A stretch of DNA of 64,000 nt from Chloroflexia bacterium. GTDB lineage: Bacteria > Chloroflexota > Chloroflexia > QHBQ01 > JADMIH01. Where the stretch lies: assembly GCA_035274425.1 (NCBI GenBank), contig DATEOC010000017.1, positions 5,456-69,455 of the forward strand, in the 5' to 3' direction. The translations under genes and the position numbers were made by a program. Positions 1 to 64,000 of this stretch are shown in pieces. Each line of letters begins with the position of its first letter. The stretch's first letter is position 1. Under the pieces are notes generated by a model. The model saw nothing but the letters and a program-made list of their open reading frames with translations. It ran no database searches and was not told the DNA's origin.

Positions 1-10
1 TGAGATTCCC

Positions 11-3001
11 GTGCTGGGCGACGACGGCGCGAACGGCGGCGTACGCACCACTCGCGGCGGCGTCATAATCCAGCCCAACGACTTCAACCCTGAGCGCATC
101 ATTCTCAACGACGTTATCCTGACGACCCCCGCGGTCAATGTGGGCGACCACTTCAGCGGCCCCGCCGTAGGGGTAATGAACTATGACTTTGGCAACTTCA
201 AGCTTGAAATCACCCAGGCGCTGAGTGGGGTTTCGAGCGGCCTCACACGGGAAGTCGCCGCGACCCCTGGCCCCAACCAAATCGTGATAGGCAACTTCAA
301 CGTCGAAAACCTCGATCCGAACGACCCGCCATCCCAGTTCAGCAACCTGGCGGGCCTGATCGTCAACAACATGAAGTCGCCCGACATCATCTCCATCGAG
401 GAGATACAGGACAACGACGGTACTGTTGGCGGCACGGGCAGCACGGTGGTTGATGCATCAACGACCTGGAACATGCTGATCTCCGCCATCCAGAGCGCGG
501 GTGGACCTACATACCAGTTCCGCAACGTCAACCCGGTGGACGACCAGGATGGTGGCGAGCCGGGTGGAAATATCCGCCAGGGCTTCCTCTTCCGCACCGA
601 CAGGGGAGTGGCGTTCATTGACCGCCCAGGCGGCTGCTCGACCTGCGCCAATAGCGTAGTGAGCGGGCCGGGCGGGCCGGAGCTTGCCTTCAGCCCTGGC
701 CGCGTTGATCCTACCAACACCGCCTTCAATGCGAGCCGCAAGCCGCTGGCAGGTGAGTTCACCTACAACGGCCACAAGCTCTTCATCATCGGCAACCACC
801 TCAACTCGAAGGGTGGCGACCACCCGCTCTTCGGGCGCTTCCAGCCGCCGGTCCGCTCGTCTGAAGTGCAGCGCAACCAGCAGGCCCAGATCATCAACAA
901 CTTCGTCGATAGCATCCTGGCCGTGAATGCCAATGCGAACGTAGTCGTGCTTGGCGACATGAACGACTTCTACTTCTCAGCGACGATAAACATAATCGAG
1001 GGAGACACGCCCTCGGGTAGCCCAAGCAGCCCACTCGGTGGAGGCGTGCTCCAGAATCTCATGGAGACGCTTGCCCTGCCTGAGAGGTACAGCTATGTCT
1101 TCGACGGCAACTCGCAGGACCTCGATAACACACTCGTGAGTAGCAATCTTCTCGCTGCCCTGGCCGAGTTCGATCCGCTACACGTCAACTCTGAGTTCGC
1201 GAACCAGGACAGTGACCACGATCCACAGGTTTCGCGTTACACTCTTGTAGGCGCCACGCCAACACCCACAGGCACCAGCCTTCCCGCAACTTCCACGAAC
1301 ACAGCAGTACCATCAACAGCTACCAATACGGCCGTGGCTGCTAGCGCTACTTCTACAAATACGGCAGTAGCACCTAGCGCTACCACTACCCGTACCAGCA
1401 CTGCCACCAACACGGCAGTGCCAGCCACCGGCACCAATACAGCAGTAGTACCTAGCGCTACCACTACTCGTACCAGCACTGCTACCAACACGGTGATAGC
1501 AGCCAGCGCTACAGCGACAGTCTGCACGTCCAGTGGGCCGGTAACGTTCACAGGCTCTATAGATGGGAGTGAGCCTACGCACAACAGCGTGCTCGGCGCT
1601 ACTTCCTCCTGTGGCTCTACCACTCCTTGCCCCGGGCAACTAACGGGTACGTTCCACTATGATACATACACTCTGGTGAACAATACAGGCGCACCCGTGT
1701 GTGTCACCGTCACCTTGAGCGACTCTGCCTGCGTCTACTCCGAGGTATACTCGGCTGTACCTACCCCCGGCAATTCCTGCACCTCATACGTGGCAGACAG
1801 CAACCTGGGGTCTAGCTACCAACTGACAATCCCCGCGAACACTACCTACTACCTGGTGGTCGAGGAGTTCACGGAGAACGCAGGTTGTCCATCGTACACA
1901 GCCACGGTAACAGGTCTACCTGGCGGTGCTTGTGTAACCGCTACACCTACCGGTACGGCAGTAGCAGCCAGCGCGACTGCAACGCGTACCAACACGGCAG
2001 TGGCTGCCAGCGCTACTTCTACAAATACCACTGTAGCGGCCAGTGCAACTACAACGCGTACCAACACGCCAGTGGTTGCAAGTGCTACCTCTACAAATAC
2101 GGTCGCCGTACCTTCTGTTACCAGCACTGCGATAGCACCCACAGCTACCACAATAATCTCTACCAATACCGTAGTGCCAGCGACAGCGACCAATACCATC
2201 GTACCTCCCAGCATTACGCCTGTGCCTCCTACCGTCACCACTATACCTTCTTCTACAGCAGTGCCTACTTCTACCACCGCAGCTACTTCAGTGCCTCCTA
2301 CATCTACAGCTACCACTCCGCCGACTGCTACAACAGTGCCGAGCAGCACACCAACTGCTTGTGTGATGCCGTTCACAGACGTTGACCAGTACAATCCGTT
2401 CTACGTCTACATCAAGTGCCTCTACTGTAGGGGGGTCATCTCTGGGTATGGCGATGGCACATTCCGTCCATATGCTGAAATCACCAGGGGGCAGATGTCT
2501 AAGGTCGTGTCCAATTCTGCGGGCTTCAATGAGCCAGTGAGCGGGCAGGTTTACACAGACGTGCCACCCGCGCACCCCTTCTATATGTGGATCATGCGGC
2601 TGAGCAACCGCGGGATAGCTACCGGCTACAACACAGCTGGTCAGTGTCCTACGGGAGTGCCATGCTTCAGGCCGGAGAACAGTCTGACGAGAGGGCAGAT
2701 GGCAAAGATAGACTCTAACGCTGCCGGCTTCTCAGATACCCCGCCCGCAGGCACTCTCACCTTCGCGGATGTGCCTCCTTCTAACCCGTTCTATATATGG
2801 ATCGAGCGTCTGTCGAGGAGAGGTATCATCAATGGCTACGATTGTGGTGTGAACCCGATGGAGCCGTGCGACGGCCAGAACAGGCCATACTACCGGCCAT
2901 ACACGGACATCACGAGAGGGCAGGCAGCGAAGATAGTGTCGAACACCTTCTTCCCTGTAGACTGCACCCCCGGCATACCCCCTATCCTCCCAGGGAGGTA
3001 A
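11..3001 (+). CDS. Partial (5' end off-window) extracellular nuclease of the endonuclease/exonuclease/phosphatase (EEP; ExeM/NucH-like) family, with Thr/Ala-rich tandem-repeat linkers and three C-terminal SLH (S-layer homology) repeats
   Basis: No start codon; the ORF opens at the window edge. EEP-like blocks are present (IVIGNFNVENL, NVVVLGDMND, C-terminal SDHDP). Two long Thr/Ala/Ser-rich repeat tracts lie at nt ~1237-1520 and ~1930-2350. The C-terminus has three repeats matching the SLH pattern F.DV....F..I..L..RGI..GY...TFRP...ITRGQ.AKIV. Confidence 0.6.
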   Translation: MLGDDGANGGVRTTRGGVIIQPNDFNPERIILNDVILTTPAVNVGDHFSGPAVGVMNYDFGNFKLEITQALSGVSSGLTREVAATPGPNQIVIGNFNVENLDPNDPPSQFSNLAGLIVNNMKSPDIISIEEIQDNDGTVGGTGSTVVDASTTWNMLISAIQSAGGPTYQFRNVNPVDDQDGGEPGGNIRQGFLFRTDRGVAFIDRPGGCSTCANSVVSGPGGPELAFSPGRVDPTNTAFNASRKPLAGEFTYNGHKLFIIGNHLNSKGGDHPLFGRFQPPVRSSEVQRNQQAQIINNFVDSILAVNANANVVVLGDMNDFYFSATINIIEGDTPSGSPSSPLGGGVLQNLMETLALPERYSYVFDGNSQDLDNTLVSSNLLAALAEFDPLHVNSEFANQDSDHDPQVSRYTLVGATPTPTGTSLPATSTNTAVPSTATNTAVAASATSTNTAVAPSATTTRTSTATNTAVPATGTNTAVVPSATTTRTSTATNTVIAASATATVCTSSGPVTFTGSIDGSEPTHNSVLGATSSCGSTTPCPGQLTGTFHYDTYTLVNNTGAPVCVTVTLSDSACVYSEVYSAVPTPGNSCTSYVADSNLGSSYQLTIPANTTYYLVVEEFTENAGCPSYTATVTGLPGGACVTATPTGTAVAASATATRTNTAVAASATSTNTTVAASATTTRTNTPVVASATSTNTVAVPSVTSTAIAPTATTIISTNTVVPATATNTIVPPSITPVPPTVTTIPSSTAVPTSTTAATSVPPTSTATTPPTATTVPSSTPTACVMPFTDVDQYNPFYVYIKCLYCRGVISGYGDGTFRPYAEITRGQMSKVVSNSAGFNEPVSGQVYTDVPPAHPFYMWIMRLSNRGIATGYNTAGQCPTGVPCFRPENSLTRGQMAKIDSNAAGFSDTPPAGTLTFADVPPSNPFYIWIERLSRRGIINGYDCGVNPMEPCDGQNRPYYRPYTDITRGQAAKIVSNTFFPVDCTPGIPPILPGR

Positions 3002-3151
3002 GGGGGTGGGGCCAGGCAGTAGCTGCCGGACGCCCTCTGAGCAGTAACCTATCGCTACAGCACGAAGGTTCGGTCTTCCTTTCACTTGAGCATTACACGC
3101 TGAGTGAGAGGAGGGCCGGACCTTCGGCCTCAGTGTAAGGAGAAACGTAAG

Positions 3152-6100
3152 ATGGCTGTTGTGTCGAAAACGCGGTTCTCTCGCCCCTTGAGCGTAGTTA
3201 CAGGGGCTATGGTTGCATTGGCCCTGGTCCTGGCGGGGAGCTCGCCTGCCGGCAGGGTTACGGGCGCGAGCGCTGCTCTGCCTGTGGGAGAGTGGAGCGC
3301 CCAAAGTCCGCACTCGACTACTGTGGTGATCAGCGAGTTTCGCACTCGTGGTCCGGCGGGTGCCAGCGATGAGTTCGTTGAGCTGTTCAACCTTTCCGCG
3401 AGTCCGGTTGACATAAGCGGGTGGCTGATCAGAGGCTCGAACGGTGGTGGCGCTGTCAGCACGCGCGTGACAATATCAAGTTCGACCATTCTACAGCCAG
3501 GCCAGCACTACCTCGCCGTCAACGCGGCGTACACAGGCTCCGTCGCTGGCGACCCCCCAAGCTACAGCACCGGTATCACCGACGATGGCGGTATAGCTAT
3601 ATTCAACGGTGCTACGATTATCGACCAGGTTGGAATGAGTACAGGCTCTGCTTATCTTGAAGGCACAGTTTTGCCTCCATTCGGCAGTGCTAATACGGAC
3701 CGTAGCTACCGTCGCATCAACGAATGCGTAGATAGCGACGATAACGTCACAGACTTTGGCAACCAGACCGTGTCGCCCAGCACACCGCAGAATAGAGCCT
3801 CCGCGCTAACTCCCTGCGGTGCCGCGACTGCCACGGCTACCAGTAACATCACAAACACTCCAGCGCTCTTTACCCCTACATCAACAAACACAACATTTCC
3901 GGCCAGCGCAACGAATACAACCGTGCCTCCTACAGCTAGCAATACATCTACGTCGGGACCAACCAACACTCCTGGGGCCGGAGGTGGTGGGCTGATTATC
4001 AGCCAGGTGTACGGCGGCGGTGGCAATTCAGGCGCGCCCTGGCGGAATGACTTTATCGAGATTTTCAATCGTGGAAGCAGCACTGTTACGGTCAACAACT
4101 GGTCGGTGCAATACACATCCACAAATGGCAATACATGGCAGCAGACTGCGTTCTCGGCCACAATCCCGCCTGGCAGCTATTACCTGATCCAGGAGGTATC
4201 GGGCGGTGCCAATGGGAATCCCCTGCCAACCCCCGACGCCACCGGCACAATAGCGATGTCGGCCACTGCCGGTAAGATCGCTCTCGTGAATTCGATTACG
4301 CTGCTGACCGGGACGTGCCCACTGGGTGCGAACGTTGTGGACTTCGTTGGCTATGGAACAGGCACTAACTGCTTCGAGGGGGGCGGTGTTGCGCCTACGA
4401 TAAGCAACACGACTTCGGATATTCGCAACGGCGCTGGCTGTGTGGACACCGATAATAACAATTCCGATTTCATGGTCACGTCGGCTATTGTCCCTCGAAA
4501 CAGCGCATCGGATACCAACGATTGTGGCGACGGCACCCCTTCACCTACCCCCAGCCCCGGCCCAAGCAATACACCTGGGCCTACCAACACTCCCATCCCG
4601 CAGTCGAATGTGCTCCTTTACATGCTCTATTATAAGACTTATGCGACAGGGCAGAGCGACGAGGCCGTACGCCTCATCAATATGGGAGCGAGTCCCGCCC
4701 CCGTAGGCTCGTGGAGCATCGTAGGCGCGACGGGCGCGATAACGCTGCCAGTAGGAGCGAGCATCCCCGGCAACAGCAAAATATGGGTAGCGAATAACGC
4801 CGTCAGCTTCCGTATCCTCTTTGGCTTCTCGCCCAATTTTGAGTACGGGACCGACAGCGACCCTGGCGTGCCCCAGGCATCAGCTTCAGCGGGCTTCAAC
4901 TTCCCGGATGCGGGTGATGCTCTCCGCCTGCGTAATGACACTGCCGGGAACGTGGATACCCTTGTTTACAAGAACGGCAGCACTGGCACTACCGGGTGGG
5001 TAGGCACCTCTGTGCAGCCGTACCTCCCGACAGGGCAACCTAGCTTCAAAGAGGATGGGCAGATACTCTATCGTAAGCTTGACGAGGTCACGGGCAGGCC
5101 TTTCCTCGACACCAATACGAACGATGACTGGGCGCAGGACAACGACCCCACCGGCTCAGGCACGCCTACGCCGGGTGGGCGTGAGTATGACGACATCAAC
5201 GGCAAGAAGACCCTCCGCCCAGGCTGGCCCATCACTGACCCCTCGCTCGAAGACATGTTTTTCACCAAAACGTACACCGAGACCAACGTCACCACCAAGT
5301 TCCTGGTAGCCCCGGACAACACCTACGACGCGGTGGTTGGTCTGATACGGTCCGCTCAGACATCTTTGACGATAGAAACGTATGAATGGCATAATGCGCC
5401 GCTCGTCACGGAGATCATCGACGCCAAGAACAGGGGTATAAGCATCACTATCGCCATCGAAGGGAACCCGTGTTGCTTCAGCCCTCCCAGGCCGGACGAC
5501 GACACCCTTTGGGCCGCGCAGCAGTGGGAGGCGGCTGGTATCCCCGTCTATTTCTTCAGTGGCTACCCGGGTACGATAGACGACCAGTACAGGTATAACA
5601 ACGTCCACGCCAAAATCATGATAGTCGATAACGCCTGGGTGCTGACGGGCAGCGAGAACTTCGCCCTATCGGGCATGCCCAACGACCCTAAAGGGAACGG
5701 GACCGCAGGCAATCGCGGCTCGATGATAATAACAAACGCTCCCAATGTAGTCGCCTACACGCGCCGGATGGTGGACACCGACTTCGCACTCGGCAGGTAC
5801 GCCGACCTGGTGCGATACCCCGGCCTGGGCACGCCCCCTCCCGACTATACACCGACGCCCTTCCCCGACCAGACTGGCTATACCGTGCTGAAGCCAACGC
5901 CCCTCGTAGTCACAGAGACCCAGCGCATAGAGATTGTGCAGGCCCCCGATAATGCGCTCAGGGACGTTGATAGCCTCCTCGGACTCGTCAATCGCGCGGG
6001 TGCGGGCGACGAGGTAATGGTTGAGCAACAATATGAGCGCAAGTACTGGCAGTCCAGCACTCTCGATGGTCCGAACCCGCGTCTTGAGGCGTACATACGC

Positions 6101-8044
6101 GCCGCTCAGCGTGGCGCGACCGTCCGCATCCTGCTCGATGCGGCGTTCGACGACTGCGGCAGCACGCATAACTCAGCTACCGTGCAGTACCTCAGCAGCT
6201 TCGGCCTGGCAAATCTCCAGGGGAGGATCGGCCAGCCTAGTAACGGCCCCATACACAACAAGGAAGTTTTAGTGCGCATCGGGTCGCAGGGGTACATCCA
6301 CTCCTCCAGTATCAATGGCTCGGCCAACAGCTCCAAGAACAATCGGGAGTACGGCTTACAGATAGCGTCGAACGCCGGCTACCAATATTACAAGGAAGTG
6401 TTCGATTATGACTGGAGCGTAGGGTACGTAGGCACCTGCTTCGCCACGCCCACACCTACGGTCACGGGCACCACGACACCGCCTACGGCCACCCCTACCA
6501 TTCCACCCCTCCCCTGCAACGCCCTCGCCAACCCCGGCTTCGAGACGGGCAACCTTTCTCCCTGGGTCACAACCACGCCTGGAGTTACCGCTGCTGTGGA
6601 TAGCTCAAATCCTCATTCTGGCATCTACTCTGTGGCTGTGACCCATTCGTTTACCGCGACCTCCGGCGGCTCACAGGGTATCTACCAGGACATTCCGGGC
6701 ACCGTCGTCGCGGCACAGACCTACCAGGTGCAGGGATACGTCTATAGGCCGGACAACAACATCCAGTCGGCGCGGGTGCGGGTCGCCTGGTATAACTGCG
6801 CCGACTTCAGTTGCGGGCAGGCGAGCACCAGTGACGTATTCGCGGGGGACAGGGGAGTCGCCGGGTGGCAGTTCTTTAGCGGTGGAGTGACACCACCTGC
6901 CGGGGCCATCGCCGCGCGCTACCGCCTGATCTTCTACAACGAAAACGCCACAGCCTCGACAATACGCTTCGATGACGTCGCGTTTGAATGCTTCATACAA
7001 GGTACGGCTACCACCGTACCGTCCTTTACACCCACTCCGGTTGTGAACCCGTCTATGACTGCCACAGCTACTGTGGTTGTGGGCGGGTCTGCGACTGCCA
7101 CAGTTACCGCGGTCGTGGGTGCATCATCGACCGCTACGGTCACTGCGACTGTGAGTGGGTCTATGACCCCTACCGCTACTTCGGTTGTGAGTGGGTCTGC
7201 GACTGCCACAATCACTGCGATTGCAAGTGGGTCTATGACCGCAACTGCTACTGTGGTTGTGAGCGGGTCTAGCACCGCCACACGAACGCCTACCCAACAA
7301 CAGGCGACAGGCACCTCTACTTCACTTGTGGTAACTGCGACCAGCACAGCGATCGTACTTACCACGCCGACCCCGTGTTCTCTACAATTCACCGACGTGC
7401 CCGCGAACAATACCTTCTACACGCAGGTGCGATGCCTGACGTGCAGGGGTATAATGTCCGGTTACGCCTGCGGCGGGGAGGGGGAGCCGTGCGACGAAGA
7501 CAGTAACCCGTACTTCCGTCCCAACGTTGACATTACGAGGGGGCAGATAGCCAAGATCGTCTCGAACTCTGCTGGCTTCAACGAGGAAGCCGGAGAGCAG
7601 ATTTACGAAGACGTGCCGCCCGCAAGCACATTCTACGCCTGGATAAATCGCCTCAGCATGAGAGGGCACATGGGTGGCTACCCGTGCGGCACCGACCCGA
7701 ACGAGCCGTGCGAGCCTCCCAATAATCGCCCGTACTTCCGCCCCAACTCCAACGCCACACGCGGGCAGTTATCGAAGATAGTCTCCAATGCGGCGGGCTA
7801 CGGGGACACTCCTCCCGGCCAAATCTTCGAGGACGTGCCGGATACCAACATATTCTACCTGTGGATACAGCGCCTGGCCTCCAGGGGGATCATGGGAGGC
7901 TACCCCTGCGGCGGAGAGGGAGAGCCATGCGTAGTGCCGGACAACAGACCGTACTTCCGCTGGGGCGCACGCGTCACGCGAGGCCAGGCCTCTAAGATAG
8001 TCGCAAACACCTTCTTCCCGAACTGCCAGACTCCGAGCCGGTAG
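3152..8044 (+). CDS. Large secreted, SLH-anchored multidomain protein: signal peptide, 2x lamin-tail domain (LTD), phospholipase-D/Nuc-like domain with HKD motifs, CBM4/9/22-like carbohydrate-binding module, Thr-rich repeat linker, 3x SLH repeats
   Basis: AAGGAG lies 9 nt upstream of the ATG at 3152; the ORF track starts 16 codons earlier at 3104. LTD signatures: VVISEFRTRGPAGASDEFVELFN and LIISQVYGGGGNSGAPWRNDFIEIFNRG. PLD HxKxxxxD..GSxN motif: HAKIMIVDNAWVLTGSENF. A second, degenerate motif is IHNKEVLVRIGSQGYIHSSSINGSANSS. CBM-like NPGFETGNLSPW. A (T/A/V/G/S) tandem repeat lies at nt ~7020-7330. C-terminal SLH-like repeats (FTDVPANNTFYTQVRCL...ITRGQIAKIV). Confidence 0.75.
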   Translation: MAVVSKTRFSRPLSVVTGAMVALALVLAGSSPAGRVTGASAALPVGEWSAQSPHSTTVVISEFRTRGPAGASDEFVELFNLSASPVDISGWLIRGSNGGGAVSTRVTISSSTILQPGQHYLAVNAAYTGSVAGDPPSYSTGITDDGGIAIFNGATIIDQVGMSTGSAYLEGTVLPPFGSANTDRSYRRINECVDSDDNVTDFGNQTVSPSTPQNRASALTPCGAATATATSNITNTPALFTPTSTNTTFPASATNTTVPPTASNTSTSGPTNTPGAGGGGLIISQVYGGGGNSGAPWRNDFIEIFNRGSSTVTVNNWSVQYTSTNGNTWQQTAFSATIPPGSYYLIQEVSGGANGNPLPTPDATGTIAMSATAGKIALVNSITLLTGTCPLGANVVDFVGYGTGTNCFEGGGVAPTISNTTSDIRNGAGCVDTDNNNSDFMVTSAIVPRNSASDTNDCGDGTPSPTPSPGPSNTPGPTNTPIPQSNVLLYMLYYKTYATGQSDEAVRLINMGASPAPVGSWSIVGATGAITLPVGASIPGNSKIWVANNAVSFRILFGFSPNFEYGTDSDPGVPQASASAGFNFPDAGDALRLRNDTAGNVDTLVYKNGSTGTTGWVGTSVQPYLPTGQPSFKEDGQILYRKLDEVTGRPFLDTNTNDDWAQDNDPTGSGTPTPGGREYDDINGKKTLRPGWPITDPSLEDMFFTKTYTETNVTTKFLVAPDNTYDAVVGLIRSAQTSLTIETYEWHNAPLVTEIIDAKNRGISITIAIEGNPCCFSPPRPDDDTLWAAQQWEAAGIPVYFFSGYPGTIDDQYRYNNVHAKIMIVDNAWVLTGSENFALSGMPNDPKGNGTAGNRGSMIITNAPNVVAYTRRMVDTDFALGRYADLVRYPGLGTPPPDYTPTPFPDQTGYTVLKPTPLVVTETQRIEIVQAPDNALRDVDSLLGLVNRAGAGDEVMVEQQYERKYWQSSTLDGPNPRLEAYIRAAQRGATVRILLDAAFDDCGSTHNSATVQYLSSFGLANLQGRIGQPSNGPIHNKEVLVRIGSQGYIHSSSINGSANSSKNNREYGLQIASNAGYQYYKEVFDYDWSVGYVGTCFATPTPTVTGTTTPPTATPTIPPLPCNALANPGFETGNLSPWVTTTPGVTAAVDSSNPHSGIYSVAVTHSFTATSGGSQGIYQDIPGTVVAAQTYQVQGYVYRPDNNIQSARVRVAWYNCADFSCGQASTSDVFAGDRGVAGWQFFSGGVTPPAGAIAARYRLIFYNENATASTIRFDDVAFECFIQGTATTVPSFTPTPVVNPSMTATATVVVGGSATATVTAVVGASSTATVTATVSGSMTPTATSVVSGSATATITAIASGSMTATATVVVSGSSTATRTPTQQQATGTSTSLVVTATSTAIVLTTPTPCSLQFTDVPANNTFYTQVRCLTCRGIMSGYACGGEGEPCDEDSNPYFRPNVDITRGQIAKIVSNSAGFNEEAGEQIYEDVPPASTFYAWINRLSMRGHMGGYPCGTDPNEPCEPPNNRPYFRPNSNATRGQLSKIVSNAAGYGDTPPGQIFEDVPDTNIFYLWIQRLASRGIMGGYPCGGEGEPCVVPDNRPYFRWGARVTRGQASKIVANTFFPNCQTPSR

Positions 8045-8200
8045 CCGACGGACGACGGACGACGGACGACGGACGAGGGTCTAAACGCAGAGACGCAAAG
8101 ACGCAGAGGACGCACAGAGATTATTAAGAATATGTATTAACCAATAATAATCTCTGTGTTACCTTTGTGCTCTCTGTGTCTCTGCGTGTAATCGGTCATC
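8045..8200. repeat. Intergenic heptamer tandem repeats (ACGACGG x4.5, then degenerate GACGCAG/AGACGCA units) followed by a long imperfect palindrome (~45-bp arms centred ~8150)
   Basis: Direct reading: ccgacggacgacggacgacggacgacggacga, then ...acgcagagacgcaaagacgcagaggacgcacagagattattaag / cttaataataatctctgtgttacctttgtgctctctgtgtctctgcgt. Confidence 0.8.
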
Positions 8201-8205
8201 TGTCG

Positions 8206-9468
8206 TCACCGATACGTTCTCCCTTTCCAGCGGACGCCTTTGCCTGAGAGGACGCGGTACATGGAGAAGAGGAGCATGGCGTTGCCTACAGCTACGCCGA
8301 GGGGATAGGTGAGGGCGTAACGAGGGGGCACCCCCATCTGGCGGCATACGGCCAGGCGAACGGCCAGCATGGGGAGCATCTGCATGGCCCCATGCGCTAA
8401 AATGGTCTCACGACTAGTTGATCGTTTTGCCAGCGAGATAGCGATTACGAGAGGTGGCGTGAGCGCGTACAGGCTGAGGGCTGCTATTACACCTAGCGCC
8501 CTGAGCGTGTTGTGCCCGCTGGCCCAGAAGAGGGTCTTGGCATAGCCGTTCCACATATCCCGCAAAGATGAGTAGACGCGGGCGCTGGCAAGGTTGCGGC
8601 CATATTCGAGCCGGACATTATAGCCTCTCTCCTTCAGAGCCTGGGCGAGCGCGCGGTCCTCGGCTACGTCGCCTCTCACCTCCTCGCTGGCACCTAATGC
8701 GCCGAAGAGTTGCCGCCTGACCAACATACATTGCCCGTTCGCGGCAGCGCCTTTGCGCCCACGCTCATTCACCTGGTCCATCGTGCCCACCAGCAGCGTG
8801 TAAAGCTCCCCGACCTGGGGCACCAATACGCGCTCCCAGAAGGACTCCATCTGGACATTGATCACAAGGCTGAGGAGGTCGGCACTAGTGCATAACGTGC
8901 CATGCACTACGGAAGGAAGCATCAAGGGCGAGTGTCGCGTGTCGGCATCCACGAAGAGGAGCCAGTCTACTTCGTCGGGAGTTGCGAGATAACCGGCGTA
9001 CATCGCATTGGCCTTCCCAGTCCAGCCGTTTGGGAGCGGTGGCGCTGCTATGACGCTCAACTCATGGCGCTGGGAATCCATCTCGCTTGCTATCTTCTTA
9101 GTCGCATCTGTAGATGCGTCGTCAACCAGAAGGACGCCCCATCTGCCGCGCGGGTAATGCTGGGCGAGTAGGGAAGATAGCAGGGGAGCGACATTATCCT
9201 CTTCATTTCTTGCGGGGGCGATGATCTGCACGAAAGGTGCGTCTTTGCCTTCCGGCCATTCATACTGCGTAAGGTTGCGGTTCCTGCGCCGGTTCATTGC
9301 GAGACCGGTAGCGACCGCGATTGTTATAATGTTGGTGATGATAGTCCTCAGCCAATTGAAATCGACCCGTGCAAGTTTCATACGAGCAGTGTAATGGCGC
9401 ATCACATCATGCGCAAGGAGACCGATGCCTCCAATTGACAAAGCCGAGCGCCGCGAGATCAAGCGCAA
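8206..9468 (-). CDS. Membrane glycosyltransferase, GT2 family
   Basis: GT2 signature LLVDDASTDAT and a DxD-type motif (FVDADT). Hydrophobic N- and C-terminal segments. Confidence 0.7.
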   Translation of the reverse strand: MRLISRRSALSIGGIGLLAHDVMRHYTARMKLARVDFNWLRTIITNIITIAVATGLAMNRRRNRNLTQYEWPEGKDAPFVQIIAPARNEEDNVAPLLSSLLAQHYPRGRWGVLLVDDASTDATKKIASEMDSQRHELSVIAAPPLPNGWTGKANAMYAGYLATPDEVDWLLFVDADTRHSPLMLPSVVHGTLCTSADLLSLVINVQMESFWERVLVPQVGELYTLLVGTMDQVNERGRKGAAANGQCMLVRRQLFGALGASEEVRGDVAEDRALAQALKERGYNVRLEYGRNLASARVYSSLRDMWNGYAKTLFWASGHNTLRALGVIAALSLYALTPPLVIAISLAKRSTSRETILAHGAMQMLPMLAVRLAVCRQMGVPPRYALTYPLGVAVGNAMLLFSMYRVLSGKGVRWKGRTYR

Positions 9469-9604
9469 AAAGCTACGTGACGCTAAATTCCAGAATGTCC
9501 GCTATCGCACCCTGCGGGCTGGAGAGTCTCTGGTCGCCTTCGAGACGGAGCGCAAGACTACCATAGAGGGCAAGCCCATTAAACCTCGCAAGCGTCGTAA
9601 GTAG
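9425..9604 (+). CDS. Small (59 aa) Lys/Arg-rich hypothetical protein, absent from the ORF track because it is <60 aa
   Basis: My own translation: MPPIDKAERREIKRKKLRDAKFQNVRYRTLRAGESLVAFETERKTTIEGKPIKPRKRRK*. It is highly basic and overlaps the 5' end of the antisense GT2 gene by ~44 nt. Confidence 0.25.
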   Translation: MPPIDKAERREIKRKKLRDAKFQNVRYRTLRAGESLVAFETERKTTIEGKPIKPRKRRK

Positions 9605-9680
9605 AGTGCAATAGACATAGTTACCCATTGCATTAACCGAACATCTGTGCTATAGTTTTATCATCTGAGACTTCTTAGAA

Positions 9681-10493
9681 ATGGGGTACACTATGAGCAG
9701 CGCAGATGATTTTTCGGCAGATCAGGAGCTGGTCCCACAGGATGGGGCAACGCTTGCGCTCCAGGGCGAGAAGCAGCGTCTCTTTGTGCAGACGCTCGAT
9801 GAGGCACAGGTCGATTTCCTTTTGCAGCGCACTCCCAGGCAAGAGATAAAGATGCGCCAGGGGCGGGGCGGTTTGCAGTTTGCCTACGTCGAGCACGGCT
9901 ATGTAACCGAGCGCCTCAACATGGTCTTCGGCTTCAACTGGGACTTCGAAATTATTGACAAGCAAATCCTGGAAGACGAAGTTATAGTCGAAGCTAAGTT
10001 GACGGTGCGCACGCCGAAGGGGCAGACTATCGTCAAGACCCAGTTCGGGGGAGCGGATATCAAGCGCCACGCCTCCGGCCCCAAAATGGGTCGCCCCCTT
10101 TCGATAGCGGACGACTACAAGGCGGCGGGTAGCGACGCCTTGAAGAAGTGCGCCTCGCTCCTGGGCATCGGTCTGGACCTTTACGGGCGTGACCGCATAG
10201 ATGAGGACTCTCCCAAGCCCGCCGAACAACCCACTCCTGTACACGTTCCTGAACCACTCAAGCGTGATGCCGCCAATATTACGCCTCTCAACGCGCCCGC
10301 AGCCGGGTCGAGCACCTCTTCTCAGATACAGGAGATAGGCAGGCTGGCGCGACAGTGCGGCATGCCCATTTCCGAGCTATGCGCAACCCTCGGTGTATCC
10401 GACCTCTCCGAGCTTACCGAGGCGCGCTCAGAGAGGGTAATCAAGCGGCTTCGCCAGCGCGCTTCCGAAGCATCCTCTGGGCGAGCGGGGTAG
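9681..10493 (+). CDS. Rad52/Rad22-family single-strand annealing protein homolog (orphan recombinase)
   Basis: The segment GRGGLQFAYVEHGYVTERLNMVFGFNWDFEIID matches the conserved Rad52/22 core (..y..g..V...LN..FGFNGWS.ei..). The acidic, low-complexity C-terminal tail is typical of SSAPs. Confidence 0.55.
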   Translation: MGYTMSSADDFSADQELVPQDGATLALQGEKQRLFVQTLDEAQVDFLLQRTPRQEIKMRQGRGGLQFAYVEHGYVTERLNMVFGFNWDFEIIDKQILEDEVIVEAKLTVRTPKGQTIVKTQFGGADIKRHASGPKMGRPLSIADDYKAAGSDALKKCASLLGIGLDLYGRDRIDEDSPKPAEQPTPVHVPEPLKRDAANITPLNAPAAGSSTSSQIQEIGRLARQCGMPISELCATLGVSDLSELTEARSERVIKRLRQRASEASSGRAG

Positions 10494-10508
10494 AGGGGCG
10501 CTTCGCTT

Positions 10509-10799
10509 GACGACGGACGACGGACGACGGACGATAGATGATGGGTTGGAAAATAGTCAATTCCGGTGTAGAAATGTACTCTCAGAACCTAACCTGACAT
10601 AGAGATTCGTTAACATGTCAGGTTAGGTTTGGGCCACCTGATCGCCATCCAGTAAGCCTATTGCCGCTTAGAAGCAAAAAAGCGTACCGCTCATCTTAAG
10701 AAGGTCTATGTACGCTTCGCTTTTGGAGCGCTTGGTAATCACCCTCTATCGTCTATCATCTATCATTTATCGTCCGTCGTCCGTCGTCCGTCGTCCGTC
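10509..10799. repeat. MITE-like intergenic structure: GACGACG/GATAGAT heptamer array (10509-10544) and its reverse complement (10746-10799) flanking a perfect 15-bp stem hairpin (aacctaacctgacat...atgtcaggttaggtt, ~10596-10640)
   Basis: Direct reading: gacgacggacgacggacgacggacgatagatgat vs ...atcatctatcatttatcgtccgtcgtccgtcgtccgtcgtccgtc. Confidence 0.75.
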
Positions 10800-10982
10800 A
10801 GTAGGGATTGACACTGCCATCCAAATACAGTATCATAGCGTGTGCGTGCTTATCTAGCGTGCCGTGCTATTGTCTCTGGGCGCACCAGGGCAAACGGCGT
10901 CGGGGTAAACCCGAACCAACCTGCCAACATGCCATCCTTCGAGCCAGAGGTGGCTCGTCCTGGGCGAAGAAAGGGGTTTTGA

Positions 10983-13517
10983 ATGCCGCGACGTCACATG
11001 CTCAAGCCGAACTTACAGACAGTTCTTTTGGGGATCACGCTATTGCTGGTCTCAGGTAGTCTTGCGTCTCTACAGACCGCACAGGCCGGTCCTAATAATG
11101 CGCTTCCTCCCGCGGCCTTCAGCCCTAATGGCCTGGTCATAAACGAGATATATGATAGCACTACGGGCACCAACGAGTACTTCGAGCTTTTCAACAACAG
11201 CTCGGTTGCTATCGACCTCTCTACTTATCGTATTTATAACCGCGACGACTCCATACCGTTGTCAAATCTTGCCAATCCCACAATCACCGCCGGGCAGTAT
11301 CGCGCAATAGGCTCCGCACAGCTTGGTGACTGGTTCACCGGCTCGACGGGTCTGGACCGCAATGGAGACTTCCTGGGGCTGGTAAACACCAATCCAACCG
11401 ATACCATCATAGATGTAGTCAACTTCGGCAGCTCTCCCAATCCCAACTGGCCCAATTATGAGCGGTTCCAGGACCACTTTTTTACTTCCAACATACCTCA
11501 GCTTCCGCCCTTTGACGGCACACGCGCACTCCAACGATGGCCTGACGGTCAGGACAGTGATCAGGGGAGCGATTTCGATTCCATACCTAGTTCGCCAAGT
11601 TCAGCCTCGTGCGGTGACCCATATGAGGACGATAACGCACCAACGTCGACTACAACGCATCCAATCGGAACCACCAGGTTGCACCGCTTGTGTCCCGCAG
11701 GTGATCAGGACTGGATCCCCCTCCAGCTGAACAGTTCCAGCACCTATACCCTGCGCGCTACTGCCCAGGGGTCGACCGTCGATACTGTGATGAGGCTGTA
11801 TGAGTCCACTAATCTTATTGTAGAGGATAACAACCCTAACACGCGCGACAGTGTAATCAACTTCAGGCCAACGACCAGCGGCCTCTTCCGTGTTCAGATA
11901 ACGGACGCGAACGGCCAGGGTGGATCGGGACCAAACTTCCTCTACAATTTCCGAGCCGATTCTACTCTGGTCCCTACGTCTACACCCACGGTATTCGCCA
12001 GCGCGACTGCTGTCACGGTCACACCTACGCCCATTCCGTGTGCGGACGCTTACGAGCCTGATGACAGCCGCGACAATCCCAGGGACATCGCGCTCTTCGC
12101 CCCTCAGCGCCATTCACTCTGCCCGGCAGGTGATCAGGACTGGGTGCAATTCCAGGCAGGTGGTGATAAGGTCTATTCACTCTTTACCTCCGCCCTGACC
12201 GGGCCTGTGGATACGGTCATTACTCTGTATGACTCGGGAGGCCGGTTCCTCGCTGAAAACGACGATGCTCAGCCCGGACAGGGTCTCGCATCTCGTCTAG
12301 ATTACACATTCTATGGTAGCGGCAACGCTCTCTATTTTCTACGCGTGCGGGAAAGGACCGGCAGCGGCGGCGTTGGCTATGAATACACTCTCAACTTCCA
12401 GTCGCAGGGTGGCCTCCCACCGACCTCTACCACAACCCCTACACCCACTTTCAACCCCAATAGCCCCACGCCGACATCAGGGCCGTGCGGTGACTCTTAT
12501 GAGACCGATGGCCTGCCATCCGAGGCGAAAGATATACTTATCGGCACCACACAGCGCCATAGCATCTGCCCGGCGTCTGACGCCGACTGGGTGAAGTTCT
12601 ATGCGCGCTCCGGTAAGGTGTATACCATTCGCACCGCCAACCTGGGACCGGGCCTCGATACCTATATGTACCTCTTCGACACCAATGGCACCACCGTACT
12701 CGCCCAGAACGACGATGGAGGTGACGGGATCGCATCGCGCCTGGACTTCTACCCGCTACGTGACGACTTCTATTACGTACAGGTGAAGAACGCAGGCGAT
12801 ATAGGCGGCTCGCTGCAAACTTACGACCTGGTACTGGCAGTAGCGCCTGGTGTTCCGCAGCCGCCTGGCACGGCCACCGCAGGACCTCCGCCTCCATCTG
12901 GTAACACGCCAACCACGGTGGTGCAACCGACCCGCCCGCCTGCACCTTCGCCCACAGCCGGGAGCATACCGCCGACGCCACCTGCACAGCAGACGGTAGC
13001 CGTGCCTCCGCAGCCCGTTTCCACTTCCCAGCCGGGTGGTGGAGGGTTACCGCCGCCCCAGCCAACAGGGCAGCTCCCGCCTGCGCCGACGCTACCTGTT
13101 CCGTCTGAGCCGGAGTCGACGATGATTCCCAACATACCTCGCACGGGCCACCCGGCCGAGGTACCTGCTAAGCCTATAATTGTTCTGCCTGAGAAACCTG
13201 CCCTTCCGGGGAGCAGCGTCGATTACCTGCCCGTATCGTTCAGGCTCTTTTATGATCGCAATCACAATAACCTGTTCAATGCAGGGGAGGGCATCAGGGG
13301 TGTAAGTGTCTACTTCATGCAGGGGAAGGGTAACAGCACTGCGATGGGGAGCCTGACCACCTCTCACGAGGGATTTGGCGTCTCCCGACTGCTCAAGGAT
13401 AATTACAGAGTTGTCATCCCCTACTTTGGATTGGATATGCCGCTCAAGGACTTCCCTGGGCGCGATATGCACAGTATATGGCTGCCATCCTTGACCTTAC
13501 CGGACCGCGTGCCCTAA
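10983..13517 (+). CDS. Secreted protein with N-terminal signal peptide, one lamin-tail domain, three pre-peptidase C-terminal (PPC) domains, and a long Pro-rich region
   Basis: The signal peptide MLKPNLQTVLLGITLLLVSGSLASLQTAQA suggests an alternative start at 10998. LTD signature: LVINEIYDSTTGTNEYFELFNNSSVAIDLSTYRIY. Three repeats each contain C.D.YE.D......I.....H..CPAGDQDW..F.......Y.......DTV..LY.S.......NDD......S.L, matching the PPC (PF04151) pattern. A Pro/Thr-rich tract follows at nt ~12840-13200. Confidence 0.65.
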   Translation: MPRRHMLKPNLQTVLLGITLLLVSGSLASLQTAQAGPNNALPPAAFSPNGLVINEIYDSTTGTNEYFELFNNSSVAIDLSTYRIYNRDDSIPLSNLANPTITAGQYRAIGSAQLGDWFTGSTGLDRNGDFLGLVNTNPTDTIIDVVNFGSSPNPNWPNYERFQDHFFTSNIPQLPPFDGTRALQRWPDGQDSDQGSDFDSIPSSPSSASCGDPYEDDNAPTSTTTHPIGTTRLHRLCPAGDQDWIPLQLNSSSTYTLRATAQGSTVDTVMRLYESTNLIVEDNNPNTRDSVINFRPTTSGLFRVQITDANGQGGSGPNFLYNFRADSTLVPTSTPTVFASATAVTVTPTPIPCADAYEPDDSRDNPRDIALFAPQRHSLCPAGDQDWVQFQAGGDKVYSLFTSALTGPVDTVITLYDSGGRFLAENDDAQPGQGLASRLDYTFYGSGNALYFLRVRERTGSGGVGYEYTLNFQSQGGLPPTSTTTPTPTFNPNSPTPTSGPCGDSYETDGLPSEAKDILIGTTQRHSICPASDADWVKFYARSGKVYTIRTANLGPGLDTYMYLFDTNGTTVLAQNDDGGDGIASRLDFYPLRDDFYYVQVKNAGDIGGSLQTYDLVLAVAPGVPQPPGTATAGPPPPSGNTPTTVVQPTRPPAPSPTAGSIPPTPPAQQTVAVPPQPVSTSQPGGGGLPPPQPTGQLPPAPTLPVPSEPESTMIPNIPRTGHPAEVPAKPIIVLPEKPALPGSSVDYLPVSFRLFYDRNHNNLFNAGEGIRGVSVYFMQGKGNSTAMGSLTTSHEGFGVSRLLKDNYRVVIPYFGLDMPLKDFPGRDMHSIWLPSLTLPDRVP

Positions 13518-13602
13518 GATAGAGGAGTGGGCGGTCTAGCGGGACCGCCCAACCGCCGGACAGGGGCGCAAAGCCTGATTCACATAGCTGAGGCAAGACC
13601 GA

Positions 13603-14619
13603 ATGACAGACGATCACACTCGCGGCGATTCTCCTCAAGAGGGACCCGCTGACCGGGGCGCAGCCGGTGACGTATCAACTACCGGGCACTCCGGGCGCGA
13701 GACCGGCGGCTTCTCGACCGAAACCTCGAAGGCAGGTCCAACTACGGGACACGCCGCGCACGTGCCTGATCCTCACCAGCACGGCGCACATGATGACCTA
13801 GAAGGCGACCACGACGACCACGGCCACAGTGGTGGGGGGCATGGGGGACATGATGACGATGCTGCTGATGTTCCCACCATCGTCCCTACAACCTGGCGAC
13901 AGCTCATATTTCCCGCGTTGATACTGCTCCTGGTCGCGATACTGGTCGCTGGGCCAATTACGAATGCCTTCCAGTCCCGGCCAGCACCCGCAACTATAGA
14001 GCACAACGGCACTGAGCCGGGCACGGGGCCAACGAGCGAGCCGCAGGCAACCCCTGAGAGTCACGGTTCCCTGCAAACTCCGGCTGTAGCCTCTACACCT
14101 TCCGATTTGTCGCCTGTAGCGGTCGCCCCTACTGCGCCGCCGACGCCCTCGTACGACGCCGCAGCCACCAAGACGGCTGTCGCCTTGGCCGCCACGCAGG
14201 GTACGGTAGCAAGAGCGCCCGTGCAGTTGCAGTTTGGGGGCACCAGCTTCGTCGTCAAGGCTGGGGACACGCTCCTCCCAGATTGGAGACCGCCCCAGGA
14301 CCAGGGCATCGCTACGTGGCTCCAGGGGAGCGTCGCCAACCATATCATGTATCTCCCTTACTCCCCCGAGAACGCCGCCCTCTTCCAGGAAGGCAGGAAG
14401 GGCGACAAGCTTACGCTGCTGATGAACACAGGCCAGCTCTTCGAGTTTGAGATTACGCGTTCCGAGCGTGCGTTCAATGGACCGACTACCGAGCAGGGAC
14501 AGTTCACCGTGACCACCGCGATGGCACAGGACCATGCGGGCGTTACTCTCTTCCTCATAGGTGAATCTACCAAAGACCGCGCCGTAGTGCAGGCCGATTT
14601 TACGGGCAACATCCAGTGA
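13603..14619 (+). CDS. Hypothetical single-pass membrane protein with a His/Asp-rich N-terminal (possibly metal-binding) region
   Basis: N-terminal tract HVPDPHQHGAHDDLEGDHDDHGHSGGGHGGHDDD. One TM helix (LIFPALILLLVAILVAG). Pro/Ala-rich extracytoplasmic region. Confidence 0.5.
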   Translation: MTDDHTRGDSPQEGPADRGAAGDVSTTGHSGRETGGFSTETSKAGPTTGHAAHVPDPHQHGAHDDLEGDHDDHGHSGGGHGGHDDDAADVPTIVPTTWRQLIFPALILLLVAILVAGPITNAFQSRPAPATIEHNGTEPGTGPTSEPQATPESHGSLQTPAVASTPSDLSPVAVAPTAPPTPSYDAAATKTAVALAATQGTVARAPVQLQFGGTSFVVKAGDTLLPDWRPPQDQGIATWLQGSVANHIMYLPYSPENAALFQEGRKGDKLTLLMNTGQLFEFEITRSERAFNGPTTEQGQFTVTTAMAQDHAGVTLFLIGESTKDRAVVQADFTGNIQ

Positions 14620-14668
14620 CGCAATCTGGGATTTTTACTCTCAGAGTTCGGATATAGCCGCCAATCCT

Positions 14669-15451
14669 GTGCCAGAAGCTTCCGGCCCGCGCCTCTCACC
14701 CGGAGAGGCGGTCATGTTTTTGGGCGACCAAACCTCCCCTGATGATCCCGGATTCGTTCGCGTCATCTCCGATGTGCTGAGTCGCTTTCACCCACAGTTG
14801 CGACTAAACCTTATCAGCGCGGGCGCGCCTGGGCAGACTGCCGGGGGGTTGAAGTCCCGCACTTTGCTGGACCTGCTCTCCTCGTCGCGCCCTGATTGGC
14901 TGGTCATCAACCTGGCGCTGGCTGACGCGACCCGCGAGCCTCCCCTGGTGGGTTTGCTCCACCAGTACAGGGCGCGCATGGCTACGCTGGAGAGTGACTT
15001 CGATGAGACCCTGGGGCCGTTACACAGGATAGGCGAAGACGCCTTCGGTACTCGCGCAGACAGTGGCAAGCTGCCGGAGATTGAGTGGCATCGCTTGCCC
15101 GTATTTCGATCCGCCCTGGGAGAGGCCATTGGGGAGCTTAGAAGCGCCGGTGTGCGGTCTGTTTTGATGACACCTGTGGCGGTAAGCCACGACCTGAACC
15201 ACCCGCTCAATCTTGCGCTACGCGCTTACAGCCGCGCAATACGTGAGGTTGCCGGTGTTGAGGCTGCGCCCCTGGTCGACGTGGACCGTGCCTTCCGTGC
15301 CGTGCTGGAGCGCGCCACCAACTATAAGCAGAAGGTGTCACTTGCGGACGAATCAGGAGTGGCAAACCCACAAGGAGTTGCGCTCATCGCCCGCACCTTC
15401 CTAAATGCCTTTGGCCTCTTGCCTCAGCCAGGCTTCAGGCCGCTACGCTAA
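14669..15451 (+). CDS. Putative SGNH/GDSL-family hydrolase
   Basis: A GDS-like block VMFLGDQTS lies near the N-terminus, with a DxxH-like SHDLNHP near the C-terminus. Weak, motif-level evidence only. Confidence 0.4.
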   Translation: MPEASGPRLSPGEAVMFLGDQTSPDDPGFVRVISDVLSRFHPQLRLNLISAGAPGQTAGGLKSRTLLDLLSSSRPDWLVINLALADATREPPLVGLLHQYRARMATLESDFDETLGPLHRIGEDAFGTRADSGKLPEIEWHRLPVFRSALGEAIGELRSAGVRSVLMTPVAVSHDLNHPLNLALRAYSRAIREVAGVEAAPLVDVDRAFRAVLERATNYKQKVSLADESGVANPQGVALIARTFLNAFGLLPQPGFRPLR

Positions 15452-15476
15452 AGTATGCGAAGTGGTCAGACAATAT

Positions 15477-15530
15477 ATTCTTCATACATGAAAATGTGCG
15501 CCGCGGCGCACATTTTCATGTATGAAGAAT
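15477..15530. terminator. Perfect 54-bp palindrome (27-bp arms, no loop) between convergent genes; candidate bidirectional intrinsic terminator
   Basis: Direct reading: attcttcatacatgaaaatgtgcgccgc|ggcgcacattttcatgtatgaagaat. It is flanked by T-rich sequence on both sides, between the stop codons of 14669..15451 (+) and 15556..17916 (-). Confidence 0.6.
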
Positions 15531-15555
15531 TATTCAATGCTCCTGGCTGCCAGGC

Positions 15556-17916
15556 TCACGTCCTGAAGAAGATGATGTAGATCAGGAAGGCTATCACCAT
15601 GAGGGTGATGACCCCGAACCAGGGGAAGGTCACAGGTCCGGTGGTGCCCAGTCCTTTGCCGAGCAGGTGGGGGATGTCGGCGACGACGGTGTTGGGGCGG
15701 AAGAGGAGCCTCGCTTTCAATCTAAAGGCACTCTGATTGTGAAGGAGGTACTCCCACGGTTTGGCGGGTATAACTTCGGGGAGTATGACCGTGATTGTAT
15801 CGTCAGGGTGTTGCTGGTCCAGCGCATCTATGTATGCCAGTAGAGGGCCTATCAGGGAGCGATATGGAGACTCGATTATCACGAGCTGGATATCTGTATC
15901 AGGGAGCCGCTCACGCCATTGCCTGTTGAATTCCTCCGCTTCTTCAGACTCTTCCCCTTCGACGATGTGTACTGCTGTGACGTTGGAAGAGAGTGACCGA
16001 GCGTAAGAGAGTGCCCGTAACGCCACCGAGTTTAGACCCGCCACAGGCACGATGAAAGTATGCTTGAACGTTTCTACCATGCCAGTGTCGGCCGCTGCCA
16101 TCTCGCGTTTGACCCGTTCGTAGTGACGGTTCACCGCGAGGAAGATTGCCATCATAATCGGAATCAGAATGATTACCAGCCAGGTACCCTCATCGAGCTT
16201 GGTCAACGTCGCTACCAGGAAGACCATCAGAGTCACGAGCGCGCCGACCCCGTTTAGTACGAGGCCCCCTCTCCAACCTTGTGGCCGCTTGCGCCACCAT
16301 CGCGCTACCATTCCCGCCTGCGAGAAGGTGAATGCTCCCATGACGCCGATAGCGTACAGTGGGATGAGCGCCGACGTATCGCCATTGTAGACCACGACCA
16401 GCACGCATGCCAGCACGGCCAACGTTACGATACCCCACGAGAAAGCCAGTTTGTCGCCCCGGAAGGCATACTGGTGTGGCATGAAGCGGTCGCGCGCAAG
16501 AAAATAGCCAAGCCTCGGGAAGTCGGAGAAGGCTGTGTTTGCTGCCAGCACGAGGATGAGCGCTGTCACTATCTGGATGAAGAACCAGAGGGGATGGGCT
16601 CCAAATACGCTGGGCAAGATGTTTCGGGCGATCTGCGAAACTACAGTCTCCTGCTCGCTGGGGTGCACGCCCAGGGACGTAGCCAGATAGGTGATGCCGC
16701 CAAACATGGCGATAGAAATAACACCCATCCAAAGGAGCGTCTTACGCGCATTGTCGGCCTCAGGCGGCTTGAATGCAGGCACACCATCCGCTATTGCCTC
16801 AACACCGGTGAGGGCCGCTGAGCCTTGTGTGAACGCCCTGAGCAAGACAAGTATCAGCGCCAGGCCCACAGGCTCCACACCTGGTGGCACAATCTCGCCT
16901 GGCGCGCCTACGAACCTGGCCGGCAGGTCCGGCTCAGTTAATAGTCTGAAGATACCCAAGAATATCATGCCCAGAATTCCCAGGATGAAGAGGTAGGTAG
17001 GGACGGCGAAGATGTTGCCCGCTTCGCGCAGACCCCTGAGATTGGCTATCGTTATGAAGACGATTAGTCCTATGGCGATCTCGACCCGACGGTCCTGCAA
17101 CGCTGGGAAGATCGAGTACAGCGCCGCTACCCCAGCCGCTACGCTCACAGCAACCGTGAGGATGTAACCTATCAATATGGAGGATGCGGCGGCCAGTCCG
17201 GGGAGCGTGCCCAGGTTGTCCTTGGCGACTATGTAGGTGCCGCCACCTCGTGGATACGCTGCTATCGTCTGGCGGTATGATGTTACCACTATCGCCATGA
17301 GGACGATTACCGCCAATGCAATGGGCATCCCCGTCCAGAGAGCTACACCGCCGAGCACCAGGACGTGCAATATTTCCTCTGTGGCGTAAGCCACGGACGA
17401 GAGGGCGTCGGAAGAGAGCACTGCGAGCGCCTTGACGTTGGTGAGGCGTTCGTGCATCGATTGCTCTGTGCTGAGGGGCTTGCCGATGAGCACTCGCTTG
17501 ATGTTGCCGAAGAGGCGGCCCCAGGGAGTGCGAGGTACTTCCGCTTCCAGTGAGGCCGACAGCACGTTTCGCCCCATGCGCTTGAATGGCCCTGATCTGC
17601 GGCTGTAGCGGATGAAGGTGTCTCCAGGGTGGCTGCCCTTGTGCACCTCTTCACTTCGGAGGTCCGATTTGACTTTGTGGTCTTCCGAACGCGGTGCCTT
17701 GGCTGCGGCGGGAGGTGTGCTCTCTGGTTGGGCAGCAGGAGCAGGTGTCGCGTTCTGCCCCATGACGCGTACCTGCCTGGGTGAGCGCTCTGTATCGCCC
17801 GGACGCGCGTCAGTGGGGGCAGCAGGGGGTTGGCCGTCTAGTGGGCGCGCGCTATCGGCGTTCACCGGGGAGTTTTGAGCTTCCGAGGGGCTTGAAGCCT
17901 CTTGTGGTTTATCCAT
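15556..17916 (-). CDS. APC-superfamily permease with a disordered N-terminus and a C-terminal cytoplasmic domain
   Basis: KRVLIGKPLSTEQSMHERLTNVKALAVLSSDALSSVAYATEEIL is the conserved N-terminal block of this APC subfamily. About 12 TM helices follow, then a ~200-aa soluble C-terminal domain. Start set at MDKPQE (17916) because the longer ORF (to 18018) overlaps the upstream proline dehydrogenase gene. Confidence 0.65.
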   Translation of the reverse strand: MDKPQEASSPSEAQNSPVNADSARPLDGQPPAAPTDARPGDTERSPRQVRVMGQNATPAPAAQPESTPPAAAKAPRSEDHKVKSDLRSEEVHKGSHPGDTFIRYSRRSGPFKRMGRNVLSASLEAEVPRTPWGRLFGNIKRVLIGKPLSTEQSMHERLTNVKALAVLSSDALSSVAYATEEILHVLVLGGVALWTGMPIALAVIVLMAIVVTSYRQTIAAYPRGGGTYIVAKDNLGTLPGLAAASSILIGYILTVAVSVAAGVAALYSIFPALQDRRVEIAIGLIVFITIANLRGLREAGNIFAVPTYLFILGILGMIFLGIFRLLTEPDLPARFVGAPGEIVPPGVEPVGLALILVLLRAFTQGSAALTGVEAIADGVPAFKPPEADNARKTLLWMGVISIAMFGGITYLATSLGVHPSEQETVVSQIARNILPSVFGAHPLWFFIQIVTALILVLAANTAFSDFPRLGYFLARDRFMPHQYAFRGDKLAFSWGIVTLAVLACVLVVVYNGDTSALIPLYAIGVMGAFTFSQAGMVARWWRKRPQGWRGGLVLNGVGALVTLMVFLVATLTKLDEGTWLVIILIPIMMAIFLAVNRHYERVKREMAAADTGMVETFKHTFIVPVAGLNSVALRALSYARSLSSNVTAVHIVEGEESEEAEEFNRQWRERLPDTDIQLVIIESPYRSLIGPLLAYIDALDQQHPDDTITVILPEVIPAKPWEYLLHNQSAFRLKARLLFRPNTVVADIPHLLGKGLGTTGPVTFPWFGVITLMVIAFLIYIIFFRT

Positions 17917-17936
17917 ACTGGACTTGCCTTGACCCC

Positions 17937-18854
17937 CTAGCCCTTGAAGAGATTGCTGACTACAAAGACCACATTCGCCGGGCGCTCCGCCAGCCTTCGC
18001 ATGAAGTACGGGTACCATTCATGGCCGTAAGGCACATACACTCGCATATTGTAGCCCTGACTCGCCAGCTCGATTTGCTCTTTGCGGCGCACGCCATATA
18101 GCATCTGGAACTCGAACCTGGCTCGCTCTATGCCGCGCTTTTCGGCAAACCGCTTCGTATATTCGATCAGGCGACTGTCGTGTGTGGCGATGCCCGGGTA
18201 ATTGCCCTCAGTGAGGAGCAGCTTTGTCAGCTTCGCATAGTTGGCGTCCACGTCCGCCTTCTTGGGGAAGGCTACCGACTCCGGCTCGTTGTACGCACCC
18301 TTGCACAAGCGCACCCTCGCGCCGAGTGAGTTCATCTCCTTGACATCGTTCACGGTGCGATAGAGATATGCTTGAAGAACGACACCTACATTTCTATAGC
18401 CCGATTCGTGCCACAGTTTTCGGAAGATGCCCAGCGTGCGGTCCGTATAGGCTGAGCTTTCCATATCGATGCGAACGAAGTTGTTCAAATCGCGGGCGCG
18501 CTCGCAAATCCGCGCCACGTTCTGGAAGCAAAGCTCTTCATCAATGTCGAGGCCCATCTGCGTCAGCTTGAGCGATACGTTGGAATTTATACGACTGGAA
18601 ACTATGCGCTTCAACACCTCTATATACGAATCGGCAGCGGCCCTCGCTTCAGCTTCGGTATTGATGTTCTCTCCCAGGTGGTCGAAGGTAGCGGTGATAC
18701 CCTTCTGATTAAGGGCTGCTATGGCTTCGACAGCCTGGTCGAGGGTCTCCCCCGCGACGAAGCGCAGGGCGAATTTGCGCGCCGCGCCGTTGTGGAGCGC
18801 GATGTTCTGAAGCTCCCGGCTGTTCGACATACTGAGGAATGCTTGTCTGAGCAC
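17937..18854 (-). CDS. Proline dehydrogenase (monofunctional PRODH family)
   Basis: 305 aa. The N-terminal LRFVAGETLDQAVEAIAALNQKGITATFDHLGENI is typical of bacterial proline dehydrogenase family proteins, and size and TIM-barrel pattern are consistent. Confidence 0.7.
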   Translation of the reverse strand: MLRQAFLSMSNSRELQNIALHNGAARKFALRFVAGETLDQAVEAIAALNQKGITATFDHLGENINTEAEARAAADSYIEVLKRIVSSRINSNVSLKLTQMGLDIDEELCFQNVARICERARDLNNFVRIDMESSAYTDRTLGIFRKLWHESGYRNVGVVLQAYLYRTVNDVKEMNSLGARVRLCKGAYNEPESVAFPKKADVDANYAKLTKLLLTEGNYPGIATHDSRLIEYTKRFAEKRGIERARFEFQMLYGVRRKEQIELASQGYNMRVYVPYGHEWYPYFMRRLAERPANVVFVVSNLFKG

Positions 18855-18973
18855 AGGGTTGTCTCCTTCTTGGTGGGAATATTGAAGTCCGAAGCGGCGT
18901 GATCTGGTCTGTAGCTGTTGAACTTAAACAAAAGAACGCCCGGACACATTAGTTGTGCCGGGCGCATGTCAGG

Positions 18974-19684
18974 TTAGGGTGTGCTAGGGCGTAGAGCTAT
19001 CTGCTCTATTCGTGCGGCTGGGGTCGGTTCCGGCTCCCTACAGTCGTTATCCGCCCAGAGATGGTCAGGTACTATCTCATATTTGTATTTGTTCTCATTA
19101 CCTGGCTGCCAATCGCCTATCTCTGCGGCGTAGATAGGATAGGGTGCGCTCTTTTGGCCGTATTCAACATTGGCAACGCTCCCGTAGCCCACCCCGGCTA
19201 ATTCCCGCTGCCCCTGTTCATTGATTTTATAATAGACAACCTTCAGGTCTACGCTACATAGCTTCACCGGCCCTGCGCTAGGTGGAGGCGCGCCCGGTAT
19301 TGGTATACCTTCGCGCGGTAGAGCTATATTCAGGTTGTTGCTTACCGTTACGGTCAGGATAAGCTGAGTATTGTCATTGGGGTCGCGCACCGGCTGTCCC
19401 ACAGCTTCGACTTTGAGGCCGGCAGCCAGGATTGCTTGCGGCGTAGGTCCTATGAAACTAGGCTCGCGCGGCGACTCCTTTGGAGGCCAGATGCCGAACA
19501 GCACGAGACCGAGTATACCAAGGGTCCCAGCAGTGATCAGCAACGCTAACACTATGGTTAGGCGAGATAGCTTTTTCTTGACTATCGGCTCTGCCTGGTC
19601 CGCCTTCTTGGCGGTGCCGGCACCTTTACTCTGGCCTGTTGCGCTCTGCAAGGCTATCCCCTCCTGGCGAGATTTGCGGGCCAC
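18974..19684 (-). CDS. Hypothetical membrane-anchored protein (N-terminal basic region + one TM helix)
   Basis: ORF with TM segment LTIVLALLITAGTLGILGLVLFGIW. No recognisable catalytic motif. Confidence 0.45.
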   Translation of the reverse strand: MARKSRQEGIALQSATGQSKGAGTAKKADQAEPIVKKKLSRLTIVLALLITAGTLGILGLVLFGIWPPKESPREPSFIGPTPQAILAAGLKVEAVGQPVRDPNDNTQLILTVTVSNNLNIALPREGIPIPGAPPPSAGPVKLCSVDLKVVYYKINEQGQRELAGVGYGSVANVEYGQKSAPYPIYAAEIGDWQPGNENKYKYEIVPDHLWADNDCREPEPTPAARIEQIALRPSTP

Positions 19685-19824
19685 TTTTGCTTCTATGCGC
19701 GCTGTGTGCTGCTCCGCATTCCGGCCCCATTATAGCACCGCGCGTGCGCGGGGGCAATAGTCCAAATGAATATACCGGTCTTGACCGCAAAATGTGACGC
19801 GCACCCTGATATTTTCAAGTATTT

Positions 19825-21540
<1,716 letters not shown>

Positions 21541-21559
21541 TCACGTTCCTTGTGCTTCA

Positions 21560-21648
21560 CCCTGTCATTCTGAGCGAAGCGAAGAATCTAAAGCTGCCTC
21601 CACACGTCCAAGCTCGGAGATTCCTCACTCCGTTCGGAATGACAGGGA
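21560..21648. repeat. Copy 1 of a repeated extragenic palindromic element (core CCTGTCATTCTGAGCGAAGCGAAGAATCTAAAG) in the folD-fhs intergenic spacer
   Basis: Left arm cctgtcattctgagcgaagcgaagaatctaaag; right arm ctcactccgttcggaatgacaggg (imperfect reverse complement). The same element recurs at 26996-27112. Confidence 0.7.
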
Positions 21649-21716
21649 AAAGGGTACTTCGTTATTCGAGGGTGTTAGTCATTAGTCCCCTTATGCCGTC
21701 GAATGAGGGCTTCAGT

Positions 21717-22619
21717 CTATGCTCGAAGCGCTCGCCTGATCGCCTTCACGGTGTTGCGGAGGAGCATCGCGCTGGTGACGGGGCCGGTGCCGCCTGGTAC
21801 GGGCGTGATGGCACCGACGACTTTGACAGCTTCATCAAAATCAACGTCGCCGCGCATCTGGCCGTCAACCATGCTAGCTCCGAAGTCCAGAACGGCAGCG
21901 TCCGGCTTCAACCACTCTCCCCTTATGAAGCCGGCCTTGCCGATAGCGCATGCTACTATATCAGCCTCATGTACCAGTTGCGGAAGATTACGGCTGCGGG
22001 AATGGGCAATAGTAACAGTCGCGTTGCGTGCCAATAGGAGCTGCGCCATAGGCTTTCCAACTACGTCACTTCGCCCGATTACGAGCGCGCTCTTGCCCGC
22101 AATCGGGATGCCATAGTGGTCGAGCAAGGCTATACCGCCCGATGGAGTGGCGGGCGCGTAAGAGTCGAGGCCCAGCACCAACCGCCCGGCATTCAGAGGG
22201 TGTATCCCATCAACATCCTTCTCAGGGTCGAGCACGTCTATGACATCCTTGAGGGCGATCTGCTGGGGTAGAGGCATCTGCATGATGATACCTGCTATTT
22301 CGGGCAGGGCGCTGAACCTGGCAAGCTCGGCCTGGAGCATGGCGCGTAAGGCATTCGGTGGGAGGGACTCTACCGTAACGGTCAACCCAGCAGCGGAGAA
22401 GGACTGCGTTATACGCTCCGCATAATGGAGGGAGGCAGGGTCGTCACCTACCCTTACTACTGCCAGCCCTGGCAATATGCTAAAACGCTCACTAAGCGCG
22501 GCTATCTCTTCATTACATCGCTTGCGTATGATGTTAGCTACCGGACGCCCGGCCATCAACAGGGCAGACTCGCTCTCATACGTTTCTGATTGTGGCTCCG
22601 AGGCCAGTGCGACTGTCAT
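21717..22619 (-). CDS. folD: Bifunctional 5,10-methylene-THF dehydrogenase / 5,10-methenyl-THF cyclohydrolase
   Basis: GKSALVIGRSDVVGKPMAQLLL..ATVTIAHSRS and PGLAVVRVGDDPAS blocks match FolD. Start set at MTVALAS (22619); the longer ORF to 22721 would give an atypical 34-aa extension. Confidence 0.8.
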   Translation of the reverse strand: MTVALASEPQSETYESESALLMAGRPVANIIRKRCNEEIAALSERFSILPGLAVVRVGDDPASLHYAERITQSFSAAGLTVTVESLPPNALRAMLQAELARFSALPEIAGIIMQMPLPQQIALKDVIDVLDPEKDVDGIHPLNAGRLVLGLDSYAPATPSGGIALLDHYGIPIAGKSALVIGRSDVVGKPMAQLLLARNATVTIAHSRSRNLPQLVHEADIVACAIGKAGFIRGEWLKPDAAVLDFGASMVDGQMRGDVDFDEAVKVVGAITPVPGGTGPVTSAMLLRNTVKAIRRALRA

Positions 22620-22742
22620 TGTGTCGAATACTTTCTGCTTTTTGGGCCGTAACAAAGAGGGTAGGTTGCTTGATCCTGGGCGGTTCCCGAACCGCCCCGA
22701 CAGAGGTCTTGTGCCATCCACAGAAGGGCAACTCTGACTCTA

Positions 22743-23498
22743 TTATACTGCAAACTCGGCTGCGGCTTTGCCTGTGCGCCCTGTGGATAACGGATCTATA
22801 ACGCTGGGAAGATCGGTATGTCCAGGGAGGTGCTCGATAGAGTTGAAGAAGAGCATACGATGAGTCAAGCTCGTGTGAGAAATCGCTATCGCGGTTACGC
22901 CGGTGTTCGACATCCGCGCCCGGCGCGTGTCCCAGGTCTCTTGCAGGTCCCAGACGTTAGTTGCGGCAATGTATGCGGAGAGGGCAGCTCCATGCGAAAC
23001 GACAATGATAGCTTCACCACGATGCGCTTTGATCGTATCGTCCAGGTAGCCGTTGATGCGGCGCTGCACGTCGGGTATGCTCTCCCCGCCTGGGAGGGTG
23101 TAACCGCATATATCCTCGCGCCAGCGCTGTAACTCTCCAGGGTACTTCTCCTCCACCTTTTCCACGGTCAGTCCCTGCCACTCGCCACAATTCAATTCCC
23201 TCAGTTCCGCACTGTAAGATGGCTCGATCCTGAGGCGAGCAGAGATGGGCCGCACCGTAGCTCTCGCCCGGTGCAGGTCGCTGCTGTAGATGGCCGTGAA
23301 TCGTACGGGCTGGCTCGCAATCCAGTTCGCAACCTGCTCTGCTTGCTCTTCACCCATACTGTTGAGTTGAACATCGAATTGCCCCTGGAAGCGGCGCTCG
23401 ACGTTCCACGCCGTCTCCGCGTGGCGCACCAAGTAGAGGAGGGTCTCGTCCTGACTTATCTGGAGATCGCTACGCCCATCATGGTGGCCGCTATTCAT
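22743..23498 (-). CDS. Histidine phosphatase family protein (phosphoglycerate-mutase-like)
   Basis: LYLVRHAETAWN...RFQGQ, the RHG catalytic motif of histidine phosphatase branch 1. Confidence 0.7.
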   Translation of the reverse strand: MNSGHHDGRSDLQISQDETLLYLVRHAETAWNVERRFQGQFDVQLNSMGEEQAEQVANWIASQPVRFTAIYSSDLHRARATVRPISARLRIEPSYSAELRELNCGEWQGLTVEKVEEKYPGELQRWREDICGYTLPGGESIPDVQRRINGYLDDTIKAHRGEAIIVVSHGAALSAYIAATNVWDLQETWDTRRARMSNTGVTAIAISHTSLTHRMLFFNSIEHLPGHTDLPSVIDPLSTGRTGKAAAEFAV

Positions 23499-24463
23499 CC
23501 TGGCGGCTCGTGGTGTCGCGTGGGCAAGAGGGTCTTCCAGTAATGGTCGGTCCGGTGAACGGGATACCAGCCCATCTTTTCGTAGAGAGCGCGCGCAGGC
23601 TTGTTGCTGTCCTCAACGAACAGCGTGGCGCTGTCCATCCCCTGGCTCGCGATGAATAGAAGGGTCTGGCGCATGAGCGCCTCGGCGATACCTCTACCCC
23701 TGTACTCAGGAAGCACGCCGACGGTGCCGATATAGCCAACCGGCATGCCGCCTATGCTGTCGCGCCGGGCGCGGCTAGTGCCGATTTCCTCTCCCGTGGC
23801 GCTGTCCACTGCGTAAAAATAGCCGTTGGGACCGCTCTCTGGATCAGATACCTGCGCAAGTATCATCTCTGGAGTGGCGTGCTCGCCGAAAGCGGCGGTG
23901 ACGAGATGTGCCCATTTTACCGCATCGTCATGCTCGTTCCTGAAGACCCTGCACTCTATTCCCTCAGGCCAGTGCGGCGGCCCGACCTGGCTGATCTGGT
24001 CAATACGCAGCCGCCAGTACGCTGAATTACACTTGAAGCCCCGCTTTTCGAGGAAGTGGATGGTAGCGCTCTTGTCAGTCCCTGGGGACATAAACACGGT
24101 CGAAGTCAGGTGCGTCGCTCGCAACTCATGGGAGCGGGACTCTATCAAGTCGTACAGAGCCGAACCGATGCCAAGACGCTGGTGCCTGGGGTGAACGGCG
24201 ATTTCCATGCCGATGCGAAGGGGGTCCCGTCTGGAAACGGCCGATTGGGAGAAGGCTATGAGGCCATCGTCAGGCCCAGGTAGAACACTGACGTCCTGCT
24301 CCGGCTTCAAGTCCCAGTGCCGCCACCTGTTCAACAGGTCTTGCGGCGTGGGTGGGTATGGCGGCCACGCATCAGCAGCACCCAACAGTTGGGCCAGCCC
24401 TTCGATGTCACTCGCCGTGTAGGGACGCAGCCCCTGGAGAAGCTTATTCATAAGGCGTGTCAA
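23495..24463 (-). CDS. GNAT-family N-acetyltransferase (apparently two acetyltransferase folds)
   Basis: The QRLGIGSALY and RGRGIAEALM segments resemble acetyl-CoA binding motif A (Q/RxxGxG/A) in two halves. The stop overlaps the start of the downstream gene (ATGA). Confidence 0.55.
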   Translation of the reverse strand: MTRLMNKLLQGLRPYTASDIEGLAQLLGAADAWPPYPPTPQDLLNRWRHWDLKPEQDVSVLPGPDDGLIAFSQSAVSRRDPLRIGMEIAVHPRHQRLGIGSALYDLIESRSHELRATHLTSTVFMSPGTDKSATIHFLEKRGFKCNSAYWRLRIDQISQVGPPHWPEGIECRVFRNEHDDAVKWAHLVTAAFGEHATPEMILAQVSDPESGPNGYFYAVDSATGEEIGTSRARRDSIGGMPVGYIGTVGVLPEYRGRGIAEALMRQTLLFIASQGMDSATLFVEDSNKPARALYEKMGWYPVHRTDHYWKTLLPTRHHEPPG

Positions 24464-24533
24464 TAGGAGTCAGGAATCAGGAAGGAGGAGTTTGAATGGG
24501 GCTTGCGAGTTGCCCTATTACCTGACTCCTTGT

Positions 24534-25538
24534 TCAAAACCGCCTCTGTACCACAAAGTCGGCAAGGTCAGCGAGCAACTTGCGAGCGGGGATGTCCTGG
24601 AAGCCTGCGAGCGAGGCCTTGGCTTCGTCCACGAAGCGTTGGGCAATCGCATGGCCGCGCTCAGGCGCGTCGGACGCGACTATGCGCTCGATAGTGGCCT
24701 CCGCCAGATCCTCTCGGCCATCGGCCCTTTCGACCACACGGCGAACGGCCTCGCGCTCCTCCGCCCCGGCTCGCTCCAGGTACAATATGGTGGGAAGGGT
24801 GACGTTACCATGTAGGAGGTCGCTCCCTGCCGGTTTCCCAAGCTCCTCCGAGGTTGCTCGCACGTCGAGAATATCATCCACGATCTGGAAGGCCATACCA
24901 ATCTGGCGGCCATAATGTCGCAGGCGCTGCACGTCATCTTCGGGCGCGTCCGATAGCACGGCACCTATCTCCCCGGCGGCGGCGAAAAGCACAGCCGTCT
25001 TCGCGTAGATGCGCGAGAAATATTGCTCGATAGATATATCGAGGTGGTGTGTCGCGAATTTCTGCTCTATCTCCCCCTCGGAGATGGTCACCAGCGACTC
25101 GGCGAATATGCGCGTGGCCCTTTGAACGCCACCCATCGTGCTGAGCACAGCGGACTTCGCGAAAAGGTAATCACCTACAAGCACCGTTGTGCCGGGGTCG
25201 ATCATAGAGTTGAGGGTTGGGAGGCCGCGCCTGGTGAGCGCCTGGTCTATCGTGTCGTCGTGGATAAGGGAGGCGGTATGCAGCAGCTCAATGGCGGCGG
25301 CGAGCGGGAGAAGCCGGTCCAGGTCATAGCGGTGAAACTTGGCAACGAGAAAGAGTATAGCCGGGCGCAACCTCTTACCGCCCGCTGCGATAATCGCTTC
25401 AACCGCCTGGCGTAATATTGGGTGCTCCAGGGTGGTGACAGAGCGCAGGATGTCGTCTATCCTGGCTATATCATCGCTGACCGGCGCTATGATAGCCTTT
25501 GCAGAGAGGCCCGTTTGTGGAGTGGTGTGAGTCGTCAT
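24534..25538 (-). CDS. Polyprenyl diphosphate synthase (trans-isoprenyl diphosphate synthase family)
   Basis: First and second Asp-rich motifs LIHDDTID and FQIVDDILD. Start set at MTTHTT (25538), which has AGGA about 10 nt upstream. Confidence 0.8.
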   Translation of the reverse strand: MTTHTTPQTGLSAKAIIAPVSDDIARIDDILRSVTTLEHPILRQAVEAIIAAGGKRLRPAILFLVAKFHRYDLDRLLPLAAAIELLHTASLIHDDTIDQALTRRGLPTLNSMIDPGTTVLVGDYLFAKSAVLSTMGGVQRATRIFAESLVTISEGEIEQKFATHHLDISIEQYFSRIYAKTAVLFAAAGEIGAVLSDAPEDDVQRLRHYGRQIGMAFQIVDDILDVRATSEELGKPAGSDLLHGNVTLPTILYLERAGAEEREAVRRVVERADGREDLAEATIERIVASDAPERGHAIAQRFVDEAKASLAGFQDIPARKLLADLADFVVQRRF

Positions 25539-25689
25539 TTTGTCAGTCCTGCGCCGGTTCCCGCATTCTTCCCATTTTGAGTATAGCAATGCCCCAAAAG
25601 ATTGTCAAGATTATCACAAACTTTTGTCTTAAGCTGAAGAGCGCATATAATGGAGGTGTTGTCCTTTACTCTGATAATACGCAAGAGAA

Positions 25690-26931
25690 GTGCCGCCAGT
25701 TCAAATTATGGCAATGCAAGTGACAGTAAAAGCAGAGAGTACGAGCCGGAGCGCCTGCTATGATTGGCGCAAAGAGCAGGTTGGCCTCTATCTGCACGTG
25801 CCATTTTGCGAGTCGAAGTGCATCTACTGCGACTTCAACTCTTATGCGCGGATGGAGGACAAATACGGCCCGTTTGTGGAGGCCATCTGCGCTGACATAA
25901 GGAGGGGAGTGTCGTGGGACCTGGAAGGAGCGGTTGATTGTGAGGGGGCCAAGGTGTCTACCATCTTCTTTGGTGGCGGTACCCCCAGCGTATTGCAACC
26001 CGCCCAGATTGATGCCATTTTGCGGGCCGCTCATGGCAGGTACGCTATAAAGCCTGGCGCGGAGATCAGTATGGAAGCTAACCCAGGCACAATCAGCCTG
26101 GAGAATTTCGAGGGGTATTTGCGTGCCGGTGTCAACAGGTTGAGTATGGGCGTGCAGGTGCTCGATGATGCCATGCTGAAGAAGCTGGGCCGCATCCACA
26201 GCACGGAGGGCGCGCTCGAGTCATACCGGCTGGCGCGGGAGGCGGGCTTCGACAATGTAAACCTGGACTTCATATTCGGGCTGCCCGGTCAGGACGTAGC
26301 GCACCTGGATAGCATGCTTGAGCGCCTTCTTGCGCTGCCCTCCTTGCCGGACCATCTCTCATTCTACTCATTGATTGTCGAAGAGCACACGCCCTTATAT
26401 GTGGGGGTCATGCGCGGGCTGATAGAGGTGCCGGGCGAAGACGAAGTCGCCGATATGTACGAGCTGATCTGTGAGCGCCTGGGGCGTGCAGGGTACGAGC
26501 AGTACGAAATCTCTAACTGGACGCTAGGCAAGCCATGCGCACATAACCTGGTCTACTGGCACGATGAGCGCTATCTTGCCTTCGGGCCGGGGGCGAGCGG
26601 CTACTGGGAGAATATGCGCTACACCACCGTGCTTGGCCCGGCGGATTACATAGAGCGCGTCGCCCAGGGAAGGAGCGTCATCGCGGACCGCGCCGAAATC
26701 TCGGCCACAGAGGGGATGAACGAATTCATGATGCTCGGCCTACGCCTGAACGCGGGTGTCAGTCGCGATGACTTCTCCAGGCGATTCGGTAGGCCAGTGG
26801 ACTCGATCTTCGCGGTAGAGCTAGATGAATTGCACCGCTCCGGCCTGCTTGAGTCGGTGGATGGTTACGTAAGGCTGACCACGCGTGGCCGCTTGCTGGG
26901 GAACGAAGCGTTCGCTCGGTTTGTGGAATGA
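25690..26931 (+). CDS. hemW: Radical SAM family heme chaperone / coproporphyrinogen-III-oxidase-like protein
   Basis: LYLHVPFCESKCIYCDFNS (CxxxCxxC radical SAM cluster) in the HemW/HemN-like context. The true start may be a few codons downstream of 25690. Confidence 0.75.
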   Translation: MPPVQIMAMQVTVKAESTSRSACYDWRKEQVGLYLHVPFCESKCIYCDFNSYARMEDKYGPFVEAICADIRRGVSWDLEGAVDCEGAKVSTIFFGGGTPSVLQPAQIDAILRAAHGRYAIKPGAEISMEANPGTISLENFEGYLRAGVNRLSMGVQVLDDAMLKKLGRIHSTEGALESYRLAREAGFDNVNLDFIFGLPGQDVAHLDSMLERLLALPSLPDHLSFYSLIVEEHTPLYVGVMRGLIEVPGEDEVADMYELICERLGRAGYEQYEISNWTLGKPCAHNLVYWHDERYLAFGPGASGYWENMRYTTVLGPADYIERVAQGRSVIADRAEISATEGMNEFMMLGLRLNAGVSRDDFSRRFGRPVDSIFAVELDELHRSGLLESVDGYVRLTTRGRLLGNEAFARFVE

Positions 26932-26995
26932 CGCCTTAGAACCTGTGTACCAACGGCATGCCGAGACTTACGAGCTTGAATGACGAAGCACTCCT

Positions 26996-27112
26996 CGGCC
27001 TGTCATTCTGAGCGAAGCGAAGAATCTAAAGATGATGGGATCAAGAGAGCTTCGGGTAAACATCACAGGTGGGTTAGATTTTTAGATTCTTCACTTCGTT
27101 CAGAATGACACA
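26996..27112. repeat. Copy 2 of the CCTGTCATTCTGAGCGAAGCGAAGAATCTAAAG palindromic element (31-bp arms, ~45-nt loop) between convergent hemW and maf
   Basis: cctgtcattctgagcgaagcgaagaatctaaa ... tttagattcttcacttcgttcagaatgacac. Confidence 0.75.
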
Positions 27113-27262
27113 CTATCTTGGTCTTCTTACTCGAACTTGCAAGATGCACCACTCAGAACGACAGGGTATCGAGTATGCTTTTTGGATACCCCCTCAGAAT
27201 GAAATAGAGCGGGGTCGAGTGCTAAAACAGCCTTTAGCGCGGCAAATATCTCTGAGTGGGCA

Positions 27263-27958
27263 TTAGAGATATTGGTGCATACAGAAATTGCAGTAGCCGC
27301 CCTCGGGTCGGGGAAGGACATCCACCTGAAAGGCGGTGAGCGCGGTTTGTACAGCGCACAACGGTAGGCCGATCACAGTGGTAACGCACCCCTCGACGTG
27401 CTCGATTAGCCTCCCACCCAGCCCCTGAAGTGCGTAAGCGCCAGCCTTATCGCTATGCTCCCCAGTAGCTACATATCCCTCAAGCTCTTTGGCACCGAAC
27501 TGGCGCATAATTACTCTGGTCAGAACGGCCTGCGAGTGAAGAGTTCGTGGGGTAGTGCCTTCAGCGCGTACCAGCACGAATCCGGTAGCCACATAATGTG
27601 CCTGACCTCGGAGTAATGTCAGCATACGCAAAGCGTCGGTGGTGTCCACGGGCTTGCCCAGCAGCTCCCCAGGCGCGATAACCACCGTATCCGCAGCGAG
27701 CACAATCGCGTCTGCCGACTGCTCAAGGGAAAGGGTAGAGAGGGCATCAACAGCCTTGCGCCAGGCCCACAGGCGAGGGTCAGATGTATGGGGCACGCTG
27801 AAGGGGGCGGGCAAAGCGAGTGGCTCTAGTTCCCATTCAGGGTACGTCTCTGATCCCACTTCCTCTACTGTGCTTACTACGGTCGAAAATGAGGGAACGA
27901 GCCGCCGTATAAGCTCCTGTCGCCTGGGAGATGCGGAAGCGAGAATTACCTGGGGCAT
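27263..27958 (-). CDS. maf: Maf-like nucleoside triphosphate pyrophosphatase (septum formation protein Maf)
   Basis: VILASASPRRQELI N-terminal Maf signature. Start set at MPQVILAS. The longer ORF (to 28003) would translate a GAAGTCC heptamer array into KPKSEVRSPKSE and overlap the ruvA stop. Confidence 0.75.
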   Translation of the reverse strand: MPQVILASASPRRQELIRRLVPSFSTVVSTVEEVGSETYPEWELEPLALPAPFSVPHTSDPRLWAWRKAVDALSTLSLEQSADAIVLAADTVVIAPGELLGKPVDTTDALRMLTLLRGQAHYVATGFVLVRAEGTTPRTLHSQAVLTRVIMRQFGAKELEGYVATGEHSDKAGAYALQGLGGRLIEHVEGCVTTVIGLPLCAVQTALTAFQVDVLPRPEGGYCNFCMHQYL

Positions 27959-27992
27959 TTCGGACTTTGGACTTCGGACTTCGGACTTCGGT

Positions 27993-28571
27993 TTATCGCC
28001 CAAGCCGCTTGAGGGCGAACATTATCATCTCCTCTGTGCCCATTTCGCTATCTTTGGGGAGGGCTGAGAGGGCGGCCTGAATCTCGGCGGGATTGTAGCC
28101 CAGGCTGCTGAGGGCCTCTACTACTTCGCCCGTGGCGACGGTGGCGGGGGTAGCCCCTGCAAGCGCGTTCGCGTCAATCTTCCCTTTCAGCTCCAGGACG
28201 AGGCGAGCCGCCGACTTGCGTCCGATGCCCGGTATGCGGGTAAGGAGCTCTATGTTGCCCGACGCGATAGCCCCTTCGAGGGCGTCAACAGGCATAGTGC
28301 CCATGATAGCGAGCGCGGCTTTGGGTCCAATGCCTGACACCCCCAGGAGCGTCTCGAATAGCCTGATTTGCCTCTCTTCAGGAGCGCCGTAGAGGGCTAG
28401 CTGGTCTTCGCGCACGTAGAGGTAGGTGTGCAGGCGCGCCGTGTCACCGATCTTGCCTATGCCCCCAACCAGGGAGCCTGGCATCGCTACACGGTAGAAG
28501 ACTCCTCCAACGTTGAGCACGGCATAATCGGGGCCGAGCGCGCTGATCTTCCCTTCCAGTCCGGCAATCAT
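27993..28571 (-). CDS. ruvA: Holliday junction DNA helicase subunit RuvA
   Basis: MIAGLEGKISALGPDYAVLNVGGVFYRV OB-fold N-terminus. Internal HhH motifs (LLGVSGIGPKAALAIL, LTRIPGIGRKSAARL). 192 aa. Confidence 0.9.
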   Translation of the reverse strand: MIAGLEGKISALGPDYAVLNVGGVFYRVAMPGSLVGGIGKIGDTARLHTYLYVREDQLALYGAPEERQIRLFETLLGVSGIGPKAALAIMGTMPVDALEGAIASGNIELLTRIPGIGRKSAARLVLELKGKIDANALAGATPATVATGEVVEALSSLGYNPAEIQAALSALPKDSEMGTEEMIMFALKRLGR

Positions 28572-28573
28572 CG

Positions 28574-30946
28574 TTAGCGCGTCCCCGTTCTGAATTGCGG
28601 CGTGGTCTCTTCACTTTTGGAAGTTCGTGTAGATGCTGCCCTGCCTCTAGCTGGACTTCCTTTGGCTGTGCTCACTTTTTCGGGCGCGTTGCCCAACTCA
28701 GAATTGCTGCCATTCCCGGCAGACGGGTTCGCGATGCGCGGGAAGTAGCCTGCGCCCCGCAACTCCTTTAGCAGACGTTGGGCAGGACTTTCGCGTCCGG
28801 ACTCCGAAGCGGGTGGCAGGGCGGCAATCGCGATGGTAGGGGTGAGGCGGCGCGTAATGTAGCGCTTGGTCTTGCGCGACGCCATCAATTCATCCAGCAC
28901 GGTGGGGTCCGCGACCTCAACGATTGTAACCTCTACGATGTCGAGGCGCTTTATCAGGCGCTCCCAGTCAGCAATTGAATGGGCGACGTTCTGAGGGAGG
29001 GCCTTGCCGGTGTTGGCCTCCAGAAAGCCCTTTATTTCCTCCCCCGTAAGCCCCGACTCGACGGCTCGTACCACGCTCTCCTTGTTGATGGTATAGACGC
29101 TAACGCGGTCATGGCGCACCAGGTCGGACATGCGGAGGAGGTTCCACACCACCGCGCTCTCCGGGTGTAGCACCAGCACCTCGAAGTTAGGCTGTACCAT
29201 CAGGCCCATGCTATTTTGGATTTTGGATTTTGGATTTTGGATTTGGGGTGTAGCTTGGGCGGCCTCTTCTCCCTTTTGGCTGCTGCCTTCAGCCTTGTGG
29301 CCGTTGGCTGGGGCGAATAAGGCCTGGCCCTCCGGGGTGACGCGGAAGGAGATGAAGCGCCTCTGCTTGTCACGCCCGATCTCTACAGCACCCAGCCAGT
29401 TGAGCATCGTCCTCAGCATATCGGCGATAATGCGGCCCTCTATCTCGAACCAATGGCTCCTGAAGCCCTGCAAGGCGCGCAAGCCAAATCTCTTCACCAG
29501 CTCGTCCTGGCTCCATATCAAGAAGGGGTCTATCAGTTGAATGCGCCTTAAAAAACCGTCCAGGTTGATCCACTCGCCTGCGGTGAGGCCGAGGAGGTGC
29601 TTCGCGAGGCGCTTGCGCGCGCCTGTGAGGTCGCTATTCCACCAATAGATAGTGCCGTACGTGGCCGGCTCGGCCCACTTGCGGTCCTCCTGCCAGAGGC
29701 CATACAGGCGGCGGCGTTGCGCCTCGAAGGAGAGCTTCGACCACTCTTCCGCCTTGGGGGCGAGAGCGAGCGTCACCTGCTCGCCCTGTTGCTCGACAAG
29801 CAACCCCAGGGAGCGGGCCAGATGGACTACCATATCTATATATTCGCTCTCGCTCTTGATGTCAGCAGGGTGGAGGAAGGCGTCGTTTATTCGCTTCGCG
29901 ACGCGCTTCGTAATTCGGGAGTCCTGGAGGGTCAATTGAAGCTCGCCTTGCAGGCCCGTCGCCAGGAGGGTCAGCATGTCCCAGGGCATCTCATAGGGGA
30001 GGCGGCTTTCGATAGTGTGCGGCGCGGGCGCGACGAGCTTAGGCTGCATGATAGGGGCGGTCTCGTTACCGCCTGAGGAGCGATTCAGCAAGTCCTGGGG
30101 CACGAAGAGGAAGCGCTTTTCTCCGACCAATACATCCCACACGAGCGCCCTTTGCACCAGGGGCGCTACGGCTGCGCGCATCTCACGGTCGTCCCAGTGG
30201 AAGTGGCGGCGCGCCTCGGCAGCCCTGACCGCTCCACCCCCTTTCTCTACGTGTTCGAGCAGCTTCTGGGAGCTTAGCGAGAGGGTAGAGATGAGTAGCT
30301 GGCGACCCTGCCCGGCGGCAAGGAACTCGCTCATGACCCCGATCAATTCTGATTTGTAATAGCGAGTAGTTTCGGGCAGTTTCCATGTGGCGGCGATGCG
30401 CTGTATCTCTTCCTGGTCGAGGCCCTCAAGGAGGGCGGCGAACGGCTCATCGAAGGGCGGGGGGCGCTTGCTCTCATCGATAATGTCCCGGAGGATCTTT
30501 GCCTCTTCCGCCGCGATAGAGACCACGCGGCGCTTGACCGCCTCAGCCTGGTTCTTGGGCGCCCAGGCGTAGAGATTATCGCCGGAGGAGACGACGCGCG
30601 TCCCGCGCACCATCACCTCGTCAACGTCTACCAGGCCGAGGCGTCTCGTCCAATCGAGGATGGGGGTGACCTCTTCTTCGGGGCGGGCGAATTGCGCGGG
30701 TAGGTCGTCCACGAGCGCCAGCATGTTGCGCTGGTTGAGGAGCCAACCGAGGAAAGCGCGTGCGTCAGGCTCCAGGTTCTCCCAGATGTTGCGCGTCGCG
30801 GACCGCTCCACCATCGTATGGTAGACCGCTATCGCCAGGTCGTTATGCGTGGGGTTCTGGTCGCGGTTGATAGTGCCCCATGCGTTGGCAATTACCTTTA
30901 ATTCTTCAAAGGGCCGGCTCATCAGCCGCCCAAGAAGGTTCTTCAA
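28574..30946 (-). CDS. Large hypothetical protein (790 aa), co-oriented and translationally coupled with ruvA-maf; carries an in-frame GGATTTT heptamer array
   Basis: Long intact ORF with coding-like composition and no motif I can recognise. nt 29215-29246 (ttttggattttggattttggatttgggg) translates in frame as PQIQNPKSKIQNS. Confidence 0.5.
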   Translation of the reverse strand: MKNLLGRLMSRPFEELKVIANAWGTINRDQNPTHNDLAIAVYHTMVERSATRNIWENLEPDARAFLGWLLNQRNMLALVDDLPAQFARPEEEVTPILDWTRRLGLVDVDEVMVRGTRVVSSGDNLYAWAPKNQAEAVKRRVVSIAAEEAKILRDIIDESKRPPPFDEPFAALLEGLDQEEIQRIAATWKLPETTRYYKSELIGVMSEFLAAGQGRQLLISTLSLSSQKLLEHVEKGGGAVRAAEARRHFHWDDREMRAAVAPLVQRALVWDVLVGEKRFLFVPQDLLNRSSGGNETAPIMQPKLVAPAPHTIESRLPYEMPWDMLTLLATGLQGELQLTLQDSRITKRVAKRINDAFLHPADIKSESEYIDMVVHLARSLGLLVEQQGEQVTLALAPKAEEWSKLSFEAQRRRLYGLWQEDRKWAEPATYGTIYWWNSDLTGARKRLAKHLLGLTAGEWINLDGFLRRIQLIDPFLIWSQDELVKRFGLRALQGFRSHWFEIEGRIIADMLRTMLNWLGAVEIGRDKQRRFISFRVTPEGQALFAPANGHKAEGSSQKGEEAAQATPQIQNPKSKIQNSMGLMVQPNFEVLVLHPESAVVWNLLRMSDLVRHDRVSVYTINKESVVRAVESGLTGEEIKGFLEANTGKALPQNVAHSIADWERLIKRLDIVEVTIVEVADPTVLDELMASRKTKRYITRRLTPTIAIAALPPASESGRESPAQRLLKELRGAGYFPRIANPSAGNGSNSELGNAPEKVSTAKGSPARGRAASTRTSKSEETTPQFRTGTR
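29215..29246. repeat. GGATTTT heptamer tandem array inside the 790-aa CDS (in frame)
   Basis: Direct reading. The same heptamer family occurs in NRPS module 1 (51725-51802). Confidence 0.85.
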
Positions 30947-31019
30947 ATTGCAGCCTCCGACAAAACGGGATTCGCGGACATTACCTTAGACTATAACTAA
31001 AGAGGTGCCTGGTGTCAAA

Positions 31020-31770
31020 TGCTGTTGGGGACGACGGAGGACGGACGATAGACTGATTAAACGCCAAGACGCCAAGATGACGAAGGACGCCAAGATTATT
31101 TATGGGTATTCACCGCAGAGACGCAGAGGTCTTATGGGGAGTGGTCTTGGTGGTGTTGGTGGGTGCGGGGGTAAGGGCATGGCGACGCCATGCCCCTACG
31201 GGCGCGTTGGGTTGTTGGGTTGGGTGCCCCTGTGCCGCAACTGGTTCCTGGTGATTTATCTCGGTGCCTGGGGTGCCTCTAAATACACCACCAGGGGTGA
31301 GCTTTGGGCATGGCGCTCCTACCAGGTGAGGATTGACCTGCGCTGTGCCGTTGTGTCGAATGTGGAGTAGCGAGTGGAGTGTGGAGCGTGAAACGTGAAA
31401 CGTGAAACGTGAGTGTAGATGTACTCGGTACTCGATATTCTGGGCTGAGACCTCCTTTTCGGGGGTGACGAGGGAGAGTGTAACTCCCTTGATGATAGGG
31501 ACACCAGCGGGACCCTTTGGGTTGGACCTCGACTGCGGACGGCGAGGTCGGAAATGCATCTCTATTAACTTAATCCCCTTTCGGGGGTAAAATGGGACAG
31601 CTTTTTGGGCCAATTTCCCAAATTGGTCCGAAATTGGTGGTTTTGAGGGCGTTTGGGAGGGCGATAGACGATAGACGATAGACGATAGACGACAGACGAC
31701 AGACGACAGACGACGAAGGACGAAGGACGAATTGGTCATCAGCTACTCGCTACTCGCTACTCGCTACTCA
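31020..31770. repeat. ~900-bp non-coding region densely packed with heptamer/octamer tandem repeats (GACGGAC, ACGCCAAG, GTGAAAC x3, TACTCGG, GATAGAC x4, GACAGAC x3, GACGAAG x2, TACTCGC x4) and G-rich tracts
   Basis: Direct reading, e.g. 31391-31411 cgtgaaacgtgaaacgtgaaacg and 31665-31770 gatagacgatagacgatagacgatagacgacagacgacagacgacagacgacgaaggacgaaggacga...ctactcgctactcgctactcgctactc. ORFs called across it (31005..31370+, 31110..31739-) are repeat-encoded and judged spurious. Confidence 0.8.
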
Positions 31771-31863
31771 TTACTCCCGGTTGTTGCACTCCGGAACCTT
31801 ATCACGTATATTGTGCAACTAGATAAGGGAACAATTCAGGGGGAATGAGGGGGCTGACTGCGC

Positions 31864-32646
31864 GTGGAGTTTGAAGAATATAAGATAATGTACGAGGCGG
31901 AGGATACGCACTGGTGGTATCGCGGGCTGCGAGGCGCTATTTTCACTATGCTGCGCCTAGACCGCCTCAAGAGCCGAAACCCTGCTATCCTCGATGCGGG
32001 GTGCGGCACGGGCGGTATGCTTGTGTCGTTGCGAGACGCCGGTTTCTCGAACGTCGAGGGGTTCGACTTCAGTGAGGCGGCGCTACACTTCTGCCGGGAG
32101 CGCGGGTTGGAGAACGTGAGGCAGGGGTCGATCACTGAAATCCCCTTCCCCAGCGACGCCTACGATATAGCAATCTCGTGTGACGTGTTGAACGATGCGG
32201 GCATCCCGGATGACAACGTTGCCGTACAGGAGCTATACCGCGTGCTGAAACCAGGAGGTAGACTCTTCCTGAACCTCCCGGCGCTCAGGCTCTTGAGTAG
32301 CGAGCATGACCGGGCAACGTCTATCATAAGACGCTATACCAGGGACGACATCAGCCAGAAGCTGGAAGCGGCAGGCTTCGAGGTCCGCCGGGCTACGTAC
32401 AGGAACATGCTCCTCTTCCCGCTAATACTCGCGGTGCGGCTGCGGAGGCGAGAGAAGCCAGAGGACCTGGAGAAGCCTGCCCGCTCAGATATCGTGGTGC
32501 CGCCCGCGCCTATCAACGCGGTCCTTTCCCTGGTAGTGGGGCTTGAACGGCTAATCCTGACCAGGCTAAACCTTCCTATTGGCTCGTCTGTGTCGGTGGT
32601 CGCGGTCAAGCCGAAGAATGCGGACCGCAAACTGATCTACCAATAG
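31864..32646 (+). CDS. Class I SAM-dependent methyltransferase
   Basis: Motif I ILDAGCGTGGM and motif II/post-I acidic residue (GFDFSEAAL). Confidence 0.7.
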   Translation: MEFEEYKIMYEAEDTHWWYRGLRGAIFTMLRLDRLKSRNPAILDAGCGTGGMLVSLRDAGFSNVEGFDFSEAALHFCRERGLENVRQGSITEIPFPSDAYDIAISCDVLNDAGIPDDNVAVQELYRVLKPGGRLFLNLPALRLLSSEHDRATSIIRRYTRDDISQKLEAAGFEVRRATYRNMLLFPLILAVRLRRREKPEDLEKPARSDIVVPPAPINAVLSLVVGLERLILTRLNLPIGSSVSVVAVKPKNADRKLIYQ

Positions 32647-32765
32647 ACTTCTCTTAATATGGGAAGATTTGTACGGCCCATTTAGATGCGTTTACCCATC
32701 TCTCGAGGCACGGTTTGCTTGACAGTGGAAAGAGGGTCTGCTATACTTATGGCGAGTTGAAGATT

Positions 32766-32838
32766 GCGGAAGTGGCGCAGCGGTAGCGCGTCTCCTTGCC
32801 AAGGAGAAGGTCGCGAGTTCGAATCTCGTCTTCCGCTC
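32766..32838 (+). tRNA. tRNA-Gly (anticodon GCC)
   Basis: Cloverleaf gcggaag/cttccgc acceptor, anticodon loop ttGCCaa, T-arm ggtcgcgagttcgaatctcgt. Close match to bacterial tRNA-Gly(GCC). Confidence 0.9.
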
Positions 32839-32882
32839 CGAAGGGAAGCCTAATCGCTTCCCTTTTTGTTTGGGACGTTCTT

Positions 32883-33353
32883 ATGCGAACAGATATTGAT
32901 GCTGAAAAAGAGAAAATCATAGAACAGCTACGGAATGGTGTGCCACAGGCCGCGATTTGCTCTCAATTCCACTGTAAGCCCGAAACACTACGAAGGAGAT
33001 TACAAGCCTGGGGTGTCAGCCATCTCAAAAATGAGCCAGGGCGTGGCAGACCTAGACCCTGGTCATGGAAATCTTCAACTGAGTACCTTAAGGCAGATAT
33101 TAAGACCAACATTTGGCGACTGAAGCATAAGTTATGGCGTGAGGGTTTGAAGCCCATGCAATGTGAAGAGTGCGGCTGGGCCAGACGTGCTGTGGATGGT
33201 AGATTGCCTTTAGAATTGCACCATATGAACGGGAACAGATATGATAACAGACTAGAGAATCTTATTGTCTTGTGCCCGAACTGTCATTCGCTGAAGGATA
33301 ACCACAGGGGATTGAATAAAGGCAATTATAGACAGAGACTGGATCAAGAATAG
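32883..33353 (+). CDS. HNH endonuclease with N-terminal HTH-like region, lying between two tRNA genes; markedly AT-richer than flanks
   Basis: HNH motif ELHHMNGNRYDNRLENLIVLCPNCHSLKDN. Start set at MRTDID (32883); the ORF-track start at 32796 overlaps the tRNA-Gly gene. Confidence 0.7.
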   Translation: MRTDIDAEKEKIIEQLRNGVPQAAICSQFHCKPETLRRRLQAWGVSHLKNEPGRGRPRPWSWKSSTEYLKADIKTNIWRLKHKLWREGLKPMQCEECGWARRAVDGRLPLELHHMNGNRYDNRLENLIVLCPNCHSLKDNHRGLNKGNYRQRLDQE

Positions 33354-33374
33354 ATATTTATTCATGACATTTAC

Positions 33375-33459
33375 GCCGGAGTGGCGAAACGGCAGACGCA
33401 AGGCACTTAAAATGCCTCGAGCGCAAGCTCATGCGGGTTCGAGTCCCGCCTCCGGCACC
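33375..33459 (+). tRNA. tRNA-Leu (anticodon TAA), type II with long variable arm; attachment site of the downstream integrated element
   Basis: gccggag acceptor, anticodon loop ctTAAaa, long variable arm cgagcgcaagctcatgc, T-arm gggttcgagtccc. Resembles E. coli tRNA-Leu(UAA). Confidence 0.85.
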
Positions 33460-33546
33460 TATAAGAAAGATGTTCTGAAATCACGCACAAAAATGGAGGC
33501 TAAATAGCCTCCATTAGCTTTTTTATCACCATTTTATCACCGCGCA

Positions 33547-34689
33547 CTAAGAAATATCCTCCAACAGCTTATCTAATCGGCTTGCAGCTTCCTTCTGCAT
33601 ATCCATAGTGACATGACTGTAGCGGTTGAGGGTCATGCTCACATCCGAGTGCCCTAGTCGCTCTTGGACTATCTTGGGGTGTTCCCCGTTTGCAAGCATC
33701 AGGGTGGCACTGGTGTGTCGAAGGTCGTGAAATCTTAGCATTGGTAGTCCGGCCTCAGCTATCAGCCTTTTGAACCGGAGCATAAGCGAGTTAGGCAGTG
33801 TGGGCGTACCGAGTGCAGTGGCGAATACAAGCCCCTGGTCTACGTAGGCTGTGCCGATGGCAAGGCGAGCTTCAAGTTGCCGTATGCGGTGCTTGTGCAG
33901 AGCCTGCACGACTGAACGGGACAGAGCTATAGCGCGCTTCCCTGCTGCTGACTTTGGCTGGCTAAACTCGAAGCCCTTGCCCGCGCTCCTGATTAGCGCA
34001 CGCTTCACGGCCAGCACGCTCCGCTCGAAGTCTACATCTTCCCACTTCAGCCCTAAGATTTCGCCGCGTCTCATGCCAGTGAGCAGGGCGAGCCTCCACA
34101 GTGCTCCTAGCTCATCCTTATCAGACACAGCCAGGAAGGTGCTCACCTGGGTCTGGTTCCAGGTCACATAGTTCGGTGTAATCCGTCTAGGGCGATCTAC
34201 AGCCTCGGTGACGTTGCGGGTGAGCAGCCCCCACCGCACTGCTTGTTTCAGTGCTTTGTGAAGAATAGTGTGTATCTGGGCGACTGTGGTAGGGGATAAG
34301 CGTGCGACCTCCATCCTATCGGAGTAAAGGCGCTGCACATCGAGTGGTGCGAGCTTCGCCAGCTTGATACCGCCTATGAAGGGCATAACATGTTGGCGCA
34401 TAAGGTCTCCATAGCGTCGGTGGGTTGTAGCGCGGGTACTCTGCTTAGAAGACTCCAGCCACTTCTTGAGGTAATCAGTAACGGTGAGCTTCTTTGCATC
34501 TGCTTCTGCAAAGCCGCCCGCGCCGATGGACGCACGTAACTGCATTGCCTTATCCTCAACCTCACGCTTAGTGGCCGCGCTGAGTAGCTTCTGGCGGCGC
34601 TTGCCGGTTATTGGGTCGCGTGGTAGCTCTACGGTGAATTGCCACGTTATGCCCCTCGCACCTACTCTCTTCTCTGCTTTTCCGCTCAC
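33547..34689 (-). CDS. Tyrosine-type site-specific recombinase / integrase
   Basis: C-terminal catalytic region FHDLRHTSATLMLANGEHPKIVQERLGHSDVSMTLNRYSHV (R...HxxR...Y). An N-terminal SAM-like domain is present. The gene abuts tRNA-Leu. Confidence 0.85.
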   Translation of the reverse strand: MSGKAEKRVGARGITWQFTVELPRDPITGKRRQKLLSAATKREVEDKAMQLRASIGAGGFAEADAKKLTVTDYLKKWLESSKQSTRATTHRRYGDLMRQHVMPFIGGIKLAKLAPLDVQRLYSDRMEVARLSPTTVAQIHTILHKALKQAVRWGLLTRNVTEAVDRPRRITPNYVTWNQTQVSTFLAVSDKDELGALWRLALLTGMRRGEILGLKWEDVDFERSVLAVKRALIRSAGKGFEFSQPKSAAGKRAIALSRSVVQALHKHRIRQLEARLAIGTAYVDQGLVFATALGTPTLPNSLMLRFKRLIAEAGLPMLRFHDLRHTSATLMLANGEHPKIVQERLGHSDVSMTLNRYSHVTMDMQKEAASRLDKLLEDIS

Positions 34690-34982
34690 TTTCTTTCTCC
34701 TCTCGTCCTCTGCGCCCGCCTGAGTTTGTTGGCGGGTATCATTTTGGCTTCTTGCTCAATGCGTCTTGCTTTCAAGTACCTGTCTATCTCTGCGGCTTCT
34801 ACCCGCTTGTTGCGGCCTGTAGGTGGTATGCCTATTATCTTTATGCGGCCCGCTAATGCCTCTTTGCGGAGAGTGAACCTGCTGATTGAGAGTAGGCGGC
34901 ACGTTTCCTTGATGGTATAGGCCAGACGTGCGGGCGCTTCATCATTGGTAATCGCTGACTTCATTTTCTCTTCGTTATTCAT
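34686..34982 (-). CDS. Excisionase/AlpA-family helix-turn-helix DNA-binding protein
   Basis: AYTIKETCRLLSISRFTLRKEALAGRIK HTH. Its stop overlaps the integrase start (ATGA). Confidence 0.55.
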   Translation of the reverse strand: MNNEEKMKSAITNDEAPARLAYTIKETCRLLSISRFTLRKEALAGRIKIIGIPPTGRNKRVEAAEIDRYLKARRIEQEAKMIPANKLRRAQRTRGERK

Positions 34983-35293
34983 TTTCTACTCCATGCTGAT
35001 CCGCCTCGTGACCTTGATACCAAACTAACATCTTTCAGACATGGCGGAGCCGTCGCGTCTCTTTGGGGTATTAGGGTATCCTGTTCATATGCTCGGCCAG
35101 CCATACACCCGCGTCAACTTCGTCTGCCACACCTATGGCTTCAAAAGTCGCTATCACTTTGTCAGTGTCCTCGGCGCGATCATAGCTTGTGAGCAGTTCC
35201 CTTGTGTAGTGCCAGGGAGTAGGGCCACGTCTGCGCCCGTAGCGCGTTTTCTTCCCTATCGTTGCCATCAGCGCAATAGGGTCTAGCAGTTCC

Positions 35294-35677
35294 CTAAGCT
35301 GCATGATAACCGCCTCTATTCTGCTGGGGTCGTAACGCATCCAGCACCTCCCATGATATTGATAGCTTCCACGTTCTGTGCTTGCTTCTATGGCAACTCT
35401 TGCACAGCGTTGTAAGATTGTATAACCGATTATCACCCCCCTTACAAAGTGGTACTCTGTGGTGAACTTCAAGTTTGCAGTCAGTCTCATGGCAATCCTG
35501 ACATGTATCGTTATCGCGCAGCAGAGCAGCTTCCCGCACAAAACGCCAACCCGCCCCTCTTGCGCTTCGGCGGCATCTGGTTGAGCAGAAGCCGTGCTGC
35601 GCATTCTTTGGCACGAATGTGTTAGTACATCCTTCCTTAGCACACGTGATAACGACTGTCTTTGTGGGTGTTGCCAT
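35294..35677 (-). CDS. HNH endonuclease (zinc-finger N-terminus + HNH core)
   Basis: CxxxGC...CSTRC N-terminal Cys cluster, then HNH core DCKLEVHHRVPLCKGGDNRLYNLTTLCKSCH. Confidence 0.7.
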   Translation of the reverse strand: MATPTKTVVITCAKEGCTNTFVPKNAQHGFCSTRCRRSARGAGWRFVREAALLRDNDTCQDCHETDCKLEVHHRVPLCKGGDNRLYNLTTLCKSCHRSKHRTWKLSISWEVLDALRPQQNRGGYHAA

Positions 35678-35817
35678 GTGTGTACCTCCTACCTATCTGT
35701 TACTATTCTATCAGAAATGCAGTCAAAATGCAAGGCTCATATGTTCTGAAATTGCAAATTGACTGCAACTCGTTTAGAATTAGTTTGATGGTAGAGAAGT
35801 AGTTAGGCATCGCGGAG

Positions 35818-36057
35818 GTGACAAGGAAAGTTATGGCAGTAATGACATTGAAAACACATAGAGAGAGAGCATTTCTAACCACAAGAGAGCTAGCTGATAA
35901 GGCAGGGGTCACAACCTCAACACTTTGGCGAATTGAGAAGCGCCTACATAAACCACACATTAGCACGATGCGCCGGATCGCTGAGGTGCTGGGCGTCCAC
36001 CCAACGGAGGTAGAAGAATTCGCGGTACGTCGAGAGAGAGACGACTCTGCTAAGTGA
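35818..36057 (+). CDS. XRE-family helix-turn-helix transcriptional regulator
   Basis: LTTRELADKAGVTTSTLWRIEKRLHKPHISTMRRIAEVLGV, an HTH_XRE pattern. Confidence 0.7.
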   Translation: MTRKVMAVMTLKTHRERAFLTTRELADKAGVTTSTLWRIEKRLHKPHISTMRRIAEVLGVHPTEVEEFAVRRERDDSAK

Positions 36058-36491
36058 AGTGTCACATTTATGGCATTTCATGCTGAACGTGATATTTCAC
36101 GATAGTATGTGCATCGGCCTCTACCCCCCCCCCATTTTGGTGCGCGACTTTTTGGGTTCGGCCTCTAAGCCACCCGGACAATTGCAGTATTTCTGCTGCC
36201 TAAACATAGTGGGCTATCATGGCTGGTGGGTGCTTTAGAGCAATAAGAATGAAGTAAAATTATCGGGTGAATATCTGCCGCCACTATTAAGGTATCAGCC
36301 GCCACAAATTAGGTATCTATAGGGCAATGAAGCTAAGGGAGTAGCGGGCCTTGTTGCTGCTTACTACCCTCGGAGTTGAACCTGTGTACGTGCGTGTAGG
36401 CAGTGAGTGTGGGATAACGGGGTAATATGGCGTCACGCACAAGCCGCCTATTGTTGGGTTATGTAAGTTACGGTAATAGGCTGTGACTAAA

Positions 36492-36923
36492 CTAATCACG
36501 CCATTCGGTACTGCCTCGGCAGGGGATACCCTTGCACGTCAAGCATTGTTGGCCGGAGCGCCCACAGCGTAATCCTTTCCGCCAATCTATAGCATTGAGC
36601 CACTCTTGAAGTTCCCGCACCTCTTGGAGTGGAGGCTTGCCGCCTGGCAGTGTGGCCTTCGTCTCGTAGGCTTTCGCTATTGCCGCTTCGTCAATCTCTC
36701 GTAGAAAGCTAGGCCGCGCCTCTGCTTGGACTGCCCCATGCGGGGATAGGTAAATCATAAGCTCGGCCTTGTGCTCCTGTATCTGCTTCGCCAGCGCGGG
36801 AGTCATGGCGCTCTTCGGACCAGTCACTTTCAACCCACCATCCTCGACACTTACCGACAGACCCGCAGTTCTAAGCCCGTCAAGCACTGCGCTTAGAGTG
36901 TCGTCAGTCCTCAGAATGTCCAT
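36492..36923 (-). CDS. Hypothetical protein of the island, translationally coupled to the upstream Prim-Pol gene
   Basis: 143-aa ORF whose start overlaps the Prim-Pol stop by 13 nt. No motif recognised. Confidence 0.45.
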   Translation of the reverse strand: MDILRTDDTLSAVLDGLRTAGLSVSVEDGGLKVTGPKSAMTPALAKQIQEHKAELMIYLSPHGAVQAEARPSFLREIDEAAIAKAYETKATLPGGKPPLQEVRELQEWLNAIDWRKGLRCGRSGQQCLTCKGIPCRGSTEWRD

Positions 36924-39631
36924 GTTTCGATAACCTCCTCTCCTGGGACCATTTTAGAATGACCCTGGATTTCGTCGTCATTGCCGTCATTCAGGCGTAA
37001 GGCATCGTCATTGCGGCCTATTTCACTGTCACCCTTTTGGATAACAGCGTCACTAACAGCATCGCTTTCGGGCGTGGGTATGACGGTAATGACGGGCGTG
37101 ACGCTGTTTTGCACCTTCATTCTAAGAGAGATAGGACGCTTAGTACCGCTCCTATTCAAGAACTGAACATTCAAGCCAAGTTGCCGCAAATTGGGAGCGA
37201 TACGTCGTAAGCAGCCGGAGAGGTCGTTTGGTCGTTTGGGCCAGCCATCCGGTGTTCGGGCATTCTCGCCGTGATTCGCAAAGGAGTTCAACGCGGCCAA
37301 TAACTCGCTTGCAGAACCTACCCACTCGCCGCCGATAACCCCCGATACAAACTCCTGAAGTTTAGCCGCGATAGGTTCCGCCTCCAGTGCGAGGGTATTC
37401 GCTTCGGCGCGGTTGCCAGTGTAAGCTAGCATGAATGCACCTGCTCTTAGCCCCAATGCAGGCTCGGCAGCAGTGACCCACATCGCGAAGTCTGCCATGC
37501 GAGGTTTGCGTTTCAAGCGTACATTAGGGAGGTTCTTGATCGCCATGCACACAGCATCGAGCAGCACACCCAAGATGCGAGGTCGCACCGCCTCAAAGTT
37601 TGCCCATAAGCGACTCTCTTCCATACGTGCATCATCGGGTATTGGTTGAAGCAGCAGGATTACGCCTCGGTCCAACAGGTCGGGACGAGTTATCACATCC
37701 GTTATAGATGTGAGCATTACGGGACGCTGGGCCTCAAAGATAGTCTCTTCCGTACCTGAGTAAAGCTCACGGGTGGCGTAACCGCCGCCAGTGGAGAGCC
37801 TACAAAGTGCATCTGAGAGCCAGGCGGACATGTGCGAGAGATTATCAAATGTGGGCATCCATGCATTAGTAGCGGCAAGAATGAGGTCTTGTCCATTTCT
37901 AGGCTCTGCTCGTAGAGGTGTCTTGTTGGGGTCAACCAAACTGCGTATGATACGCGCCAACGTGCTTTTCGCAGTCCCTTGCTCACCACTTATTGCAGCC
38001 AGGGGATATGGGCCTTCTGGCTTGAATGCACCAATCAAAACCCCCAGGAAAAGTACCCATCCTTCTTCATTTGCGAAGTTCACGAAAGGCCGCAAGTCTT
38101 CTATGCTGCCGCCGCGTTCTGGAATGGGAAGATGTAGCATCCCTTTCGGGCGCTTGAAGCGCACCGGCGCGGCATCACCGTGTATGACTTGCCATCCGTC
38201 AGCCCGCAGTTCTACCACCTTCCAATCTTTTTGTGCCAGGTCCAGATAGATAATATCTCCATCGCGTGCTAATCTGACGTAAACCTCGCGCTCCTTACCT
38301 TGATAGGTTGCTTCACCTTCGAGTGAAATAATTGCATCTTGTAAGGCTTGAGCTCCTGGTACGCGCCCCGTCTCGTTATAGAAGCGTTGGGAGAGCCATG
38401 CCTTGAAAGCCCTCTCCCTGATAGGCCACGTCTCTTTATGCTCCTCTGTGGGAAGTGTTGCAAACGCCTCCTTTTCGGGTGTGTGCCAAAGCTCCACCCC
38501 TTCTACATGGACAAGCTCAACCAGGGTGCTTGATTGCGTCTTCGTCACAGCCGCAGGCGCATTGCTACTCTCTGCTGGTTCGTCTTCGCTGCCATTGGAT
38601 GTAGGGCACTCTTCCGTGCTCTTACCGTATATTGGTCCGCCATAACCCCGTTTGTTCAACTCTGAGGCTGCTGCTGCGAAATCCCCCTTATGCTTAAGTT
38701 TCGTATAGACGCTGAACTTACTATAGCCGCGCTCCGGCTCGAACTCTGTTGATGTAGTGAAGGCGTAGAAAAGGTCAGAGCCTTTATAGTTGATGCTGGC
38801 GCTGATACCCTCGCGCTTGCCTGGCCGTCTTAGATACGTGATTCCTCCCGACTCATAGACGCGCTGCCAACCTTCGGTATACAAGCCTGTATCTTCCCAT
38901 GAGGCAAGGCGATTGAAGGCGTCACCGGGGCGCGCAACGCCGTTCCCATCTGCACCTGCATTCTGCTTGCCGCTACTTTGTTCATGCGCCTCTTCCCTCG
39001 GCATCTGGTCGAATGAGCGGGCCAATTCCCACAGTAACTCTTGCTCTTCCGGTGTGATGACTACTAACGTTGAGATGCCGCCCTGTAAGAGTTCATATGG
39101 TCGCCCAGAAGGGTGTACCTTACCACCCGAAGGCGCTACTATCATGTACCCACCCTCGCCCCGCGTTTCAATTAGCACTTGAATCTTATCGCTTGGGTGC
39201 TTCATCTCATCGGGCTGCTTAGGTCGCCTTGCCAGCTTGGTATTACCTAGTGCGTTGGAGCATCTGTAAAGCCAATGGATACCGCCGCCAGGGGTACGCT
39301 CTAAGTATCCATCCTCAATCTTCCCAATCAAGCCTCCCAGGCCGACCTCAAGCGCCAATTGCTTATACTGCCCATAAGCCTGATAGTCATCGAACTCAAG
39401 CAACGTGAGGCCACCACTCACCAGTCCGCCTATGAAGCCCACCCCACATCGCCCATCAGCATACCATTCAAGTACCTTATCGCGTGGTGGCCGGGCCGAC
39501 TGGTACTGTTTCCATTCACCCTCCGGCTGCTTGGAACCATCCTCTAGAGGCGGCACGATACAAATGCCTGCTTTGTATGCCTCTTTGACGGTTGCCTGGA
39601 TCGCCTGAATAGTAGGAGTTGCGGCGCTCAT
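36911..39631 (-). CDS. Replication protein: N-terminal bifunctional DNA primase-polymerase (Prim-Pol) domain fused to a P-loop NTPase (D5/P4-type helicase-like) domain
   Basis: Prim-Pol-like N-terminus (GICIVPPLEDGSKQP...GVGFIGG...LLEFDD...IETRGEGGYMIVAPS). Walker A GEQGTAKST. Start set at MSAATPT (39631), which has GGGGGA about 10 nt upstream. The ORF track begins 31 codons earlier. Confidence 0.7.
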   Translation of the reverse strand: MSAATPTIQAIQATVKEAYKAGICIVPPLEDGSKQPEGEWKQYQSARPPRDKVLEWYADGRCGVGFIGGLVSGGLTLLEFDDYQAYGQYKQLALEVGLGGLIGKIEDGYLERTPGGGIHWLYRCSNALGNTKLARRPKQPDEMKHPSDKIQVLIETRGEGGYMIVAPSGGKVHPSGRPYELLQGGISTLVVITPEEQELLWELARSFDQMPREEAHEQSSGKQNAGADGNGVARPGDAFNRLASWEDTGLYTEGWQRVYESGGITYLRRPGKREGISASINYKGSDLFYAFTTSTEFEPERGYSKFSVYTKLKHKGDFAAAASELNKRGYGGPIYGKSTEECPTSNGSEDEPAESSNAPAAVTKTQSSTLVELVHVEGVELWHTPEKEAFATLPTEEHKETWPIRERAFKAWLSQRFYNETGRVPGAQALQDAIISLEGEATYQGKEREVYVRLARDGDIIYLDLAQKDWKVVELRADGWQVIHGDAAPVRFKRPKGMLHLPIPERGGSIEDLRPFVNFANEEGWVLFLGVLIGAFKPEGPYPLAAISGEQGTAKSTLARIIRSLVDPNKTPLRAEPRNGQDLILAATNAWMPTFDNLSHMSAWLSDALCRLSTGGGYATRELYSGTEETIFEAQRPVMLTSITDVITRPDLLDRGVILLLQPIPDDARMEESRLWANFEAVRPRILGVLLDAVCMAIKNLPNVRLKRKPRMADFAMWVTAAEPALGLRAGAFMLAYTGNRAEANTLALEAEPIAAKLQEFVSGVIGGEWVGSASELLAALNSFANHGENARTPDGWPKRPNDLSGCLRRIAPNLRQLGLNVQFLNRSGTKRPISLRMKVQNSVTPVITVIPTPESDAVSDAVIQKGDSEIGRNDDALRLNDGNDDEIQGHSKMVPGEEVIETWTF

Positions 39632-39713
39632 AGACACAAATCCCCCAACTCGCCTTTGCACTGCGCCTGGCCCCAAATAGCTCCCTTGCATCTGTTGTTG
39701 GTGCTGTATGACA

Positions 39714-40034
39714 TTAGCGCGCACCCCCTACTTCCCACTTCGAGGCGGTCTCAGGATGTTCAACCTGCGAAACCACCGCACTTTGTTCTGCAAGCCCTGC
39801 CAGTAATGTAGGTGTGTGAAATCTCAATAGTTTGCCGAGCCGCACTTGACCTGGTAGGCCTCCGTTAGTGCGGGCAAGCTCATACATCTTAGACCTGCCT
39901 ACGTGCAATAGGTTCGCAGCCTCAGTTGCGTCTATGAATAACGGCAATTCTTCTACACTACCGTTGCGCAATGTTCTCATTGTCTGTACCTCCAATCTCT
40001 TTAGTCTTTGCCTGCACACCCTGGTTATTACCAT
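39714..40034 (-). CDS. Excisionase-family HTH DNA-binding protein
   Basis: LFIDATEAANLLHVGRSKMYELARTNGGLPGQVRLGKLLRF, an HTH_17-like pattern. Confidence 0.5.
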   Translation of the reverse strand: MVITRVCRQRLKRLEVQTMRTLRNGSVEELPLFIDATEAANLLHVGRSKMYELARTNGGLPGQVRLGKLLRFHTPTLLAGLAEQSAVVSQVEHPETASKWEVGGAR

Positions 40035-40179
40035 CAGTTAACAGCCCGCGTCGCATGGCCTCCAAGCGTAGAAGGAAGCGTAACTGCTCTTCTGGATGAC
40101 GGCACTCCCTATCTGCCATTTCGATTAGGGCTTCCATCTCCGTTAGGTCTAGCGGGACTTTGACCCTTTGAATTTCCAT
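39958..40179 (-). CDS. Small ribbon-helix-helix-like (CopG/antitoxin-type) protein, tentative
   Basis: KVPLDLTEMEALIEMADRE resembles an RHH beta-strand + helix. It overlaps the downstream HTH ORF out of frame. Confidence 0.3.
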   Translation of the reverse strand: MEIQRVKVPLDLTEMEALIEMADRECRHPEEQLRFLLRLEAMRRGLLTDGNNQGVQAKTKEIGGTDNENIAQR

Positions 40180-40305
40180 AGTTACACCTCCACAAATAAA
40201 AAGCTGTACTCAGACTTGCGTCTCTGAATACAGCATAGAGGATATGAATTTCGGCGGGAAGCGTTACGTCGGTTTCGTCGGTTTCGGCGGTCTTAATGAC
40301 ATGGC

Positions 40306-41163
40306 TTAGCCACTTTCGTCTCCCTCGATAGGCTCTTTTGCAGCCCTGCGGTCCATCGCCTTATTGAATATATCCTTTAAATCTCCCGGCCTTCGACGCC
40401 TAAACCTTGCATCTCCCTCCTTTTCTCTAAGAGCAAGCTTCCACCATTCAAACACCTTGTCGTAACTTATACCTCTCCGCCAACGCTTGTATGCCTCGTC
40501 ATGGACTAGCTTTGGTGGGGCACCAGGAATTCCTGGCGGAAATACAACGGTTGATTCTTGCTCTCCTGCAACATCCACTGTGTTGTGCTTGCCTGCAACC
40601 TGTGACATATGCGCTTCCACAACTGGTGTGGCAGGCTCGTCCGGCGTTTGCTCGCCCCAACGCCCGCGCATTATTTTACACAGTGACATGAAGGCATTAA
40701 CCGCAGATGGGCGGCAGCACCTAGCATCTATTTCAATACTATATTCACTTGACTCAATATCCATGTCTGGAGTTCGGATTCTGAACTCAATGAGCGGTAT
40801 AGGAACAAGCCAGGCCTTACGTGCCCGCTCAAATTCGGCATCGGGGAATGAGGTAGGGTCTCGTCTGCCGGTAAGCATGAGCAACCAAGTATCAGAAGCT
40901 ATCTCGGTTAGCGGAGGCACTTCCGTGTTGAAAGAGAAACCACTATTCTTTGTGGTCATATATACCAGAGGCATATTCTCCAGCCAGTATTTTATATGGC
41001 TCACGGTTGTGTACAAGGTAAAGTTCTCGACTTGGTGGCGCGTCCACTTCTCATAGGCCTCCGGCCCCACCCACTCCCTTTCCCATTTCTCGACCTTTTC
41101 AAATTCTTGGCCATCCATAATACCTACCTCAAAGTGAAAACCCGTACCTGATTGTGGGGGCAA
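40306..41163 (-). CDS. Hypothetical island protein (285 aa), no recognisable domains
   Basis: Intact ORF in AT-richer island DNA. Trp-rich, charged. No motif matches. Confidence 0.4.
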   Translation of the reverse strand: MPPQSGTGFHFEVGIMDGQEFEKVEKWEREWVGPEAYEKWTRHQVENFTLYTTVSHIKYWLENMPLVYMTTKNSGFSFNTEVPPLTEIASDTWLLMLTGRRDPTSFPDAEFERARKAWLVPIPLIEFRIRTPDMDIESSEYSIEIDARCCRPSAVNAFMSLCKIMRGRWGEQTPDEPATPVVEAHMSQVAGKHNTVDVAGEQESTVVFPPGIPGAPPKLVHDEAYKRWRRGISYDKVFEWWKLALREKEGDARFRRRRPGDLKDIFNKAMDRRAAKEPIEGDESG

Positions 41164-41362
41164 TCAAGCACGGGCTTCCTTGCTGGCATTATACTCTTTC
41201 TCGTGGTTGTAGATGCCCCCACACCGCAAATCACTGACCTTATTGTACCACTTAGTATGGTTGTGGAAGGGTTCTCGCCTCAGACTGTGCAATTCATACA
41301 GGCATCTATGATATGGGCCACCCTGGTATCGCCTCGTCTATCGCCTCCATAAGCCTCATTGT

Positions 41363-41572
41363 CTATTGCAGAGGAGCAAGCACGCGACTGTTGTGGTAGA
41401 GATCGTCAAACGTCAGTGTGCGGACCTTGCGGTCTTTCAGCCACTTTTCTGCTACATGGTAGCCGCCGATGTGGAAGTCCCACACCTGTGGTGACACGTC
41501 CTCGAAGTATTGCGTCTTGTTGATAGGGATATGGACCGGCTGATTACCTTGTGGCGATATGTACGACCTCAT
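41363..41572 (-). pseudogene. Remnant encoding only the C-terminal ~70 aa of a type IIG/IIL (MmeI-like) restriction-modification or BREX PglX-type methyltransferase
   Basis: VWDFHIGGYHVAEKWLKDRKVRTLTFDDLYH matches the conserved C-terminal motif (VW.F.IGGYQV..KWLK.R) of the MmeI/PglX family. There is an in-frame stop immediately upstream, so the rest of the gene is absent. Confidence 0.5.
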
Positions 41573-41878
41573 CGAAGCTGTCTCTTACCCACCGCGCCTG
41601 CACATCTACCCTGACCACATCCGACTTGGATCTATCGGCTAGAACGGCCAAATGTCGGCGAAAGATCGTAGTCGGCATGCGATATGGTAAGCCCTATCGA
41701 GGGAAATACCCGAATCTGTGGCAATTGTTGCCTCGTTTGTGTAGACGTGTCCACTCCGGAACCATCACAAGCAGGTTACATCTGTTGAGCACGCTGCGAG
41801 CATTGACAATTAGCGCGAACTAGTGTAACATCCACGCGGTTTACCTCGAAACTCGCCTCAAATAGCTTATTTGGATTT

Positions 41879-42106
41879 TTGACTATTGTGGGAACAACAA
41901 AAACTCGACAGGTGCTGGGTGCCCAGATGAAGCGCTATCGTAGATTATTGCGACTTTCCCAACAAGACCTGTCCAAACTGTCTGGCCTTAATCGAAGCTA
42001 TCTGGGAAGCGTTGAACGTGGTGAGCGTAATATTGGGATAGATAACCTAGAGGAAGTTGCTAAAGCACTAGGAATTGAAGCCTGGCAACTTCTGCGCGAG
42101 GAATGA
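41879..42106 (+). CDS. Controller (C) protein of a restriction-modification system (XRE-type HTH)
   Basis: RSYLGSVERGERNIGIDNLEEVAKALGIEAWQLL closely follows the C-protein pattern (R.YIS.VERG.RN.SL..L.KIA.AL). A TTGTgggaACAA palindrome lies within the first 50 nt, so the true start may be the downstream MKRYRR (41927). Confidence 0.6.
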   Translation: MTIVGTTKTRQVLGAQMKRYRRLLRLSQQDLSKLSGLNRSYLGSVERGERNIGIDNLEEVAKALGIEAWQLLREE

Positions 42107-42115
42107 TCCCCACAT

Positions 42116-43378
42116 CTATAGGTCCGGTTTTCGCAGTACAAGTATTCCATCCTTCTTGCCTGCTCCATTTCCATGATAGTCGGCGCGGGCAGTGTATGCA
42201 TATTTTCCGACGCCAAAATGAGTTGTTCGATAAATTATCTGCGTAAGTTCAAAACCAATACTAATCGCTATCTCAGAACACATCGCCAGTACAGGCACTA
42301 GCTCTCCGTGGATTGTAGCATCACCTAGAACAACACAGCAGTAACAGCCGGGTTGGAGCACAGTGAGCGCCTGCAAAAGCATTTGGCGCTGGTTGTCGAA
42401 GTACGATTGGTATATCTCCTTCTTTGTGGCTGGCCAAGCACGAATTTCTAAGCTACGAAGTGTTTCCAAGTCATATTGTCCCCAGAGTTCGGGGAAACCC
42501 TTTGCCCATTGAAACTCAAGGTTATAAGCCGGAAAGTAATCAAAGGAATTAAGATAAGGTGGATGTGCGATTATCAAACCTATCGGCTCTTCCTTCGTGA
42601 CAGGTAGCCGGGACAATTCGCGATTGTCTGCTAGCTCGGCCACCGCTGACACATTAGTACGCGTGCGCAAATTCCATTCCATCTCCCGGTCTATCATCTC
42701 TCGTACCTTCTTAGCATAAGCCTTCCATACAGGACGTGGCCTTTTGTCCTTATTTATGTGAGGTCGGATTTCACCGTCATAGGCATTGGATACACGACGA
42801 ATGATAGCAAAATACGCTAGTGTAAAGAACTCACGATATTCGTCTTCCTGGAGTTGAAGAATGCATGATTTGAGTATAGCAAGACTGTTTCTTGATAACT
42901 CACTGAACCATTTGTCAACGCTAGGCGTGTTTGGAAGATATTGTTTAGCAATATCGAGGGATGCGTTGTACGTATATTTTGACCTATTTGTTATCAGATC
43001 CTCGCTGCTTAGTAGCAATGAGTAATGTTCTTCCAGCAACGCACTTAAGTCTTGCCAGCGCCTATTTAGCTCAACTACCGAGTAGTTACGGCACTTTACG
43101 CGACATGCAAGAATAGCAAAAGGATTAACATCTACACCAATCGAGTTATAACCGGCTAGTTTAGCTTCAACCAGTGTTGTACCTGACCCGGCATAGTTGT
43201 CGAGTATGGTCATATTGGGGCGAGCGAATTCATCAATGAGTTTCTTCGCTACTAGAGAAGGGAACTTACCGTAGTACCTGAAGAAGTTGTGAGTGAGGTA
43301 GGCAAGCTCTGAAATTGACTCCGAGATGTCCCAAGTTTGCGTGGGTACATTAGCAACCTCGTCAAATAGCGTAGGCAT
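42116..43378 (-). CDS. DNA methyltransferase (N6-adenine/N4-cytosine amino-MTase family), motif I before motif IV
   Basis: Motif I ILDNYAGSGTTLVEA (FxGxG). Motif IV LIIAHPPY ((D/N/S)PPY-like) ~200 aa downstream. AT-richer than the host. Confidence 0.7.
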   Translation of the reverse strand: MPTLFDEVANVPTQTWDISESISELAYLTHNFFRYYGKFPSLVAKKLIDEFARPNMTILDNYAGSGTTLVEAKLAGYNSIGVDVNPFAILACRVKCRNYSVVELNRRWQDLSALLEEHYSLLLSSEDLITNRSKYTYNASLDIAKQYLPNTPSVDKWFSELSRNSLAILKSCILQLQEDEYREFFTLAYFAIIRRVSNAYDGEIRPHINKDKRPRPVWKAYAKKVREMIDREMEWNLRTRTNVSAVAELADNRELSRLPVTKEEPIGLIIAHPPYLNSFDYFPAYNLEFQWAKGFPELWGQYDLETLRSLEIRAWPATKKEIYQSYFDNQRQMLLQALTVLQPGCYCCVVLGDATIHGELVPVLAMCSEIAISIGFELTQIIYRTTHFGVGKYAYTARADYHGNGAGKKDGILVLRKPDL

Positions 43379-43496
43379 GATTGCTCCTTATAAGTATCAG
43401 CTTCATATTGAGTTCATCATACCTAATCTGTGGGGACGAGTCAACAGTTATGCACATCAATCATAAGTACTGCGATCTACACAAGGAGGCTATTCG

Positions 43497-44543
43497 ATGG
43501 ACTACACTGAGGGGGACATAGAGACGGAGGCACTTCCTGGGCAAAGAACAACACAGGAGGGCATCTCGAAAATATTCTACTTTTTTGAGCGCTACACAAC
43601 ATTATCTAGTGGCCGCACAATCGGTCGGAAAATCGGTGTGGTCCAGGAGATTGTAGTTCGTAGCTATTTGTTACAGTATGGACGTTTGGCTGATGCTGTG
43701 ATCTTCGAGCCGCAACTTCCTGGTTACTCTGGAGCAACCCACAAAGTAGAGTTCGTGTTTTGTCAGCCGATCAAAGTAGTAGAATTTGGTCTAGGATGTT
43801 CTAGTCCAATTGGATCCTGCCAATTTACGCTGTTGTCGATAGATACGGAAAAGATGCGGGCGACATTCTCAGTAACGAACGGAGAAAGAGAACAAAAAGC
43901 AACCTTGATACCCTTTCAAGTGCTGGATAGCGCAAAAGGGAATAAGGGTAAAGGTGTACTCTCATTCGGAGCAACTGTCAAGATAAGCACTCTCACCGAT
44001 GATCGGGTCAGGCTTGTCGTTCTTGACCGCGCAGACGTAAGAGCGTCCGTTGAGAGCAAACGGGTTGGAGCACAGCGTTTTTCTGGCTCTGATAAGCTCG
44101 GTGCAGGTATTCAGACTATCGAAAAGGCAAAGCAAGCTTCTTTGGTGGCCATTGATGCCGACCTCCTGTTTAATGGACAGCTAAAAGTACTTTCAGTACC
44201 TGGGGCAACTAGGCGCTACATTTCTGTGGTTGTTCTAGGTAACGGTGTTCACTGGACCGAGAAAGACTTGAGCGTGCTAAAGACTTATGTAGACTTTACA
44301 TTCCTAATTCCTGACGACTCTATCATTCGGTACGCGGAACATGTACTCCAACTCGCAACAGAAGCTGGCCACCCCTTCATTGATTTCTTTCAATCGTATT
44401 TTGAGGGAATGACCAAAGCGGTTCCCGATGGATTTACTGTAGGCGAGGGGGACTTTCAGGTTCTAAGGCCGGAAACAGAGACGCGAACACTGTCGGATAT
44501 TCTCGATTCGCAACTGGACACTTACCCAATAGTTGAAGCATAG
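43497..44543 (+). CDS. Candidate restriction endonuclease partner of the adjacent methyltransferase (hypothetical protein)
   Basis: Inference from position: divergent from the MTase, next to a C gene, in lower-GC DNA. No nuclease motif recognised; type II REases are rarely recognisable by eye. Confidence 0.35.
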   Translation: MDYTEGDIETEALPGQRTTQEGISKIFYFFERYTTLSSGRTIGRKIGVVQEIVVRSYLLQYGRLADAVIFEPQLPGYSGATHKVEFVFCQPIKVVEFGLGCSSPIGSCQFTLLSIDTEKMRATFSVTNGEREQKATLIPFQVLDSAKGNKGKGVLSFGATVKISTLTDDRVRLVVLDRADVRASVESKRVGAQRFSGSDKLGAGIQTIEKAKQASLVAIDADLLFNGQLKVLSVPGATRRYISVVVLGNGVHWTEKDLSVLKTYVDFTFLIPDDSIIRYAEHVLQLATEAGHPFIDFFQSYFEGMTKAVPDGFTVGEGDFQVLRPETETRTLSDILDSQLDTYPIVEA

Positions 44544-44775
44544 CAATAAGCTCAAAATAGAGATGAACCGTAGTGTTGACAGCAGCCCTTCAACGCATAA
44601 GGTAGGCATATCTTCTTAGTCACAAATTTATCACACCATATGCATAATCAACCCATCTCAACGATCACCAAGTAACATAGTAGGCAAATCCACAGGCACA
44701 AACCCCACTACTCATCTATCCCCAACCATCACCACTCTCTCGAATCTCGCCTTCGGCACAAATATAAAGTCTTCT

Positions 44776-47700
44776 CTAATAAGCAGATAGAAGTTTGACT
44801 TCATCTGCAATCACGACCGGGTGCATCTTCAAAGCTATAGTATCGCTGTGCCTCAGATCATCAGGTGGCTGCACTCCTACCCCGCGACCCTTCCCGCTTA
44901 CTTGGACACGTCCCGTAATTATGAAGGGACCGTGCCCACCGTTGACTAACACTTTCCCATTGCCCTGGTAGGCATCGGAAAATAGCACCACCTCTATAAG
45001 TCCGTCTCGGTCCTGTATGGATAGGAAGAGCATCCACTTGCCATCTTTACCCCTATGCCTGCGACCTGCCACCGCAATTCCTGCCACCTTCACATTATGG
45101 TCTGCATATCGGTGTAGCTCGCTCGATGGAATAGCGCCCGGCACTTCCAGCCACTCCATCTCATTGTGACTCAAGGTAAACCCTAACGCCTCTTGCTCCA
45201 ACTTCAGTTTTTCGGTTGGTGTATAGTCATCCAACTGTGGCACGTCAATGTGTAGCGTATTCCTGCCTAATATCTTAGGGTTGCCAATGCCCCCACCTGC
45301 ACCACGATCTGCACTAGGATGAATGAAGTCCCCACCTATAGCTATTTGCAACCCCATGCCTTTGCCATCCGAGCCTGTAGCGAATAGTCTATCTGCGATT
45401 GACTGGCGACTTGTACTCCTCACTGTAAGGCTACGTGTTGACAGGAGAGCTGGCAAGAGCCTCATCATCTGCTTGCGGTTTAGGTCCATTATAGGCTCAT
45501 ATACAGCCTCTATCGTTTCGCCCATGCTTCCACGTATTGACGCAATCGAGGGTATGCTTGCATCTCCTCCCAGGTTATCGCAAGCTCCCACCTTCACCAG
45601 TGCTGTTATCTCCTGCGGACCCATTTCTACCCTCGCCATCAAATCAAGTAGAGAGTGAAACCGCCCGCCGTTGCGCCGCTCATTGAGTATAGCCGCTACC
45701 GTCTTCTCTGATAGACCTTTCACGAACTGCAAGCCGAAGCGGATGCTACGCTGTTCGCCTGAGCCTGTAGGCACTTCGCACCATGAGCCACTTTCGTTTA
45801 CGTGGGGCACAAGTAGCTTTATGCGTAAGCGTCGAGCGTCTTCGACGTAGACGGATGGCCCATAATAACCCCCGCCGTTGTTGATTTGCGCGGCCAGGAA
45901 CATAGCCGGGTAGTGCGCCTTCATATAGGCCGAACGGTAGGCAGTAAGGGCGTAGGAGTGAGCATGAGCCGCGCAGAAGCCGAAGCCCGTATAGCCCGCT
46001 ATTATCTCCCATACCTTCTGAGCCTGTAACTGGTCTATGCCCCGTTCTATCGCCCCCGCTACAAACTGACTTCCCATTTGGGTGCGCTCATCCGCCGAGC
46101 GCGTCTTGCCCAACGCTTTGCGTAGCTTCTCAGCTTCGCCCAGGTTCAGCCCTGCCAGCTTATGCACCAGTTTTAGGAACTGCTCCTGGAACAGTATCAC
46201 TCCTTTAGTGTTCCTCAGTATCTCCTCCATAGAAGGGTGCAGGTAGCTTATCTCCTCTTGCCCTACGTGCCGCCGCACGAAGGCTTCCAGAAAGCCTCCC
46301 TCTAATGGCCCCGGCCTGAATAGAGAAATCGCCACCGCTACATCGTCCAGGTTGCGTGGTCTGAGCCACTTCAATAATCCGCGCATACCCGGACTCTCCA
46401 ACTGGAAGCAGCCGAGGGTATCCCCTTCGGCCATCATGCGATAGGTGCGCTCATCATCTATTGGGATAGCTTGCAGCCATTTTTCTAGTTCACCACCCTT
46501 ACCACCCTTACCACCTTTGCCAGTTGCCATACCTGATGCTTGCACAGCATCCACCAGCGTTGTAAGCGCCCGGCTGCCGAGTATATCCATCTTTACCAGG
46601 CCCAGCACCTCTATGGCATCTTTGTCGTATTGGGTGATAGCCATTGAGGGGTCGCGTGCTGCCCTTTGCAAAGGAACCAGATTAGCCAAAGGGTCGGGCG
46701 TTATGACCACCGCAGCGCAGTGCATACCAGCGTGGCGGGGCAAGCCTTCGATAGCGTGCGCCAGGGCAAAGGCGGTGCGCTCATTGTCATCTCGCAGCTT
46801 TGGAGTCGGGGCGGTATCATTCTCCTCATCATGGGCATCGGATAATGCCTCATATTCCAGCGCCTCTTCCATAGCCTCTATATCACCTGAGCCATCTGGA
46901 TCGCCTGTGCTATCTGAGTCATCTCCATAATCGAAAGCATGGGGAAGGCGGTTAGCCATATAGCTGATGCGGTCTGCCCTTACACCCATGACTTTAGCCA
47001 TCTCTCGCCACGCCGAGCGCAAACGAAATGTGATATGAGTGCCCACCGTCGCCACATGGTCGCGTCCATAACGCTCATATATGTAGTGCAATACCTGGTC
47101 TCGCCCGCGCCAGCACACATCGAGGTCTATGTCCGGCATCTCAAACTCTGCACGTGCAGGGTTCAAGAACCGCTCAAAGAGGAGGTCTTTCTGAATAGGG
47201 TCTACCTGGGTAATACCAAGCACGTATGCCACCAGGCTGTTAGCGGCGGAACCACGCGCCATGATGGGGATGTCTTTCGATTGGGCAAAACGCACTATGT
47301 CATATACGACAAGAAAGTAGGCAGAGAAGCCTAGCGCCTCTATAATCTCTAGCTCATGCTTCAGGCGGGCTAGAACCTGCTCAGTAAGAGGGCGATAACG
47401 GCTAGTGGCTCCGGCAAAACATAGCTTCCAAAGTTTGGAGAACGGGGTCTCACCACTCGGCAAATCCACGCCTGGAAAGAGAGGTTTGTAAAGAGGGAGT
47501 TCAAGATTGCACTGTTCGGCTATGAAGTGAGTATTGGCTATGGCCTGTGGGTAGTCAGCAAAGAGGTGGGCCATCTCATCCGCCGACTTGAAGTAGCGTT
47601 CGGTCCCTACTTCCTCTTGTAGAGCTGCATCGCCTCTTAGCTCACCTATAGCCTGCGTATGCGCACTGTATTTGCGCCTGATACCTTTGCGAGCAGAGGC

Positions 47701-48480
47701 TAGAGCACGGGCGGTAGCTGCATCTTTGTCGGCAAGGTAAAGCACATCGTTTGTCGCTACGATGGGCACTCCCATGTCATTCGCCAGACTGATCAGGGCG
47801 GGCAGAGTGGCAGCATCCTTATCGTCAAGCAACTGCAATTCGATAAAGACGTTCCCCTCGCCGAAGGCCGTTATGAGAGTGCCTATAGACCTTGCCGCTT
47901 GCTCCATCTTGCCTCGCCTGACCAGTGAATTGACAAGCCCATGCCGTCCACCAGATAAGGCTATCAGCCCTCTGGCATGGCGACCCGATAACAATAGCTC
48001 GCGGGGTAGAAGCGGCTCTTTTTGTAGTCGTAGCGAAGGCGAAGCTGCGAGCTTGGATTTCTTCGGCTTATCGGTAAAGCCGAACACTGGCACACCCCAC
48101 ACCCCATCCTCCCAAAATGGCGCTTCTTCCTCTTCATTATAGCCCGGTGGCTCTAAGGCTTGGGGGTCGGCGTTGAGTCGGAGGACGGTTGCCAACTGGC
48201 AGAGGTTGCGATAGCCGTCCATGTTCCGGGCCAATAGCACTAGACTTGATGATTGCACCTCGCCCGCTTCGTCAAGGTCAATCTCCATGCCCACTATCGG
48301 CTTGATACCTGATTTCTGAGCCTGGACATAGAAAGAGACTGCCCCATATAGGCTATTGTGGTCCGTGAGCGCCAGCGCGCTCATGCCTTGCTTTTTGGCT
48401 GTGCTGATGAGGTTCTGAGGCGTGGCCGTGCCTTCTAGGAGGGAGTAACCGGAATGGCAATGGAGATGCACAAACCCCAT
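44776..48480 (-). CDS. dnaE: DNA polymerase III alpha subunit family protein (DnaE/DnaE2-like) with unusual acidic/low-complexity insertions
   Basis: N-terminal PHP domain HLHCHSGYSLLEG...ALTDHNSLYG. Fingers/palm blocks (GSAANSLVAYVLGIT, PDIDLDV, FGFCAAHAHSYA). C-terminal OB-fold. Insertions include DDSDSTGDPDGSGDIEAMEEALEYEALSDAHDEEND and GKGGKGGKGG. Confidence 0.8.
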   Translation of the reverse strand: MGFVHLHCHSGYSLLEGTATPQNLISTAKKQGMSALALTDHNSLYGAVSFYVQAQKSGIKPIVGMEIDLDEAGEVQSSSLVLLARNMDGYRNLCQLATVLRLNADPQALEPPGYNEEEEAPFWEDGVWGVPVFGFTDKPKKSKLAASPSLRLQKEPLLPRELLLSGRHARGLIALSGGRHGLVNSLVRRGKMEQAARSIGTLITAFGEGNVFIELQLLDDKDAATLPALISLANDMGVPIVATNDVLYLADKDAATARALASARKGIRRKYSAHTQAIGELRGDAALQEEVGTERYFKSADEMAHLFADYPQAIANTHFIAEQCNLELPLYKPLFPGVDLPSGETPFSKLWKLCFAGATSRYRPLTEQVLARLKHELEIIEALGFSAYFLVVYDIVRFAQSKDIPIMARGSAANSLVAYVLGITQVDPIQKDLLFERFLNPARAEFEMPDIDLDVCWRGRDQVLHYIYERYGRDHVATVGTHITFRLRSAWREMAKVMGVRADRISYMANRLPHAFDYGDDSDSTGDPDGSGDIEAMEEALEYEALSDAHDEENDTAPTPKLRDDNERTAFALAHAIEGLPRHAGMHCAAVVITPDPLANLVPLQRAARDPSMAITQYDKDAIEVLGLVKMDILGSRALTTLVDAVQASGMATGKGGKGGKGGELEKWLQAIPIDDERTYRMMAEGDTLGCFQLESPGMRGLLKWLRPRNLDDVAVAISLFRPGPLEGGFLEAFVRRHVGQEEISYLHPSMEEILRNTKGVILFQEQFLKLVHKLAGLNLGEAEKLRKALGKTRSADERTQMGSQFVAGAIERGIDQLQAQKVWEIIAGYTGFGFCAAHAHSYALTAYRSAYMKAHYPAMFLAAQINNGGGYYGPSVYVEDARRLRIKLLVPHVNESGSWCEVPTGSGEQRSIRFGLQFVKGLSEKTVAAILNERRNGGRFHSLLDLMARVEMGPQEITALVKVGACDNLGGDASIPSIASIRGSMGETIEAVYEPIMDLNRKQMMRLLPALLSTRSLTVRSTSRQSIADRLFATGSDGKGMGLQIAIGGDFIHPSADRGAGGGIGNPKILGRNTLHIDVPQLDDYTPTEKLKLEQEALGFTLSHNEMEWLEVPGAIPSSELHRYADHNVKVAGIAVAGRRHRGKDGKWMLFLSIQDRDGLIEVVLFSDAYQGNGKVLVNGGHGPFIITGRVQVSGKGRGVGVQPPDDLRHSDTIALKMHPVVIADEVKLLSAY

Positions 48481-48804
48481 GACAGACCTACTTCATTAGT
48501 CCAACAGCATGAATGTAACGTCGTTCTAATTACATACATATCACAGAACTAATGTTCTAGTCAAGAGGATTGGCTATTATTGGTGCAAATCTGCTGATAG
48601 ATATGCTATAATCCCTTTACGGTGACGTAATCTCAGTTTGATAAAATGACATATTAAGTGCGCGGTCAGGCACCATTTTTTATCACCAGTTTATCACGGC
48701 CTGCTTATAACAACCTATCCCGAACCATCACTAAGCATCACTGCTCACGCACAAATAGGTACGGAGGCATACAATCTAACGCCAACTAACACCTACTTGT
48801 GTAA

Positions 48805-48821
48805 TCCCGCCTCCGGCACCT
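48805..48821. repeat. attR-like direct repeat: 17-bp copy of the tRNA-Leu 3' end
   Basis: tcccgcctccggcacct is identical to 33444-33460. It sits within a 665-bp AT-rich non-coding region. Confidence 0.7.
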
Positions 48822-49146
48822 TCCCCGTCTCTATGTTCACTTCCACTTGCAGTGATATTCTAAAACTAGGCATAAAAAGAGATACAAAACGGACCTCTTT
48901 TTCTTTTCGCTCACAAATCGCTCATTTAACTACATATTACTCCACCTGACAGCATATCCTGTTACTTTATCCCGCAATTTAGCCAATTCTGGTGATGCGG
49001 CCTCTTACTTCATAGCTTAAGATAGAGCTTACTTCCACCTTTTCTGCGGTTCGTGTCTACTCCCTATTGACCAGAAGGTGCTGCTGAGTGGTATAATTGG
49101 TCGCATAATTTCTGCGGTCTAATAGTCTATTGCCGGAGGTTGGGCA

Positions 49147-52100
49147 GTGCGTACCCAAGATCGTCTAGCAACTACGTCATCCGCGTCGTCTACATTCCTA
49201 CACAACCTGGGCAAGCCTGCGACGGGGGAAGGGTCCGAGACCCACTCCTACGATCACCTCTCCCTTGCCCAACGGCGTATATGGGCATTGGACCAGTTGG
49301 TCCCAGGCAGCCCACAACATAACTCTTATATTGCCCTCCACCTCGCCGGACCGCTTGATCCACAAAGGCTGGAACGGTGCCTCAAAAAGGTCGGAGAACG
49401 GCATGATATTTTGCGGACTGCTTTCCCCCTGATTGATGGGCAGCCGGTCCAGATAGTAGCAGACCTCCCTTTCACTTTGCCCTTGCCCTTGTCCGACCTC
49501 AGTGGCCTGCCTGAGGCGGAGAAGGGCGACGCAGTAAAGCGTCTGGCGAGGGAAGAAGCGCAATACCCCTTCGACCTGGCGCAAGGCCGGTTGATACGGG
49601 CCGCACTGCTGCGCCTGGGCAACGATGAGCACCTACTGCTGCTGACGGCGCATGGGATTGTATGCGACGATCTCTCCATCAGGGTACTATGTGAGGAGTT
49701 GGCCGCGCTCTACGCCGCCTCGTCCACGGAAGAGCATTCGCCCCTCCCTCAGCCGCCGATGCAGTATGTCGACTATGCAGCTCGGCAGGAGGAGTGGCTG
49801 AAAGGGGAGGAGGCACAGGCCCAGATTGCATACTGGAAGGGGCAATTGGGCGGCAACCCTCCCGTGCTCGAATTACCTGCTGACCGGCCACGACCTCCGG
49901 TGCAGACGCATTACGGCGCTCGCCAACCTCTGCTCTTACCCTCCGAATTGGTGGAGGCGGTCAAGAGATTGAGTCAGCAGGAAGGGGTGTCGTTGTTCCT
50001 GACGATGCTATCGGCGTTCGAGACATTGCTCTATCGTTACACGGGACAGAGCGACATTGTGCTCGGTACGGAGACCGCTGGCCGCACCTCACCTGAGGGA
50101 GCAGGCTCTATAGGTCCACTTGCCAACATGCTGGCGTTGCGCACCAGCCTGGAAGGAGATCCCAGCTTCCGCGAGTTGCTGAAACGGGTGGGGCAGGTAG
50201 TTGCTGATGCGCACGCCAATGGAGACGTGCCTTTCGAGAAGCTGGTAGAAGAGTTACAGCCTGAGCGCGATCTGAGCCGCGCACCCTTCTTTGGGCTGAC
50301 CTTTGCTTTTCAAGACGCTCCGCCCCAACTGGAGTTTCCGGGTCTAATCGGCTCTATCCTCGACCTTGATCCGGGCATCGCGAAGTATGACCTCTCTCTG
50401 TCTATTGTAGACACGGAGGGTGACCTGAGTGGATGGGCCGAGTACAACAGTGATCTCTTTGACGCCTCGACCATCCGCAGGATGCTTGGGCATTTTCAGA
50501 TGCTGTTGGGAAGTATCGTGTCTGACCCTGGCCTTGTAATTTCAAAGCTGCCTATGCTGACCGATGCCGAGCGCCAGCAGTTGCTTGTCGGGTGGAACAG
50601 CACCGGCACGGGCTACCCACAGAGCGCGTGTATACACGAGTTGTTTGAGAGACAGGTGGAGAAGACGCCAGATGCGCCGGCTATCAGTTTCAAGGGTAAA
50701 CGTCTGACGTACCGGCAACTCAACAGCAAAGCTAACAAGCTGGCTCACCACCTGCGGGCGCTTGGGGTGGGTCCTGAGAAGCCGGTCGGGGTCTGCATGG
50801 AGCGCTCGCTCAACCTGGTGGCCGCTATGATGGGGGTGCTGAAAGCGGGCGGGGCCTATGTGCCCCTCGACCCAGCTTACCCGCACGACCGTCTCTCCTT
50901 TATGCTCGCGGACTCGCAGGCCCCAGTGTTGCTTACGCAGAGAGGGCTGTATGCGGAGCTTGCAACGCTGGGGGAGCATGGGGCGAAGGTGGTCTACCTC
51001 GATGATGGGTGGGAGGAGGCCATCGCGGGTGAGGAAGGGAATCCCGCGCCCATTTCCAACTCAGATAACCTGGCCTACATCCTCTATACCTCTGGCTCGA
51101 CCGGACGCCCAAAGGGAGTGAGCATCGAGCATAGGAGTGGCATTGCGCTCATAGAATGGGCGAAAGAGACGTATACGGAGGAAGAGCTTTCCAGGGTGTT
51201 GGCCTCGACCTCGATCTCGTTCGACCTCTCGGTGTTCGAGTTATTCGTCACATTGAGCGGTGGGGGTATGGTCGTCCTCGTAGAGAACGCGCTTCACCTG
51301 CCCACCCTCGGCCCTGAGGAACAAGTCACGCTGGTAAACACCGTCCCTTCGGCGATTGCCGAGCTACTGCGCACTGGAGGCGTGCCCACTTCGGTGCGCG
51401 TGGTCAACCTCGCCGGAGAGCCGTTGCAGCAAACGCTAGTCCAGCAGCTTTACGCACAGGTGCCGACCTGCCGGGTGTTCAACCTTTACGGCCCGACCGA
51501 GGACACCACTTACTCCACCTTCGCGCTCATGGAGAAGGGGAGTACGACGTTGCCGACCATCGGGCGGCCAATCGCCAACAGCCAGGTCTACCTGCTCGAC
51601 CGGCACGGAGAGCCGGTGCCGGTGGGCGTGCCAGGCGAGTTGTACATGGGCGGGGCAGGACTCGCCAGGGGCTACCTAAACCGCCCCGACCTCACTGCTG
51701 AGCGGTTCGTACCAAACCCCTTTTCTGATTTTGGATTTTGGATTTTGGATTTTGGAGTGGACCCTGATAATCCAAAATCCAAAATCCAAAATCCAAAATC
51801 AGGAGGGCGGCTGTACAGGACGGGCGACCTGGCGTCTTACCTGCCGGACGGCAACATCCGGTTTCATGGGCGGCTGGACCACCAGGTGAAACTCCGGGGG
51901 TTCCGCATCGAGCTTGGTGAGATCGAGGCGGTGCTGAGGCAGTACCCTGCCTTGCAGGATGTGGTGCTGATGGTGAGGGAAGATGTCGCGGGTGACAAGA
52001 GGTTGGTGGCTTACGTAGTCCCCAGCCCAGACTCCTCACTCGTCAGCTCTCAGCTGCGCGATTATCTGAGGGAGAGGCTGCCGGAATACATGGTCCCGTC

Positions 52101-55100
52101 GGCTTTTGTGGTGCTGGAGAAGCTCCCCCTCACACCAAATGGCAAGGTGGACCGCCGCTCTCTGCCCGCCCCTGAACTGGATAGGATGGAGGGCGGCGCT
52201 GAGTATGCCGCGCCGCGAAGCCCTGTAGAGGAAGCGCTTGCCGGTATCTGGGCCTCGGTGCTCGGCATCGAGCGTGTGGGGATACATGACAACTTCTTCG
52301 ACCTGGGAGGGCACTCGCTACTAGCGACTCAGGTGATCTCCAGGGTGCGGGAGGTGTTACATGCAGAGTTGCCGCTACGCCGCTTCTTCGAGACGCCTAC
52401 CGTGGCCGGTCTGGGTGAGAGTATCGAAGCAGCCCTTAAGGGAGGTTCAGTTGCTCCTGCCCCGTCCCTCCATCGCCTGCCCAGGAGAGAGAATTTACCC
52501 CTGTCGTTCGCGCAGCAGAGGCTCTGGTTCCTCGACCAGTGGCAGCCCGCTAGTGCCGCCTATAACATACCGGTTGTCATGCGCCTGGACGGGTCGCTCC
52601 AGGAGGAGGCGCTTCGGAAGAGCATCAACGCGATAGTCGAGAGGCATGAAGCTCTGCGCACAACCTTCTCGGTAGCAGGAGATCGGCCCGTGCAGGTGAT
52701 CGCTCCTGCCCTGGACGTTCCCCTGCCCGTTGTGGACCTGGGCAGTGTGCCCGACGAAAAGAGGGAAGCGGAGGCCCAACGGCTGGTCAAGGAGGAAGCA
52801 CGACGCCCGTTCGACCTGGCTCGGGGACCCTTGTTGCGTGCTCGCTTGCTGCGCCTGGACGAGGAGAGACACCAACTCGTGTTGGTCATGCACCACATCA
52901 TCTCGGATGGGTGGTCTATGGGCGTGCTGGCGCAGGAGCTGGCGGAGCTTTATAGGGCGTTCGCTGCCGGGGAGGCTCCGTCCCTTCGCGACCTGCCGGT
53001 ACAATATGCCGATTACACCATCTGGCAGCGAGAGTGGCTGCAAGGCGAGGCGCTCCAGGGCCAGCTCGATTATTGGAAGGGGCAACTGGCCGGCGCACCC
53101 GCCGCTCTCGAGATGCCAACAGATCGCCCTCGCCCCGCTATGCTCACTTATCGCGGGGCAAAGCAGCCATACCGTCTTACCGGAGACCTTGCCCAGGAGT
53201 TGAAGGGAATGGTCCGGCGCGAAGGGGTGACGATGTACATGGCGCTCCTTTCGGCTTTCACGGCGCTCCTCCACCGATACACGGGGCAGACCGACATCGT
53301 GGTAGGCTCGCCCATAGCCAACCGTACCAGGCCTGAGATCGAGGGGCTGATCGGCTTCTTCGTCAACATGCTGGCGTTACGGACCGACCTTTCAGGCGAC
53401 CCGACCTTCCGGGAGTTGCTGGGCCGGGTGCGAGAGGCGTCGCTGGGGGCGTATGGCCACCAGGACTTGCCGTTCGACAGGCTGGTGGAGGAGATGCAGC
53501 ATGAGCGCAATCTGGCCTACCATCCCATCTTCCAGGTAGCCTTCGTCCTCCAGAATGCGCCTACGGTAGCCCTGCAACTGCCAGGCTTGAGTATCGCCAA
53601 CCTTGAGGTTGATAAGGTTGACATGGGCACGGCGCGGTTTGACCTGATGTTTATCATCGAGGAAAGAGAGGAGGGGCTGTCGGTTGAGGTCGAATACAGC
53701 ACCGACCTGTTTGATGCTTCAACGATTACCCGCATGTTGGAGCACTACAGGGTCCTGTTGGAAGGAGTTGTCGCACAACCGGATCAGCGGGTATCAGAGC
53801 TGCCCCTGCTCACAGACGAGGAGCGGCAGCAGTTGCTCGTGGAGTGGAACAGCACGCATACCGACTACCCGCGAGACGAGTGCATTCACCCCCTCTTTGA
53901 GCGACAGGCGCAGCAGACGCCCGACGCAGTTGCGCTCATCTTCGGGGAAAAGCGCCTCACTTACCAGGAGTTGGACCAACGCGCTAACCGGTTAGCTCGC
54001 CACCTGAGAGATATGGGTATAGGCCGGGAAACGCTGGTAGGGGTCTGCATGGAGCGCTCTATAGAGATGGTGGTGGCGCTTTTGGGAGTGCTGAAAGCGG
54101 GTGGGGCGTATGTGCCTCTCGACCCCTCCTACCCGGAGGAGCGCCTGCGCTTCATGATGGAAGACACGCAAATTTCTGTGTTGTTGACTCAAGCGGTGCT
54201 GGCGGAGAAGCTCCCCGCTCATGTGGCGCGGGTAGTGCGCTTAGATACCGACTGGAGCGATATTGCCCGACAAAGCAGTGAGCCACTAGAGAGCGAGACG
54301 ACGGCAGAGAACCTGGCATACGTGATGTACACCTCCGGCTCCACCGGGCAGCCGAAGGGGATCGGCGTGCCGCACCGGGGAGTGGTCCGGCTGGTCAAGA
54401 ATACCAATTATGCTGACCTTTCCGACGACCAGGTATTACTCCAGTTCGCGCCTATCTCATTCGATGCGTCCACGCTCGAAATCTGGGGCAGCCTGCTCAA
54501 CGGAGCGCGCCTGGTGATTTACCCAACCACCGATGTGCCCCTCCTGGAAGAGCTGGCCCAGGTTATTGAAGAGTACGGCGTCACCACGCTATGGCTGACG
54601 GCGGGGCTGTTCCACCACATGGTAGAAGGCGGCCACCTGCGAGGGCTGACTAGCTTGCGCCAGCTGCTGGCTGGTGGGGACGTTCTATCGGCCCCTCACG
54701 TCAGGAAGGCTATCCAACAACTGGGAAGTGGCTGCACGCTGATAAACGGCTACGGCCCCACAGAGAACACAACCTTCACCTGCTGCTACCCTATGACCCA
54801 GTCGGCGCAGGTAGGCGACTCGGTGAGCATAGGCAGACCTATCGCCAACACGCAGGTCTATCTGCTCGACCGGCATTTGCAGCCCGTGCCGGTAGGGGTG
54901 GCAGGGGAGCTTTATATAGGTGGAGACGGCCTGGCGAGGGGTTACCTGAACCGCCCCAACCTCACGGCGGAGCGCTTCGTGCCCAACCCCTTCTTGAGTG
55001 CGGAATTCGGAGTGCGGAGTGCGGAATGGGACGAAGAGGCAAAAGAAGGTAGTAAGCAGAAGGCAGAAGGCAGTAATTACAATCCGCACTCCGCAGGTTC

Positions 55101-55914
55101 TTGGGCTATGCCCAATTCAGGCACTCCGCATTTAGAGGGGCGGCTCTACAGGACTGGCGACCTGGCTCGCTATCTGCCTGACGGGAGGATAGAGTTCCTG
55201 GGGCGCATAGACCAGCAGGTGAAGGTGCGTGGGTTCCGCATCGAGCTTGGCGAGATCGAGGCTGTGCTGGCCCAGCACCCGTCTGTGCAAGATGTCGTCG
55301 TCACGGCGCGAGAGCGGGACGATGCGCCCGGCGATAAGCGTCTGGTGGCCTATGTAGTGGGCGACTCTGGGCAAGGTCAGCCTTCCACACCCTCTGAGTT
55401 GCGCCAATACTTGAAAGAGAGGCTGCCGGAGTACATGGTCCCGTCGGCGTTCGTACAGATGGAGAAGCTGCCCCTCACGGCTAACGGCAAGGTGGACCGC
55501 CGTGCGCTCCCCGCGCCTGAGCTGGGGCGGGCAGAAGGAGACGCGGAGTACGTAGCGCCGCGCAATCCTGTAGAGGAGACGGTAGCGGCGATTTGGGTCT
55601 CGGTGCTGGGCATCGAGCGCGTGGGCGTTCACGACAGCTTCTTCGAGGTGGGCGGGCACTCGCTTGCAGCTACGCAGGTGGTATCGAGGGTGCGCGAGGC
55701 GTTACGTGTAGAGCTGCCGCTACGCCGCCTCTTCGAGACGCCTACCATAGAAGGCCTGGCAGAGGCAATCACCGAGATACAGAGCGATGTGTCAGCAGAG
55801 ATACCGGCCATAAGCAGGGCAAGTGCGGAAGAGTGGGGAGAGTTTCCGGACATCGAGGGGCTATCGGACGAGGAAGTGGATGCGCTCTTGCGAGAGATGA
55901 TGGCAGACAGGTAA
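49147..55914 (+). CDS. Non-ribosomal peptide synthetase, two modules: C(starter-type, variant active-site motif)-A-PCP-C-A-PCP, with a C-terminal docking tail
   Basis: C1 motif is LLLTAHGIVCDDLS (AHxxxDD in place of HHxxxDG). C2 is HHIISDGWS. A-domain cores appear twice: LKAGGAYVPLDP, YTSGSTGRPKG, NLYGPTE, GELYMGGAGLARGYL, YRTGDLA, GRLDHQVKLRGFRIELGEIE, NGKVDRR. PCP FFDLGGHSLLATQ appears twice. Approximate domain spans (nt): C1 49250-50570, A1 50630-52170, PCP1 52240-52440, C2 52500-53860, A2 53880-55520, PCP2 55590-55790. Confidence 0.9.
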   Translation: MRTQDRLATTSSASSTFLHNLGKPATGEGSETHSYDHLSLAQRRIWALDQLVPGSPQHNSYIALHLAGPLDPQRLERCLKKVGERHDILRTAFPLIDGQPVQIVADLPFTLPLPLSDLSGLPEAEKGDAVKRLAREEAQYPFDLAQGRLIRAALLRLGNDEHLLLLTAHGIVCDDLSIRVLCEELAALYAASSTEEHSPLPQPPMQYVDYAARQEEWLKGEEAQAQIAYWKGQLGGNPPVLELPADRPRPPVQTHYGARQPLLLPSELVEAVKRLSQQEGVSLFLTMLSAFETLLYRYTGQSDIVLGTETAGRTSPEGAGSIGPLANMLALRTSLEGDPSFRELLKRVGQVVADAHANGDVPFEKLVEELQPERDLSRAPFFGLTFAFQDAPPQLEFPGLIGSILDLDPGIAKYDLSLSIVDTEGDLSGWAEYNSDLFDASTIRRMLGHFQMLLGSIVSDPGLVISKLPMLTDAERQQLLVGWNSTGTGYPQSACIHELFERQVEKTPDAPAISFKGKRLTYRQLNSKANKLAHHLRALGVGPEKPVGVCMERSLNLVAAMMGVLKAGGAYVPLDPAYPHDRLSFMLADSQAPVLLTQRGLYAELATLGEHGAKVVYLDDGWEEAIAGEEGNPAPISNSDNLAYILYTSGSTGRPKGVSIEHRSGIALIEWAKETYTEEELSRVLASTSISFDLSVFELFVTLSGGGMVVLVENALHLPTLGPEEQVTLVNTVPSAIAELLRTGGVPTSVRVVNLAGEPLQQTLVQQLYAQVPTCRVFNLYGPTEDTTYSTFALMEKGSTTLPTIGRPIANSQVYLLDRHGEPVPVGVPGELYMGGAGLARGYLNRPDLTAERFVPNPFSDFGFWILDFGVDPDNPKSKIQNPKSGGRLYRTGDLASYLPDGNIRFHGRLDHQVKLRGFRIELGEIEAVLRQYPALQDVVLMVREDVAGDKRLVAYVVPSPDSSLVSSQLRDYLRERLPEYMVPSAFVVLEKLPLTPNGKVDRRSLPAPELDRMEGGAEYAAPRSPVEEALAGIWASVLGIERVGIHDNFFDLGGHSLLATQVISRVREVLHAELPLRRFFETPTVAGLGESIEAALKGGSVAPAPSLHRLPRRENLPLSFAQQRLWFLDQWQPASAAYNIPVVMRLDGSLQEEALRKSINAIVERHEALRTTFSVAGDRPVQVIAPALDVPLPVVDLGSVPDEKREAEAQRLVKEEARRPFDLARGPLLRARLLRLDEERHQLVLVMHHIISDGWSMGVLAQELAELYRAFAAGEAPSLRDLPVQYADYTIWQREWLQGEALQGQLDYWKGQLAGAPAALEMPTDRPRPAMLTYRGAKQPYRLTGDLAQELKGMVRREGVTMYMALLSAFTALLHRYTGQTDIVVGSPIANRTRPEIEGLIGFFVNMLALRTDLSGDPTFRELLGRVREASLGAYGHQDLPFDRLVEEMQHERNLAYHPIFQVAFVLQNAPTVALQLPGLSIANLEVDKVDMGTARFDLMFIIEEREEGLSVEVEYSTDLFDASTITRMLEHYRVLLEGVVAQPDQRVSELPLLTDEERQQLLVEWNSTHTDYPRDECIHPLFERQAQQTPDAVALIFGEKRLTYQELDQRANRLARHLRDMGIGRETLVGVCMERSIEMVVALLGVLKAGGAYVPLDPSYPEERLRFMMEDTQISVLLTQAVLAEKLPAHVARVVRLDTDWSDIARQSSEPLESETTAENLAYVMYTSGSTGQPKGIGVPHRGVVRLVKNTNYADLSDDQVLLQFAPISFDASTLEIWGSLLNGARLVIYPTTDVPLLEELAQVIEEYGVTTLWLTAGLFHHMVEGGHLRGLTSLRQLLAGGDVLSAPHVRKAIQQLGSGCTLINGYGPTENTTFTCCYPMTQSAQVGDSVSIGRPIANTQVYLLDRHLQPVPVGVAGELYIGGDGLARGYLNRPNLTAERFVPNPFLSAEFGVRSAEWDEEAKEGSKQKAEGSNYNPHSAGSWAMPNSGTPHLEGRLYRTGDLARYLPDGRIEFLGRIDQQVKVRGFRIELGEIEAVLAQHPSVQDVVVTARERDDAPGDKRLVAYVVGDSGQGQPSTPSELRQYLKERLPEYMVPSAFVQMEKLPLTANGKVDRRALPAPELGRAEGDAEYVAPRNPVEETVAAIWVSVLGIERVGVHDSFFEVGGHSLAATQVVSRVREALRVELPLRRLFETPTIEGLAEAITEIQSDVSAEIPAISRASAEEWGEFPDIEGLSDEEVDALLREMMADR
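51725..51802. repeat. 78-bp perfect inverted repeat of GGATTTT heptamers (31-bp arms, 16-nt spacer) inserted in frame into the A6-A7 loop of NRPS adenylation domain 1
   Basis: ctgattttggattttggattttggattttgg / agtggaccctgataat / ccaaaatccaaaatccaaaatccaaaatcag. It encodes SDFGFWILDFGVDPDNPKSKIQNPKS between FVPNPF and GGRLYRTGDL. 78 = 26 codons. Confidence 0.9.
54996..55131. repeat. In-frame heptamer-repeat/partial-palindrome insertion (GAGTGCG..., GAAGGCA x3, ...CCGCACTCCGCA) in the A6-A7 loop of adenylation domain 2
   Basis: gagtgcggaattcggagtgcggagtgcggaat ... gaaggcagaaggcagtaat ... aatccgcactccgcagg ... cactccgca. It encodes LSAEFGVRSAEWDEEAKEGSKQKAEGSNYNPHSAGSWAMPNSGTPHLE. Confidence 0.85.
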
Positions 55915-55924
55915 GGTTGATGCA

Positions 55925-58900
55925 ATGAGCACTATGGACAGACCACTGGCAGACCTCTCACCCAAGGAGAAGCGCGCCCTCCTCGCGGAGCAGGTCAGGC
56001 AGAGAGCTGCGCAGACTGACGCTCCCAGGCATTTCCCCCTGTCGTTTGCCCAGATGCGTCTGTGGTTCCTCGACCGCATGGAAGGGGGCAGCCCCTTTTA
56101 CAACGTCTCGTTTGCCACGCGCCTGACGGGGCCGCTCCATCTGGAGGCGTTGAGGCGTAGCATCAGCGAGATCGTGCGTCGCCATGACACATTGCGGAGC
56201 AGCTTCGTGACGGCGGACGAGGATCCTGTGCAGGTTGCCGCGTCGTACGCGGATGTGCCCCTGCCGGTCCAGGATGTGCGACATCTACCTGCGCAGGAGC
56301 GCGAACGGGAGGCCCACTCGCTCCTAACCGAGGAAGCGCAGCGCCCCTTCGACCTGGCGCAAGCTCCCCTGGTACGCACGTTGATAATACGGCTGGATGA
56401 GGAAGAGCACCTCCTCCTGGTGACGATGCACCACATCATCGCGGATGGGTGGTCGTTCCATCTTTTCCACGGTGAATTGCAGACTTTGTATTCGGCCTTC
56501 GTCGCCGGCAATCCATCTCCACTACCTGAATTGCCTATCCAGTACGGCGATTACGCTGTCTGGCAGCGAAAGCGGCTGCAAGGCGAGATTCTACAAGCTC
56601 AGCTTGAATACTGGATGAGGCAGATCAGAGGCGCGCCGCCCTTGCTGGAACTGCCCGCTGACCGGCCACGCCCAGCCAGGCAGACCTACAGGGGAGCCAC
56701 CCAATCTATCACTTTGCCGCCGGAACTGGTCCACGAACTGGAGCACCTGAGCAAGCAGGAGGGTGTCACCTTCTTCATGACGTTGTTGGCGGCATTCGAT
56801 GCACTGATCTACCGCTATACAGGCCAGACCGACGTCGTGGTGGGCGCGCCGATAGCGGGGCGCACGCGCAGGGAGGTAGAAGGGTTAATAGGTTTCTTCG
56901 CCAACACCCTACTCTTTAGGGCCGACCTGGGAGGTGAGCCTACTTTCCGCGAGCTTTTGGCCAGGGTCAAGGAAGTGGCGTTGGGCGCATACGACCACCA
57001 GGACCTGCAGTTCGAGCGGCTTGTAGAAGAAGCTCAACCTGAGCGCAACCTGAGCTACAATCCGCTCTTCCAGGTGATGTTTGGACTGGAGAACACGCCC
57101 CGCGAAATTCGGGAGCAATCGGGCCTGGTGTTCGACACTGCCCTCTTCGAAAGCGGCACATCCATCGTTGATCTGTCTCTCACGATCATCGACACTCCAC
57201 AGGGTACCCAGGCGCAGGCTGAATACAGTACAGATTTGTTCGATAGAGACACGATTACCAGGTTGCTGGGGCACTACCGCACGCTGTTGGAGGCAGTGGC
57301 CCGCGACCCCCAGACTCCGGTCTCCCAACTGCCGATCCTGACCGAGAGTGAGCGGCGCACACTCTTGGTCGAATGGAACGATACCCGTAATGACTACCCA
57401 CGAGAGTTATGCGTCCACCAGTTATTCGCGGCGCAGGCGAACCGCACGCCCGACAAGGTTGCCCTGGTGTATGGCAAGCAGAAGCTGACGTACCGGGAAC
57501 TGAGTGAGCGCGCAAACAAGCTGGCCCATTACCTGCGGACGCTTGGGGTAGGCCCTGACACCCTGGTGGGCATATGCGTGGAGCGCTCGATAGAGATGGT
57601 GGTAGGTGTGCTCGGAGTGCTGAAGGCAGGTGGGGCATACGTGCCACTAGACCCTACATACCCGAAGGAGCGGCTGGCCTACATGGTAGAGGATTCGGGG
57701 GCCGGAGTGCTGCTCTCTCAAGAGGAGTTAGCCGGGCTTGCTCAAGACCTGGCCGGACAGCGCGCCCACAGGGTGCTCCTCGACCGCGATTGGAAGGGGA
57801 TAGAGCCCCAGCCCGCAGGCGATCCGGCCCCAGAGGGTGGCCCCGACAACCTGGCCTACGTTATTTATACCTCCGGCTCTACAGGCAGGCCCAAGGGGGT
57901 GCAGGTCCCCCACCGTGCCCTAACTAACCACTTATGGTCCATGAAAGCTAAGCCTGGGCTGGCGGAGGATGATGTGCTGTTGGCCGTCACTTCCCTCTCG
58001 TTCGATATAGCCGCCTTAGAGTTGTACCTGCCCCTCGTCACCGGTGCTACGCTGGTGCTGGCTAGCAAGGATATCGCCTCCGATGGCATTCTCCTGGGAA
58101 GGGAAATAGCCGAGAGGGGAGCGACTGTAATGCAGGGCACGCCCGCGTCGTGGCGGCTGCTGTTCATAGCCGATGCCTGGCCTGCCCGGGCAACAGGTAC
58201 CCTGAAGGCGCTGTGCGGTGGTGAGGCGCTCCCTGTTTCGTTGGCTTATGACCTGTCGTGCAGGGCAGTCGCCGTGTGGAACATGTACGGCCCTACCGAA
58301 ACGTGCATCTGGTCTACCATCCACAAGGTGGAGATAGGGGAACAGAAAGGTCCCAACTCCTCCGTAACCAGTATAGGCAGGCCCATTGCCAACACGCAGG
58401 TGTACCTTCTGGATCGCCACATGCAGCCTGTGCCAATAGGGGTGGCAGGGGAGCTTTATATAGGCGGTGATGGCCTGGCGCGAGGCTACCTGGGCAGGCC
58501 AGACCTGACTGCCGAGCGTTTCGTACCCAACCCCTTTTCGAATGCGGAATTCGGAGTGCGGAATGCGGAATCAGCTTCTAATCCGTACTCCGCAGGTTCT
58601 TGGGCTACGCCCAATTCAGGCACTCCGCACTCAGGAGAGAGGCTGTACAAGACGGGGGACCTGGCTCGCTATCTGCCTGACGGAAGGATAGAGTTCCTGG
58701 GGCGGATAGACCAGCAGGTGAAGGTGCGTGGGTTCCGCATCGAGCTTGGCGAGATTGAGGCTGTGCTGGGCCAGCACCCTGCTCTGCGTGAAGCGGTCGT
58801 AAGCGTGCGGGGTAGAGAGAGTGACGACAAACGGTTGGTAGCTTACGTTGTGGCGCACCCCGGTCAGGCTCCATCTTCAACAGAGCTGCGCAACCTCCTG

Positions 58901-59401
58901 CGAGCCAGGCTGCCAGAATATATGATCCCCTCGACATTCGTCCTCTTGGATAAGATGCCGCTCACACCCAACGGTAAGGTAGACCGCAAGGCGCTCCCTG
59001 AGCCTGAAGGCTGCGAGGAGTGCAGGGGCGACTTGTATGTCGTGCCACGCACGCCCCTGGAAGCGCAACTGGCAGCAGTGTGGGCGGGCGTTCTGAAAAA
59101 GGAGCGCTTCGGCGTAACCGATAACTTCTTCGACCTCGGCGGCCATTCGCTCTCTGCTATGCGGATGGTGTCCAGGGTGCGTACCGCGCTCAGCATTGAC
59201 GTAGCTTTGCGCACTCTGTTTGAAGCTCCAACAATAGAGGGCCTGGCCCTTGCGATAATGCGGGCGCAAGGAGGTGCCGGGACAACGTTAGTTGCGCCGC
59301 GTATAGTCCATCTCATTCCTGAGCCGGATGAAGAAGAAGCACCCCTGAACATAGGCGAGCTTTCCGCCGAGGAGATAGATTCGCTCCTTAAGACTTTATA
59401 A
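55925..59401 (+). CDS. Non-ribosomal peptide synthetase, one module: C-A-PCP with N- and C-terminal docking regions
   Basis: HHIIADGWS. A-domain cores LKAGGAYVPLDP, YTSGSTGRPKG, NMYGPTE, GELYIGGDGLARGYL, YKTGDLA, NGKVDRK. PCP FFDLGGHSLSAMR. Confidence 0.9.
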   Translation: MSTMDRPLADLSPKEKRALLAEQVRQRAAQTDAPRHFPLSFAQMRLWFLDRMEGGSPFYNVSFATRLTGPLHLEALRRSISEIVRRHDTLRSSFVTADEDPVQVAASYADVPLPVQDVRHLPAQEREREAHSLLTEEAQRPFDLAQAPLVRTLIIRLDEEEHLLLVTMHHIIADGWSFHLFHGELQTLYSAFVAGNPSPLPELPIQYGDYAVWQRKRLQGEILQAQLEYWMRQIRGAPPLLELPADRPRPARQTYRGATQSITLPPELVHELEHLSKQEGVTFFMTLLAAFDALIYRYTGQTDVVVGAPIAGRTRREVEGLIGFFANTLLFRADLGGEPTFRELLARVKEVALGAYDHQDLQFERLVEEAQPERNLSYNPLFQVMFGLENTPREIREQSGLVFDTALFESGTSIVDLSLTIIDTPQGTQAQAEYSTDLFDRDTITRLLGHYRTLLEAVARDPQTPVSQLPILTESERRTLLVEWNDTRNDYPRELCVHQLFAAQANRTPDKVALVYGKQKLTYRELSERANKLAHYLRTLGVGPDTLVGICVERSIEMVVGVLGVLKAGGAYVPLDPTYPKERLAYMVEDSGAGVLLSQEELAGLAQDLAGQRAHRVLLDRDWKGIEPQPAGDPAPEGGPDNLAYVIYTSGSTGRPKGVQVPHRALTNHLWSMKAKPGLAEDDVLLAVTSLSFDIAALELYLPLVTGATLVLASKDIASDGILLGREIAERGATVMQGTPASWRLLFIADAWPARATGTLKALCGGEALPVSLAYDLSCRAVAVWNMYGPTETCIWSTIHKVEIGEQKGPNSSVTSIGRPIANTQVYLLDRHMQPVPIGVAGELYIGGDGLARGYLGRPDLTAERFVPNPFSNAEFGVRNAESASNPYSAGSWATPNSGTPHSGERLYKTGDLARYLPDGRIEFLGRIDQQVKVRGFRIELGEIEAVLGQHPALREAVVSVRGRESDDKRLVAYVVAHPGQAPSSTELRNLLRARLPEYMIPSTFVLLDKMPLTPNGKVDRKALPEPEGCEECRGDLYVVPRTPLEAQLAAVWAGVLKKERFGVTDNFFDLGGHSLSAMRMVSRVRTALSIDVALRTLFEAPTIEGLALAIMRAQGGAGTTLVAPRIVHLIPEPDEEEAPLNIGELSAEEIDSLLKTL
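58541..58630. repeat. In-frame GAATGCG/GAGTGCG heptamer insertion with partial reverse-complement (CCGTACTCCGCA...CACTCCGCAC) in the A6-A7 loop of adenylation domain 3; 3' half near-identical to the module-2 insertion
   Basis: aatgcggaattcggagtgcggaatgcggaat...aatccgtactccgcaggttcttgggctacgcccaattcaggcactccgcac. It encodes SNAEFGVRNAESASNPYSAGSWATPNSGTPHS. Confidence 0.85.
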
Positions 59402-59462
59402 CTGGATGATAGACGATAATCACGCATCACTTATTAACTGCATAAGGTGAGTAACACAACAT

Positions 59463-62400
59463 ATGAACAGAGATACTAGCCCTACGCCAACGGCAGAACT
59501 TACCCTTGAGCAGAAGCGCGCCCTTCTCGCGCAACAGCTAGCCAAGCGGCAGAAGCCTCGTGCGTTCTCTACATCGTTTGCTCAGCAACGGCTCTGGCTC
59601 GTTGACCAACTTGAGCCTGGCAATGCATTCTACAACGTACCTATCGCCACCCGCCTGACCGGGCCACTCGACGTTGCAACACTGGAGCGGAGCCTCGCTG
59701 AGGTAGTGCGCCGCCACGATGACCTGCGCACTACCTTCTCGGTTGTGGAAGGCCAGCCTATGCAGGTTGTCGCCTCGATGGTCAAGGTGCCTTTACAGGG
59801 CGTGGACCTGCGACATCTGCCTGAGGAAGCGCGGGAGGCAGAGGCCAAACGCATCACCGAAGAGGAGGCGCGCAGGCCGTTTGACCTAGTGCAGGGTCCA
59901 CTTATACGAACCATCCTCCTGCGAACGGGTGAGGAGGAGCACCTGCTGATGCTGACGATGCACCATATCGTCTCTGACGGTTGGTCCATGCAGATTTTCT
60001 ACGAGGAATTGGAGGCGCTCTACAACGCCTTCACGGAGGGGAAGCCATCGCCGCTCCCTGAGTTGCCGGTACAGTACGCCGATTACGCGGTGTGGCAGCG
60101 AAACTGGCTACAGGGCGACGTTCTGCAAGCGCAGCTTGACTACTGGAAGAAGCAGCTAGAAGGCGCGCCTCCCCTGCTGGAACTGCCGACTGACCGCCCA
60201 CGCCCTCCCGCACAGACCTTCAAGGGCGACCACGAGTCTATAGTGCTGCCTACGAGCCTGGCACAACAGTTGGAAGCGCTGGGGAGAAGAGAGGGGGCCA
60301 CCCTCTTCATGACCTTACTCGCGGCGTTCGGGACGCTGCTCCACCGCTACACAGGGCAGGCAGACATCGTCATAGGCTCTCCCATCGCGGGCCGCACCCA
60401 CGAGGAGCTTGAGGGACTGATCGGATTCTTCGTCAATACGCTGGTGTTGCGATCAAACTTTGCGGGGGACCCTACCTTCCGTGAATTGCTCAAGAGGGTG
60501 AGGGAGACCGCGTTGGGGGCATATGCTCACCAGGATGTACCTTTCGAGAAGCTGGTCGAGGAGCTGCAACCTGGGCGCGACATGAGCCGGACCCCTTTCT
60601 TCCAGGTGATGTTCGTGCTACAGAACGCGCCCATCCCTGACCCCAAATTGAAGGGCCTTCAGGCCAAGACATTCATTGTGGACAGCGGCACGGCCAAGTT
60701 CGACCTGACGCTGGATATGCAGAACGAAGAGGATGGGCTGCACGGGGACCTGGAATACAACACTGACCTGTACGACGCATCAACCATCAGGCGTATGCTG
60801 GGACACTTCCAAACGCTCCTTGAGGGTATCGTCTCCGATCCTACACTTAGGGTATCGGAGCTACCATTGCTTAGCGGTGACGAACGGCAGCAGTTGCTGG
60901 TGGAGTGGAACAGCACATACAGGGAGTACCCGCACGATAGGTGCATACACCAGTTGTTCGAGGAGCAGGTAGAGAAGACACCTGACGCCGTAGCTGTAGT
61001 GTTCGGTGACGAGCAGTTGACTTGCGGGGAGTTGAACAGTAGAGCGAACAAGCTGGCACGACATCTGCGAAAATTGGGAGTAGGGCCGGAGGTGCTGGTA
61101 GGGCTGTGCGTGGAGCGCTCCATTGAGATGGTGGTAGGGCTGTTGGGGATACTGAAGGCAGGGGGGGCATACGTTCCCCTGGACCCTTCCTACCCCAAAG
61201 ATAGGCTTGCGCACATACTGGAAGATAGTCGCGCTCCCGTGCTAGTCACGCAAAGTACGCTCAGCCTGGCGAGCGAACTATCTCATAAGGTGCAAACTGT
61301 CTATCTTGACAGGGACTGGACAGCTATCGAGGGTGAGAGTGGTGAGAACCTCGACCAGCAAGGGATAAGCGTAACGCCGGACAACATGGCGTATGCCATC
61401 TACACCTCCGGCTCTACCGGCCTGCCGAAGGGGGTGCTTGGCCTGCATCGCGGGGCCATCAATCGCTTCCGGTGGATGTGGGAGACCTACCCTTTCACAG
61501 AGGGCGAGGTCTGCTGCCAGAAGACCGCCCTGAGCTTCGTCGACTCGATCTGGGAGATATTCGGCCCATTGCTACAGAGCGTTTCGCTAGCTATCATCCC
61601 TGACGAGGTGTTGAAGGACCCACAGCTGTTCGTGGGTGCGCTCGCAAAAGCGGGAGTTACGCGTCTTGTGCTTGTGCCCTCTCTTCTTCGGGTGCTATTG
61701 GAAACTGATCACGATCTCGATGCCAAACTGCCCAGGTTGAAGGTGTGGGCGACCAGCGGCGAGGCGCTTTCGACGGATCTGGCGCACCGCTTCAAGATGA
61801 TGCTCCCTGGCCGTACCCTGCTGAATATCTACGGCTCGTCGGAAGTGTCCGCCGACGTGACCTGGCACGACCTGAGCCGAGAGAGCGCCGACCTCACACG
61901 AGTACCCATTGGCCGCCCCATCGCCAATACCCAGGTGTACCTGCTTGACAGGCAGATGCAGCCCGTGCCTATAGGCGTGCCCGGTGAGGTGTACGTGGGC
62001 GGGGCCAACATGGCGCGAGGCTATGTTGGGAAGCCGGAGTTGACAGCCGAACGGTTCGTGCCCAACCCCTTTGGGAGTGCGGAATTCGGAGTGCGGAGTG
62101 CGGAGTTAGACGAAGGACGAAGGACGAAAGACGAATATTCAGAAGGCAGAGGGCAGAAGGCAGAAGGCAGTAATCATACTCCGCACTCCACACTCCACAC
62201 TCCGCACTTGGAAGGGCGTCTGTACAAGATGGGCGACCTTGCCCGCTACCTCCCAGATGGCAGCATAGAGTACCTGGGTCGGGCCGATTACCAGACGAAG
62301 ATACATGGCTTCCGCATCGAACCGGACGAGATCGCGGCCACTCTCGCGCAGCATGATGCCGTCCGAGAGTGCGTGGTTATCGTCCGAGAGGACGAGCCTG

Positions 62401-62963
62401 GCGACAGACGCCTGGTGGCTTACACCGTTTTAGGCGAGCCGGGGAGCGCGACGGTGGGGGACCTGCGGCTCTTCTTGAGGCAGAAGCTGCCCGACTACAT
62501 GGTCCCTTCGTCATTTGTGTTCCTAGACGCATTGCCGCTGACGCCGAGCGGTAAGGTAGACCGCCGGGCGCTCCCCGCGCCTGGGCAGGAGGCGGTTGAA
62601 GAGGATAGCGGCTACGTGGCGCCACGCGACGCAATAGAGGAAGTGCTGGCCGATATGTGGGCCGAGATGCTGCGGCTGGAGCGGGTAGGCGTCTACAGCA
62701 ACTTCTTCGACCTGCGCGGGCACTCCCTCCTGGCGATGCAGCTTGTCTCCCGGGTCCGCGATGCGTTCCGGGTGGAGCTTCCGCTGCGCAAGATGTTCGA
62801 GGACCCTACAGTCGCGGGCATGGCGGCTGCGCTGGTCGCGCAGGAGCCGAAGCCGGGGCGCACCCTGAAGGCCGCCCAGATTCTGCAACAACTCGAAGGT
62901 ATGTCTGAGGCCGAGGTCCTCAGCACGCTCCGGGAGCAGCAAGCGAAGCGAGGTGCTCCTTGA
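59463..62963 (+). CDS. Non-ribosomal peptide synthetase, one module: C-A-PCP
   Basis: HHIVSDGWS. A-domain cores LKAGGAYVPLDP, YTSGSTGLPKG, NIYGSSE, GEVYVGGANMARGYV, YKMGDLA, GRADYQTKIHGFRIEPDEI, SGKVDRR. PCP FFDLRGHSLLAMQ (Arg in place of the usual Gly before the HS). Confidence 0.9.
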   Translation: MNRDTSPTPTAELTLEQKRALLAQQLAKRQKPRAFSTSFAQQRLWLVDQLEPGNAFYNVPIATRLTGPLDVATLERSLAEVVRRHDDLRTTFSVVEGQPMQVVASMVKVPLQGVDLRHLPEEAREAEAKRITEEEARRPFDLVQGPLIRTILLRTGEEEHLLMLTMHHIVSDGWSMQIFYEELEALYNAFTEGKPSPLPELPVQYADYAVWQRNWLQGDVLQAQLDYWKKQLEGAPPLLELPTDRPRPPAQTFKGDHESIVLPTSLAQQLEALGRREGATLFMTLLAAFGTLLHRYTGQADIVIGSPIAGRTHEELEGLIGFFVNTLVLRSNFAGDPTFRELLKRVRETALGAYAHQDVPFEKLVEELQPGRDMSRTPFFQVMFVLQNAPIPDPKLKGLQAKTFIVDSGTAKFDLTLDMQNEEDGLHGDLEYNTDLYDASTIRRMLGHFQTLLEGIVSDPTLRVSELPLLSGDERQQLLVEWNSTYREYPHDRCIHQLFEEQVEKTPDAVAVVFGDEQLTCGELNSRANKLARHLRKLGVGPEVLVGLCVERSIEMVVGLLGILKAGGAYVPLDPSYPKDRLAHILEDSRAPVLVTQSTLSLASELSHKVQTVYLDRDWTAIEGESGENLDQQGISVTPDNMAYAIYTSGSTGLPKGVLGLHRGAINRFRWMWETYPFTEGEVCCQKTALSFVDSIWEIFGPLLQSVSLAIIPDEVLKDPQLFVGALAKAGVTRLVLVPSLLRVLLETDHDLDAKLPRLKVWATSGEALSTDLAHRFKMMLPGRTLLNIYGSSEVSADVTWHDLSRESADLTRVPIGRPIANTQVYLLDRQMQPVPIGVPGEVYVGGANMARGYVGKPELTAERFVPNPFGSAEFGVRSAELDEGRRTKDEYSEGRGQKAEGSNHTPHSTLHTPHLEGRLYKMGDLARYLPDGSIEYLGRADYQTKIHGFRIEPDEIAATLAQHDAVRECVVIVREDEPGDRRLVAYTVLGEPGSATVGDLRLFLRQKLPDYMVPSSFVFLDALPLTPSGKVDRRALPAPGQEAVEEDSGYVAPRDAIEEVLADMWAEMLRLERVGVYSNFFDLRGHSLLAMQLVSRVRDAFRVELPLRKMFEDPTVAGMAAALVAQEPKPGRTLKAAQILQQLEGMSEAEVLSTLREQQAKRGAP
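62075..62208. repeat. In-frame composite heptamer insertion (CGGAGTG x3, GACGAAG x3, GAAGGCA x4, then reverse-complement CCGCACT/CCACACT units) in the A6-A7 loop of adenylation domain 4
   Basis: gagtgcggaattcggagtgcggagtgcggagttagacgaaggacgaaggacgaaagacgaat...gaaggcagagggcagaaggcagaaggcag...actccgcactccacactccacactccgcact. It encodes GSAEFGVRSAELDEGRRTKDEYSEGRGQKAEGSNHTPHSTLHTPHLE. Confidence 0.85.
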
Positions 62964-64000
62964 TGGATGACGTTGCCAACGCTGCCGAACTGGCTGCCAG
63001 GAAGCGCGAGTTGCTCGCGCTTCTCCTGGACGAGGATGAGGAGGATACTGCGGAGCCATATACCATTGTCAGGCAAGAGAGCCGCACCGACCTGCCCCTG
63101 TCGTTTGCCCAGCAGAGGCTCTGGTTTCTGGACCAGCTTGAGCCGGGCAACCCCTTCTACACCATCCCGGTTGCCATGCGCCTGTCGGGTCCTCTCGACG
63201 TAGACGCATTGGAGCGGAGCCTCACCGAGATTGTGCGCCGCCACGAGGTCTTCCGCACAACGTTCCCATCAAGGGACGGCCAGCCTGTGCAGATGATTGC
63301 CCCCTCCGCATCATTGTCTGTGCCCCTTGTGGACCTTCACGACCTGCCTGCCCATGAGCGAGAGAGCAAGGTCCAACGGATGGCTGAAGAGGAAGCGCGC
63401 AGGCCGTTCGACCTCGCTAAGGGTCCCATCGTGCGGGCGCACCTTTTTCGCCTGGACGAACGTGAGCACGTGCTGCTCCTCACGATGCACCACATAATGG
63501 CCGATGGCTGGTCTTACGGCGTGCTGCTTGGGGAGCTTGGGCCGCTCTACAACGCCTTCACGCGTGGTCAGCAATCGCCGCTCCCTGATCTGCCCGTGCA
63601 GTATGCCGATTACGCGGTGTGGCAGCGAGGCTGGCTGCAAGGTGAGACGCTGGACAACCAGCTTGACTATTGGAAAGGCCAATTGATGGGTGCTCCTCCT
63701 CTGCTGGAGCTGCCCACTGACCGCCCACGCCCTCCCGCACAGACGTACAGGGGCGCTCACGAGTCTGTGGTCCTGCCCAAGAGCCTGACGCGACAACTGG
63801 AAGGGTTAGGGAGGCAAGAAGGGGCCACCCTATTTATGACCTTGCTTGCGGCGTTCGGAGCGCTGCTCCACCGCTACACGGGGCAGAGCGACATAGTGAT
63901 AGGCTCTCCCATCGCGGGGCGCACCAGGCCCGAAGTCGAAGGGTTGATCGGGCTGTTCGCCAACACGCTCGTCATGAGATTGGACGTGGGCGGGAATCCT
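62963..64000 (+). CDS. Fourth NRPS gene (5' part only; runs off the window): N-terminal docking region + condensation domain
   Basis: The ATG at 62963 overlaps the upstream TGA (TGATGG). My own translation: MDDVANAAELAARKRELLALLLDEDEEDTAEPYTIVRQESRTDLPLSFAQQRLWFLDQLEPGNPFYTIPVAMRL...HHIMADGWS.... It is not in the ORF track because there is no stop in the window. Confidence 0.85.
   Translation, partial: MDDVANAAELAARKRELLALLLDEDEEDTAEPYTIVRQESRTDLPLSFAQQRLWFLDQLEPGNPFYTIPVAMRLSGPLDVDALERSLTEIVRRHEVFRTTFPSRDGQPVQMIAPSASLSVPLVDLHDLPAHERESKVQRMAEEEARRPFDLAKGPIVRAHLFRLDEREHVLLLTMHHIMADGWSYGVLLGELGPLYNAFTRGQQSPLPDLPVQYADYAVWQRGWLQGETLDNQLDYWKGQLMGAPPLLELPTDRPRPPAQTYRGAHESVVLPKSLTRQLEGLGRQEGATLFMTLLAAFGALLHRYTGQSDIVIGSPIAGRTRPEVEGLIGLFANTLVMRLDVGGNP

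Follow-up and report, generated by a model that had tools for sequence, protein, structure and literature searches.

The window (the whole stretch of DNA that was analysed, 64,000 nucleotides long) carries, at positions 41879 to 44543, three genes that we consider likely to form an intact, horizontally acquired Type IIP restriction-modification (R-M) cassette of the BspHI family; this estimate applies jointly to the cassette, to TCATGA as its recognition sequence, and to the regulation proposed below. The genes encode a small controller protein (C), a methyltransferase (M), and a restriction endonuclease (R), and they sit on an integrase-bearing island adjoining tRNA-Leu. An earlier reading, made from the letters alone (the sequence-only reading), had described a C-protein-associated Type II R-M system on an AT-richer island, with a 348-aa protein as the endonuclease and an R-M remnant alongside. 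That central view held, and every open reading frame (ORF) was found where it had been placed. The G+C contents of C, M, and R (46.9, 45.3, and 47.3%, respectively, versus 58.1% outside the island) agree with its remark that these genes are AT-richer than the host. The features of the region are the following.

41312-41572, minus strand: Type ISP/IIG remnant (ORF 41363-41572, 69 aa, containing VWDFHIGGYHVAEKWLKDRK)
41803-41831, plus strand: C promoter-like site (TTGACA, 17-nt spacer, TAACAT; 10 of 12 consensus positions)
41879-42106, plus strand: C gene, 75 aa, TTG start (GTG at 41888 is an alternative start)
42116-43378, minus strand: M, predicted DNA amino-methyltransferase of the M.BspHI family, 420 aa
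43385-43396, no strand assigned: operator-like palindrome in the M leader, 12 bp (TACTTATAAGGA on the M strand; consensus, TACTTATAAGTA)
43416-43444, minus strand: predicted M promoter (TTGACT, 17-nt spacer, TATGAT; 10 of 12 consensus positions)
43483-43489, plus strand: R Shine-Dalgarno (SD) sequence AAGGAGG, 7 nt before the ATG, read from the sequence
43497-44543, plus strand: R, predicted restriction endonuclease with a PD-(D/E)XK fold, 348 aa, a distant relative of R.BspHI

C and M face each other in the window, their 3' ends separated by 9 nt, and C and R do not share an operon. This layout, written here as C> <M R>, had been called atypical because M is inverted between the other two genes; the same order was found in L001/L007 (one contig), L008, L032, L033, L034, and L161, with at least seven independent loci having it, and it is thus a trait of the lineage. 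The 3' ends of C and M in these loci are 4 to 17 nt apart or overlapping, with no terminator predicted between them. C, M, and R travel together as C> <M R> in several phyla. Two relatives are arranged differently: the order is M-R-C in L036, and in L035 the M gene is split and C is absent.

Sequence comparison identified M as a full-length homologue of M.BspHI. In BLASTP, residues 1 to 417 matched residues 16 to 411 of M.BspHI with 41% identity (E value, 3e-105), and the PADLOC model MTase_II (PDLC03239) matched M over its full length (4.8e-85; 284 bits, with M.BspHI itself reaching 773 bits). The Pfam N6_N4_Mtase match (1.5e-16) covered residues 12 to 87, equivalent to profile positions 140 to 214 of 221. 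The sequence-only reading had considered that M might fall into an orphan or RNA methyltransferase family; M belongs to neither, being a full-length relative of a characterised DNA methyltransferase. Both motifs that it had picked out were located: motif I (DNYAGSGTT) is N-terminal, at residues 60 to 68 (AGSGTT, 63 to 68), and motif IV (AHPPY) is at residues 271 to 275 (HPPY, 272 to 275), 209 aa after AGSGTT. The HPPY variant, earlier regarded as atypical, was invariant in 30 of 30 M homologues and is present in M.BspHI, and it marks the M.BspHI family. The order of the motifs is reversed relative to that of beta-class enzymes (Pfam PF01555; M.RsrI, M.MboIIA, and M.PvuII were used for comparison), which runs from motif IV (DPPY, near the N terminus) through the TRD to motif I (FxGxG, near the C terminus). 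Residues 38 to 91 of M aligned to residues 219 to 273 of the 297-aa chain 2zie, and residues 320 to 356 aligned to residues 66 to 102 of that chain, the latter match being not significant alone (0.9 bits; i-Evalue, 1.5e+03). Judged by motif order and these alignments, M is a circularly permuted relative of the beta-class amino-methyltransferases, as is M.BspHI. The putative target-recognition region (residues ~150 to 260) is among the best-conserved parts of the protein across homologues of 41 to 68% identity, and its invariant residues include K156, W157, F158, R194, R195, S197, D201, E203, R205, P206, H207, and K212. M is probably an N6-adenine methyltransferase for TCATGA.

The 348-aa protein R, which had been put forward as the candidate endonuclease, has a restriction endonuclease fold of the PD-(D/E)XK type and not the clear non-nuclease domain that the earlier reading had also reckoned with. 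Profile comparison identified it as a homologue of R.BspHI: HHalign of the R-family profile against R.BspHI gave 98.9% (E value, 3.7e-17; 249 columns, 26% identity), and the PADLOC model REase_II (PDLC03437) matched with 1.3e-14, limited to residues 203 to 284. The relationship is remote, since a single-sequence tblastn search of a plasmid collection with R found no match. Invariant residues in the family are E51, H82-K83-x-E85, E186-S-K188, E209-K210, and D220. R homologues adjoin a DNA methyltransferase in 40 of 40 related loci examined, and some are paired instead with PF05869 adenine methyltransferases. The family comprises at least 222 proteins annotated as "hypothetical," without a Pfam or NCBIfam model, which would now gain a function as restriction endonucleases related to R.BspHI.

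With moderate confidence, we propose from these homologies and from site counts that the cassette recognises TCATGA and is probably an isoschizomer of BspHI, in which case M would methylate an adenine in this site and R would cut unmethylated copies; BspHI is blocked when either adenine is methylated (PMC5778455). Among 28 related M-plus-R cassettes, TCATGA was the most depleted palindromic hexamer (3 observed versus 15.4 expected under a Markov model; P = 1.5e-4), and all 3 occurrences were in M promoters, with none in coding sequence. The 7.8 kb of pBspH1 that were examined contain one TCATGA, and this copy overlaps the extended -10 element of the M.BspHI promoter; six loci, BspHI itself included, have TCATGA at the M promoter. 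It is possible, if clearly the lesser prospect, that the family is a scaffold with several specificities and that this BspHI-related system recognises another sequence. The specificity of R could differ from that of BspHI because the two proteins are ~26% identical, the central ~90 residues of R (residues ~90 to 175) vary greatly within the family, and K188 (in ESK), which is invariant in the family, is without a counterpart in R.BspHI; the well-conserved target-recognition region of M, with its many invariant residues, argues the other way. The M-promoter site reads TCACGA in L007, L008, L035, and L161, and the window has neither TCATGA nor TCACGA there. Depletion was significant in the cassettes with layouts other than C> <M R> (0 versus 10.1 expected) but not separately so in the C> <M R> subgroup, where TCATGA was outside the five most depleted palindromes; nevertheless, the coding sequence of this subgroup contained no TCATGA, with about 5 expected. 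The window cassette alone also had none, a count without weight at an expectation of ~0.6, and the island plus flank (window positions 33363 to 54151; 20.8 kb) was free of TCATGA versus 4.7 expected. TCATGA is the specificity that we prefer.

Profile matches placed the 75-aa protein in the controller-protein family, in line with its earlier description as a controller-protein-like XRE gene product. It matched Pfam HTH_3 (6.9e-13) and four PADLOC Control_protein models (E < 1e-11; top match, 1.7e-17), and its top PDB sequence matches, the nearest solved relatives, were C.AhdI (9e-11) and C.BclI (2.8e-10). The recognition-helix region, LSGLNRSYLGSVERGERN, is nearly invariant among orthologues and close to that of C.AhdI. 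In L007, L008, L032, L033, and L034, this position is taken by orthologues with 53 to 68% identity, and L161 has a further copy there; the C gene is linked to R and M in all of these loci and, as M-R-C, in L036. The C promoter-like site, identified as a consensus match only, is the joint best such match within 41300 to 44800, and L032, the closest relative, has an equivalent (TTGACA-N17-TAGCAT). The C and M promoters are the two best sigma-70 matches of the region, and TTGAC plus a TATAAT-like hexamer occurs at the same M position in L007, L008, L032 to L036, and L161. A plus-strand scan between M and R found no good sigma-70 promoter before R.

The sequence-only reading had noted an operator-like palindrome in the 5' region of the C gene. 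Such a palindrome is present, with TTGTgggaACAA at 41886 to 41897 (codons 3 to 7), but inverted repeats with 4-bp arms and a 4-nt spacer number 255 in the window (~0.4 per 100 nt), and its occurrence is at the chance level. No equivalent of TTGTgggaACAA was found in orthologous loci when seven C genes (150 nt upstream plus the first 30 coding nt) were scanned for a shared motif, the best of which scored 53/72 versus a shuffled-control maximum of 54; TTGTgggaACAA was rejected as a C operator on both counts. The M-leader palindrome was absent upstream of C at up to 3 mismatches. A classical C-box consists of two operators with a central GTG/TGTA ahead of the controller's own gene, and the C gene here has no such arrangement. 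The search found no C-box ahead of either C or R, which leaves two hallmarks of classical C systems, autoregulation of C and its control over R, unsupported here. The earlier reading had taken a lack of C-box sites as a point that would count against it: none was present at the C gene, but a C-box-like candidate operator was found at the M promoter.

That candidate is the palindrome at 43385 to 43396, which we propose, from its form and distribution, to be the binding site of the C protein. Its general form is TACTTATAAG(G/T)A; it lies 1.3 kb from the C gene, occupies about +14 to +25 relative to the predicted start of M transcription, overlaps the M SD sequence, and is similar to a single GACT-N3-AGTC operator of the PvuII/AhdI C-box (PMC2647307). 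GCTCCTTATAAGTA was identical in six further sequenced loci (five of them independent) and recurred in L161. In the shared-motif scan across loci, a 12-mer containing the palindrome scored 67/72 versus a shuffled maximum of 54. The palindrome was found in 8 of 8 loci with the window's type of C and was absent or decayed in 3 of 3 relatives without this type of C, a count that includes related lineages, so that the loci are not fully independent. The three relatives are L159 and L160, which have a closely related M, no such C gene, and ordinary leaders without the palindrome, and L035, in which it has decayed.

Within the BspHI family assignment, we think it unlikely that the palindrome instead serves the M mRNA as an extended signal for translation initiation or as part of its leader, or binds another factor, with C regulating a different target or, via a site not recognised, only itself. 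Its right arm coincides with the M SD sequence AAGGAG in 7 of 8 loci, and part of its conservation could therefore reflect translation signals; however, conservation runs 6 to 8 nt past any SD sequence and ends sharply on both sides, and in L036 a perfect palindrome (TACTTATAAGTA) stands 20 nt upstream of a separate SD sequence. A loop-less 12-nt palindrome also cannot form a useful RNA hairpin, and a role in translation alone sits poorly with the leaders of L159, L160, and L035. No copy of the palindrome was found upstream of C or R, which favours the alternative, as does the finding of the 14-mer TACTTATAAGGAGC at least 120 times in viral contigs, never near related genes; sequences like it are thus not rare. 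We keep the C operator as the preferred interpretation of the palindrome.

According to the regulation that we propose, M would be made first, from its strong, near-consensus promoter, and C would be transcribed separately from its own promoter. A C dimer would then bind the single 12-bp site in the M leader and bring M down to a maintenance level. R, which has a good ribosome-binding site and no good promoter, would be weakly expressed and may rise once RNA polymerase no longer occupies the back-to-back M promoter. By analogy, the mechanism likely resembles that of Kpn2I, where the C gene stands alone and its product represses a strong M promoter, and it can be likened to the M-promoter operator of Esp1396I. 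A more tentative suggestion, which we find rather doubtful, is that C> <M R> cassettes are a regulatory class of their own, in which convergent transcription produces a double-negative toggle. With operators missing from both its own gene and R, C would act only via the one M-leader palindrome; early, strong M transcription would run antisense through C and hold it down; and C, once made, would shut off M, freeing both itself and the back-to-back R promoter. Such a toggle would be distinct both from the switch used by PvuII, AhdI, and Esp1396I, where a C-box mediates activation and repression, and from the roadblock that Kpn2I has within its C gene.

The remnant beside the cassette matched Pfam Type_ISP_C (5.6e-13; profile positions 279 to 325 of 342) and PADLOC REase_MTase_IIG (1.6e-16; positions 1004 to 1056 of 1096). 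In tblastn, residues 1020 to 1100 of a 1101-aa type ISP enzyme from a Nostoc plasmid aligned from 41554 down to 41312 (51% identity; 2e-19), so that the homology runs on for 17 codons past the stop codon of the ORF, and no other piece of the Nostoc enzyme was found anywhere in the 64-kb window. What is left corresponds to the last ~81 of ~1,100 residues, with an in-frame stop inside; compared with full-length Type ISP/IIG enzymes, over 90% of the gene has been lost, and with it the nuclease, motor, and methyltransferase parts. From this alignment, the remnant is a pseudogene, a dead 3' end and not a working partner of the C-M-R cassette. It had been described as a fragment of the MmeI/PglX family; it is indeed the C terminus of an R-M enzyme, but the annotation of its best full-length relatives is type ISP rather than MmeI or PglX specifically. 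A dead remnant in this place is consistent with the replacement of one defence gene by another.

This clearly dead neighbour, the lack of a recognisable promoter for R, and the decay of the relative L035 (split M, no C) would fit a locus that no longer works as an R-M system, whether the methyltransferase is an orphan and the endonuclease is decaying or the cassette fell silent once it had been transferred. We regard this as improbable, since each of the three ORFs runs the full length of its homologues, all residues invariant among the aligned homologues are kept (49 in R and 66 in M), and the promoters, SD sequences, and palindrome are intact. A working cassette, our preferred reading, predicts a BspHI-type mark (TCATGA, m6A) in an uncultured Chloroflexia bacterium. 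The candidate operator is defined to the base pair, which makes the proposed action of C on M directly testable. The current understanding of R-M systems is not overturned by these results.

The closest reference is the R-M system of the commercial enzyme BspHI (site, T^CATGA), encoded on plasmid pBspH1 in Acinetobacter sp. NEB 394, a strain once called Bacillus sp. H (PMC8259958). The pBspH1 proteins are identical in sequence to the UniRef entries "M.BspHI" and "BspHI," and the PADLOC models MTase_II and REase_II match them end to end. Both systems have the same M family with permuted motif order and an invariant S/A-HPPYLN motif IV, the endonuclease profile blocks GRK-G...E, SGA-HKVEF, and GxQTxEKAKQASxVAxD, and a small C-type HTH gene, and the family overall avoids TCATGA in its own genes. 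They differ in layout: BspHI has a C>R> operon convergent with M, whereas the window has a lone C, tail to tail with M, and an R divergent from M. The C proteins are just 31% identical, and the window R, ~26% identical to R.BspHI, differs from it in the central region and has an ESK motif with no equivalent in BspHI.

The PvuII/AhdI-type systems have C-boxes of the form GACT-N3-AGTC TGTA GACT-N3-AGTC (PMC2647307, PMC2632904), and C.AhdI and C.PvuII bind the GACT-N3-AGTC boxes (PMC2647307). The window C is of the same type in sequence and in its recognition helix (xRSY...VERGxRN), and TACT-TATA-AGTA shares the ACT/AGT arms and a TA-rich center. In contrast, the window has a lone palindrome whose center is 4 nt and not 3 nt long, no second operator, and no GTG/TGTA spacer between operators, and the C gene does not have this site ahead of it; activation of R by C cannot be read from it. 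The M promoter of Esp1396I is under the control of its C protein, as proposed for the window (PMC3488213). In Kpn2I, C represses a strong M promoter, and R is expressed from a weak, C-independent promoter; C and M are divergent neighbours, and the C-box, inside the C coding region, blocks the M -35 element and roadblocks C's own transcription (PMC6237814). Kpn2I and the window are alike in having no classical C-box ahead of a C-R operon, but C and M are convergent in the window, the putative operator lies in the M leader far from C, and C.Kpn2I is a distant XRE-like protein, whereas the window C is close to C.AhdI and C.BclI. The C> <M R> cassettes, which are phylogenetically widespread, would join Kpn2I as the second case in which C is uncoupled from R and appears to act on M only. 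As a type of system, the cassette is unremarkable; its one somewhat unusual aspect is how the small regulator gene is wired.

The C, M and R genes and the remnant ORF were reproduced by an ORF listing at exactly the coordinates that the sequence-only reading had assigned to them. C and M are convergent, with 9 nt separating their stop codons, and M and R are divergent, with 118 bp between them. The G+C content of the three genes is 45 to 47%, that of the 11-kb island that contains them (33460-44775) is 50.6%, and that of the remaining window is 58.1%. The features of the island and its right-hand neighbor were as follows.

33375-33459, tRNA-Leu(taa), at the start of the island
33547-34689, tyrosine integrase (Phage_integrase, 1.5e-27), adjoining the tRNA-Leu
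41363-41572, minus strand, remnant ORF, 69 aa
41879-42106, plus strand, C ORF, 75 aa, TTG start
42116-43378, minus strand, M ORF, 420 aa
43444-43416, minus strand, M promoter, TTGACT-17-TATGAT, near consensus
43497-44543, plus strand, R ORF, 348 aa
44776-48480, dnaE, abutting the right edge of the island

The island cargo also includes two HTH_17 excisionase-like ORFs and a 937-aa primase-polymerase (Prim-Pol) protein. A search near the right edge for a second copy of the 3' end of tRNA-Leu (attR) gave no match of 9 nt or longer; therefore, the right boundary of the island is provisional. Proteins identical to R and M are on file from a MAG labeled "Chloroflexia bacterium." The DnaE (Pol III alpha) ORF beyond it has a short low-complexity insertion, GKGGKGGKGG, together with an acidic stretch, DSDSTGDPDGSGD, and the G+C content of dnaE (54%) is below that of the surrounding host DNA.

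With PADLOC, M matched the MTase_II model PDLC03239 over its full length (4.8e-85), and R matched the REase_II model PDLC03437 in part (1.3e-14). When M was run against plasmids by tblastn, a single record matched, pBspH1 of Acinetobacter sp. NEB 394. There, a C-like HTH gene and, after it, a gene for a 381-aa "hypothetical protein" are convergent with the M gene (411 aa). The pBspH1 M and the 381-aa protein fit these same PADLOC models from end to end (773 and 895 bits), and identical sequences are named "M.BspHI" and "BspHI" in UniRef, with Bacillus sp. H as the source; NEB 394 is Bacillus sp. H, since reclassified (PMC8259958). The window M and M.BspHI share 41% identity over the whole length of M (E value of 3e-105), and the R-family profile matched R.BspHI with a probability of 98.9% (E value of 3.7e-17; 26% identity over 249 columns), the common blocks being GRKxG...E, SGAxHKVEF, and GxQTxEKAKQASxVAxD. 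The window C is 31% identical to the BspHI C-like protein. Because of these comparisons of M, the R profile, and C with the BspHI proteins, we assign the locus, on protein similarity, to the BspHI R-M family as a remote member. The proposal of a C-protein R-M system was right and the finding is real, and the assignment would give a function to an unnamed endonuclease family. As a side observation, the cluster at 90% identity to which M.BspHI (411 aa) belongs has 236-aa TlyA rRNA methyltransferases as its representative and most of its members, which looks like a clustering artefact of the protein collection and not biology.

The identities of the individual parts were examined in the same way. 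The C protein matched Pfam HTH_3 and four PADLOC Control_protein models at E values below 1e-11 (best, 1.7e-17), and its closest relatives among all solved structures were C.AhdI (9e-11) and C.BclI (2.8e-10). M matched N6_N4_Mtase in permuted order: residues 12 to 87, which hold the N-terminal motif I (DNYAGSGTT), matched the Pfam profile at its C-terminal end and, among beta-class structures, the C-terminal part of M.RsrI, M.MboIIA, and 2zie, while residues 320 to 356 aligned with the N-terminal part of 2zie at a level not significant alone. Motif IV of M is AHPPY (residues 271 to 275). The HPPY variant had been called atypical; instead it proved to be family-wide, as all 30 family members compared carry it unchanged and M.BspHI has it too, and a literature search on HPPY matched only Hippo-pathway papers. 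Sequence searches with R gave no match in PDB, Pfam, NCBIfam, or the plasmid collection, and none of its 222 database relatives had a function from any source or a Pfam domain. The PDB copy that was searched also contained no structure of R.BspHI. The residues invariant in the R family alignment include E51, H82-K83-x-E85, E186-S-K188, E209-K210, and D220; some of these presumably form the active site. A perfect 15-nt direct repeat, CGGGTTGGAGCACAG, occurs at 42349-42363 within M, antisense to the M mRNA, and at 44061-44075 within R, where the encoded residues are the invariant KRVGAQ. The M and R mRNAs would therefore be complementary over 15 nt, and the chance expectation for such a match is about 0.001. 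The repeat was rejected as an mRNA-mRNA pairing site for lack of conservation in six other loci.

In all loci examined, a DNA MTase is adjacent to the R homologue, and the layouts vary, as listed here.

Gene orders in related loci (C> <M R> denotes C convergent with M and R divergent from M; L numbers are related loci)
C> <M R>, the order of the window: L001/L007 (Blastocatellia), L008 (Acidobacteriota), L032, L033, L034, L161
<M R> C>: L036
R> <M, often with an HTH fused to the M N terminus: L009 and others
C>R> <M or <C R> <M: gut Firmicutes, Bacteroides, and BspHI itself
Dam>R>: R preceded by a Dam MTase

The gene order had been described as atypical, and it is indeed unusual compared with the textbook C-R operon; however, this order is a conserved lineage trait and not a local rearrangement. 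In all C> <M R> members, C and M either overlap at their 3' ends or leave 4 to 17 nt between them, and no terminator was predicted between C and M in the window. The fused MTases (P0197, P0209, P0217, and P0220, from L009 and other loci) are approximately 500 aa long with an N-terminal HTH_3 domain, and the HTH extensions are visible in the alignment of M homologues; no separate C gene was detected in L009, the only such fusion locus fetched. The HTH_3-MTase fusion is a third regulatory solution inside one family. A close relative, L035 (2587-3847), has no C gene, and its MTase is split into ORFs of 334 and 96 aa, which gives it the appearance of a decaying locus.

The M leader contains GCTCCTTATAAGTA, which on the M strand reads TACTTATAAGGAGC and includes a 12-bp palindrome (43385-43396). 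TACTTATAAGGAGC is identical in the window and six other loci (five of them independent, as L001 and L007 lie on one contig), with M only 60 to 68% identical, and it recurs in L161. A 12-mer scan of M-upstream regions scored 67/72, compared with a shuffled maximum of 54. The L036 version, TACTTATAAGTA, is perfectly palindromic and stands apart from the Shine-Dalgarno sequence; therefore, the element is more than a ribosome-binding site. The palindrome lies downstream of the M promoter, at about +14 to +25, and it tracks the C gene. It was present in all eight loci with this C type. Two loci had no copy: L159, where C is lacking, and L160, where the HTH protein is a different one and lies 386 nt away. 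In L035, without C, it has decayed to TACTTTTTAGGA. The recognition region of C is almost invariant across the loci with this C type: L-x-G-L-x-R-(S/A)-Y-(I/L)-G-(G/S)-(V/I)-E-R-G-E-R-N. The palindrome thus provides a candidate operator at base-pair resolution. No convincing copy with up to 3 mismatches was found upstream of R. A second weak copy, CAATCATAAGTA (43458-43469, 39 nt before R, 3 mismatches), was rejected, as it is similar in L032 and L036 only; window-wide, 10 matches with 3 mismatches were found versus 9.6 expected by chance. Likewise, at least 120 matches to TACTTATAAGGAGC in viral contigs, none adjoining related genes, were taken as chance.

The sequence-only reading had placed the operator at the C gene itself, in TTGTgggaACAA (41886-41897). 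This proposal did not hold: the sequence has no orthologue counterpart, and it is an inverted repeat with 4-bp arms of a type (4-4-4) that occurs 255 times in the window. A motif scan of seven C genes (150 nt upstream plus the first 30 coding nt) gave a best 12-mer of 53/72 versus a shuffled maximum of 54, and no copy of the palindrome with 3 or fewer mismatches was found upstream of C. A classical 35-bp C-box centered on the GTG at 41888 or 41823 was rejected by eye, as neither has symmetric boxes or flanking complementary triplets. The C gene has no obvious Shine-Dalgarno sequence. An inverted repeat with 6-bp arms, CAAATAgctTATTTG (41859-41873), is present 5 nt ahead of the TTG start, yet it is conserved in no orthologue.

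BspHI cuts T^CATGA, and methylation of either adenine blocks cleavage (PMC5778455). We counted all 64 palindromic hexamers in the M and R cassettes of 28 nonredundant related loci (63 kb), with expected counts from a maximal-order Markov model. TCATGA was the most depleted, with 3 occurrences observed versus 15.4 expected (Poisson P = 1.5e-4); all 3 were in M promoters and none in coding sequence. In pBspH1 (L037), the only TCATGA in the 7.8 kb examined (3915) shares bases with the extended -10 of the M.BspHI promoter. The site also lies at -10/+1 of the M promoter in L032 (1730), L033 (1605), and L036 (2533) and just upstream of M in L028 (6414) and L030 (4230). Its position at or near the M -10 suggests that control of M in the family senses methylation or is linked to the site. 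By a Markov model, the window from 33363 to 54151 (20.8 kb; the whole island, dnaE, and flank) has no TCATGA versus 4.7 expected, and elsewhere in the window there are 8 sites versus 10 expected. Some R homologues are partnered with small PF05869 "Dam" adenine MTases (L002, 4388-4981; L005, 4321-4947; likewise L003, L006, and L018) and not with the M.BspHI type, so the MTase partner has been swapped in these loci; the pairing fits an adenine-methylation-sensitive enzyme. The MAGs in which these partners, of about 200 aa and directly upstream of the endonuclease, were seen belong to Candidatus Lernaella and Nitrospirales. Across the family, the putative target-recognition part of M shows strong conservation. 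Counting against TCATGA are the highly variable middle of R, the lack of TCATGA in the window's own M promoter, four relatives with TCACGA in its place (L007, L008, L035, and L161), and a depletion that is not significant in the window's subgroup alone. The palindrome itself (CTTATAAG or TTATAA) was dropped as a recognition site in favor of TCATGA on the basis of BspHI homology and site avoidance. On balance, the system is rather likely to recognize TCATGA, with m6A as the predicted modification.

The 69-aa ORF upstream of these genes matched Pfam Type_ISP_C (5.6e-13) and a PADLOC IIG model (1.6e-16), and its best full-length relatives are annotated type ISP restriction/modification enzymes. 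Only residues 1020 to 1100 of a Nostoc plasmid enzyme (1101 aa) aligned, to window positions 41554 to 41312, running straight across the stop codon of the ORF (41363-41365), and no other pieces of a Type ISP/IIG enzyme were found in the 64 kb. Judged by this alignment, the ORF is a dead 3' end. Turnover of defense genes at this spot, as the sequence-only reading suggested, is a reasonable idea but not proven.

With two promoter-like sites and the conserved palindrome at the locus, a regulatory scheme can be proposed in which a C dimer would bind the palindrome and repress the strong M promoter. R has a strong Shine-Dalgarno sequence (AAGGAGG, 43483-43489), a promoter scan recognized no sigma-70 promoter for it, and the M -35 (43439-43444) overlaps the only plausible R -35. 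R would be transcribed weakly, and its transcription may rise once the back-to-back M promoter is shut. No means of C autoregulation was found at the locus; speculatively, convergent transcription of M might interfere with C and create a toggle. In its ACT/AGT arms and TA-rich center, the palindrome is similar to a single operator of the PvuII/AhdI C-box (GACT-N3-AGTC), for which the preferred spacer is TAT (PMC2647307, PMC2632904), and the recognition region of C.AhdI is close to that of these C proteins. The proposed scheme resembles Esp1396I, in which C regulates the M gene besides R (PMC3488213), and Kpn2I is the one studied analogue of the regulatory layout. Overall, the kind of system is known, a Type II R-M system with a C protein, and this one is a new remote member of the known BspHI family.

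Follow-up and report, generated by a model that had tools for sequence, protein, structure and literature searches.

A tRNA-Leu gene of an uncultured Chloroflexia bacterium is occupied by a 15.4-kb integrative element that is bounded by exact 17-bp direct repeats and encompasses a full-length gene for a DnaE-family DNA polymerase. The reading that we favor, with a probability of roughly 0.6, is that this dnaE is variable cargo of a composite tRNA-Leu element, placed near its distal end, and encodes a stand-alone, damage-inducible accessory polymerase of the DnaE2 kind. The product would in all likelihood serve as a transferable error-prone polymerase in DNA repair rather than as the main replicase. 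The relevant features of the window, that is, the entire 64-kb stretch of DNA that was analyzed, are the following.

33375–33459 (+): tRNA-Leu gene (anticodon TAA; ARAGORN), the integration target
33444–33460 (+): attL core, 17 bp, 3' end of tRNA-Leu, exact repeat of 48805–48821
33519–33543 (+): arm-type repeat (family D1), two copies of TTTATCAC, adjoining the integrase gene
33547–34689 (-): tyrosine integrase, 380 aa (Pfam Phage_integrase, 1.5e-27, plus SAM-like N domain; PHROG integrase, 5.8e-80)
34686–34982 (-): excisionase-like HTH_17 protein, 98 aa (PHROG excisionase/regulator, 3.6e-7; weak Pfam HTH_17)
35833–36057 (+): repressor-like HTH_3 protein, 74 aa (PHROG transcriptional repressor/regulator families; HTH_3/HTH_31)
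36911–39724 (-): PrimPol-type primase/polymerase (Pfam Prim-Pol, 1.5e-10; PHROG DNA polymerase/primase, 1.9e-55)
41888–44543 (mixed strands): type II restriction-modification cargo (PADLOC MTase_II, 4.8e-85; REase_II, 1.3e-14)
41888–42106 (+): C-like HTH of this cargo (Pfam HTH_3)
42116–43378 (-): methyltransferase of this cargo
43497–44543 (+): restriction enzyme-like protein, 348 aa
44601–44761 (+): decayed inner attR copy, P'-arm homolog with one TTTATCAC at 44627
44745–44761: degenerate core of the inner attR, TCTCGCCTTCGGCACAA, 13 of 17 positions matching
44776–48480 (-): dnaE, DnaE-family polymerase, 1234 aa, ATG start
48545–48564 (-): dnaE promoter core, box plus -35-like hexamer
48664–48804 (+): P' arm of the element, TTTATCAC at 48679 and 48690, homologous to the attR arm of the sister element L054
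48805–48821 (+): attR core, 17 bp, identical to the attL core; host flank from 48822 onward

The element has the hallmarks of a tRNA-targeting tyrosine-integrase element, with the integrase gene beside attL and the 3' end of the tRNA repeated at both ends. The repeat, TCCCGCCTCCGGCACCT, is identical at 33444–33460, where it overlaps the 3' end of tRNA-Leu, and at 48805–48821; a search of the 64 kb that tolerated up to 3 mismatches gave no further copy. Arm-type repeats are present at both ends of the element: TTTATCAC occurs 5 times in the window, against 1.08 occurrences expected, and all 5 copies lie at att arms, suggesting that these are putative arm-binding sites of the integrase. The GC content drops from about 0.59 outside the element to 0.45–0.54 within it, the restriction-modification cargo having the lowest values of the window (0.45–0.47). 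The identical arrangement of the locus was seen in three assemblies; a truly empty attB site was not found. The integrase belongs to a large family represented in Chloroflexota MAGs, and the C-terminal part of the PrimPol-type protein is kept in relatives; the PrimPol gene is the replication module of the element. A PHROG search detected no structural or conjugation genes, so that the element resembles a satellite or an integrated plasmid.

A closely related host (L054) harbors, in the same tRNA-Leu, a 10.3-kb sister element that lacks dnaE and has a different cargo, the restriction-modification genes also being missing. The integrases of the two elements are 87% identical, the PrimPol genes share 73% nucleotide identity, and the host flanks match on both sides (69–89% nucleotide identity). 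The distal attR is homologous to that of L054 over the arm, the core and the host flank, the flank part spanning 48822–48924. The tRNA-Leu locus is thus polymorphic between related genomes, with different elements at the same att, which marks dnaE as variable cargo as opposed to a host gene. The earlier note had placed dnaE within the element as cargo if the 17-bp repeats mark the ends, and this is borne out by the repeats, by the dnaE-less sister element and by composition. The comparisons of composition and synteny that it proposed point the same way: the GC3 of dnaE (0.569) is below that of all 15 host ORFs tested (0.627–0.752) and within the range of the element, and neither tRNA-Leu nor an att sequence lies near the gene in any of the 24 other loci that hold a relative of dnaE. 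The converse suggestion, that dnaE belongs to the host and the distal repeat is an old relic, fits poorly with this low GC3 and with a distal attR that is intact and homologous to the attR of L054.

A relic does exist, at a different place. Just 3' of the dnaE stop codon, 15 nt away, lies a decayed copy of attR that is collinear with 48664–48819 (69% identity across 169 aligned columns; score 42, compared to 17.7 +/- 2.6 for shuffled sequences, z = 9.5) and divides dnaE from the part of the element that contains the integrase, PrimPol and restriction-modification genes. The nested insertions envisaged in the earlier note were thus right in spirit, the relic being this inner attR (44601–44761) instead of the distal copy. 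The element is composite. Because a decayed attR lies between them, dnaE and the PrimPol module were not originally one unit; it was the last recombination event that enclosed dnaE, since of the two att copies on this side the outer one is perfect. The gene probably entered by tandem integration of two related tRNA-Leu elements, and a subsequent deletion would have left the inner attR as a relic.

The DnaE protein shows Pfam matches above the cut-offs to PHP (residues 5–216), DNA_pol3_alpha (349–635), the fingers domain (DNA_pol3_finger, 669–813) and HHH_6 (887–972). The OB match (1137–1195) is sub-threshold in Pfam; however, an OB fold is present in the AlphaFold model of residues 800–1234 (pLDDT 80), and Foldseek matches the modeled region to DnaE C-terminal regions and AspRS-type OB folds. 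The domain composition described in the earlier note, with PHP, palm and fingers, and an OB fold, is thereby recovered, as is the end of the protein soon after the OB fold: the sequence stops about 39 residues past the Pfam match, and the AF2 model of residues 800–1234 contains no further domain. Both low-complexity insertions that had been noticed were located as well, the acidic one at residues 520–555 (46816–46923) and GKGGKGGKGG at residues 654–663 (46492–46521). Membership in the C family is clear (TIGR00594 score 760 against a cut-off of 434; matches to DnaE structures in PDB down to 1e-141), and the catalytic Asp450, Asp452 and Asp632 of the palm are invariant across 36 clade members. 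In contrast, the nine positions of the PHP metal site are occupied by H H E H E S G L L, where an intact reference has H H D H E H C D H; the clade as a whole shows H H E H/R E/D/S/V S/N G L/A L/T/C, with positions 6 to 9 lost throughout. The PHP exonuclease site is degenerate and, by these substitutions, apparently dead, and no DnaQ is linked to dnaE.

Assignment to a DnaE class rests on several features. The C-terminal tau-binding domain, which is present in 91% of DnaE1 enzymes, whereas no DnaE2 has a C-terminal domain (PMC3919608), is missing after the OB fold, and the matches of relatives to the DnaE1 model end near position 1060–1070 of 1146. The score against the NCBIfam DnaE1 equivalog NF004226 is 816.9 bits, below the cut-off of 1002, as are the scores of three other clade members (P0002, P0020 and P0038). 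The alignment shows no QxxLF-type beta-clamp motif after (HhH)2: the columns of E. coli QADMF are replaced by a clade insertion that reads ATGSDG...G[LM]Q.... The lack of a C-terminal domain and the non-conservative substitutions in the PHP metal site are characteristic of DnaE2. Against this, the score with the NCBIfam error-prone polymerase model NF004225 is 687.8 (cut-off 939), the N-terminal 480 residues score 211–255 bits against DnaE1- and DnaE3-type references compared to 122–192 bits against DnaE2A, DnaE2B and DnaE2X, the best reference being the enzyme of plasmid pBOT3502 (255 bits), and the typical partner genes are not linked. Characterized DnaE2 enzymes depend on ImuA/ImuB- or iPolY-type partners (PMC3919608, PMC12926913); tblastn searches with ImuA, ImuB, four iPolY and three ImuB-C queries yielded no match in the window, in agreement with the earlier note, which saw no imuA/imuB-like partners, and none within 10 kb of 24 other clade genes. 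In neighbor-joining trees, in which DnaE2B and DnaE2X were represented by the N-terminal 400 residues of the published sequences, the clade is sister to an iPolY-linked Chloroflexia group and falls into none of the named reference groups, the resolution of the deep nodes being weak. The phylogeny suggested in the earlier note thus connects the gene to an iPolY-linked group and nests it in no named DnaE2 group.

The promoter of dnaE contains a 14-bp palindrome, AGAAC-N4-GTTCT (48545–48558), directly after a -35-like TTGACT (48559–48564) and followed downstream by the AT-rich TGTGATATGTAT. The GAAC-N4-GTTC motif occurs only once in the 64-kb window, at this promoter, and agrees with published LexA sites; the published motif is that of Firmicutes and Actinobacteria, and variants of it occur in Chloroflexi (PMC4951493). 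The palindrome is thus a LexA/Cheo-type box and a candidate LexA operator; the window itself showed no lexA gene. The layout of TTGACT, box and a TATGATATGTA-like sequence precedes essentially all of the approximately 25 clade genes whose promoters were examined (a one-base variant in three loci) and is kept across the loci while the surrounding flanks are unrelated.

All these clade members come from Chloroflexia MAGs, and the DNA homology to relatives is limited to 44794–48599. The dnaE genes of L002 and L005 are 89% identical at the nucleotide level within unrelated flanks, and one MAG contains two copies that are 67% identical to each other. Among the 120 best matches of a sister protein (P0044), there was no DnaE from a cultured Chloroflexia species, and collections of phages, plasmids and IMG/VR yielded no close relatives, with all matches at or below 36% identity. 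A Pfam survey of 104 flanking ORFs in 11 loci found no recurrent neighbor. In the sister group (L026 and L049; 42–47% identity), an iPolY-like gene, which codes for an inactivated Y-family polymerase-like protein, lies directly upstream of dnaE (E = 5e-9 and 9e-16, respectively, against published iPolYs), and in L026, this operon is preceded by the same promoter layout. The sister group is thus a cassette with an SOS box first, iPolY next and DnaE last. Of the two roles considered in the earlier note, replicative or error-prone, the former is made less likely by the LexA-type box in a conserved promoter, the dead PHP site and this sister cassette.

Three other explanations have to be weighed. 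An unlikely one is that DnaE is the replicative polymerase of the element itself, such that, after excision, possibly SOS-triggered, the PrimPol primase-helicase would prime the circle and DnaE would copy it. The presence of the PrimPol module in the same element, the satellite- or plasmid-like gene content, the intact catalytic residues, the pBOT3502 enzyme as best N-terminal reference, and the existence of DnaE-type genes on phages and small plasmids (the 16-kb pBOT3502 and a 22-kb Cereibacter plasmid) are all compatible with such a role. However, the decayed attR parts dnaE from the PrimPol module, L054 keeps the integrase-PrimPol backbone without dnaE, and the sister group is an iPolY-DnaE2 cassette. 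Moreover, other clade genes reside in chromosomal contexts devoid of integrase or PrimPol homologs and yet share the LexA-box promoter, and the phage, plasmid and IMG/VR relatives are all distant (below 36% identity).

Very improbable is the possibility that dnaE is the resident, perhaps the sole, dnaE of the host, enclosed by successive insertions at the neighboring tRNA-Leu. The inner att relic does attest to more than one integration in the history of the locus, the active site is intact, and the N-terminal region is nearer to DnaE1/DnaE3-type than to DnaE2 references. The DnaE of Bacillus subtilis, furthermore, is both essential and SOS-inducible. Every bacterium requires DnaE1 or DnaE3 (PMC12926913), and no other dnaE was detected in the 64-kb window. 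Nevertheless, L054, the closest related locus, has the same tRNA-Leu and both flanks, with an element but no dnaE; the outermost att copy is the perfect one, the tRNA-Leu adjoins the gene in none of the 24 other loci, and the GC3 is under that of every host ORF tested. Nor do the missing tau-binding domain, the dead PHP site, the lack of a linked DnaQ, the two divergent copies in one MAG, or the near-identical L002 and L005 genes in unrelated flanks fit a resident replicase.

The least probable alternative, that the polymerase belongs to, or is co-selected with, anti-phage defense or counter-defense islands and acts on foreign DNA instead of in lesion bypass, draws on the adjoining restriction-modification system and on a raw listing of neighbors at other loci (CBASS, SIR2, STAND NTPases, EAD1/PNP effectors, toxin-antitoxin pairs, MmeI/Eco57I-type enzymes and Tn7-like genes), but dnaE has no PADLOC match, no neighbor recurs among the 104 flanking ORFs of 11 loci, variable islands gather every sort of transferred gene, and the LexA box together with the iPolY-linked sister group already explains the gene.

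As a DnaE2-kind accessory polymerase, the protein resembles the known DnaE2 enzymes in the PHP-Pol3-(HhH)2-OB layout with no tau-binding C-terminal domain, the disrupted PHP metal site, the predicted LexA-type operator, and the patchy distribution, which is consistent with horizontal transfer (PMC3919608, PMC12926913). Unlike the imuA/imuB-linked DnaE2, it has neither partner nearby and falls below the NF004225 cut-off; it is not nested with the DnaE2A references and is about 150 residues longer than known DnaE2, with clade-specific insertions at 520–555, 654–663 and roughly 975–1085. The sister cassette, with iPolY directly upstream of dnaE and, in L026, the TTGACT plus GAAC-N4-GTTC promoter, recalls the iPolY-DnaE2B-RecA and DnaE2X-iPolY-ImuB-C-RecA systems (Nucleic Acids Res 2026, PMC12926913), whereas in the clade of the element dnaE the adjacent iPolY was lost or never present and an insertion takes the position of the DnaE1-type QxxLF clamp motif. 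A few DnaE2B enzymes without an identifiable partner have been reported (PMC12926913).

Mutagenic polymerases are familiar passengers of mobile elements: rumAB is found on the R391/SXT ICEs and mucAB on pKM101. ICEPni2 carries imuABC (PMC7466150), which also occurs on plasmids, and of the C-family polymerases encoded on plasmids, about two thirds belong to DnaE2 (PMC3919608). Given imuABC and rumAB on plasmids and ICEs, the element dnaE can be regarded as a variant of a known theme, by analogy an SOS-type mutagenic polymerase located near one end of a mobile element and conferring transferable damage tolerance. It differs from the mobile imuABC cassettes in being a single gene without accessory subunits, which a relic att site separates from the other parts of its element, and from ICE-borne cassettes in its carrier, a small 15.4-kb integrase/PrimPol element of Chloroflexia without conjugation genes. 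Streptomyces phage Hydra and Clostridium botulinum pBOT3502 likewise combine a full-length DnaE homolog with a primase function of their own on a small mobile replicon. Unlike those enzymes, the presumed replicases of their replicons, the element DnaE, at most 36% identical to them, shares its LexA-box promoter with chromosomal copies and is missing from the sister element L054.

Under the favored reading, transcription in an undamaged cell would be blocked by host LexA bound to the palindrome, with the -35-like hexamer on one side of it and the AT-rich box on the other. Upon DNA damage, RecA-stimulated cleavage of LexA would free the promoter, and the polymerase produced would carry out proofreading-free synthesis across lesions, increasing both damage tolerance and the mutation rate. 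Since attL and attR enclose dnaE, the inducible function would leave with the excised element and, on transfer, reach a new host along with the restriction-modification system. A further reading, less likely than not, is that the clade is a Chloroflexia-specific DnaE2-type lineage that became partner-independent through loss of the upstream iPolY and gain of the insertion at the clamp position, which could serve for tethering, so that one gene with its LexA-controlled promoter forms a self-contained unit. If so, SOS mutagenesis in these bacteria would be a transferable single-gene trait that moves between defense or mobile islands and integrative elements.

The 17-bp repeat TCCCGCCTCCGGCACCT is present in two exact copies, one at 33444-33460, where it forms the 3' end of a tRNA-Leu(TAA) gene, and one at 48805-48821; no further copy was found in the window with up to three mismatches allowed. 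The two copies delimit a 15.4-kb integrase element with the following genes:

Adjoining attL: tyrosine integrase
Inside the element: excisionase-like HTH protein
Inside the element: HNH protein
Inside the element: repressor-like HTH protein
Inside the element: PrimPol-type primase/polymerase, 937 aa
41888-44543, inside the element: type II restriction-modification system with controller protein, consisting of
41888-42106: controller-like HTH (C)
42116-43378: methyltransferase (M)
43497-44543: restriction enzyme-like protein (R-like)
44776-48480, minus strand, inside the element: dnaE

No capsid, packaging or conjugation genes were found between the att repeats. The octamer TTTATCAC, expected 1.08 times in 64 kb, is present in five copies, every one in an att arm: a pair next to each of attL and attR, and the fifth at an inner site. 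Within the element the GC content is 0.45-0.54, compared with about 0.59 in the flanks, and the lowest values of the window (0.45-0.47) are those of the restriction-modification block. The arrangement of the NCBI MAG contig and both junctions are also present in an ENA assembly and a Logan assembly; these possibly derive from shared reads. We found no empty attB site and no circular junction; the exact copies of the flanking non-ribosomal peptide synthetase (NRPS) protein and of the flanking methyltransferase all came from the occupied arrangement. Scans of IMG/VR and JGI metagenomes for relatives of the PrimPol returned nothing viral, only distant and uninformative helicase-domain matches (42-51% identity). 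The element also contains a 69-aa Type_ISP_C fragment just upstream of the restriction-modification system (41363-41572) and a 143-aa ORF (36492-36923), overlapping the PrimPol gene at its end, that matches a TubC N-terminal docking domain (Pfam, 2e-9).

An earlier note had proposed, from the repeats, that dnaE is cargo of this element, and a sister element bears this out. The closest relative of the integrase (P0183, 87% identity) is encoded on L054, a contig of a related host with the same tRNA-Gly/tRNA-Leu pair and shared host genes on the tRNA side (80-89% nucleotide identity). The L054 element has the int-xis-HTH-TubC_N-PrimPol backbone in common with that of the window (73-80% nucleotide identity; the TubC_N ORF is retained as 194 aa), and at its attR the core is identical and both the P' arm and the host flank beyond the core are homologous; it spans 10.3 kb and lacks both dnaE and the restriction-modification genes. 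This comparison marks 48805-48821 as the genuine right end of the element family and exposes a host backbone at the tRNA-Leu locus that is devoid of dnaE, so that dnaE is variable cargo. Neither tRNA-Leu nor the att core or arm motif was detected near relatives of DnaE at 24 other loci. The opposite possibility raised in the note, a host dnaE residing next to tRNA-Leu, thus disagrees with the loci examined, given that L054 lacks dnaE and the 24 loci lack tRNA-Leu. Codon usage, also brought up there, groups dnaE with the element genes: its GC3 of 0.569 falls inside the span of those genes (0.44-0.62), and none of the 15 host ORFs tested is as low (0.627-0.752).

Beyond attR, the L054 host shares just about 100 bp with the window, and therefore this side of the locus is variable between relatives as well. 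In the window, the DNA to the right of attR carries, after about 325 bp, a large NRPS cluster (49147-64000; proteins of 2255, 1158 and 1166 aa, among others). On the other side, outside the element, a 156-aa ORF with HTH_28 and HNH endonuclease domains (32883-33353) occupies the spacer between tRNA-Gly (32766-32839) and tRNA-Leu (33375-33459), where it may have inserted as a small selfish element, and the region 11-8044 encodes two very large secreted-type proteins with SLH, lamin-tail, PLD-nuclease and endonuclease/exonuclease/phosphatase domains that may be cell-surface nucleases.

The inner octamer belongs to a composite att structure. A stretch at 44601-44761, with the restriction enzyme gene on one side and the stop codon of dnaE on the other, aligns collinearly with the region of the outer attR (48664-48819), with 69% identity over 169 columns and an alignment score of 42 (17.7 +/- 2.6 for shuffles); it holds a single TTTATCAC as well as a degenerate core, identical at 13/17 positions, and the similarity reaches the T-loop part of the tRNA. 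Hence the suggestion of nested insertions with an att relic stands insofar as a relic exists at this inner site, whereas the distal repeat, which had been suspected of being the relic, is the perfect outer end. Since only the outer copy has stayed perfect and the inner one has decayed, the last integration occurred via the outer site, with the whole 15.4 kb moving as one unit. In the simplest history, two related tRNA-Leu elements would have integrated in tandem in an earlier host, and the proximal part of the second would then have been deleted; capture by another recombination route would be the alternative. The D2 repeat family (44687-44718 / 48459-48490, 72%) was dropped as a separate feature and taken as arm homology or chance.

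The dnaE ORF is genuine and encodes 1234 residues. The PHP, DNA_pol3_alpha, finger and HHH_6 domains all pass the Pfam cut-offs, and the OB match (residues 1137-1195) is sub-threshold. Residues 800-1234, modelled with AlphaFold (mean pLDDT 80.3), take a fold like that of the C-terminal part in solved DnaE structures, with an AspRS-type OB fold and nothing folded beyond it. These results agree with the PHP domain, polymerase core and terminal OB fold initially read from the sequence, and both low-complexity stretches reported then are found as well (residues 520-555 and 654-663). The tau-binding C-terminal domain is absent from the alignment and from the model of residues 800-1234. The palm aspartates D450, D452 and D632 are invariant in 36 members of a clade of close relatives from Chloroflexia MAGs. 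At the nine-residue PHP metal site (H H E H E S G L L in this protein), positions 6 to 9 are lost across the whole clade, so that PHP proofreading is predicted to be dead. Where DnaE1 has its internal QxxLF clamp motif in the alignment, the clade has an insertion of its own, modelled by AlphaFold as a beta-hairpin, a long helix and a disordered segment.

NCBIfam assigns DnaE to the superfamily only (817 against the DnaE1 model, cut-off 1002; 688 against the error-prone model, cut-off 939), and we abandoned class assignment by this route because the clade and its neighbours score below every equivalog cut-off. In neighbour-joining trees of MAFFT alignments, where DnaE2A, DnaE2B and DnaE2X are represented only by the first 400 residues given in a supplement, the clade falls outside every named reference group, with weakly resolved deep branching. 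In the N-terminal region, DnaE1/DnaE3-type references outscore the DnaE2A, DnaE2B and DnaE2X fragments. A search by protein accession for a DnaE1 of the source MAG gave candidates from other MAGs. By every architectural and regulatory criterion tested, dnaE appears to be DnaE2-like, and is at most a candidate member of a named DnaE2 group.

On the minus strand, the start codon of dnaE is preceded by TTGACT-AGAACATTAGTTCT-GTGATATGTA, which includes the only GAAC-N4-GTTC palindrome of the window (48545-48558). In Firmicutes and Actinobacteria this motif serves as the LexA operator, and variants of it are reported from Chloroflexi (PMC4951493), so that LexA control is the best reading and dnaE is probably a LexA target. 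Essentially all clade genes examined share this promoter architecture (in three loci, the box differs by one base), and the DNA flanking gene and promoter is unrelated between loci; with the closest relatives, DNA homology covers the gene and about 120-145 bp upstream, and nothing beyond. The promoter was missed by a consensus sigma-70 scan because its -10 region is non-canonical, and we infer it from conservation alone.

The nearest outgroup of the clade (P0044, P0047, P0054 and L026; 42-47% identity), also from Chloroflexia, has dnaE directly preceded by a 340-370-aa ORF with homology to inactive Y-family polymerases known from the literature (iPolY; E-values 5e-9 against Sphaerobacter iPolY and 9e-16 against the DinB2-like iPolY of Streptomyces coelicolor), which matches the iPolY-DnaE2 arrangement (PMC12926913). 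Two such cassettes are:

L026, 8835-13324: iPolY-like gene and dnaE, with a TTGACT + GAAC-N4-GTTC promoter ahead of the operon
L049, 729-5079: iPolY-like gene and dnaE, no box; divergent HTH_3 regulator upstream

The clade looks like a derivative of this cassette, with the polymerase gene directly behind the SOS promoter. No homologue of iPolY, ImuB, ImuB-C or ImuA was detected either in the window or in the 10-kb surroundings of 24 clade genes, which extends the absence of imuA/imuB partners already remarked on, and no Pfam family recurs among 104 ORFs neighbouring clade genes. Two candidates were rejected: a 95-aa ORF 3' of a sister-group dnaE (L050) is not ImuB-C-like, and the idea that the sister group is the Chloroflexia DnaE1 orthologue was abandoned since no DnaE of a cultured Chloroflexia species is among the top P0044 matches.

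Homologues of DnaE at 54-85% identity come exclusively from Chloroflexia/Chloroflexota MAGs; in phage, plasmid and IMG/VR collections, none exceeds 36% identity. Two loci, L002 (9857-13588) and L005 (9857-13576), are 88.8% identical at the nucleotide level across the dnaE homologue and 143 bp of promoter, with homology ending about 100 bp short of the stop codon and unrelated flanks on both sides, suggesting that dnaE and its promoter may move or recombine as a unit. The MAG DASWMJ01 (isolate SMAG_U3384) contains two clade copies on different contigs (L012 and L017), 67% identical and each with a LexA-box promoter, which reflects either true paralogy or a mixed bin. Around the homologues (at 10001-13700) in L001, L002, L006, L051 and L052, defence and mobile genes recur, including CBASS, SIR2, STAND/NACHT NTPases, EAD1-PNP effectors, toxin-antitoxin pairs, MmeI/Eco57I-type enzymes, RHS toxins and Tn7-like TniB/transposase, a raw co-location.

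In undamaged cells, LexA would keep dnaE repressed; DNA damage would lift this repression, and the proofreading-free DnaE would then extend across lesions, increasing both survival and mutation rate. Both the LexA control and the lesion bypass are putative. The function would be transferable as integrase-element cargo, along with the restriction-modification system. That DnaE is instead the replicase of the element, working with the PrimPol, is unlikely in view of the inner att relic, the sister element without dnaE and the chromosomal copies with the same promoter. There is only a slim chance that it is a trapped host dnaE, against which L054, the base composition of the gene, the lack of a C-terminal domain and the presence of two copies in one MAG all argue. 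A defence-island function, with co-location as its sole support, is hardly credible.

Mobile error-prone polymerases are known from Proteobacteria, whose plasmids and ICEs carry them as multi-subunit cassettes (imuABC, umuDC-like) through which inducible mutagenesis and damage tolerance are gained in one step. About two thirds of the plasmid-borne C-family polymerases are DnaE2 (PMC3919608), imuABC is carried by ICEPni2 (PMC7466150), and imuA-imuB-dnaE2 cassettes on plasmids were also found in the present searches. In contrast to these cassettes, the DnaE2-like polymerase described here is encoded by a single, apparently partner-less gene, and its carrier is a small integrase/PrimPol element in an uncultured soil Chloroflexia lineage. 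What is new, then, is this single-gene form, its apparent restriction to uncultured Chloroflexia, the type of carrier and the composite att structure. The composite att, together with the dnaE-free sister element, provides a clear example of cargo gain by tRNA-integrating elements; and should this DnaE prove to need neither an ImuB nor an iPolY adaptor, it would offer a simple setting in which to ask what such adaptors contribute.

Follow-up and report, generated by a model that had tools for sequence, protein, structure and literature searches.

A 78-bp perfect inverted repeat built of GGATTTT units lies in frame in a surface loop of the first adenylation (A) domain of an NRPS gene, between the core motifs A6 and A7, and raises the question of where such DNA came from and how an enzyme can carry it. 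An earlier note on this locus had taken it for a mobile or expansion-prone hairpin repeat that colonises surface loops of proteins, rather than ancestral coding sequence. We examined the repeat within the window, i.e. the whole 64-kb stretch of Chloroflexia DNA that was analysed, and in related genes elsewhere. A repeat search placed it at 51725-51802, with 32-nt arms that are 100% complementary and 14 nt between them. The position, the reading frame, the perfect symmetry and the total of 78 bp agree with the earlier note, but its division into 31-nt arms and a 16-nt spacer does not. TRF reports a period of 7 in the hairpin, with 4.3 and 4.6 copies and 100% matches, and the loop DNA has a GC content of 37%, against about 59% in its surroundings. 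Sequences matching GGATTTTGGATTTT with at most 2 mismatches occur 11 times in the window, compared with 0.23 expected from shuffles, and all of them fall at two loci, the A-domain 1 hairpin and the ORF of a 790-aa protein. Folded as RNA, the hairpin region reaches -57.5 kcal/mol (z = -10.65 against shuffles). Scanning the whole window against Rfam at gathering thresholds yielded only two tRNAs, with no RNA family matching the hairpin; neither a terminator nor a promoter was predicted around it, and HIP1 (GCGATCGC) has 0 copies in the window, which is thus not that of a HIP1-rich cyanobacterium.

The nature of the host is clear from its Pfam domains (Condensation, AMP-binding, AMP-binding_C and PP-binding), from core motifs A3-A10, legible in order in the translation, and from its match to LgrA (E = 6e-205), which is accompanied by many further NRPS structures. 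MbtH, O-methyltransferase and thioesterase genes lie further downstream. Chloroflexia is indicated by the best NRPS match and by an intergenic stretch of 92% identity. Across the insert the translation reads FVPNPF-SDFGFWILDFGVDPDNPKSKIQNPKSGG-RLYRTGDL, giving a loop of 28 residues. Of 85 homologues with a loop readable by pattern, 66 have 6 residues there, and alignment to LgrA (PDB 6mfy) opens a 25-residue gap exactly at the insert. No Pfam domain was found within the 28 residues. The AlphaFold2 model has a mean pLDDT of 88, with insert residues 393-400 and 406-412 below 50, and leaves most of the insert without secondary structure; the insert is therefore predicted to be a disordered loop. 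Extra residues at this point had been supposed in the earlier note; most homologues and the solved structures lack them.

Table 1. Location of the hairpin, of its host gene and of other heptamer-built features (window coordinates unless a contig is named).
Feature	Position	Strand	Remarks
Hairpin left arm	51725..51756	+	C-TGATTTT-(GGATTTT)x3-GGA, read as DFGFWILDFG
Hairpin spacer, 14 nt, GTGGACCCTGATAA	51757..51770	+	contains a GGACCC motif common to NRPS-borne copies
Hairpin right arm	51771..51802	+	TCC-(AAAATCC)x3-AAAATCA-G, read as NPKSKIQNPKS
Entire extra-long A6-A7 loop of A-domain 1	51724..51807	+	84 nt, 28 codons, between the NPF and RLY codons
Host NRPS gene, C-A-T-C-A-T, 2255 aa	49147..55914	+	first of four NRPS genes
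A-domain 2 cassette, 147 nt, A6-A7 loop	54994..55140	+	outer arms (GAGTGCG)n and (CGCACTC)n
A-domain 3 cassette, 102 nt, A6-A7 loop	58538..58639	+	arms as in A-domain 2; without inner arrays
A-domain 4 cassette, 144 nt, A6-A7 loop	62073..62216	+	(GAGTGCG)4 (GACGAAG)4 (CAGAAGG)4 (ACTCCRC)4
A-domain 5 cassette, 123 nt, related	L001 19652-19774		just past the window end
(CCAAAAT)x4.6, single orientation, in frame	29213..29246	-	read as QIQNPKSKIQN; inter-domain linker
Intergenic inverted (GACGACG)n and (GATAGAT)n arrays	10509..10799	.	flank a core of about 200 bp with another hairpin

The A6-A7 site carries a heptamer-built insert in all 5 of the 5 A domains of the cluster, and the heptamer cassettes are thus not a single colonisation of A-domain 1. 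Most of the inserts can form hairpins, every insert length given for A1 to A5 in Table 1 is a multiple of 3, and the resulting loops have 28-49 residues across the modules. Between its outer arms the A-domain 2 cassette also has arrays of GACGAAG and of CAGAAGG as well as a small inner hairpin. RNA folding gives z values against shuffles of -7.2 for A4 and of -3.3 and -3.4 for A2 and A3. The left arms of A2 to A5 are nearly identical, while the 300-nt flanks of these cassettes are only 56-78% identical.

Heptamer repeats are also found elsewhere in the window, which contains about 14 such arrays; a small set of units (GGATTTT, GACGAAG and CAGAAGG) is reused at several loci. The earlier note had pointed to the same heptamer family in the 790-aa CDS, and the array is indeed present there in frame, in an ORF at 28574-30946 that encodes a Helicase_C_3 protein. 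A decayed CAGAAGG-like stretch adjoins this array, and orthologues at 55-72% identity have neither the array nor that stretch. A relative at 93% protein identity keeps the array with the same four units, which lends little support to the idea that the repeat is prone to expansion. In the intergenic arrays at 31660-31731 the unit changes by degrees, from CGATAGA through CGACAGA to GACGAAG.

Genomes and metagenomes were scanned with GGATTTT as the sole heptamer, and the resulting counts are lower bounds. In metagenome contigs the GGATTTT hairpins number at least 122, their arms measuring 16-37 nt. Arrays of at least three units number 129 or more at the 120 genome loci listed; 55 of these loci are in Cyanobacteria, 23 in Acidobacteriota, 21 in Chloroflexota and the rest in other groups. 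An array was present in 32 stretches of viral contigs. The length of the metagenomic hairpins modulo 3 is unbiased (35/42/45); since the bulk of the copies fall between genes or into spurious ORFs of GC-rich DNA, these lengths do not bear on copies in coding sequence. No frame of the unit GGATTTT, on either strand, contains a stop codon; of 530 AT-rich heptamer classes only 78, this one included, are stop-free on both strands. Besides NRPS, the family is found in frame in at least 9 protein families; the array is read through in SMC, in Ser/Thr kinases, in a PKS KS-AT linker, in IleRS and in proteins of the xanthine dehydrogenase and adenylosuccinate lyase families. A HMMER search with the 34-residue loop peptide, a query too short for a census, against 1.84 billion representative proteins gave only 51 matches. 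Most were spurious short ORFs or long arrays resembling satellites; the search added the NRPS carrier P0146 and the lyase P0170. Loops and linkers across many unrelated proteins hold in-frame copies of the family, and the earlier view that this is not ancestral coding sequence is upheld.

The population of hairpins is not uniform in sequence. An AGATTTT unit stands beside the left arm in 52 of the 128 hairpins listed, and 44 of the 128 have the mirror unit AAAATCT beside the right arm; among the matches listed, the 3-nt variant GGATTGCCGATTTT was seen 13 times, at 12 loci whose contexts are unrelated. Variants of this kind would not recur if each array had slipped independently. The spacers of the general population (at least 122 hairpins) are almost all unique, which is a poor fit to simple cut-and-paste transposition of the whole element. 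No target-site duplication is visible, as the bases beyond the arms have no direct duplication and their complementarity is at chance level. No Y1/RAYT or IS gene was found in the 64-kb window, where 28 larger ORFs were screened and 24 of these had a Pfam match; its one integrase is phage-type and belongs to an unrelated island.

The GGATTTT hairpin also occurs in the A6-A7 loop of at least 6 other NRPS genes, one of them from Nostoc. The junction NPF-X-(D/N)FG...IQN(G/P) is common to L002, L130, L137, L200, L207 and the Nostoc locus L004 at the DNA level and to P0146 at the protein level only, and in 6 of these 7 carriers it is followed by G(E/D/P/T)-RLY. Over 270 flanking residues the NRPS carriers are 37-53% identical. 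Each of them is equally close to a domain with a plain 6-residue loop and to another carrier, and a neighbour-joining tree of the flanks is nearly star-like, with carriers no closer to each other than to non-carriers and with gains and losses not countable. Among the hairpins listed, G[AG]CCC is present in the spacer of 6 of the 6 NRPS-borne perfect hairpins, versus 15 of the 127 others; in two carriers the spacer is flipped and encodes a different peptide. The spacers of several carriers encode a turn-like DP, GP or NP. The arms are conserved among the carriers as nucleotide sequence and show no synonymous variation. The loop has 26 residues both in L207, with 5+3 units, and in L200, with 4+4 units, and one cassette in L130 has paired arrays that are not complementary. 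A BLAST search of plasmids recovered the conserved A6 and A7-A8 flanks only, at about 82% identity and without the insert, in NRPS genes of Rhizobium and Sinorhizobium. Because they share junctions and a spacer signature, the NRPS-borne GGATTTT hairpins seem to represent one cassette lineage moving among A domains and not a series of independent arrivals out of a general pool.

Comparison of orthologous domains shows what may occupy the site over shorter distances. In the A4 orthologue L245, at 94% amino-acid identity, (CGAATTA)4(AAATCCG)4 replaces (CAGAAGG)(ACTCCRC), and in the A1 orthologue L003, at 76% identity, the site holds (AATTACG)3.7, which has no hairpin potential (z = 0.13). In these loops AATTACG is found in one orientation only, and its complement has a stop codon. 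The peptides of orthologous and paralogous loops are unrelated (GFWILDF/KSKIQNP, AEFGVRSAE/TPHSALR and ITNYELRIT). Synonymous differences begin at the first flanking codon and extend up to the cassette edge, with no conversion tract visible. Judging by these orthologues, the fast change is one of cassette identity and not of copy number.

The 78-bp palindrome belongs to a dispersed family of GGATTTT/AAAATCC hairpins, and we consider it fairly probable that it is a selfish or neutral passenger propagated by copying. The hairpin would be tolerated within a gene because its unit is stop-free on both strands and in all frames and because the loop is permissive; a total insert length that is a multiple of three would help it to persist, and the A6-A7 loop would tolerate 20-45 extra, probably disordered residues. 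The cassette may be copied or exchanged as a unit between A domains, with its junction fixed two residues into the native six-residue loop, and the conserved motif-coding DNA on both flanks probably assists this exchange. Unrelated heptamer cassettes would then supplant one another over short time scales, and any gain or loss of units would require compensation in order to hold the frame, as in 5+3 versus 4+4. That the cassettes are neutral, spread by copying and recombine via the conserved flanks is inferred, and selection could likewise account for their presence in all five modules. We think it rather unlikely that the A6-A7 site is the target of an active, sequence-directed cassette exchange (homing-like, or by annealing and templated repair) that rewrites heptamer hairpins in A domains across phyla, in which case the hairpins might be breakpoints that promote module shuffling and the diversification of natural products.

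It is also conceivable, but on balance unlikely, that the hairpin functions as nucleic acid, either as an mRNA stem or as a DNA cruciform at the Acore/Asub boundary, where it could pause the ribosome for co-translational folding, provide an RNase III site or serve as a recombination hotspot for module exchange. The stability of the stems in A1 to A4 and the occupation of the same place in every module would fit such a role, as would arms that are far better conserved than the coding DNA around them and a hairpin form that is retained in carriers from different organisms. However, the cassette of the A1 orthologue L003 cannot form a hairpin and one cassette in L130 lacks complementary arrays, most A domains manage with a 6-residue loop, no terminator-like or promoter-like signal is present, and the GGATTTT repeat also occurs in unrelated genes and intergenic DNA. 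If instead the extra peptide were selected, the extended loop, perhaps a beta-hairpin of the hydrophobic FGFWILDFG and the polar NPKSKIQN, might serve docking, binding of the MbtH-like protein encoded in the cluster or contacts between modules. Loops of 28-49 residues in every module and the turn-like residues encoded by several spacers would be in line with this proposal, which nevertheless appears decidedly improbable in view of arms that are conserved as nucleotides, orthologous and paralogous cassettes that encode unrelated peptides, a spacer that is flipped in two carriers at the expense of the peptide, and the low pLDDT and scarce secondary structure of the insert.

Each cassette might also have been born locally, by polymerase slippage and local inverted duplication, as an ordinary microsatellite independent of copies elsewhere. 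Among the longer simple repeats, heptamers are the most over-represented class in the genomes of many bacteria, and an origin by slippage has been proposed for them (PMC4679880, PMC4692102); the graded unit changes at 31660-31731 agree with this, and the shift between 4+4 and 5+3 units seen in L207 is a signature of slippage. Local origin is hard to reconcile with identical non-consensus variants at many unrelated loci, with a spacer motif and junction shared by NRPS carriers whose flanks are so divergent, with the reuse of a small set of heptamers within the window and with close orthologues that hold unrelated units instead of variants of one another, and we regard it as quite unlikely. Least credible, and very unlikely, is a chimeric fold-back introduced by the metagenome assembler. 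The window does derive from short reads assembled as a metagenome, assemblers can produce palindromes in error, and the related contig L245 begins within a cassette; but the element, which is internal, does not reach the length of the assembler k-mer (the contig name has a k141 prefix), the 2255-codon frame stays open across it, and six independent assemblies of other samples show this architecture at the same codon.

Several known systems resemble the preferred reading, a dispersed hairpin family carried as a passenger, in part. The RPEs of Rickettsia are reportedly palindromic repeats that lie in frame in many unrelated genes and leave the fold undisturbed, and the present element likewise is a dispersed palindrome that adds a peptide to protein genes without disrupting them. 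RPEs are 100-150 bp long, have a complex consensus and are not known outside Rickettsia. By description, the element studied here is set apart by its 7-nt unit, its occurrence in several phyla, the exchange of cassettes at one fixed domain site and the turnover between close relatives; membership in the RPEs by sequence or genus is not expected, given tandem heptamers and hosts in Chloroflexota, Cyanobacteria and Acidobacteriota. In interrupted adenylation domains, folded methyltransferase or ketoreductase domains are embedded at A2-A3 or A8-A9. They too have extra sequence inside an otherwise intact A domain, but here the addition consists of 28-49 disordered residues at A6-A7 that derive from repeat DNA and contain no folded domain. 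The small dispersed repeats (SDR) of Nostoc are said to have units of 21-27 nt and to nest in hairpin or heptameric repeat contexts; by description, the nested blocks of the A2 to A5 cassettes and the intergenic arrays are similar, whereas SDRs have their own 21-27-nt consensus. Unlike in a MITE, the arms make up the whole element and there is no target-site duplication.

STRR (Mazel et al. 1990) and heptanucleotide repeats (Mrazek et al. 2007) are, in the passages of PMC4692102 and PMC4679880 that treat them, dispersed tandem arrays of 7-nt units that are over-represented and abundant in filamentous cyanobacteria. The units named there are CCCCAGT, TTGGTCA and CAACAGT for STRR as well as TAACTGA and GGGNATC; these heptamers are mainly intergenic, and GGGNATC is under-represented in genes. 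Our family shares the dispersed, head-to-tail 7-nt units in few copies, with almost half of the loci listed in Cyanobacteria, but GGATTTT/AAAATCC matches no described STRR unit, and paired inverted arrays that form hairpins in coding loops do not appear in those passages. In the literature searched, we found no paper that links heptamer repeats to adenylation domains. REPINs are doublets of REP sequences, each itself an imperfect palindrome, that form hairpins, are extragenic and are mobilised by RAYT, whose gene they require (PMC3116915). Both are hairpins of 60-90 bp in total, formed by two short inverted repeats around a variable spacer, and both exist in many copies and subfamilies; the tandem-heptamer arms, the intragenic position of this copy and many others and the lack of a RAYT gene in the 64-kb window set the present element apart. 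PARCELs, according to the account in PMC2996958 as far as it concerns them, are translated palindromic amphipathic repeat coding elements distributed horizontally among distant microbes. They are similar in being palindromic repeat DNA that is translated, but are described there as long intragenic tandem repeats in surface proteins of Mollicutes and protists, in contrast to short heptamer hairpins in enzyme loops.

Selfish DNA within genes for proteins has so far been best known from Rickettsia; the family would add free-living Chloroflexota, Cyanobacteria and Acidobacteriota to its hosts, with an element of a different type, a tandem-heptamer hairpin that is stop-free in six frames. Heptamer repeats are plentiful in large bacterial genomes and yet unexplained, and the quick replacement of cassettes in orthologues of about 94% identity, together with the near-identical arms of paralogues, may offer a tractable system for the generation and copying of heptamers. 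For NRPS engineering, the A6-A7 loop can be seen as a naturally validated permissive site for 20-45 extra residues, with possible use for tags, handles or split points. In practice the cassettes break assemblies, can confuse tools that delimit A domains and mislead gene calls: gene callers have placed the start of P0304 just past a cassette, and that of P0177, an orthologue of the 790-aa protein, just past the array.

The perfect inverted repeat described in the earlier note within the first adenylation (A) domain of the NRPS cluster, A1, was recovered by a repeat search. Its arms are 32 nt each, 100% complementary, and enclose a spacer of 14 nt, rather than the 31 and 16 nt given previously; the rest of that description stands. 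The arms consist of tandem GGATTTT or AAAATCC (4.3 and 4.6 perfect copies), and the region folds as RNA at -57.5 kcal/mol (z = -10.65). The window contains 11 matches to the 14-mer GGATTTTGGATTTT at up to 2 mismatches, where 0.23 would be expected, and all of them are confined to two loci, the A1 hairpin and 29211-29245. The element is translated as FVPNPF-SDFGFWILDFGVDPDNPKSKIQNPKSGG-RLYRTGDL, which places it between core motifs A6 and A7, where the earlier note had put it.

This loop is extra sequence relative to other A domains. Among the best 120 homologues of the A1 segment, 85 were readable by a strict pattern, and the NPF-to-RLYxTGD loop is 6 residues long in 66 of these; the remaining homologues mostly have short loops too, on inspection, and the A4 segment, used as a second query, led to the same result. 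The structure alignment proposed in the earlier note bears this out in LgrA (PDB 6mfy), which shows a 25-residue gap precisely at the A1 insert; for many other solved A domains the alignment ends at NPF. An AlphaFold2 model of A1 averages pLDDT 88 but drops below 50, with nearly no secondary structure, at residues 393-400 and 406-412 of the insert.

Features of the NRPS cluster and of other loci in the window
Feature	Position	Details
A1 perfect inverted repeat	51725-51802	arms 51725-51756 and 51771-51802
Host ORF, NRPS C-A-T-C-A-T	49147-55914	+ strand
A2 loop		49 residues, LSAEFGVRSAEWDEEAKEGSKQKAEGSNYNPHSAGSWAMPNSGTPHLEG
A3 loop		34 residues
A4 loop		48 residues
A5 loop		41 residues; just past window end, in contig L001
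First intergenic array region	8044-8200
Second intergenic array region	10509-10799
Third intergenic array region	31029-31770
Low-GC island	32766-44600	45-53% vs ~59% GC
tRNA genes beside island	32766-32837, 33375-33457
Phage-type integrase in island	33547-34689
Prim-Pol protein in island	36911-39724	937 aa
DNA methylase in island	42116-43378

Translation of the other NRPS genes revealed long loops at the same A6-A7 site in A2-A5, so that all five modules carry a cassette, by which we mean a heptamer-built insert at this site. The A2-A5 cassettes have outer arms of (GAGTGCG)n and (CGCACTC)n, within which (GACGAAG)n blocks, (CAGAAGG)n blocks and a small inner hairpin are variably present or absent. 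The A2, A3 and A4 cassettes fold better than their shuffles (z = -3.3, -3.4 and -7.2, respectively). Insert lengths in A1-A5 are 84, 147, 102, 144 and 123 nt, every one divisible by three. The left arms of A2-A5 are near-identical; the 300-nt flanks on each side are just 56-78% identical between modules.

The GGATTTT hairpin also occurs at the same junction in divergent NRPS genes. A 56% identical homologue from a soil metagenome (P0042, locus L002) has the loop NPF-ADFGFWILDFGLDPIQNPKSKIQNGE-RLY, encoded by a 4+4-unit hairpin with perfect arms of 30 nt. Further NRPS carriers were found in a metagenome palindrome scan (L130, L137, L200, L207), a genome scan (Nostoc L004) and a HMMER search (P0146). 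The carriers have a common junction, NPF, one codon, (G/A)ATTTTGG ... CCAAAAT, GGNGAN or GGGCCG, and CGN; the exception is the Nostoc locus, where KLY directly follows the last unit. Their 270 flanking residues are just 37-53% identical, and carrier A domains are no closer to another carrier than to a plain domain with a 6-residue loop. The spacer motif G[AG]CCC is present in 6/6 perfect NRPS-borne hairpins versus 15/127 of the other hairpins listed; in L200 and L207 it is the reverse complement relative to the gene, which shows that the hairpin loop was flipped. The spacer motif and the common junction therefore mark the NRPS-borne hairpins as one cassette lineage, which either moved among divergent A domains or stayed nearly unchanged while its surroundings diverged. 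The hairpin cassette is common to divergent NRPS genes across phyla. L207 has 5+3 units and L200 4+4, with a loop of 26 residues in both, which illustrates how compensation of a 7-nt slip keeps the frame. The carrier L130, a multi-module NRPS contig from soil sample Ga0075423, has a pattern like that of the window: cassettes lie in the A6-A7 loop of two modules (7528-7656 and 11251-11370), one built of GGAGACAC/CAATCTG units and the other being a GGATTTT hairpin.

Between relatives, cassette identity changes much faster than the gene. The A4 orthologue in L245 has 94% amino-acid identity, and past the loop its nucleotide sequence differs only at scattered positions; the loop itself carries (CGAATTA)x4 and then (AAATCCG)x4 in place of the (CAGAAGG)n(ACTCCRC)n of A4. 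The closest A1 relative, at 76% identity, is in a Chloroflexia MAG (L003), and its loop is (AATTACG)x3.7, a cassette without hairpin potential (z = 0.13). These unrelated units indicate that cassettes are replaced rapidly between orthologues. The heptamer copy number, unlike cassette identity, can be stable: in the 790-aa gene, which encodes a Helicase_C_3 protein with a (CCAAAAT)4 array in its inter-domain linker, the array is retained in frame in the relative L244 (protein 93% identical; genome syntenic with the window at 83-86% nucleotide identity). Orthologues of this protein at 55-72% identity lack the array. The L244 orthologue (8275-10636) is annotated as two overlapping genes split at the array; the frame is in fact unbroken there, so this array misled gene calling.

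GGATTTT arrays form a dispersed family and are no local peculiarity. Species-representative genomes contain (GGATTTT)3 at 120 or more loci, distributed among Cyanobacteria (55), Acidobacteriota (23), Chloroflexota (21), Verrucomicrobiota (5), Planctomycetota (5) and other groups (11). Among the matches listed, 81 of 129 arrays lie within a stop-free frame of at least 250 codons, mostly translated as NPKSKIQNPKS. Hosts confirmed by Pfam include SMC, two Ser/Thr kinases, a PKS KS-AT linker, an AMP-binding/PP-binding enzyme, two xanthine dehydrogenase-family proteins, IleRS and an adenylosuccinate lyase-family protein. In the adenylosuccinate lyase-family protein P0170 (278 aa), from a representative-protein search, the whole hairpin is translated (DFGFWILDFGPGAGANPKSKIQNPKSK) directly before the GSSAMPHKHNP signature loop, beside a catalytic loop. 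Viral contigs of IMG/VR, several giant-virus MAGs included, contain (GGATTTT)3 as well, in 32 stretches. The palindromic form is present in at least 122 metagenome loci; its arms measure 16-37 nt, and its spacers, nearly all unique among the matches listed, 2-29 nt. The non-consensus variant GGATTGCCGATTTT occurs 13 times in 12 unrelated loci, including the Nostoc NRPS loop, a soil-contig NRPS loop and a PKS linker; of the 128 hairpins listed, 52 have the variant unit AGATTTT beside the left arm and 44 have the mirror unit AAAATCT at the right arm. The sharing of derived variants by unrelated contexts argues for copying from common templates over independent slippage.

The repeat can be tolerated within genes because GGATTTT and its complement lack stop codons in every frame, and an in-frame hairpin of stop-free units gives a seven-residue periodic peptide. 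Absence of stops on both strands is a property of 1180/2340 heptamer classes, but of only 78/530 among those containing no more than two G or C. The units of coding-loop hairpins (GGATTTT, GAGTGCG, CAATCTG) are all of this kind; AATTACG, whose complement holds TAA, occurs in a single orientation only. We read the element as most likely a selfish or neutral hairpin repeat, spread by copying and filtered by selection into permissive loops and linkers. Within NRPS genes it behaves like a cassette that can be exchanged at one fixed position. It is conceivable instead that the hairpin functions as RNA or DNA, or that the encoded peptide is functional; however, orthologous loops hold cassettes without a hairpin, different cassettes encode unrelated peptides, and the arms are conserved as nucleotide sequence, with synonymous variation absent. 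As for how a selfish or neutral cassette might be exchanged, the DNA of A6 and A7-A8 matches Rhizobium NRPS genes at ~82% identity, and this conservation makes it plausible that A domains exchange sequence by recombination or templated repair. Synonymous differences start at the first codon flanking the cassette, and among the hairpins listed nearly all spacers other than those of the NRPS lineage are unique. No transposase was found within the window and no target-site duplication was seen at the hairpin flanks. The element is genuine, and the reading of a hairpin repeat colonizing protein loops, put forward in the earlier note, is broadly right; the occupation of all five modules, the cross-phylum distribution and the replacement between orthologues are three more interesting facts that lay beyond its view.

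Among known systems, the Rickettsia palindromic element (RPE) is the nearest analogue in behavior, cyanobacterial heptanucleotide repeats (STRRs) are nearest in sequence type, and REPINs in architecture. The unit here differs from described STRRs, and the A1 copy is intragenic, unlike REPINs. The element thus falls outside the described STRRs and the REPINs, and it is probably not an RPE either. No paper found in a literature search linked heptamer repeats with adenylation domains.

The window draws on few units at several loci: GGATTTT in A1 and the 790-aa gene, GACGAAG in A2, A4, A5 and an intergenic site (31710-31731), and CAGAAGG in A2, A4 and, as a decayed copy, the 790-aa linker. The three intergenic array regions are nested inverted pairs around cores. 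Relative to its L244 counterpart (8120-8190), an intergenic ~75 bp of (GACGATG)3 then (GCTACTC)5, the third region holds a ~650-bp segment within the first array, with arrays of its own (CGTGAAA, CGATAGA, CGACAGA, GACGAAG) and an unannotated core, which raises the possibility that other DNA inserts at heptamer arrays. The ORF at 31110-31739 had no match in a Pfam search and is probably spurious. In the first and second regions, (CGACGGA)n at 8046 is inverted relative to its complement (TCGTCCG)n at 10770; these arrays of one unit family, 2.7 kb apart and each also part of its own local nested hairpin, enclose genes for a glycosyltransferase and a Rad52/22-family single-strand-annealing protein (9681-10493), and the latter might be relevant to array copying. 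Another array, (TTCGGAC)x5 at 27955-27991, sits exactly where the ruvA stop (27993) meets the N-terminal end of a Maf-like ORF (27263-28003), whose true start probably lies downstream of the array. Two large genes for surface proteins with SLH/LTD domains (11-3001 and 3104-8044) contain longer tandem repeats, with periods of 33-108 nt (1320-2100 and 7051-7282), which encode Thr/Ala-rich repeats and are unrelated to the heptamer arrays.

Two further loci were noticed in the window. The FTHFS gene and a FolD-like gene are separated by an intergenic stretch of 123 nt (21557-21679) that shares 92% identity with a Chloroflexia MAG (L053) and 88% with L244, far above the surrounding conservation; no family reached its gathering score there in an Rfam scan, and the stretch could serve the folate genes as a leader or a riboswitch-like element. 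The low-GC island, which adjoins two tRNA genes and directly precedes dnaE and the NRPS cluster, probably represents an integrated mobile element.
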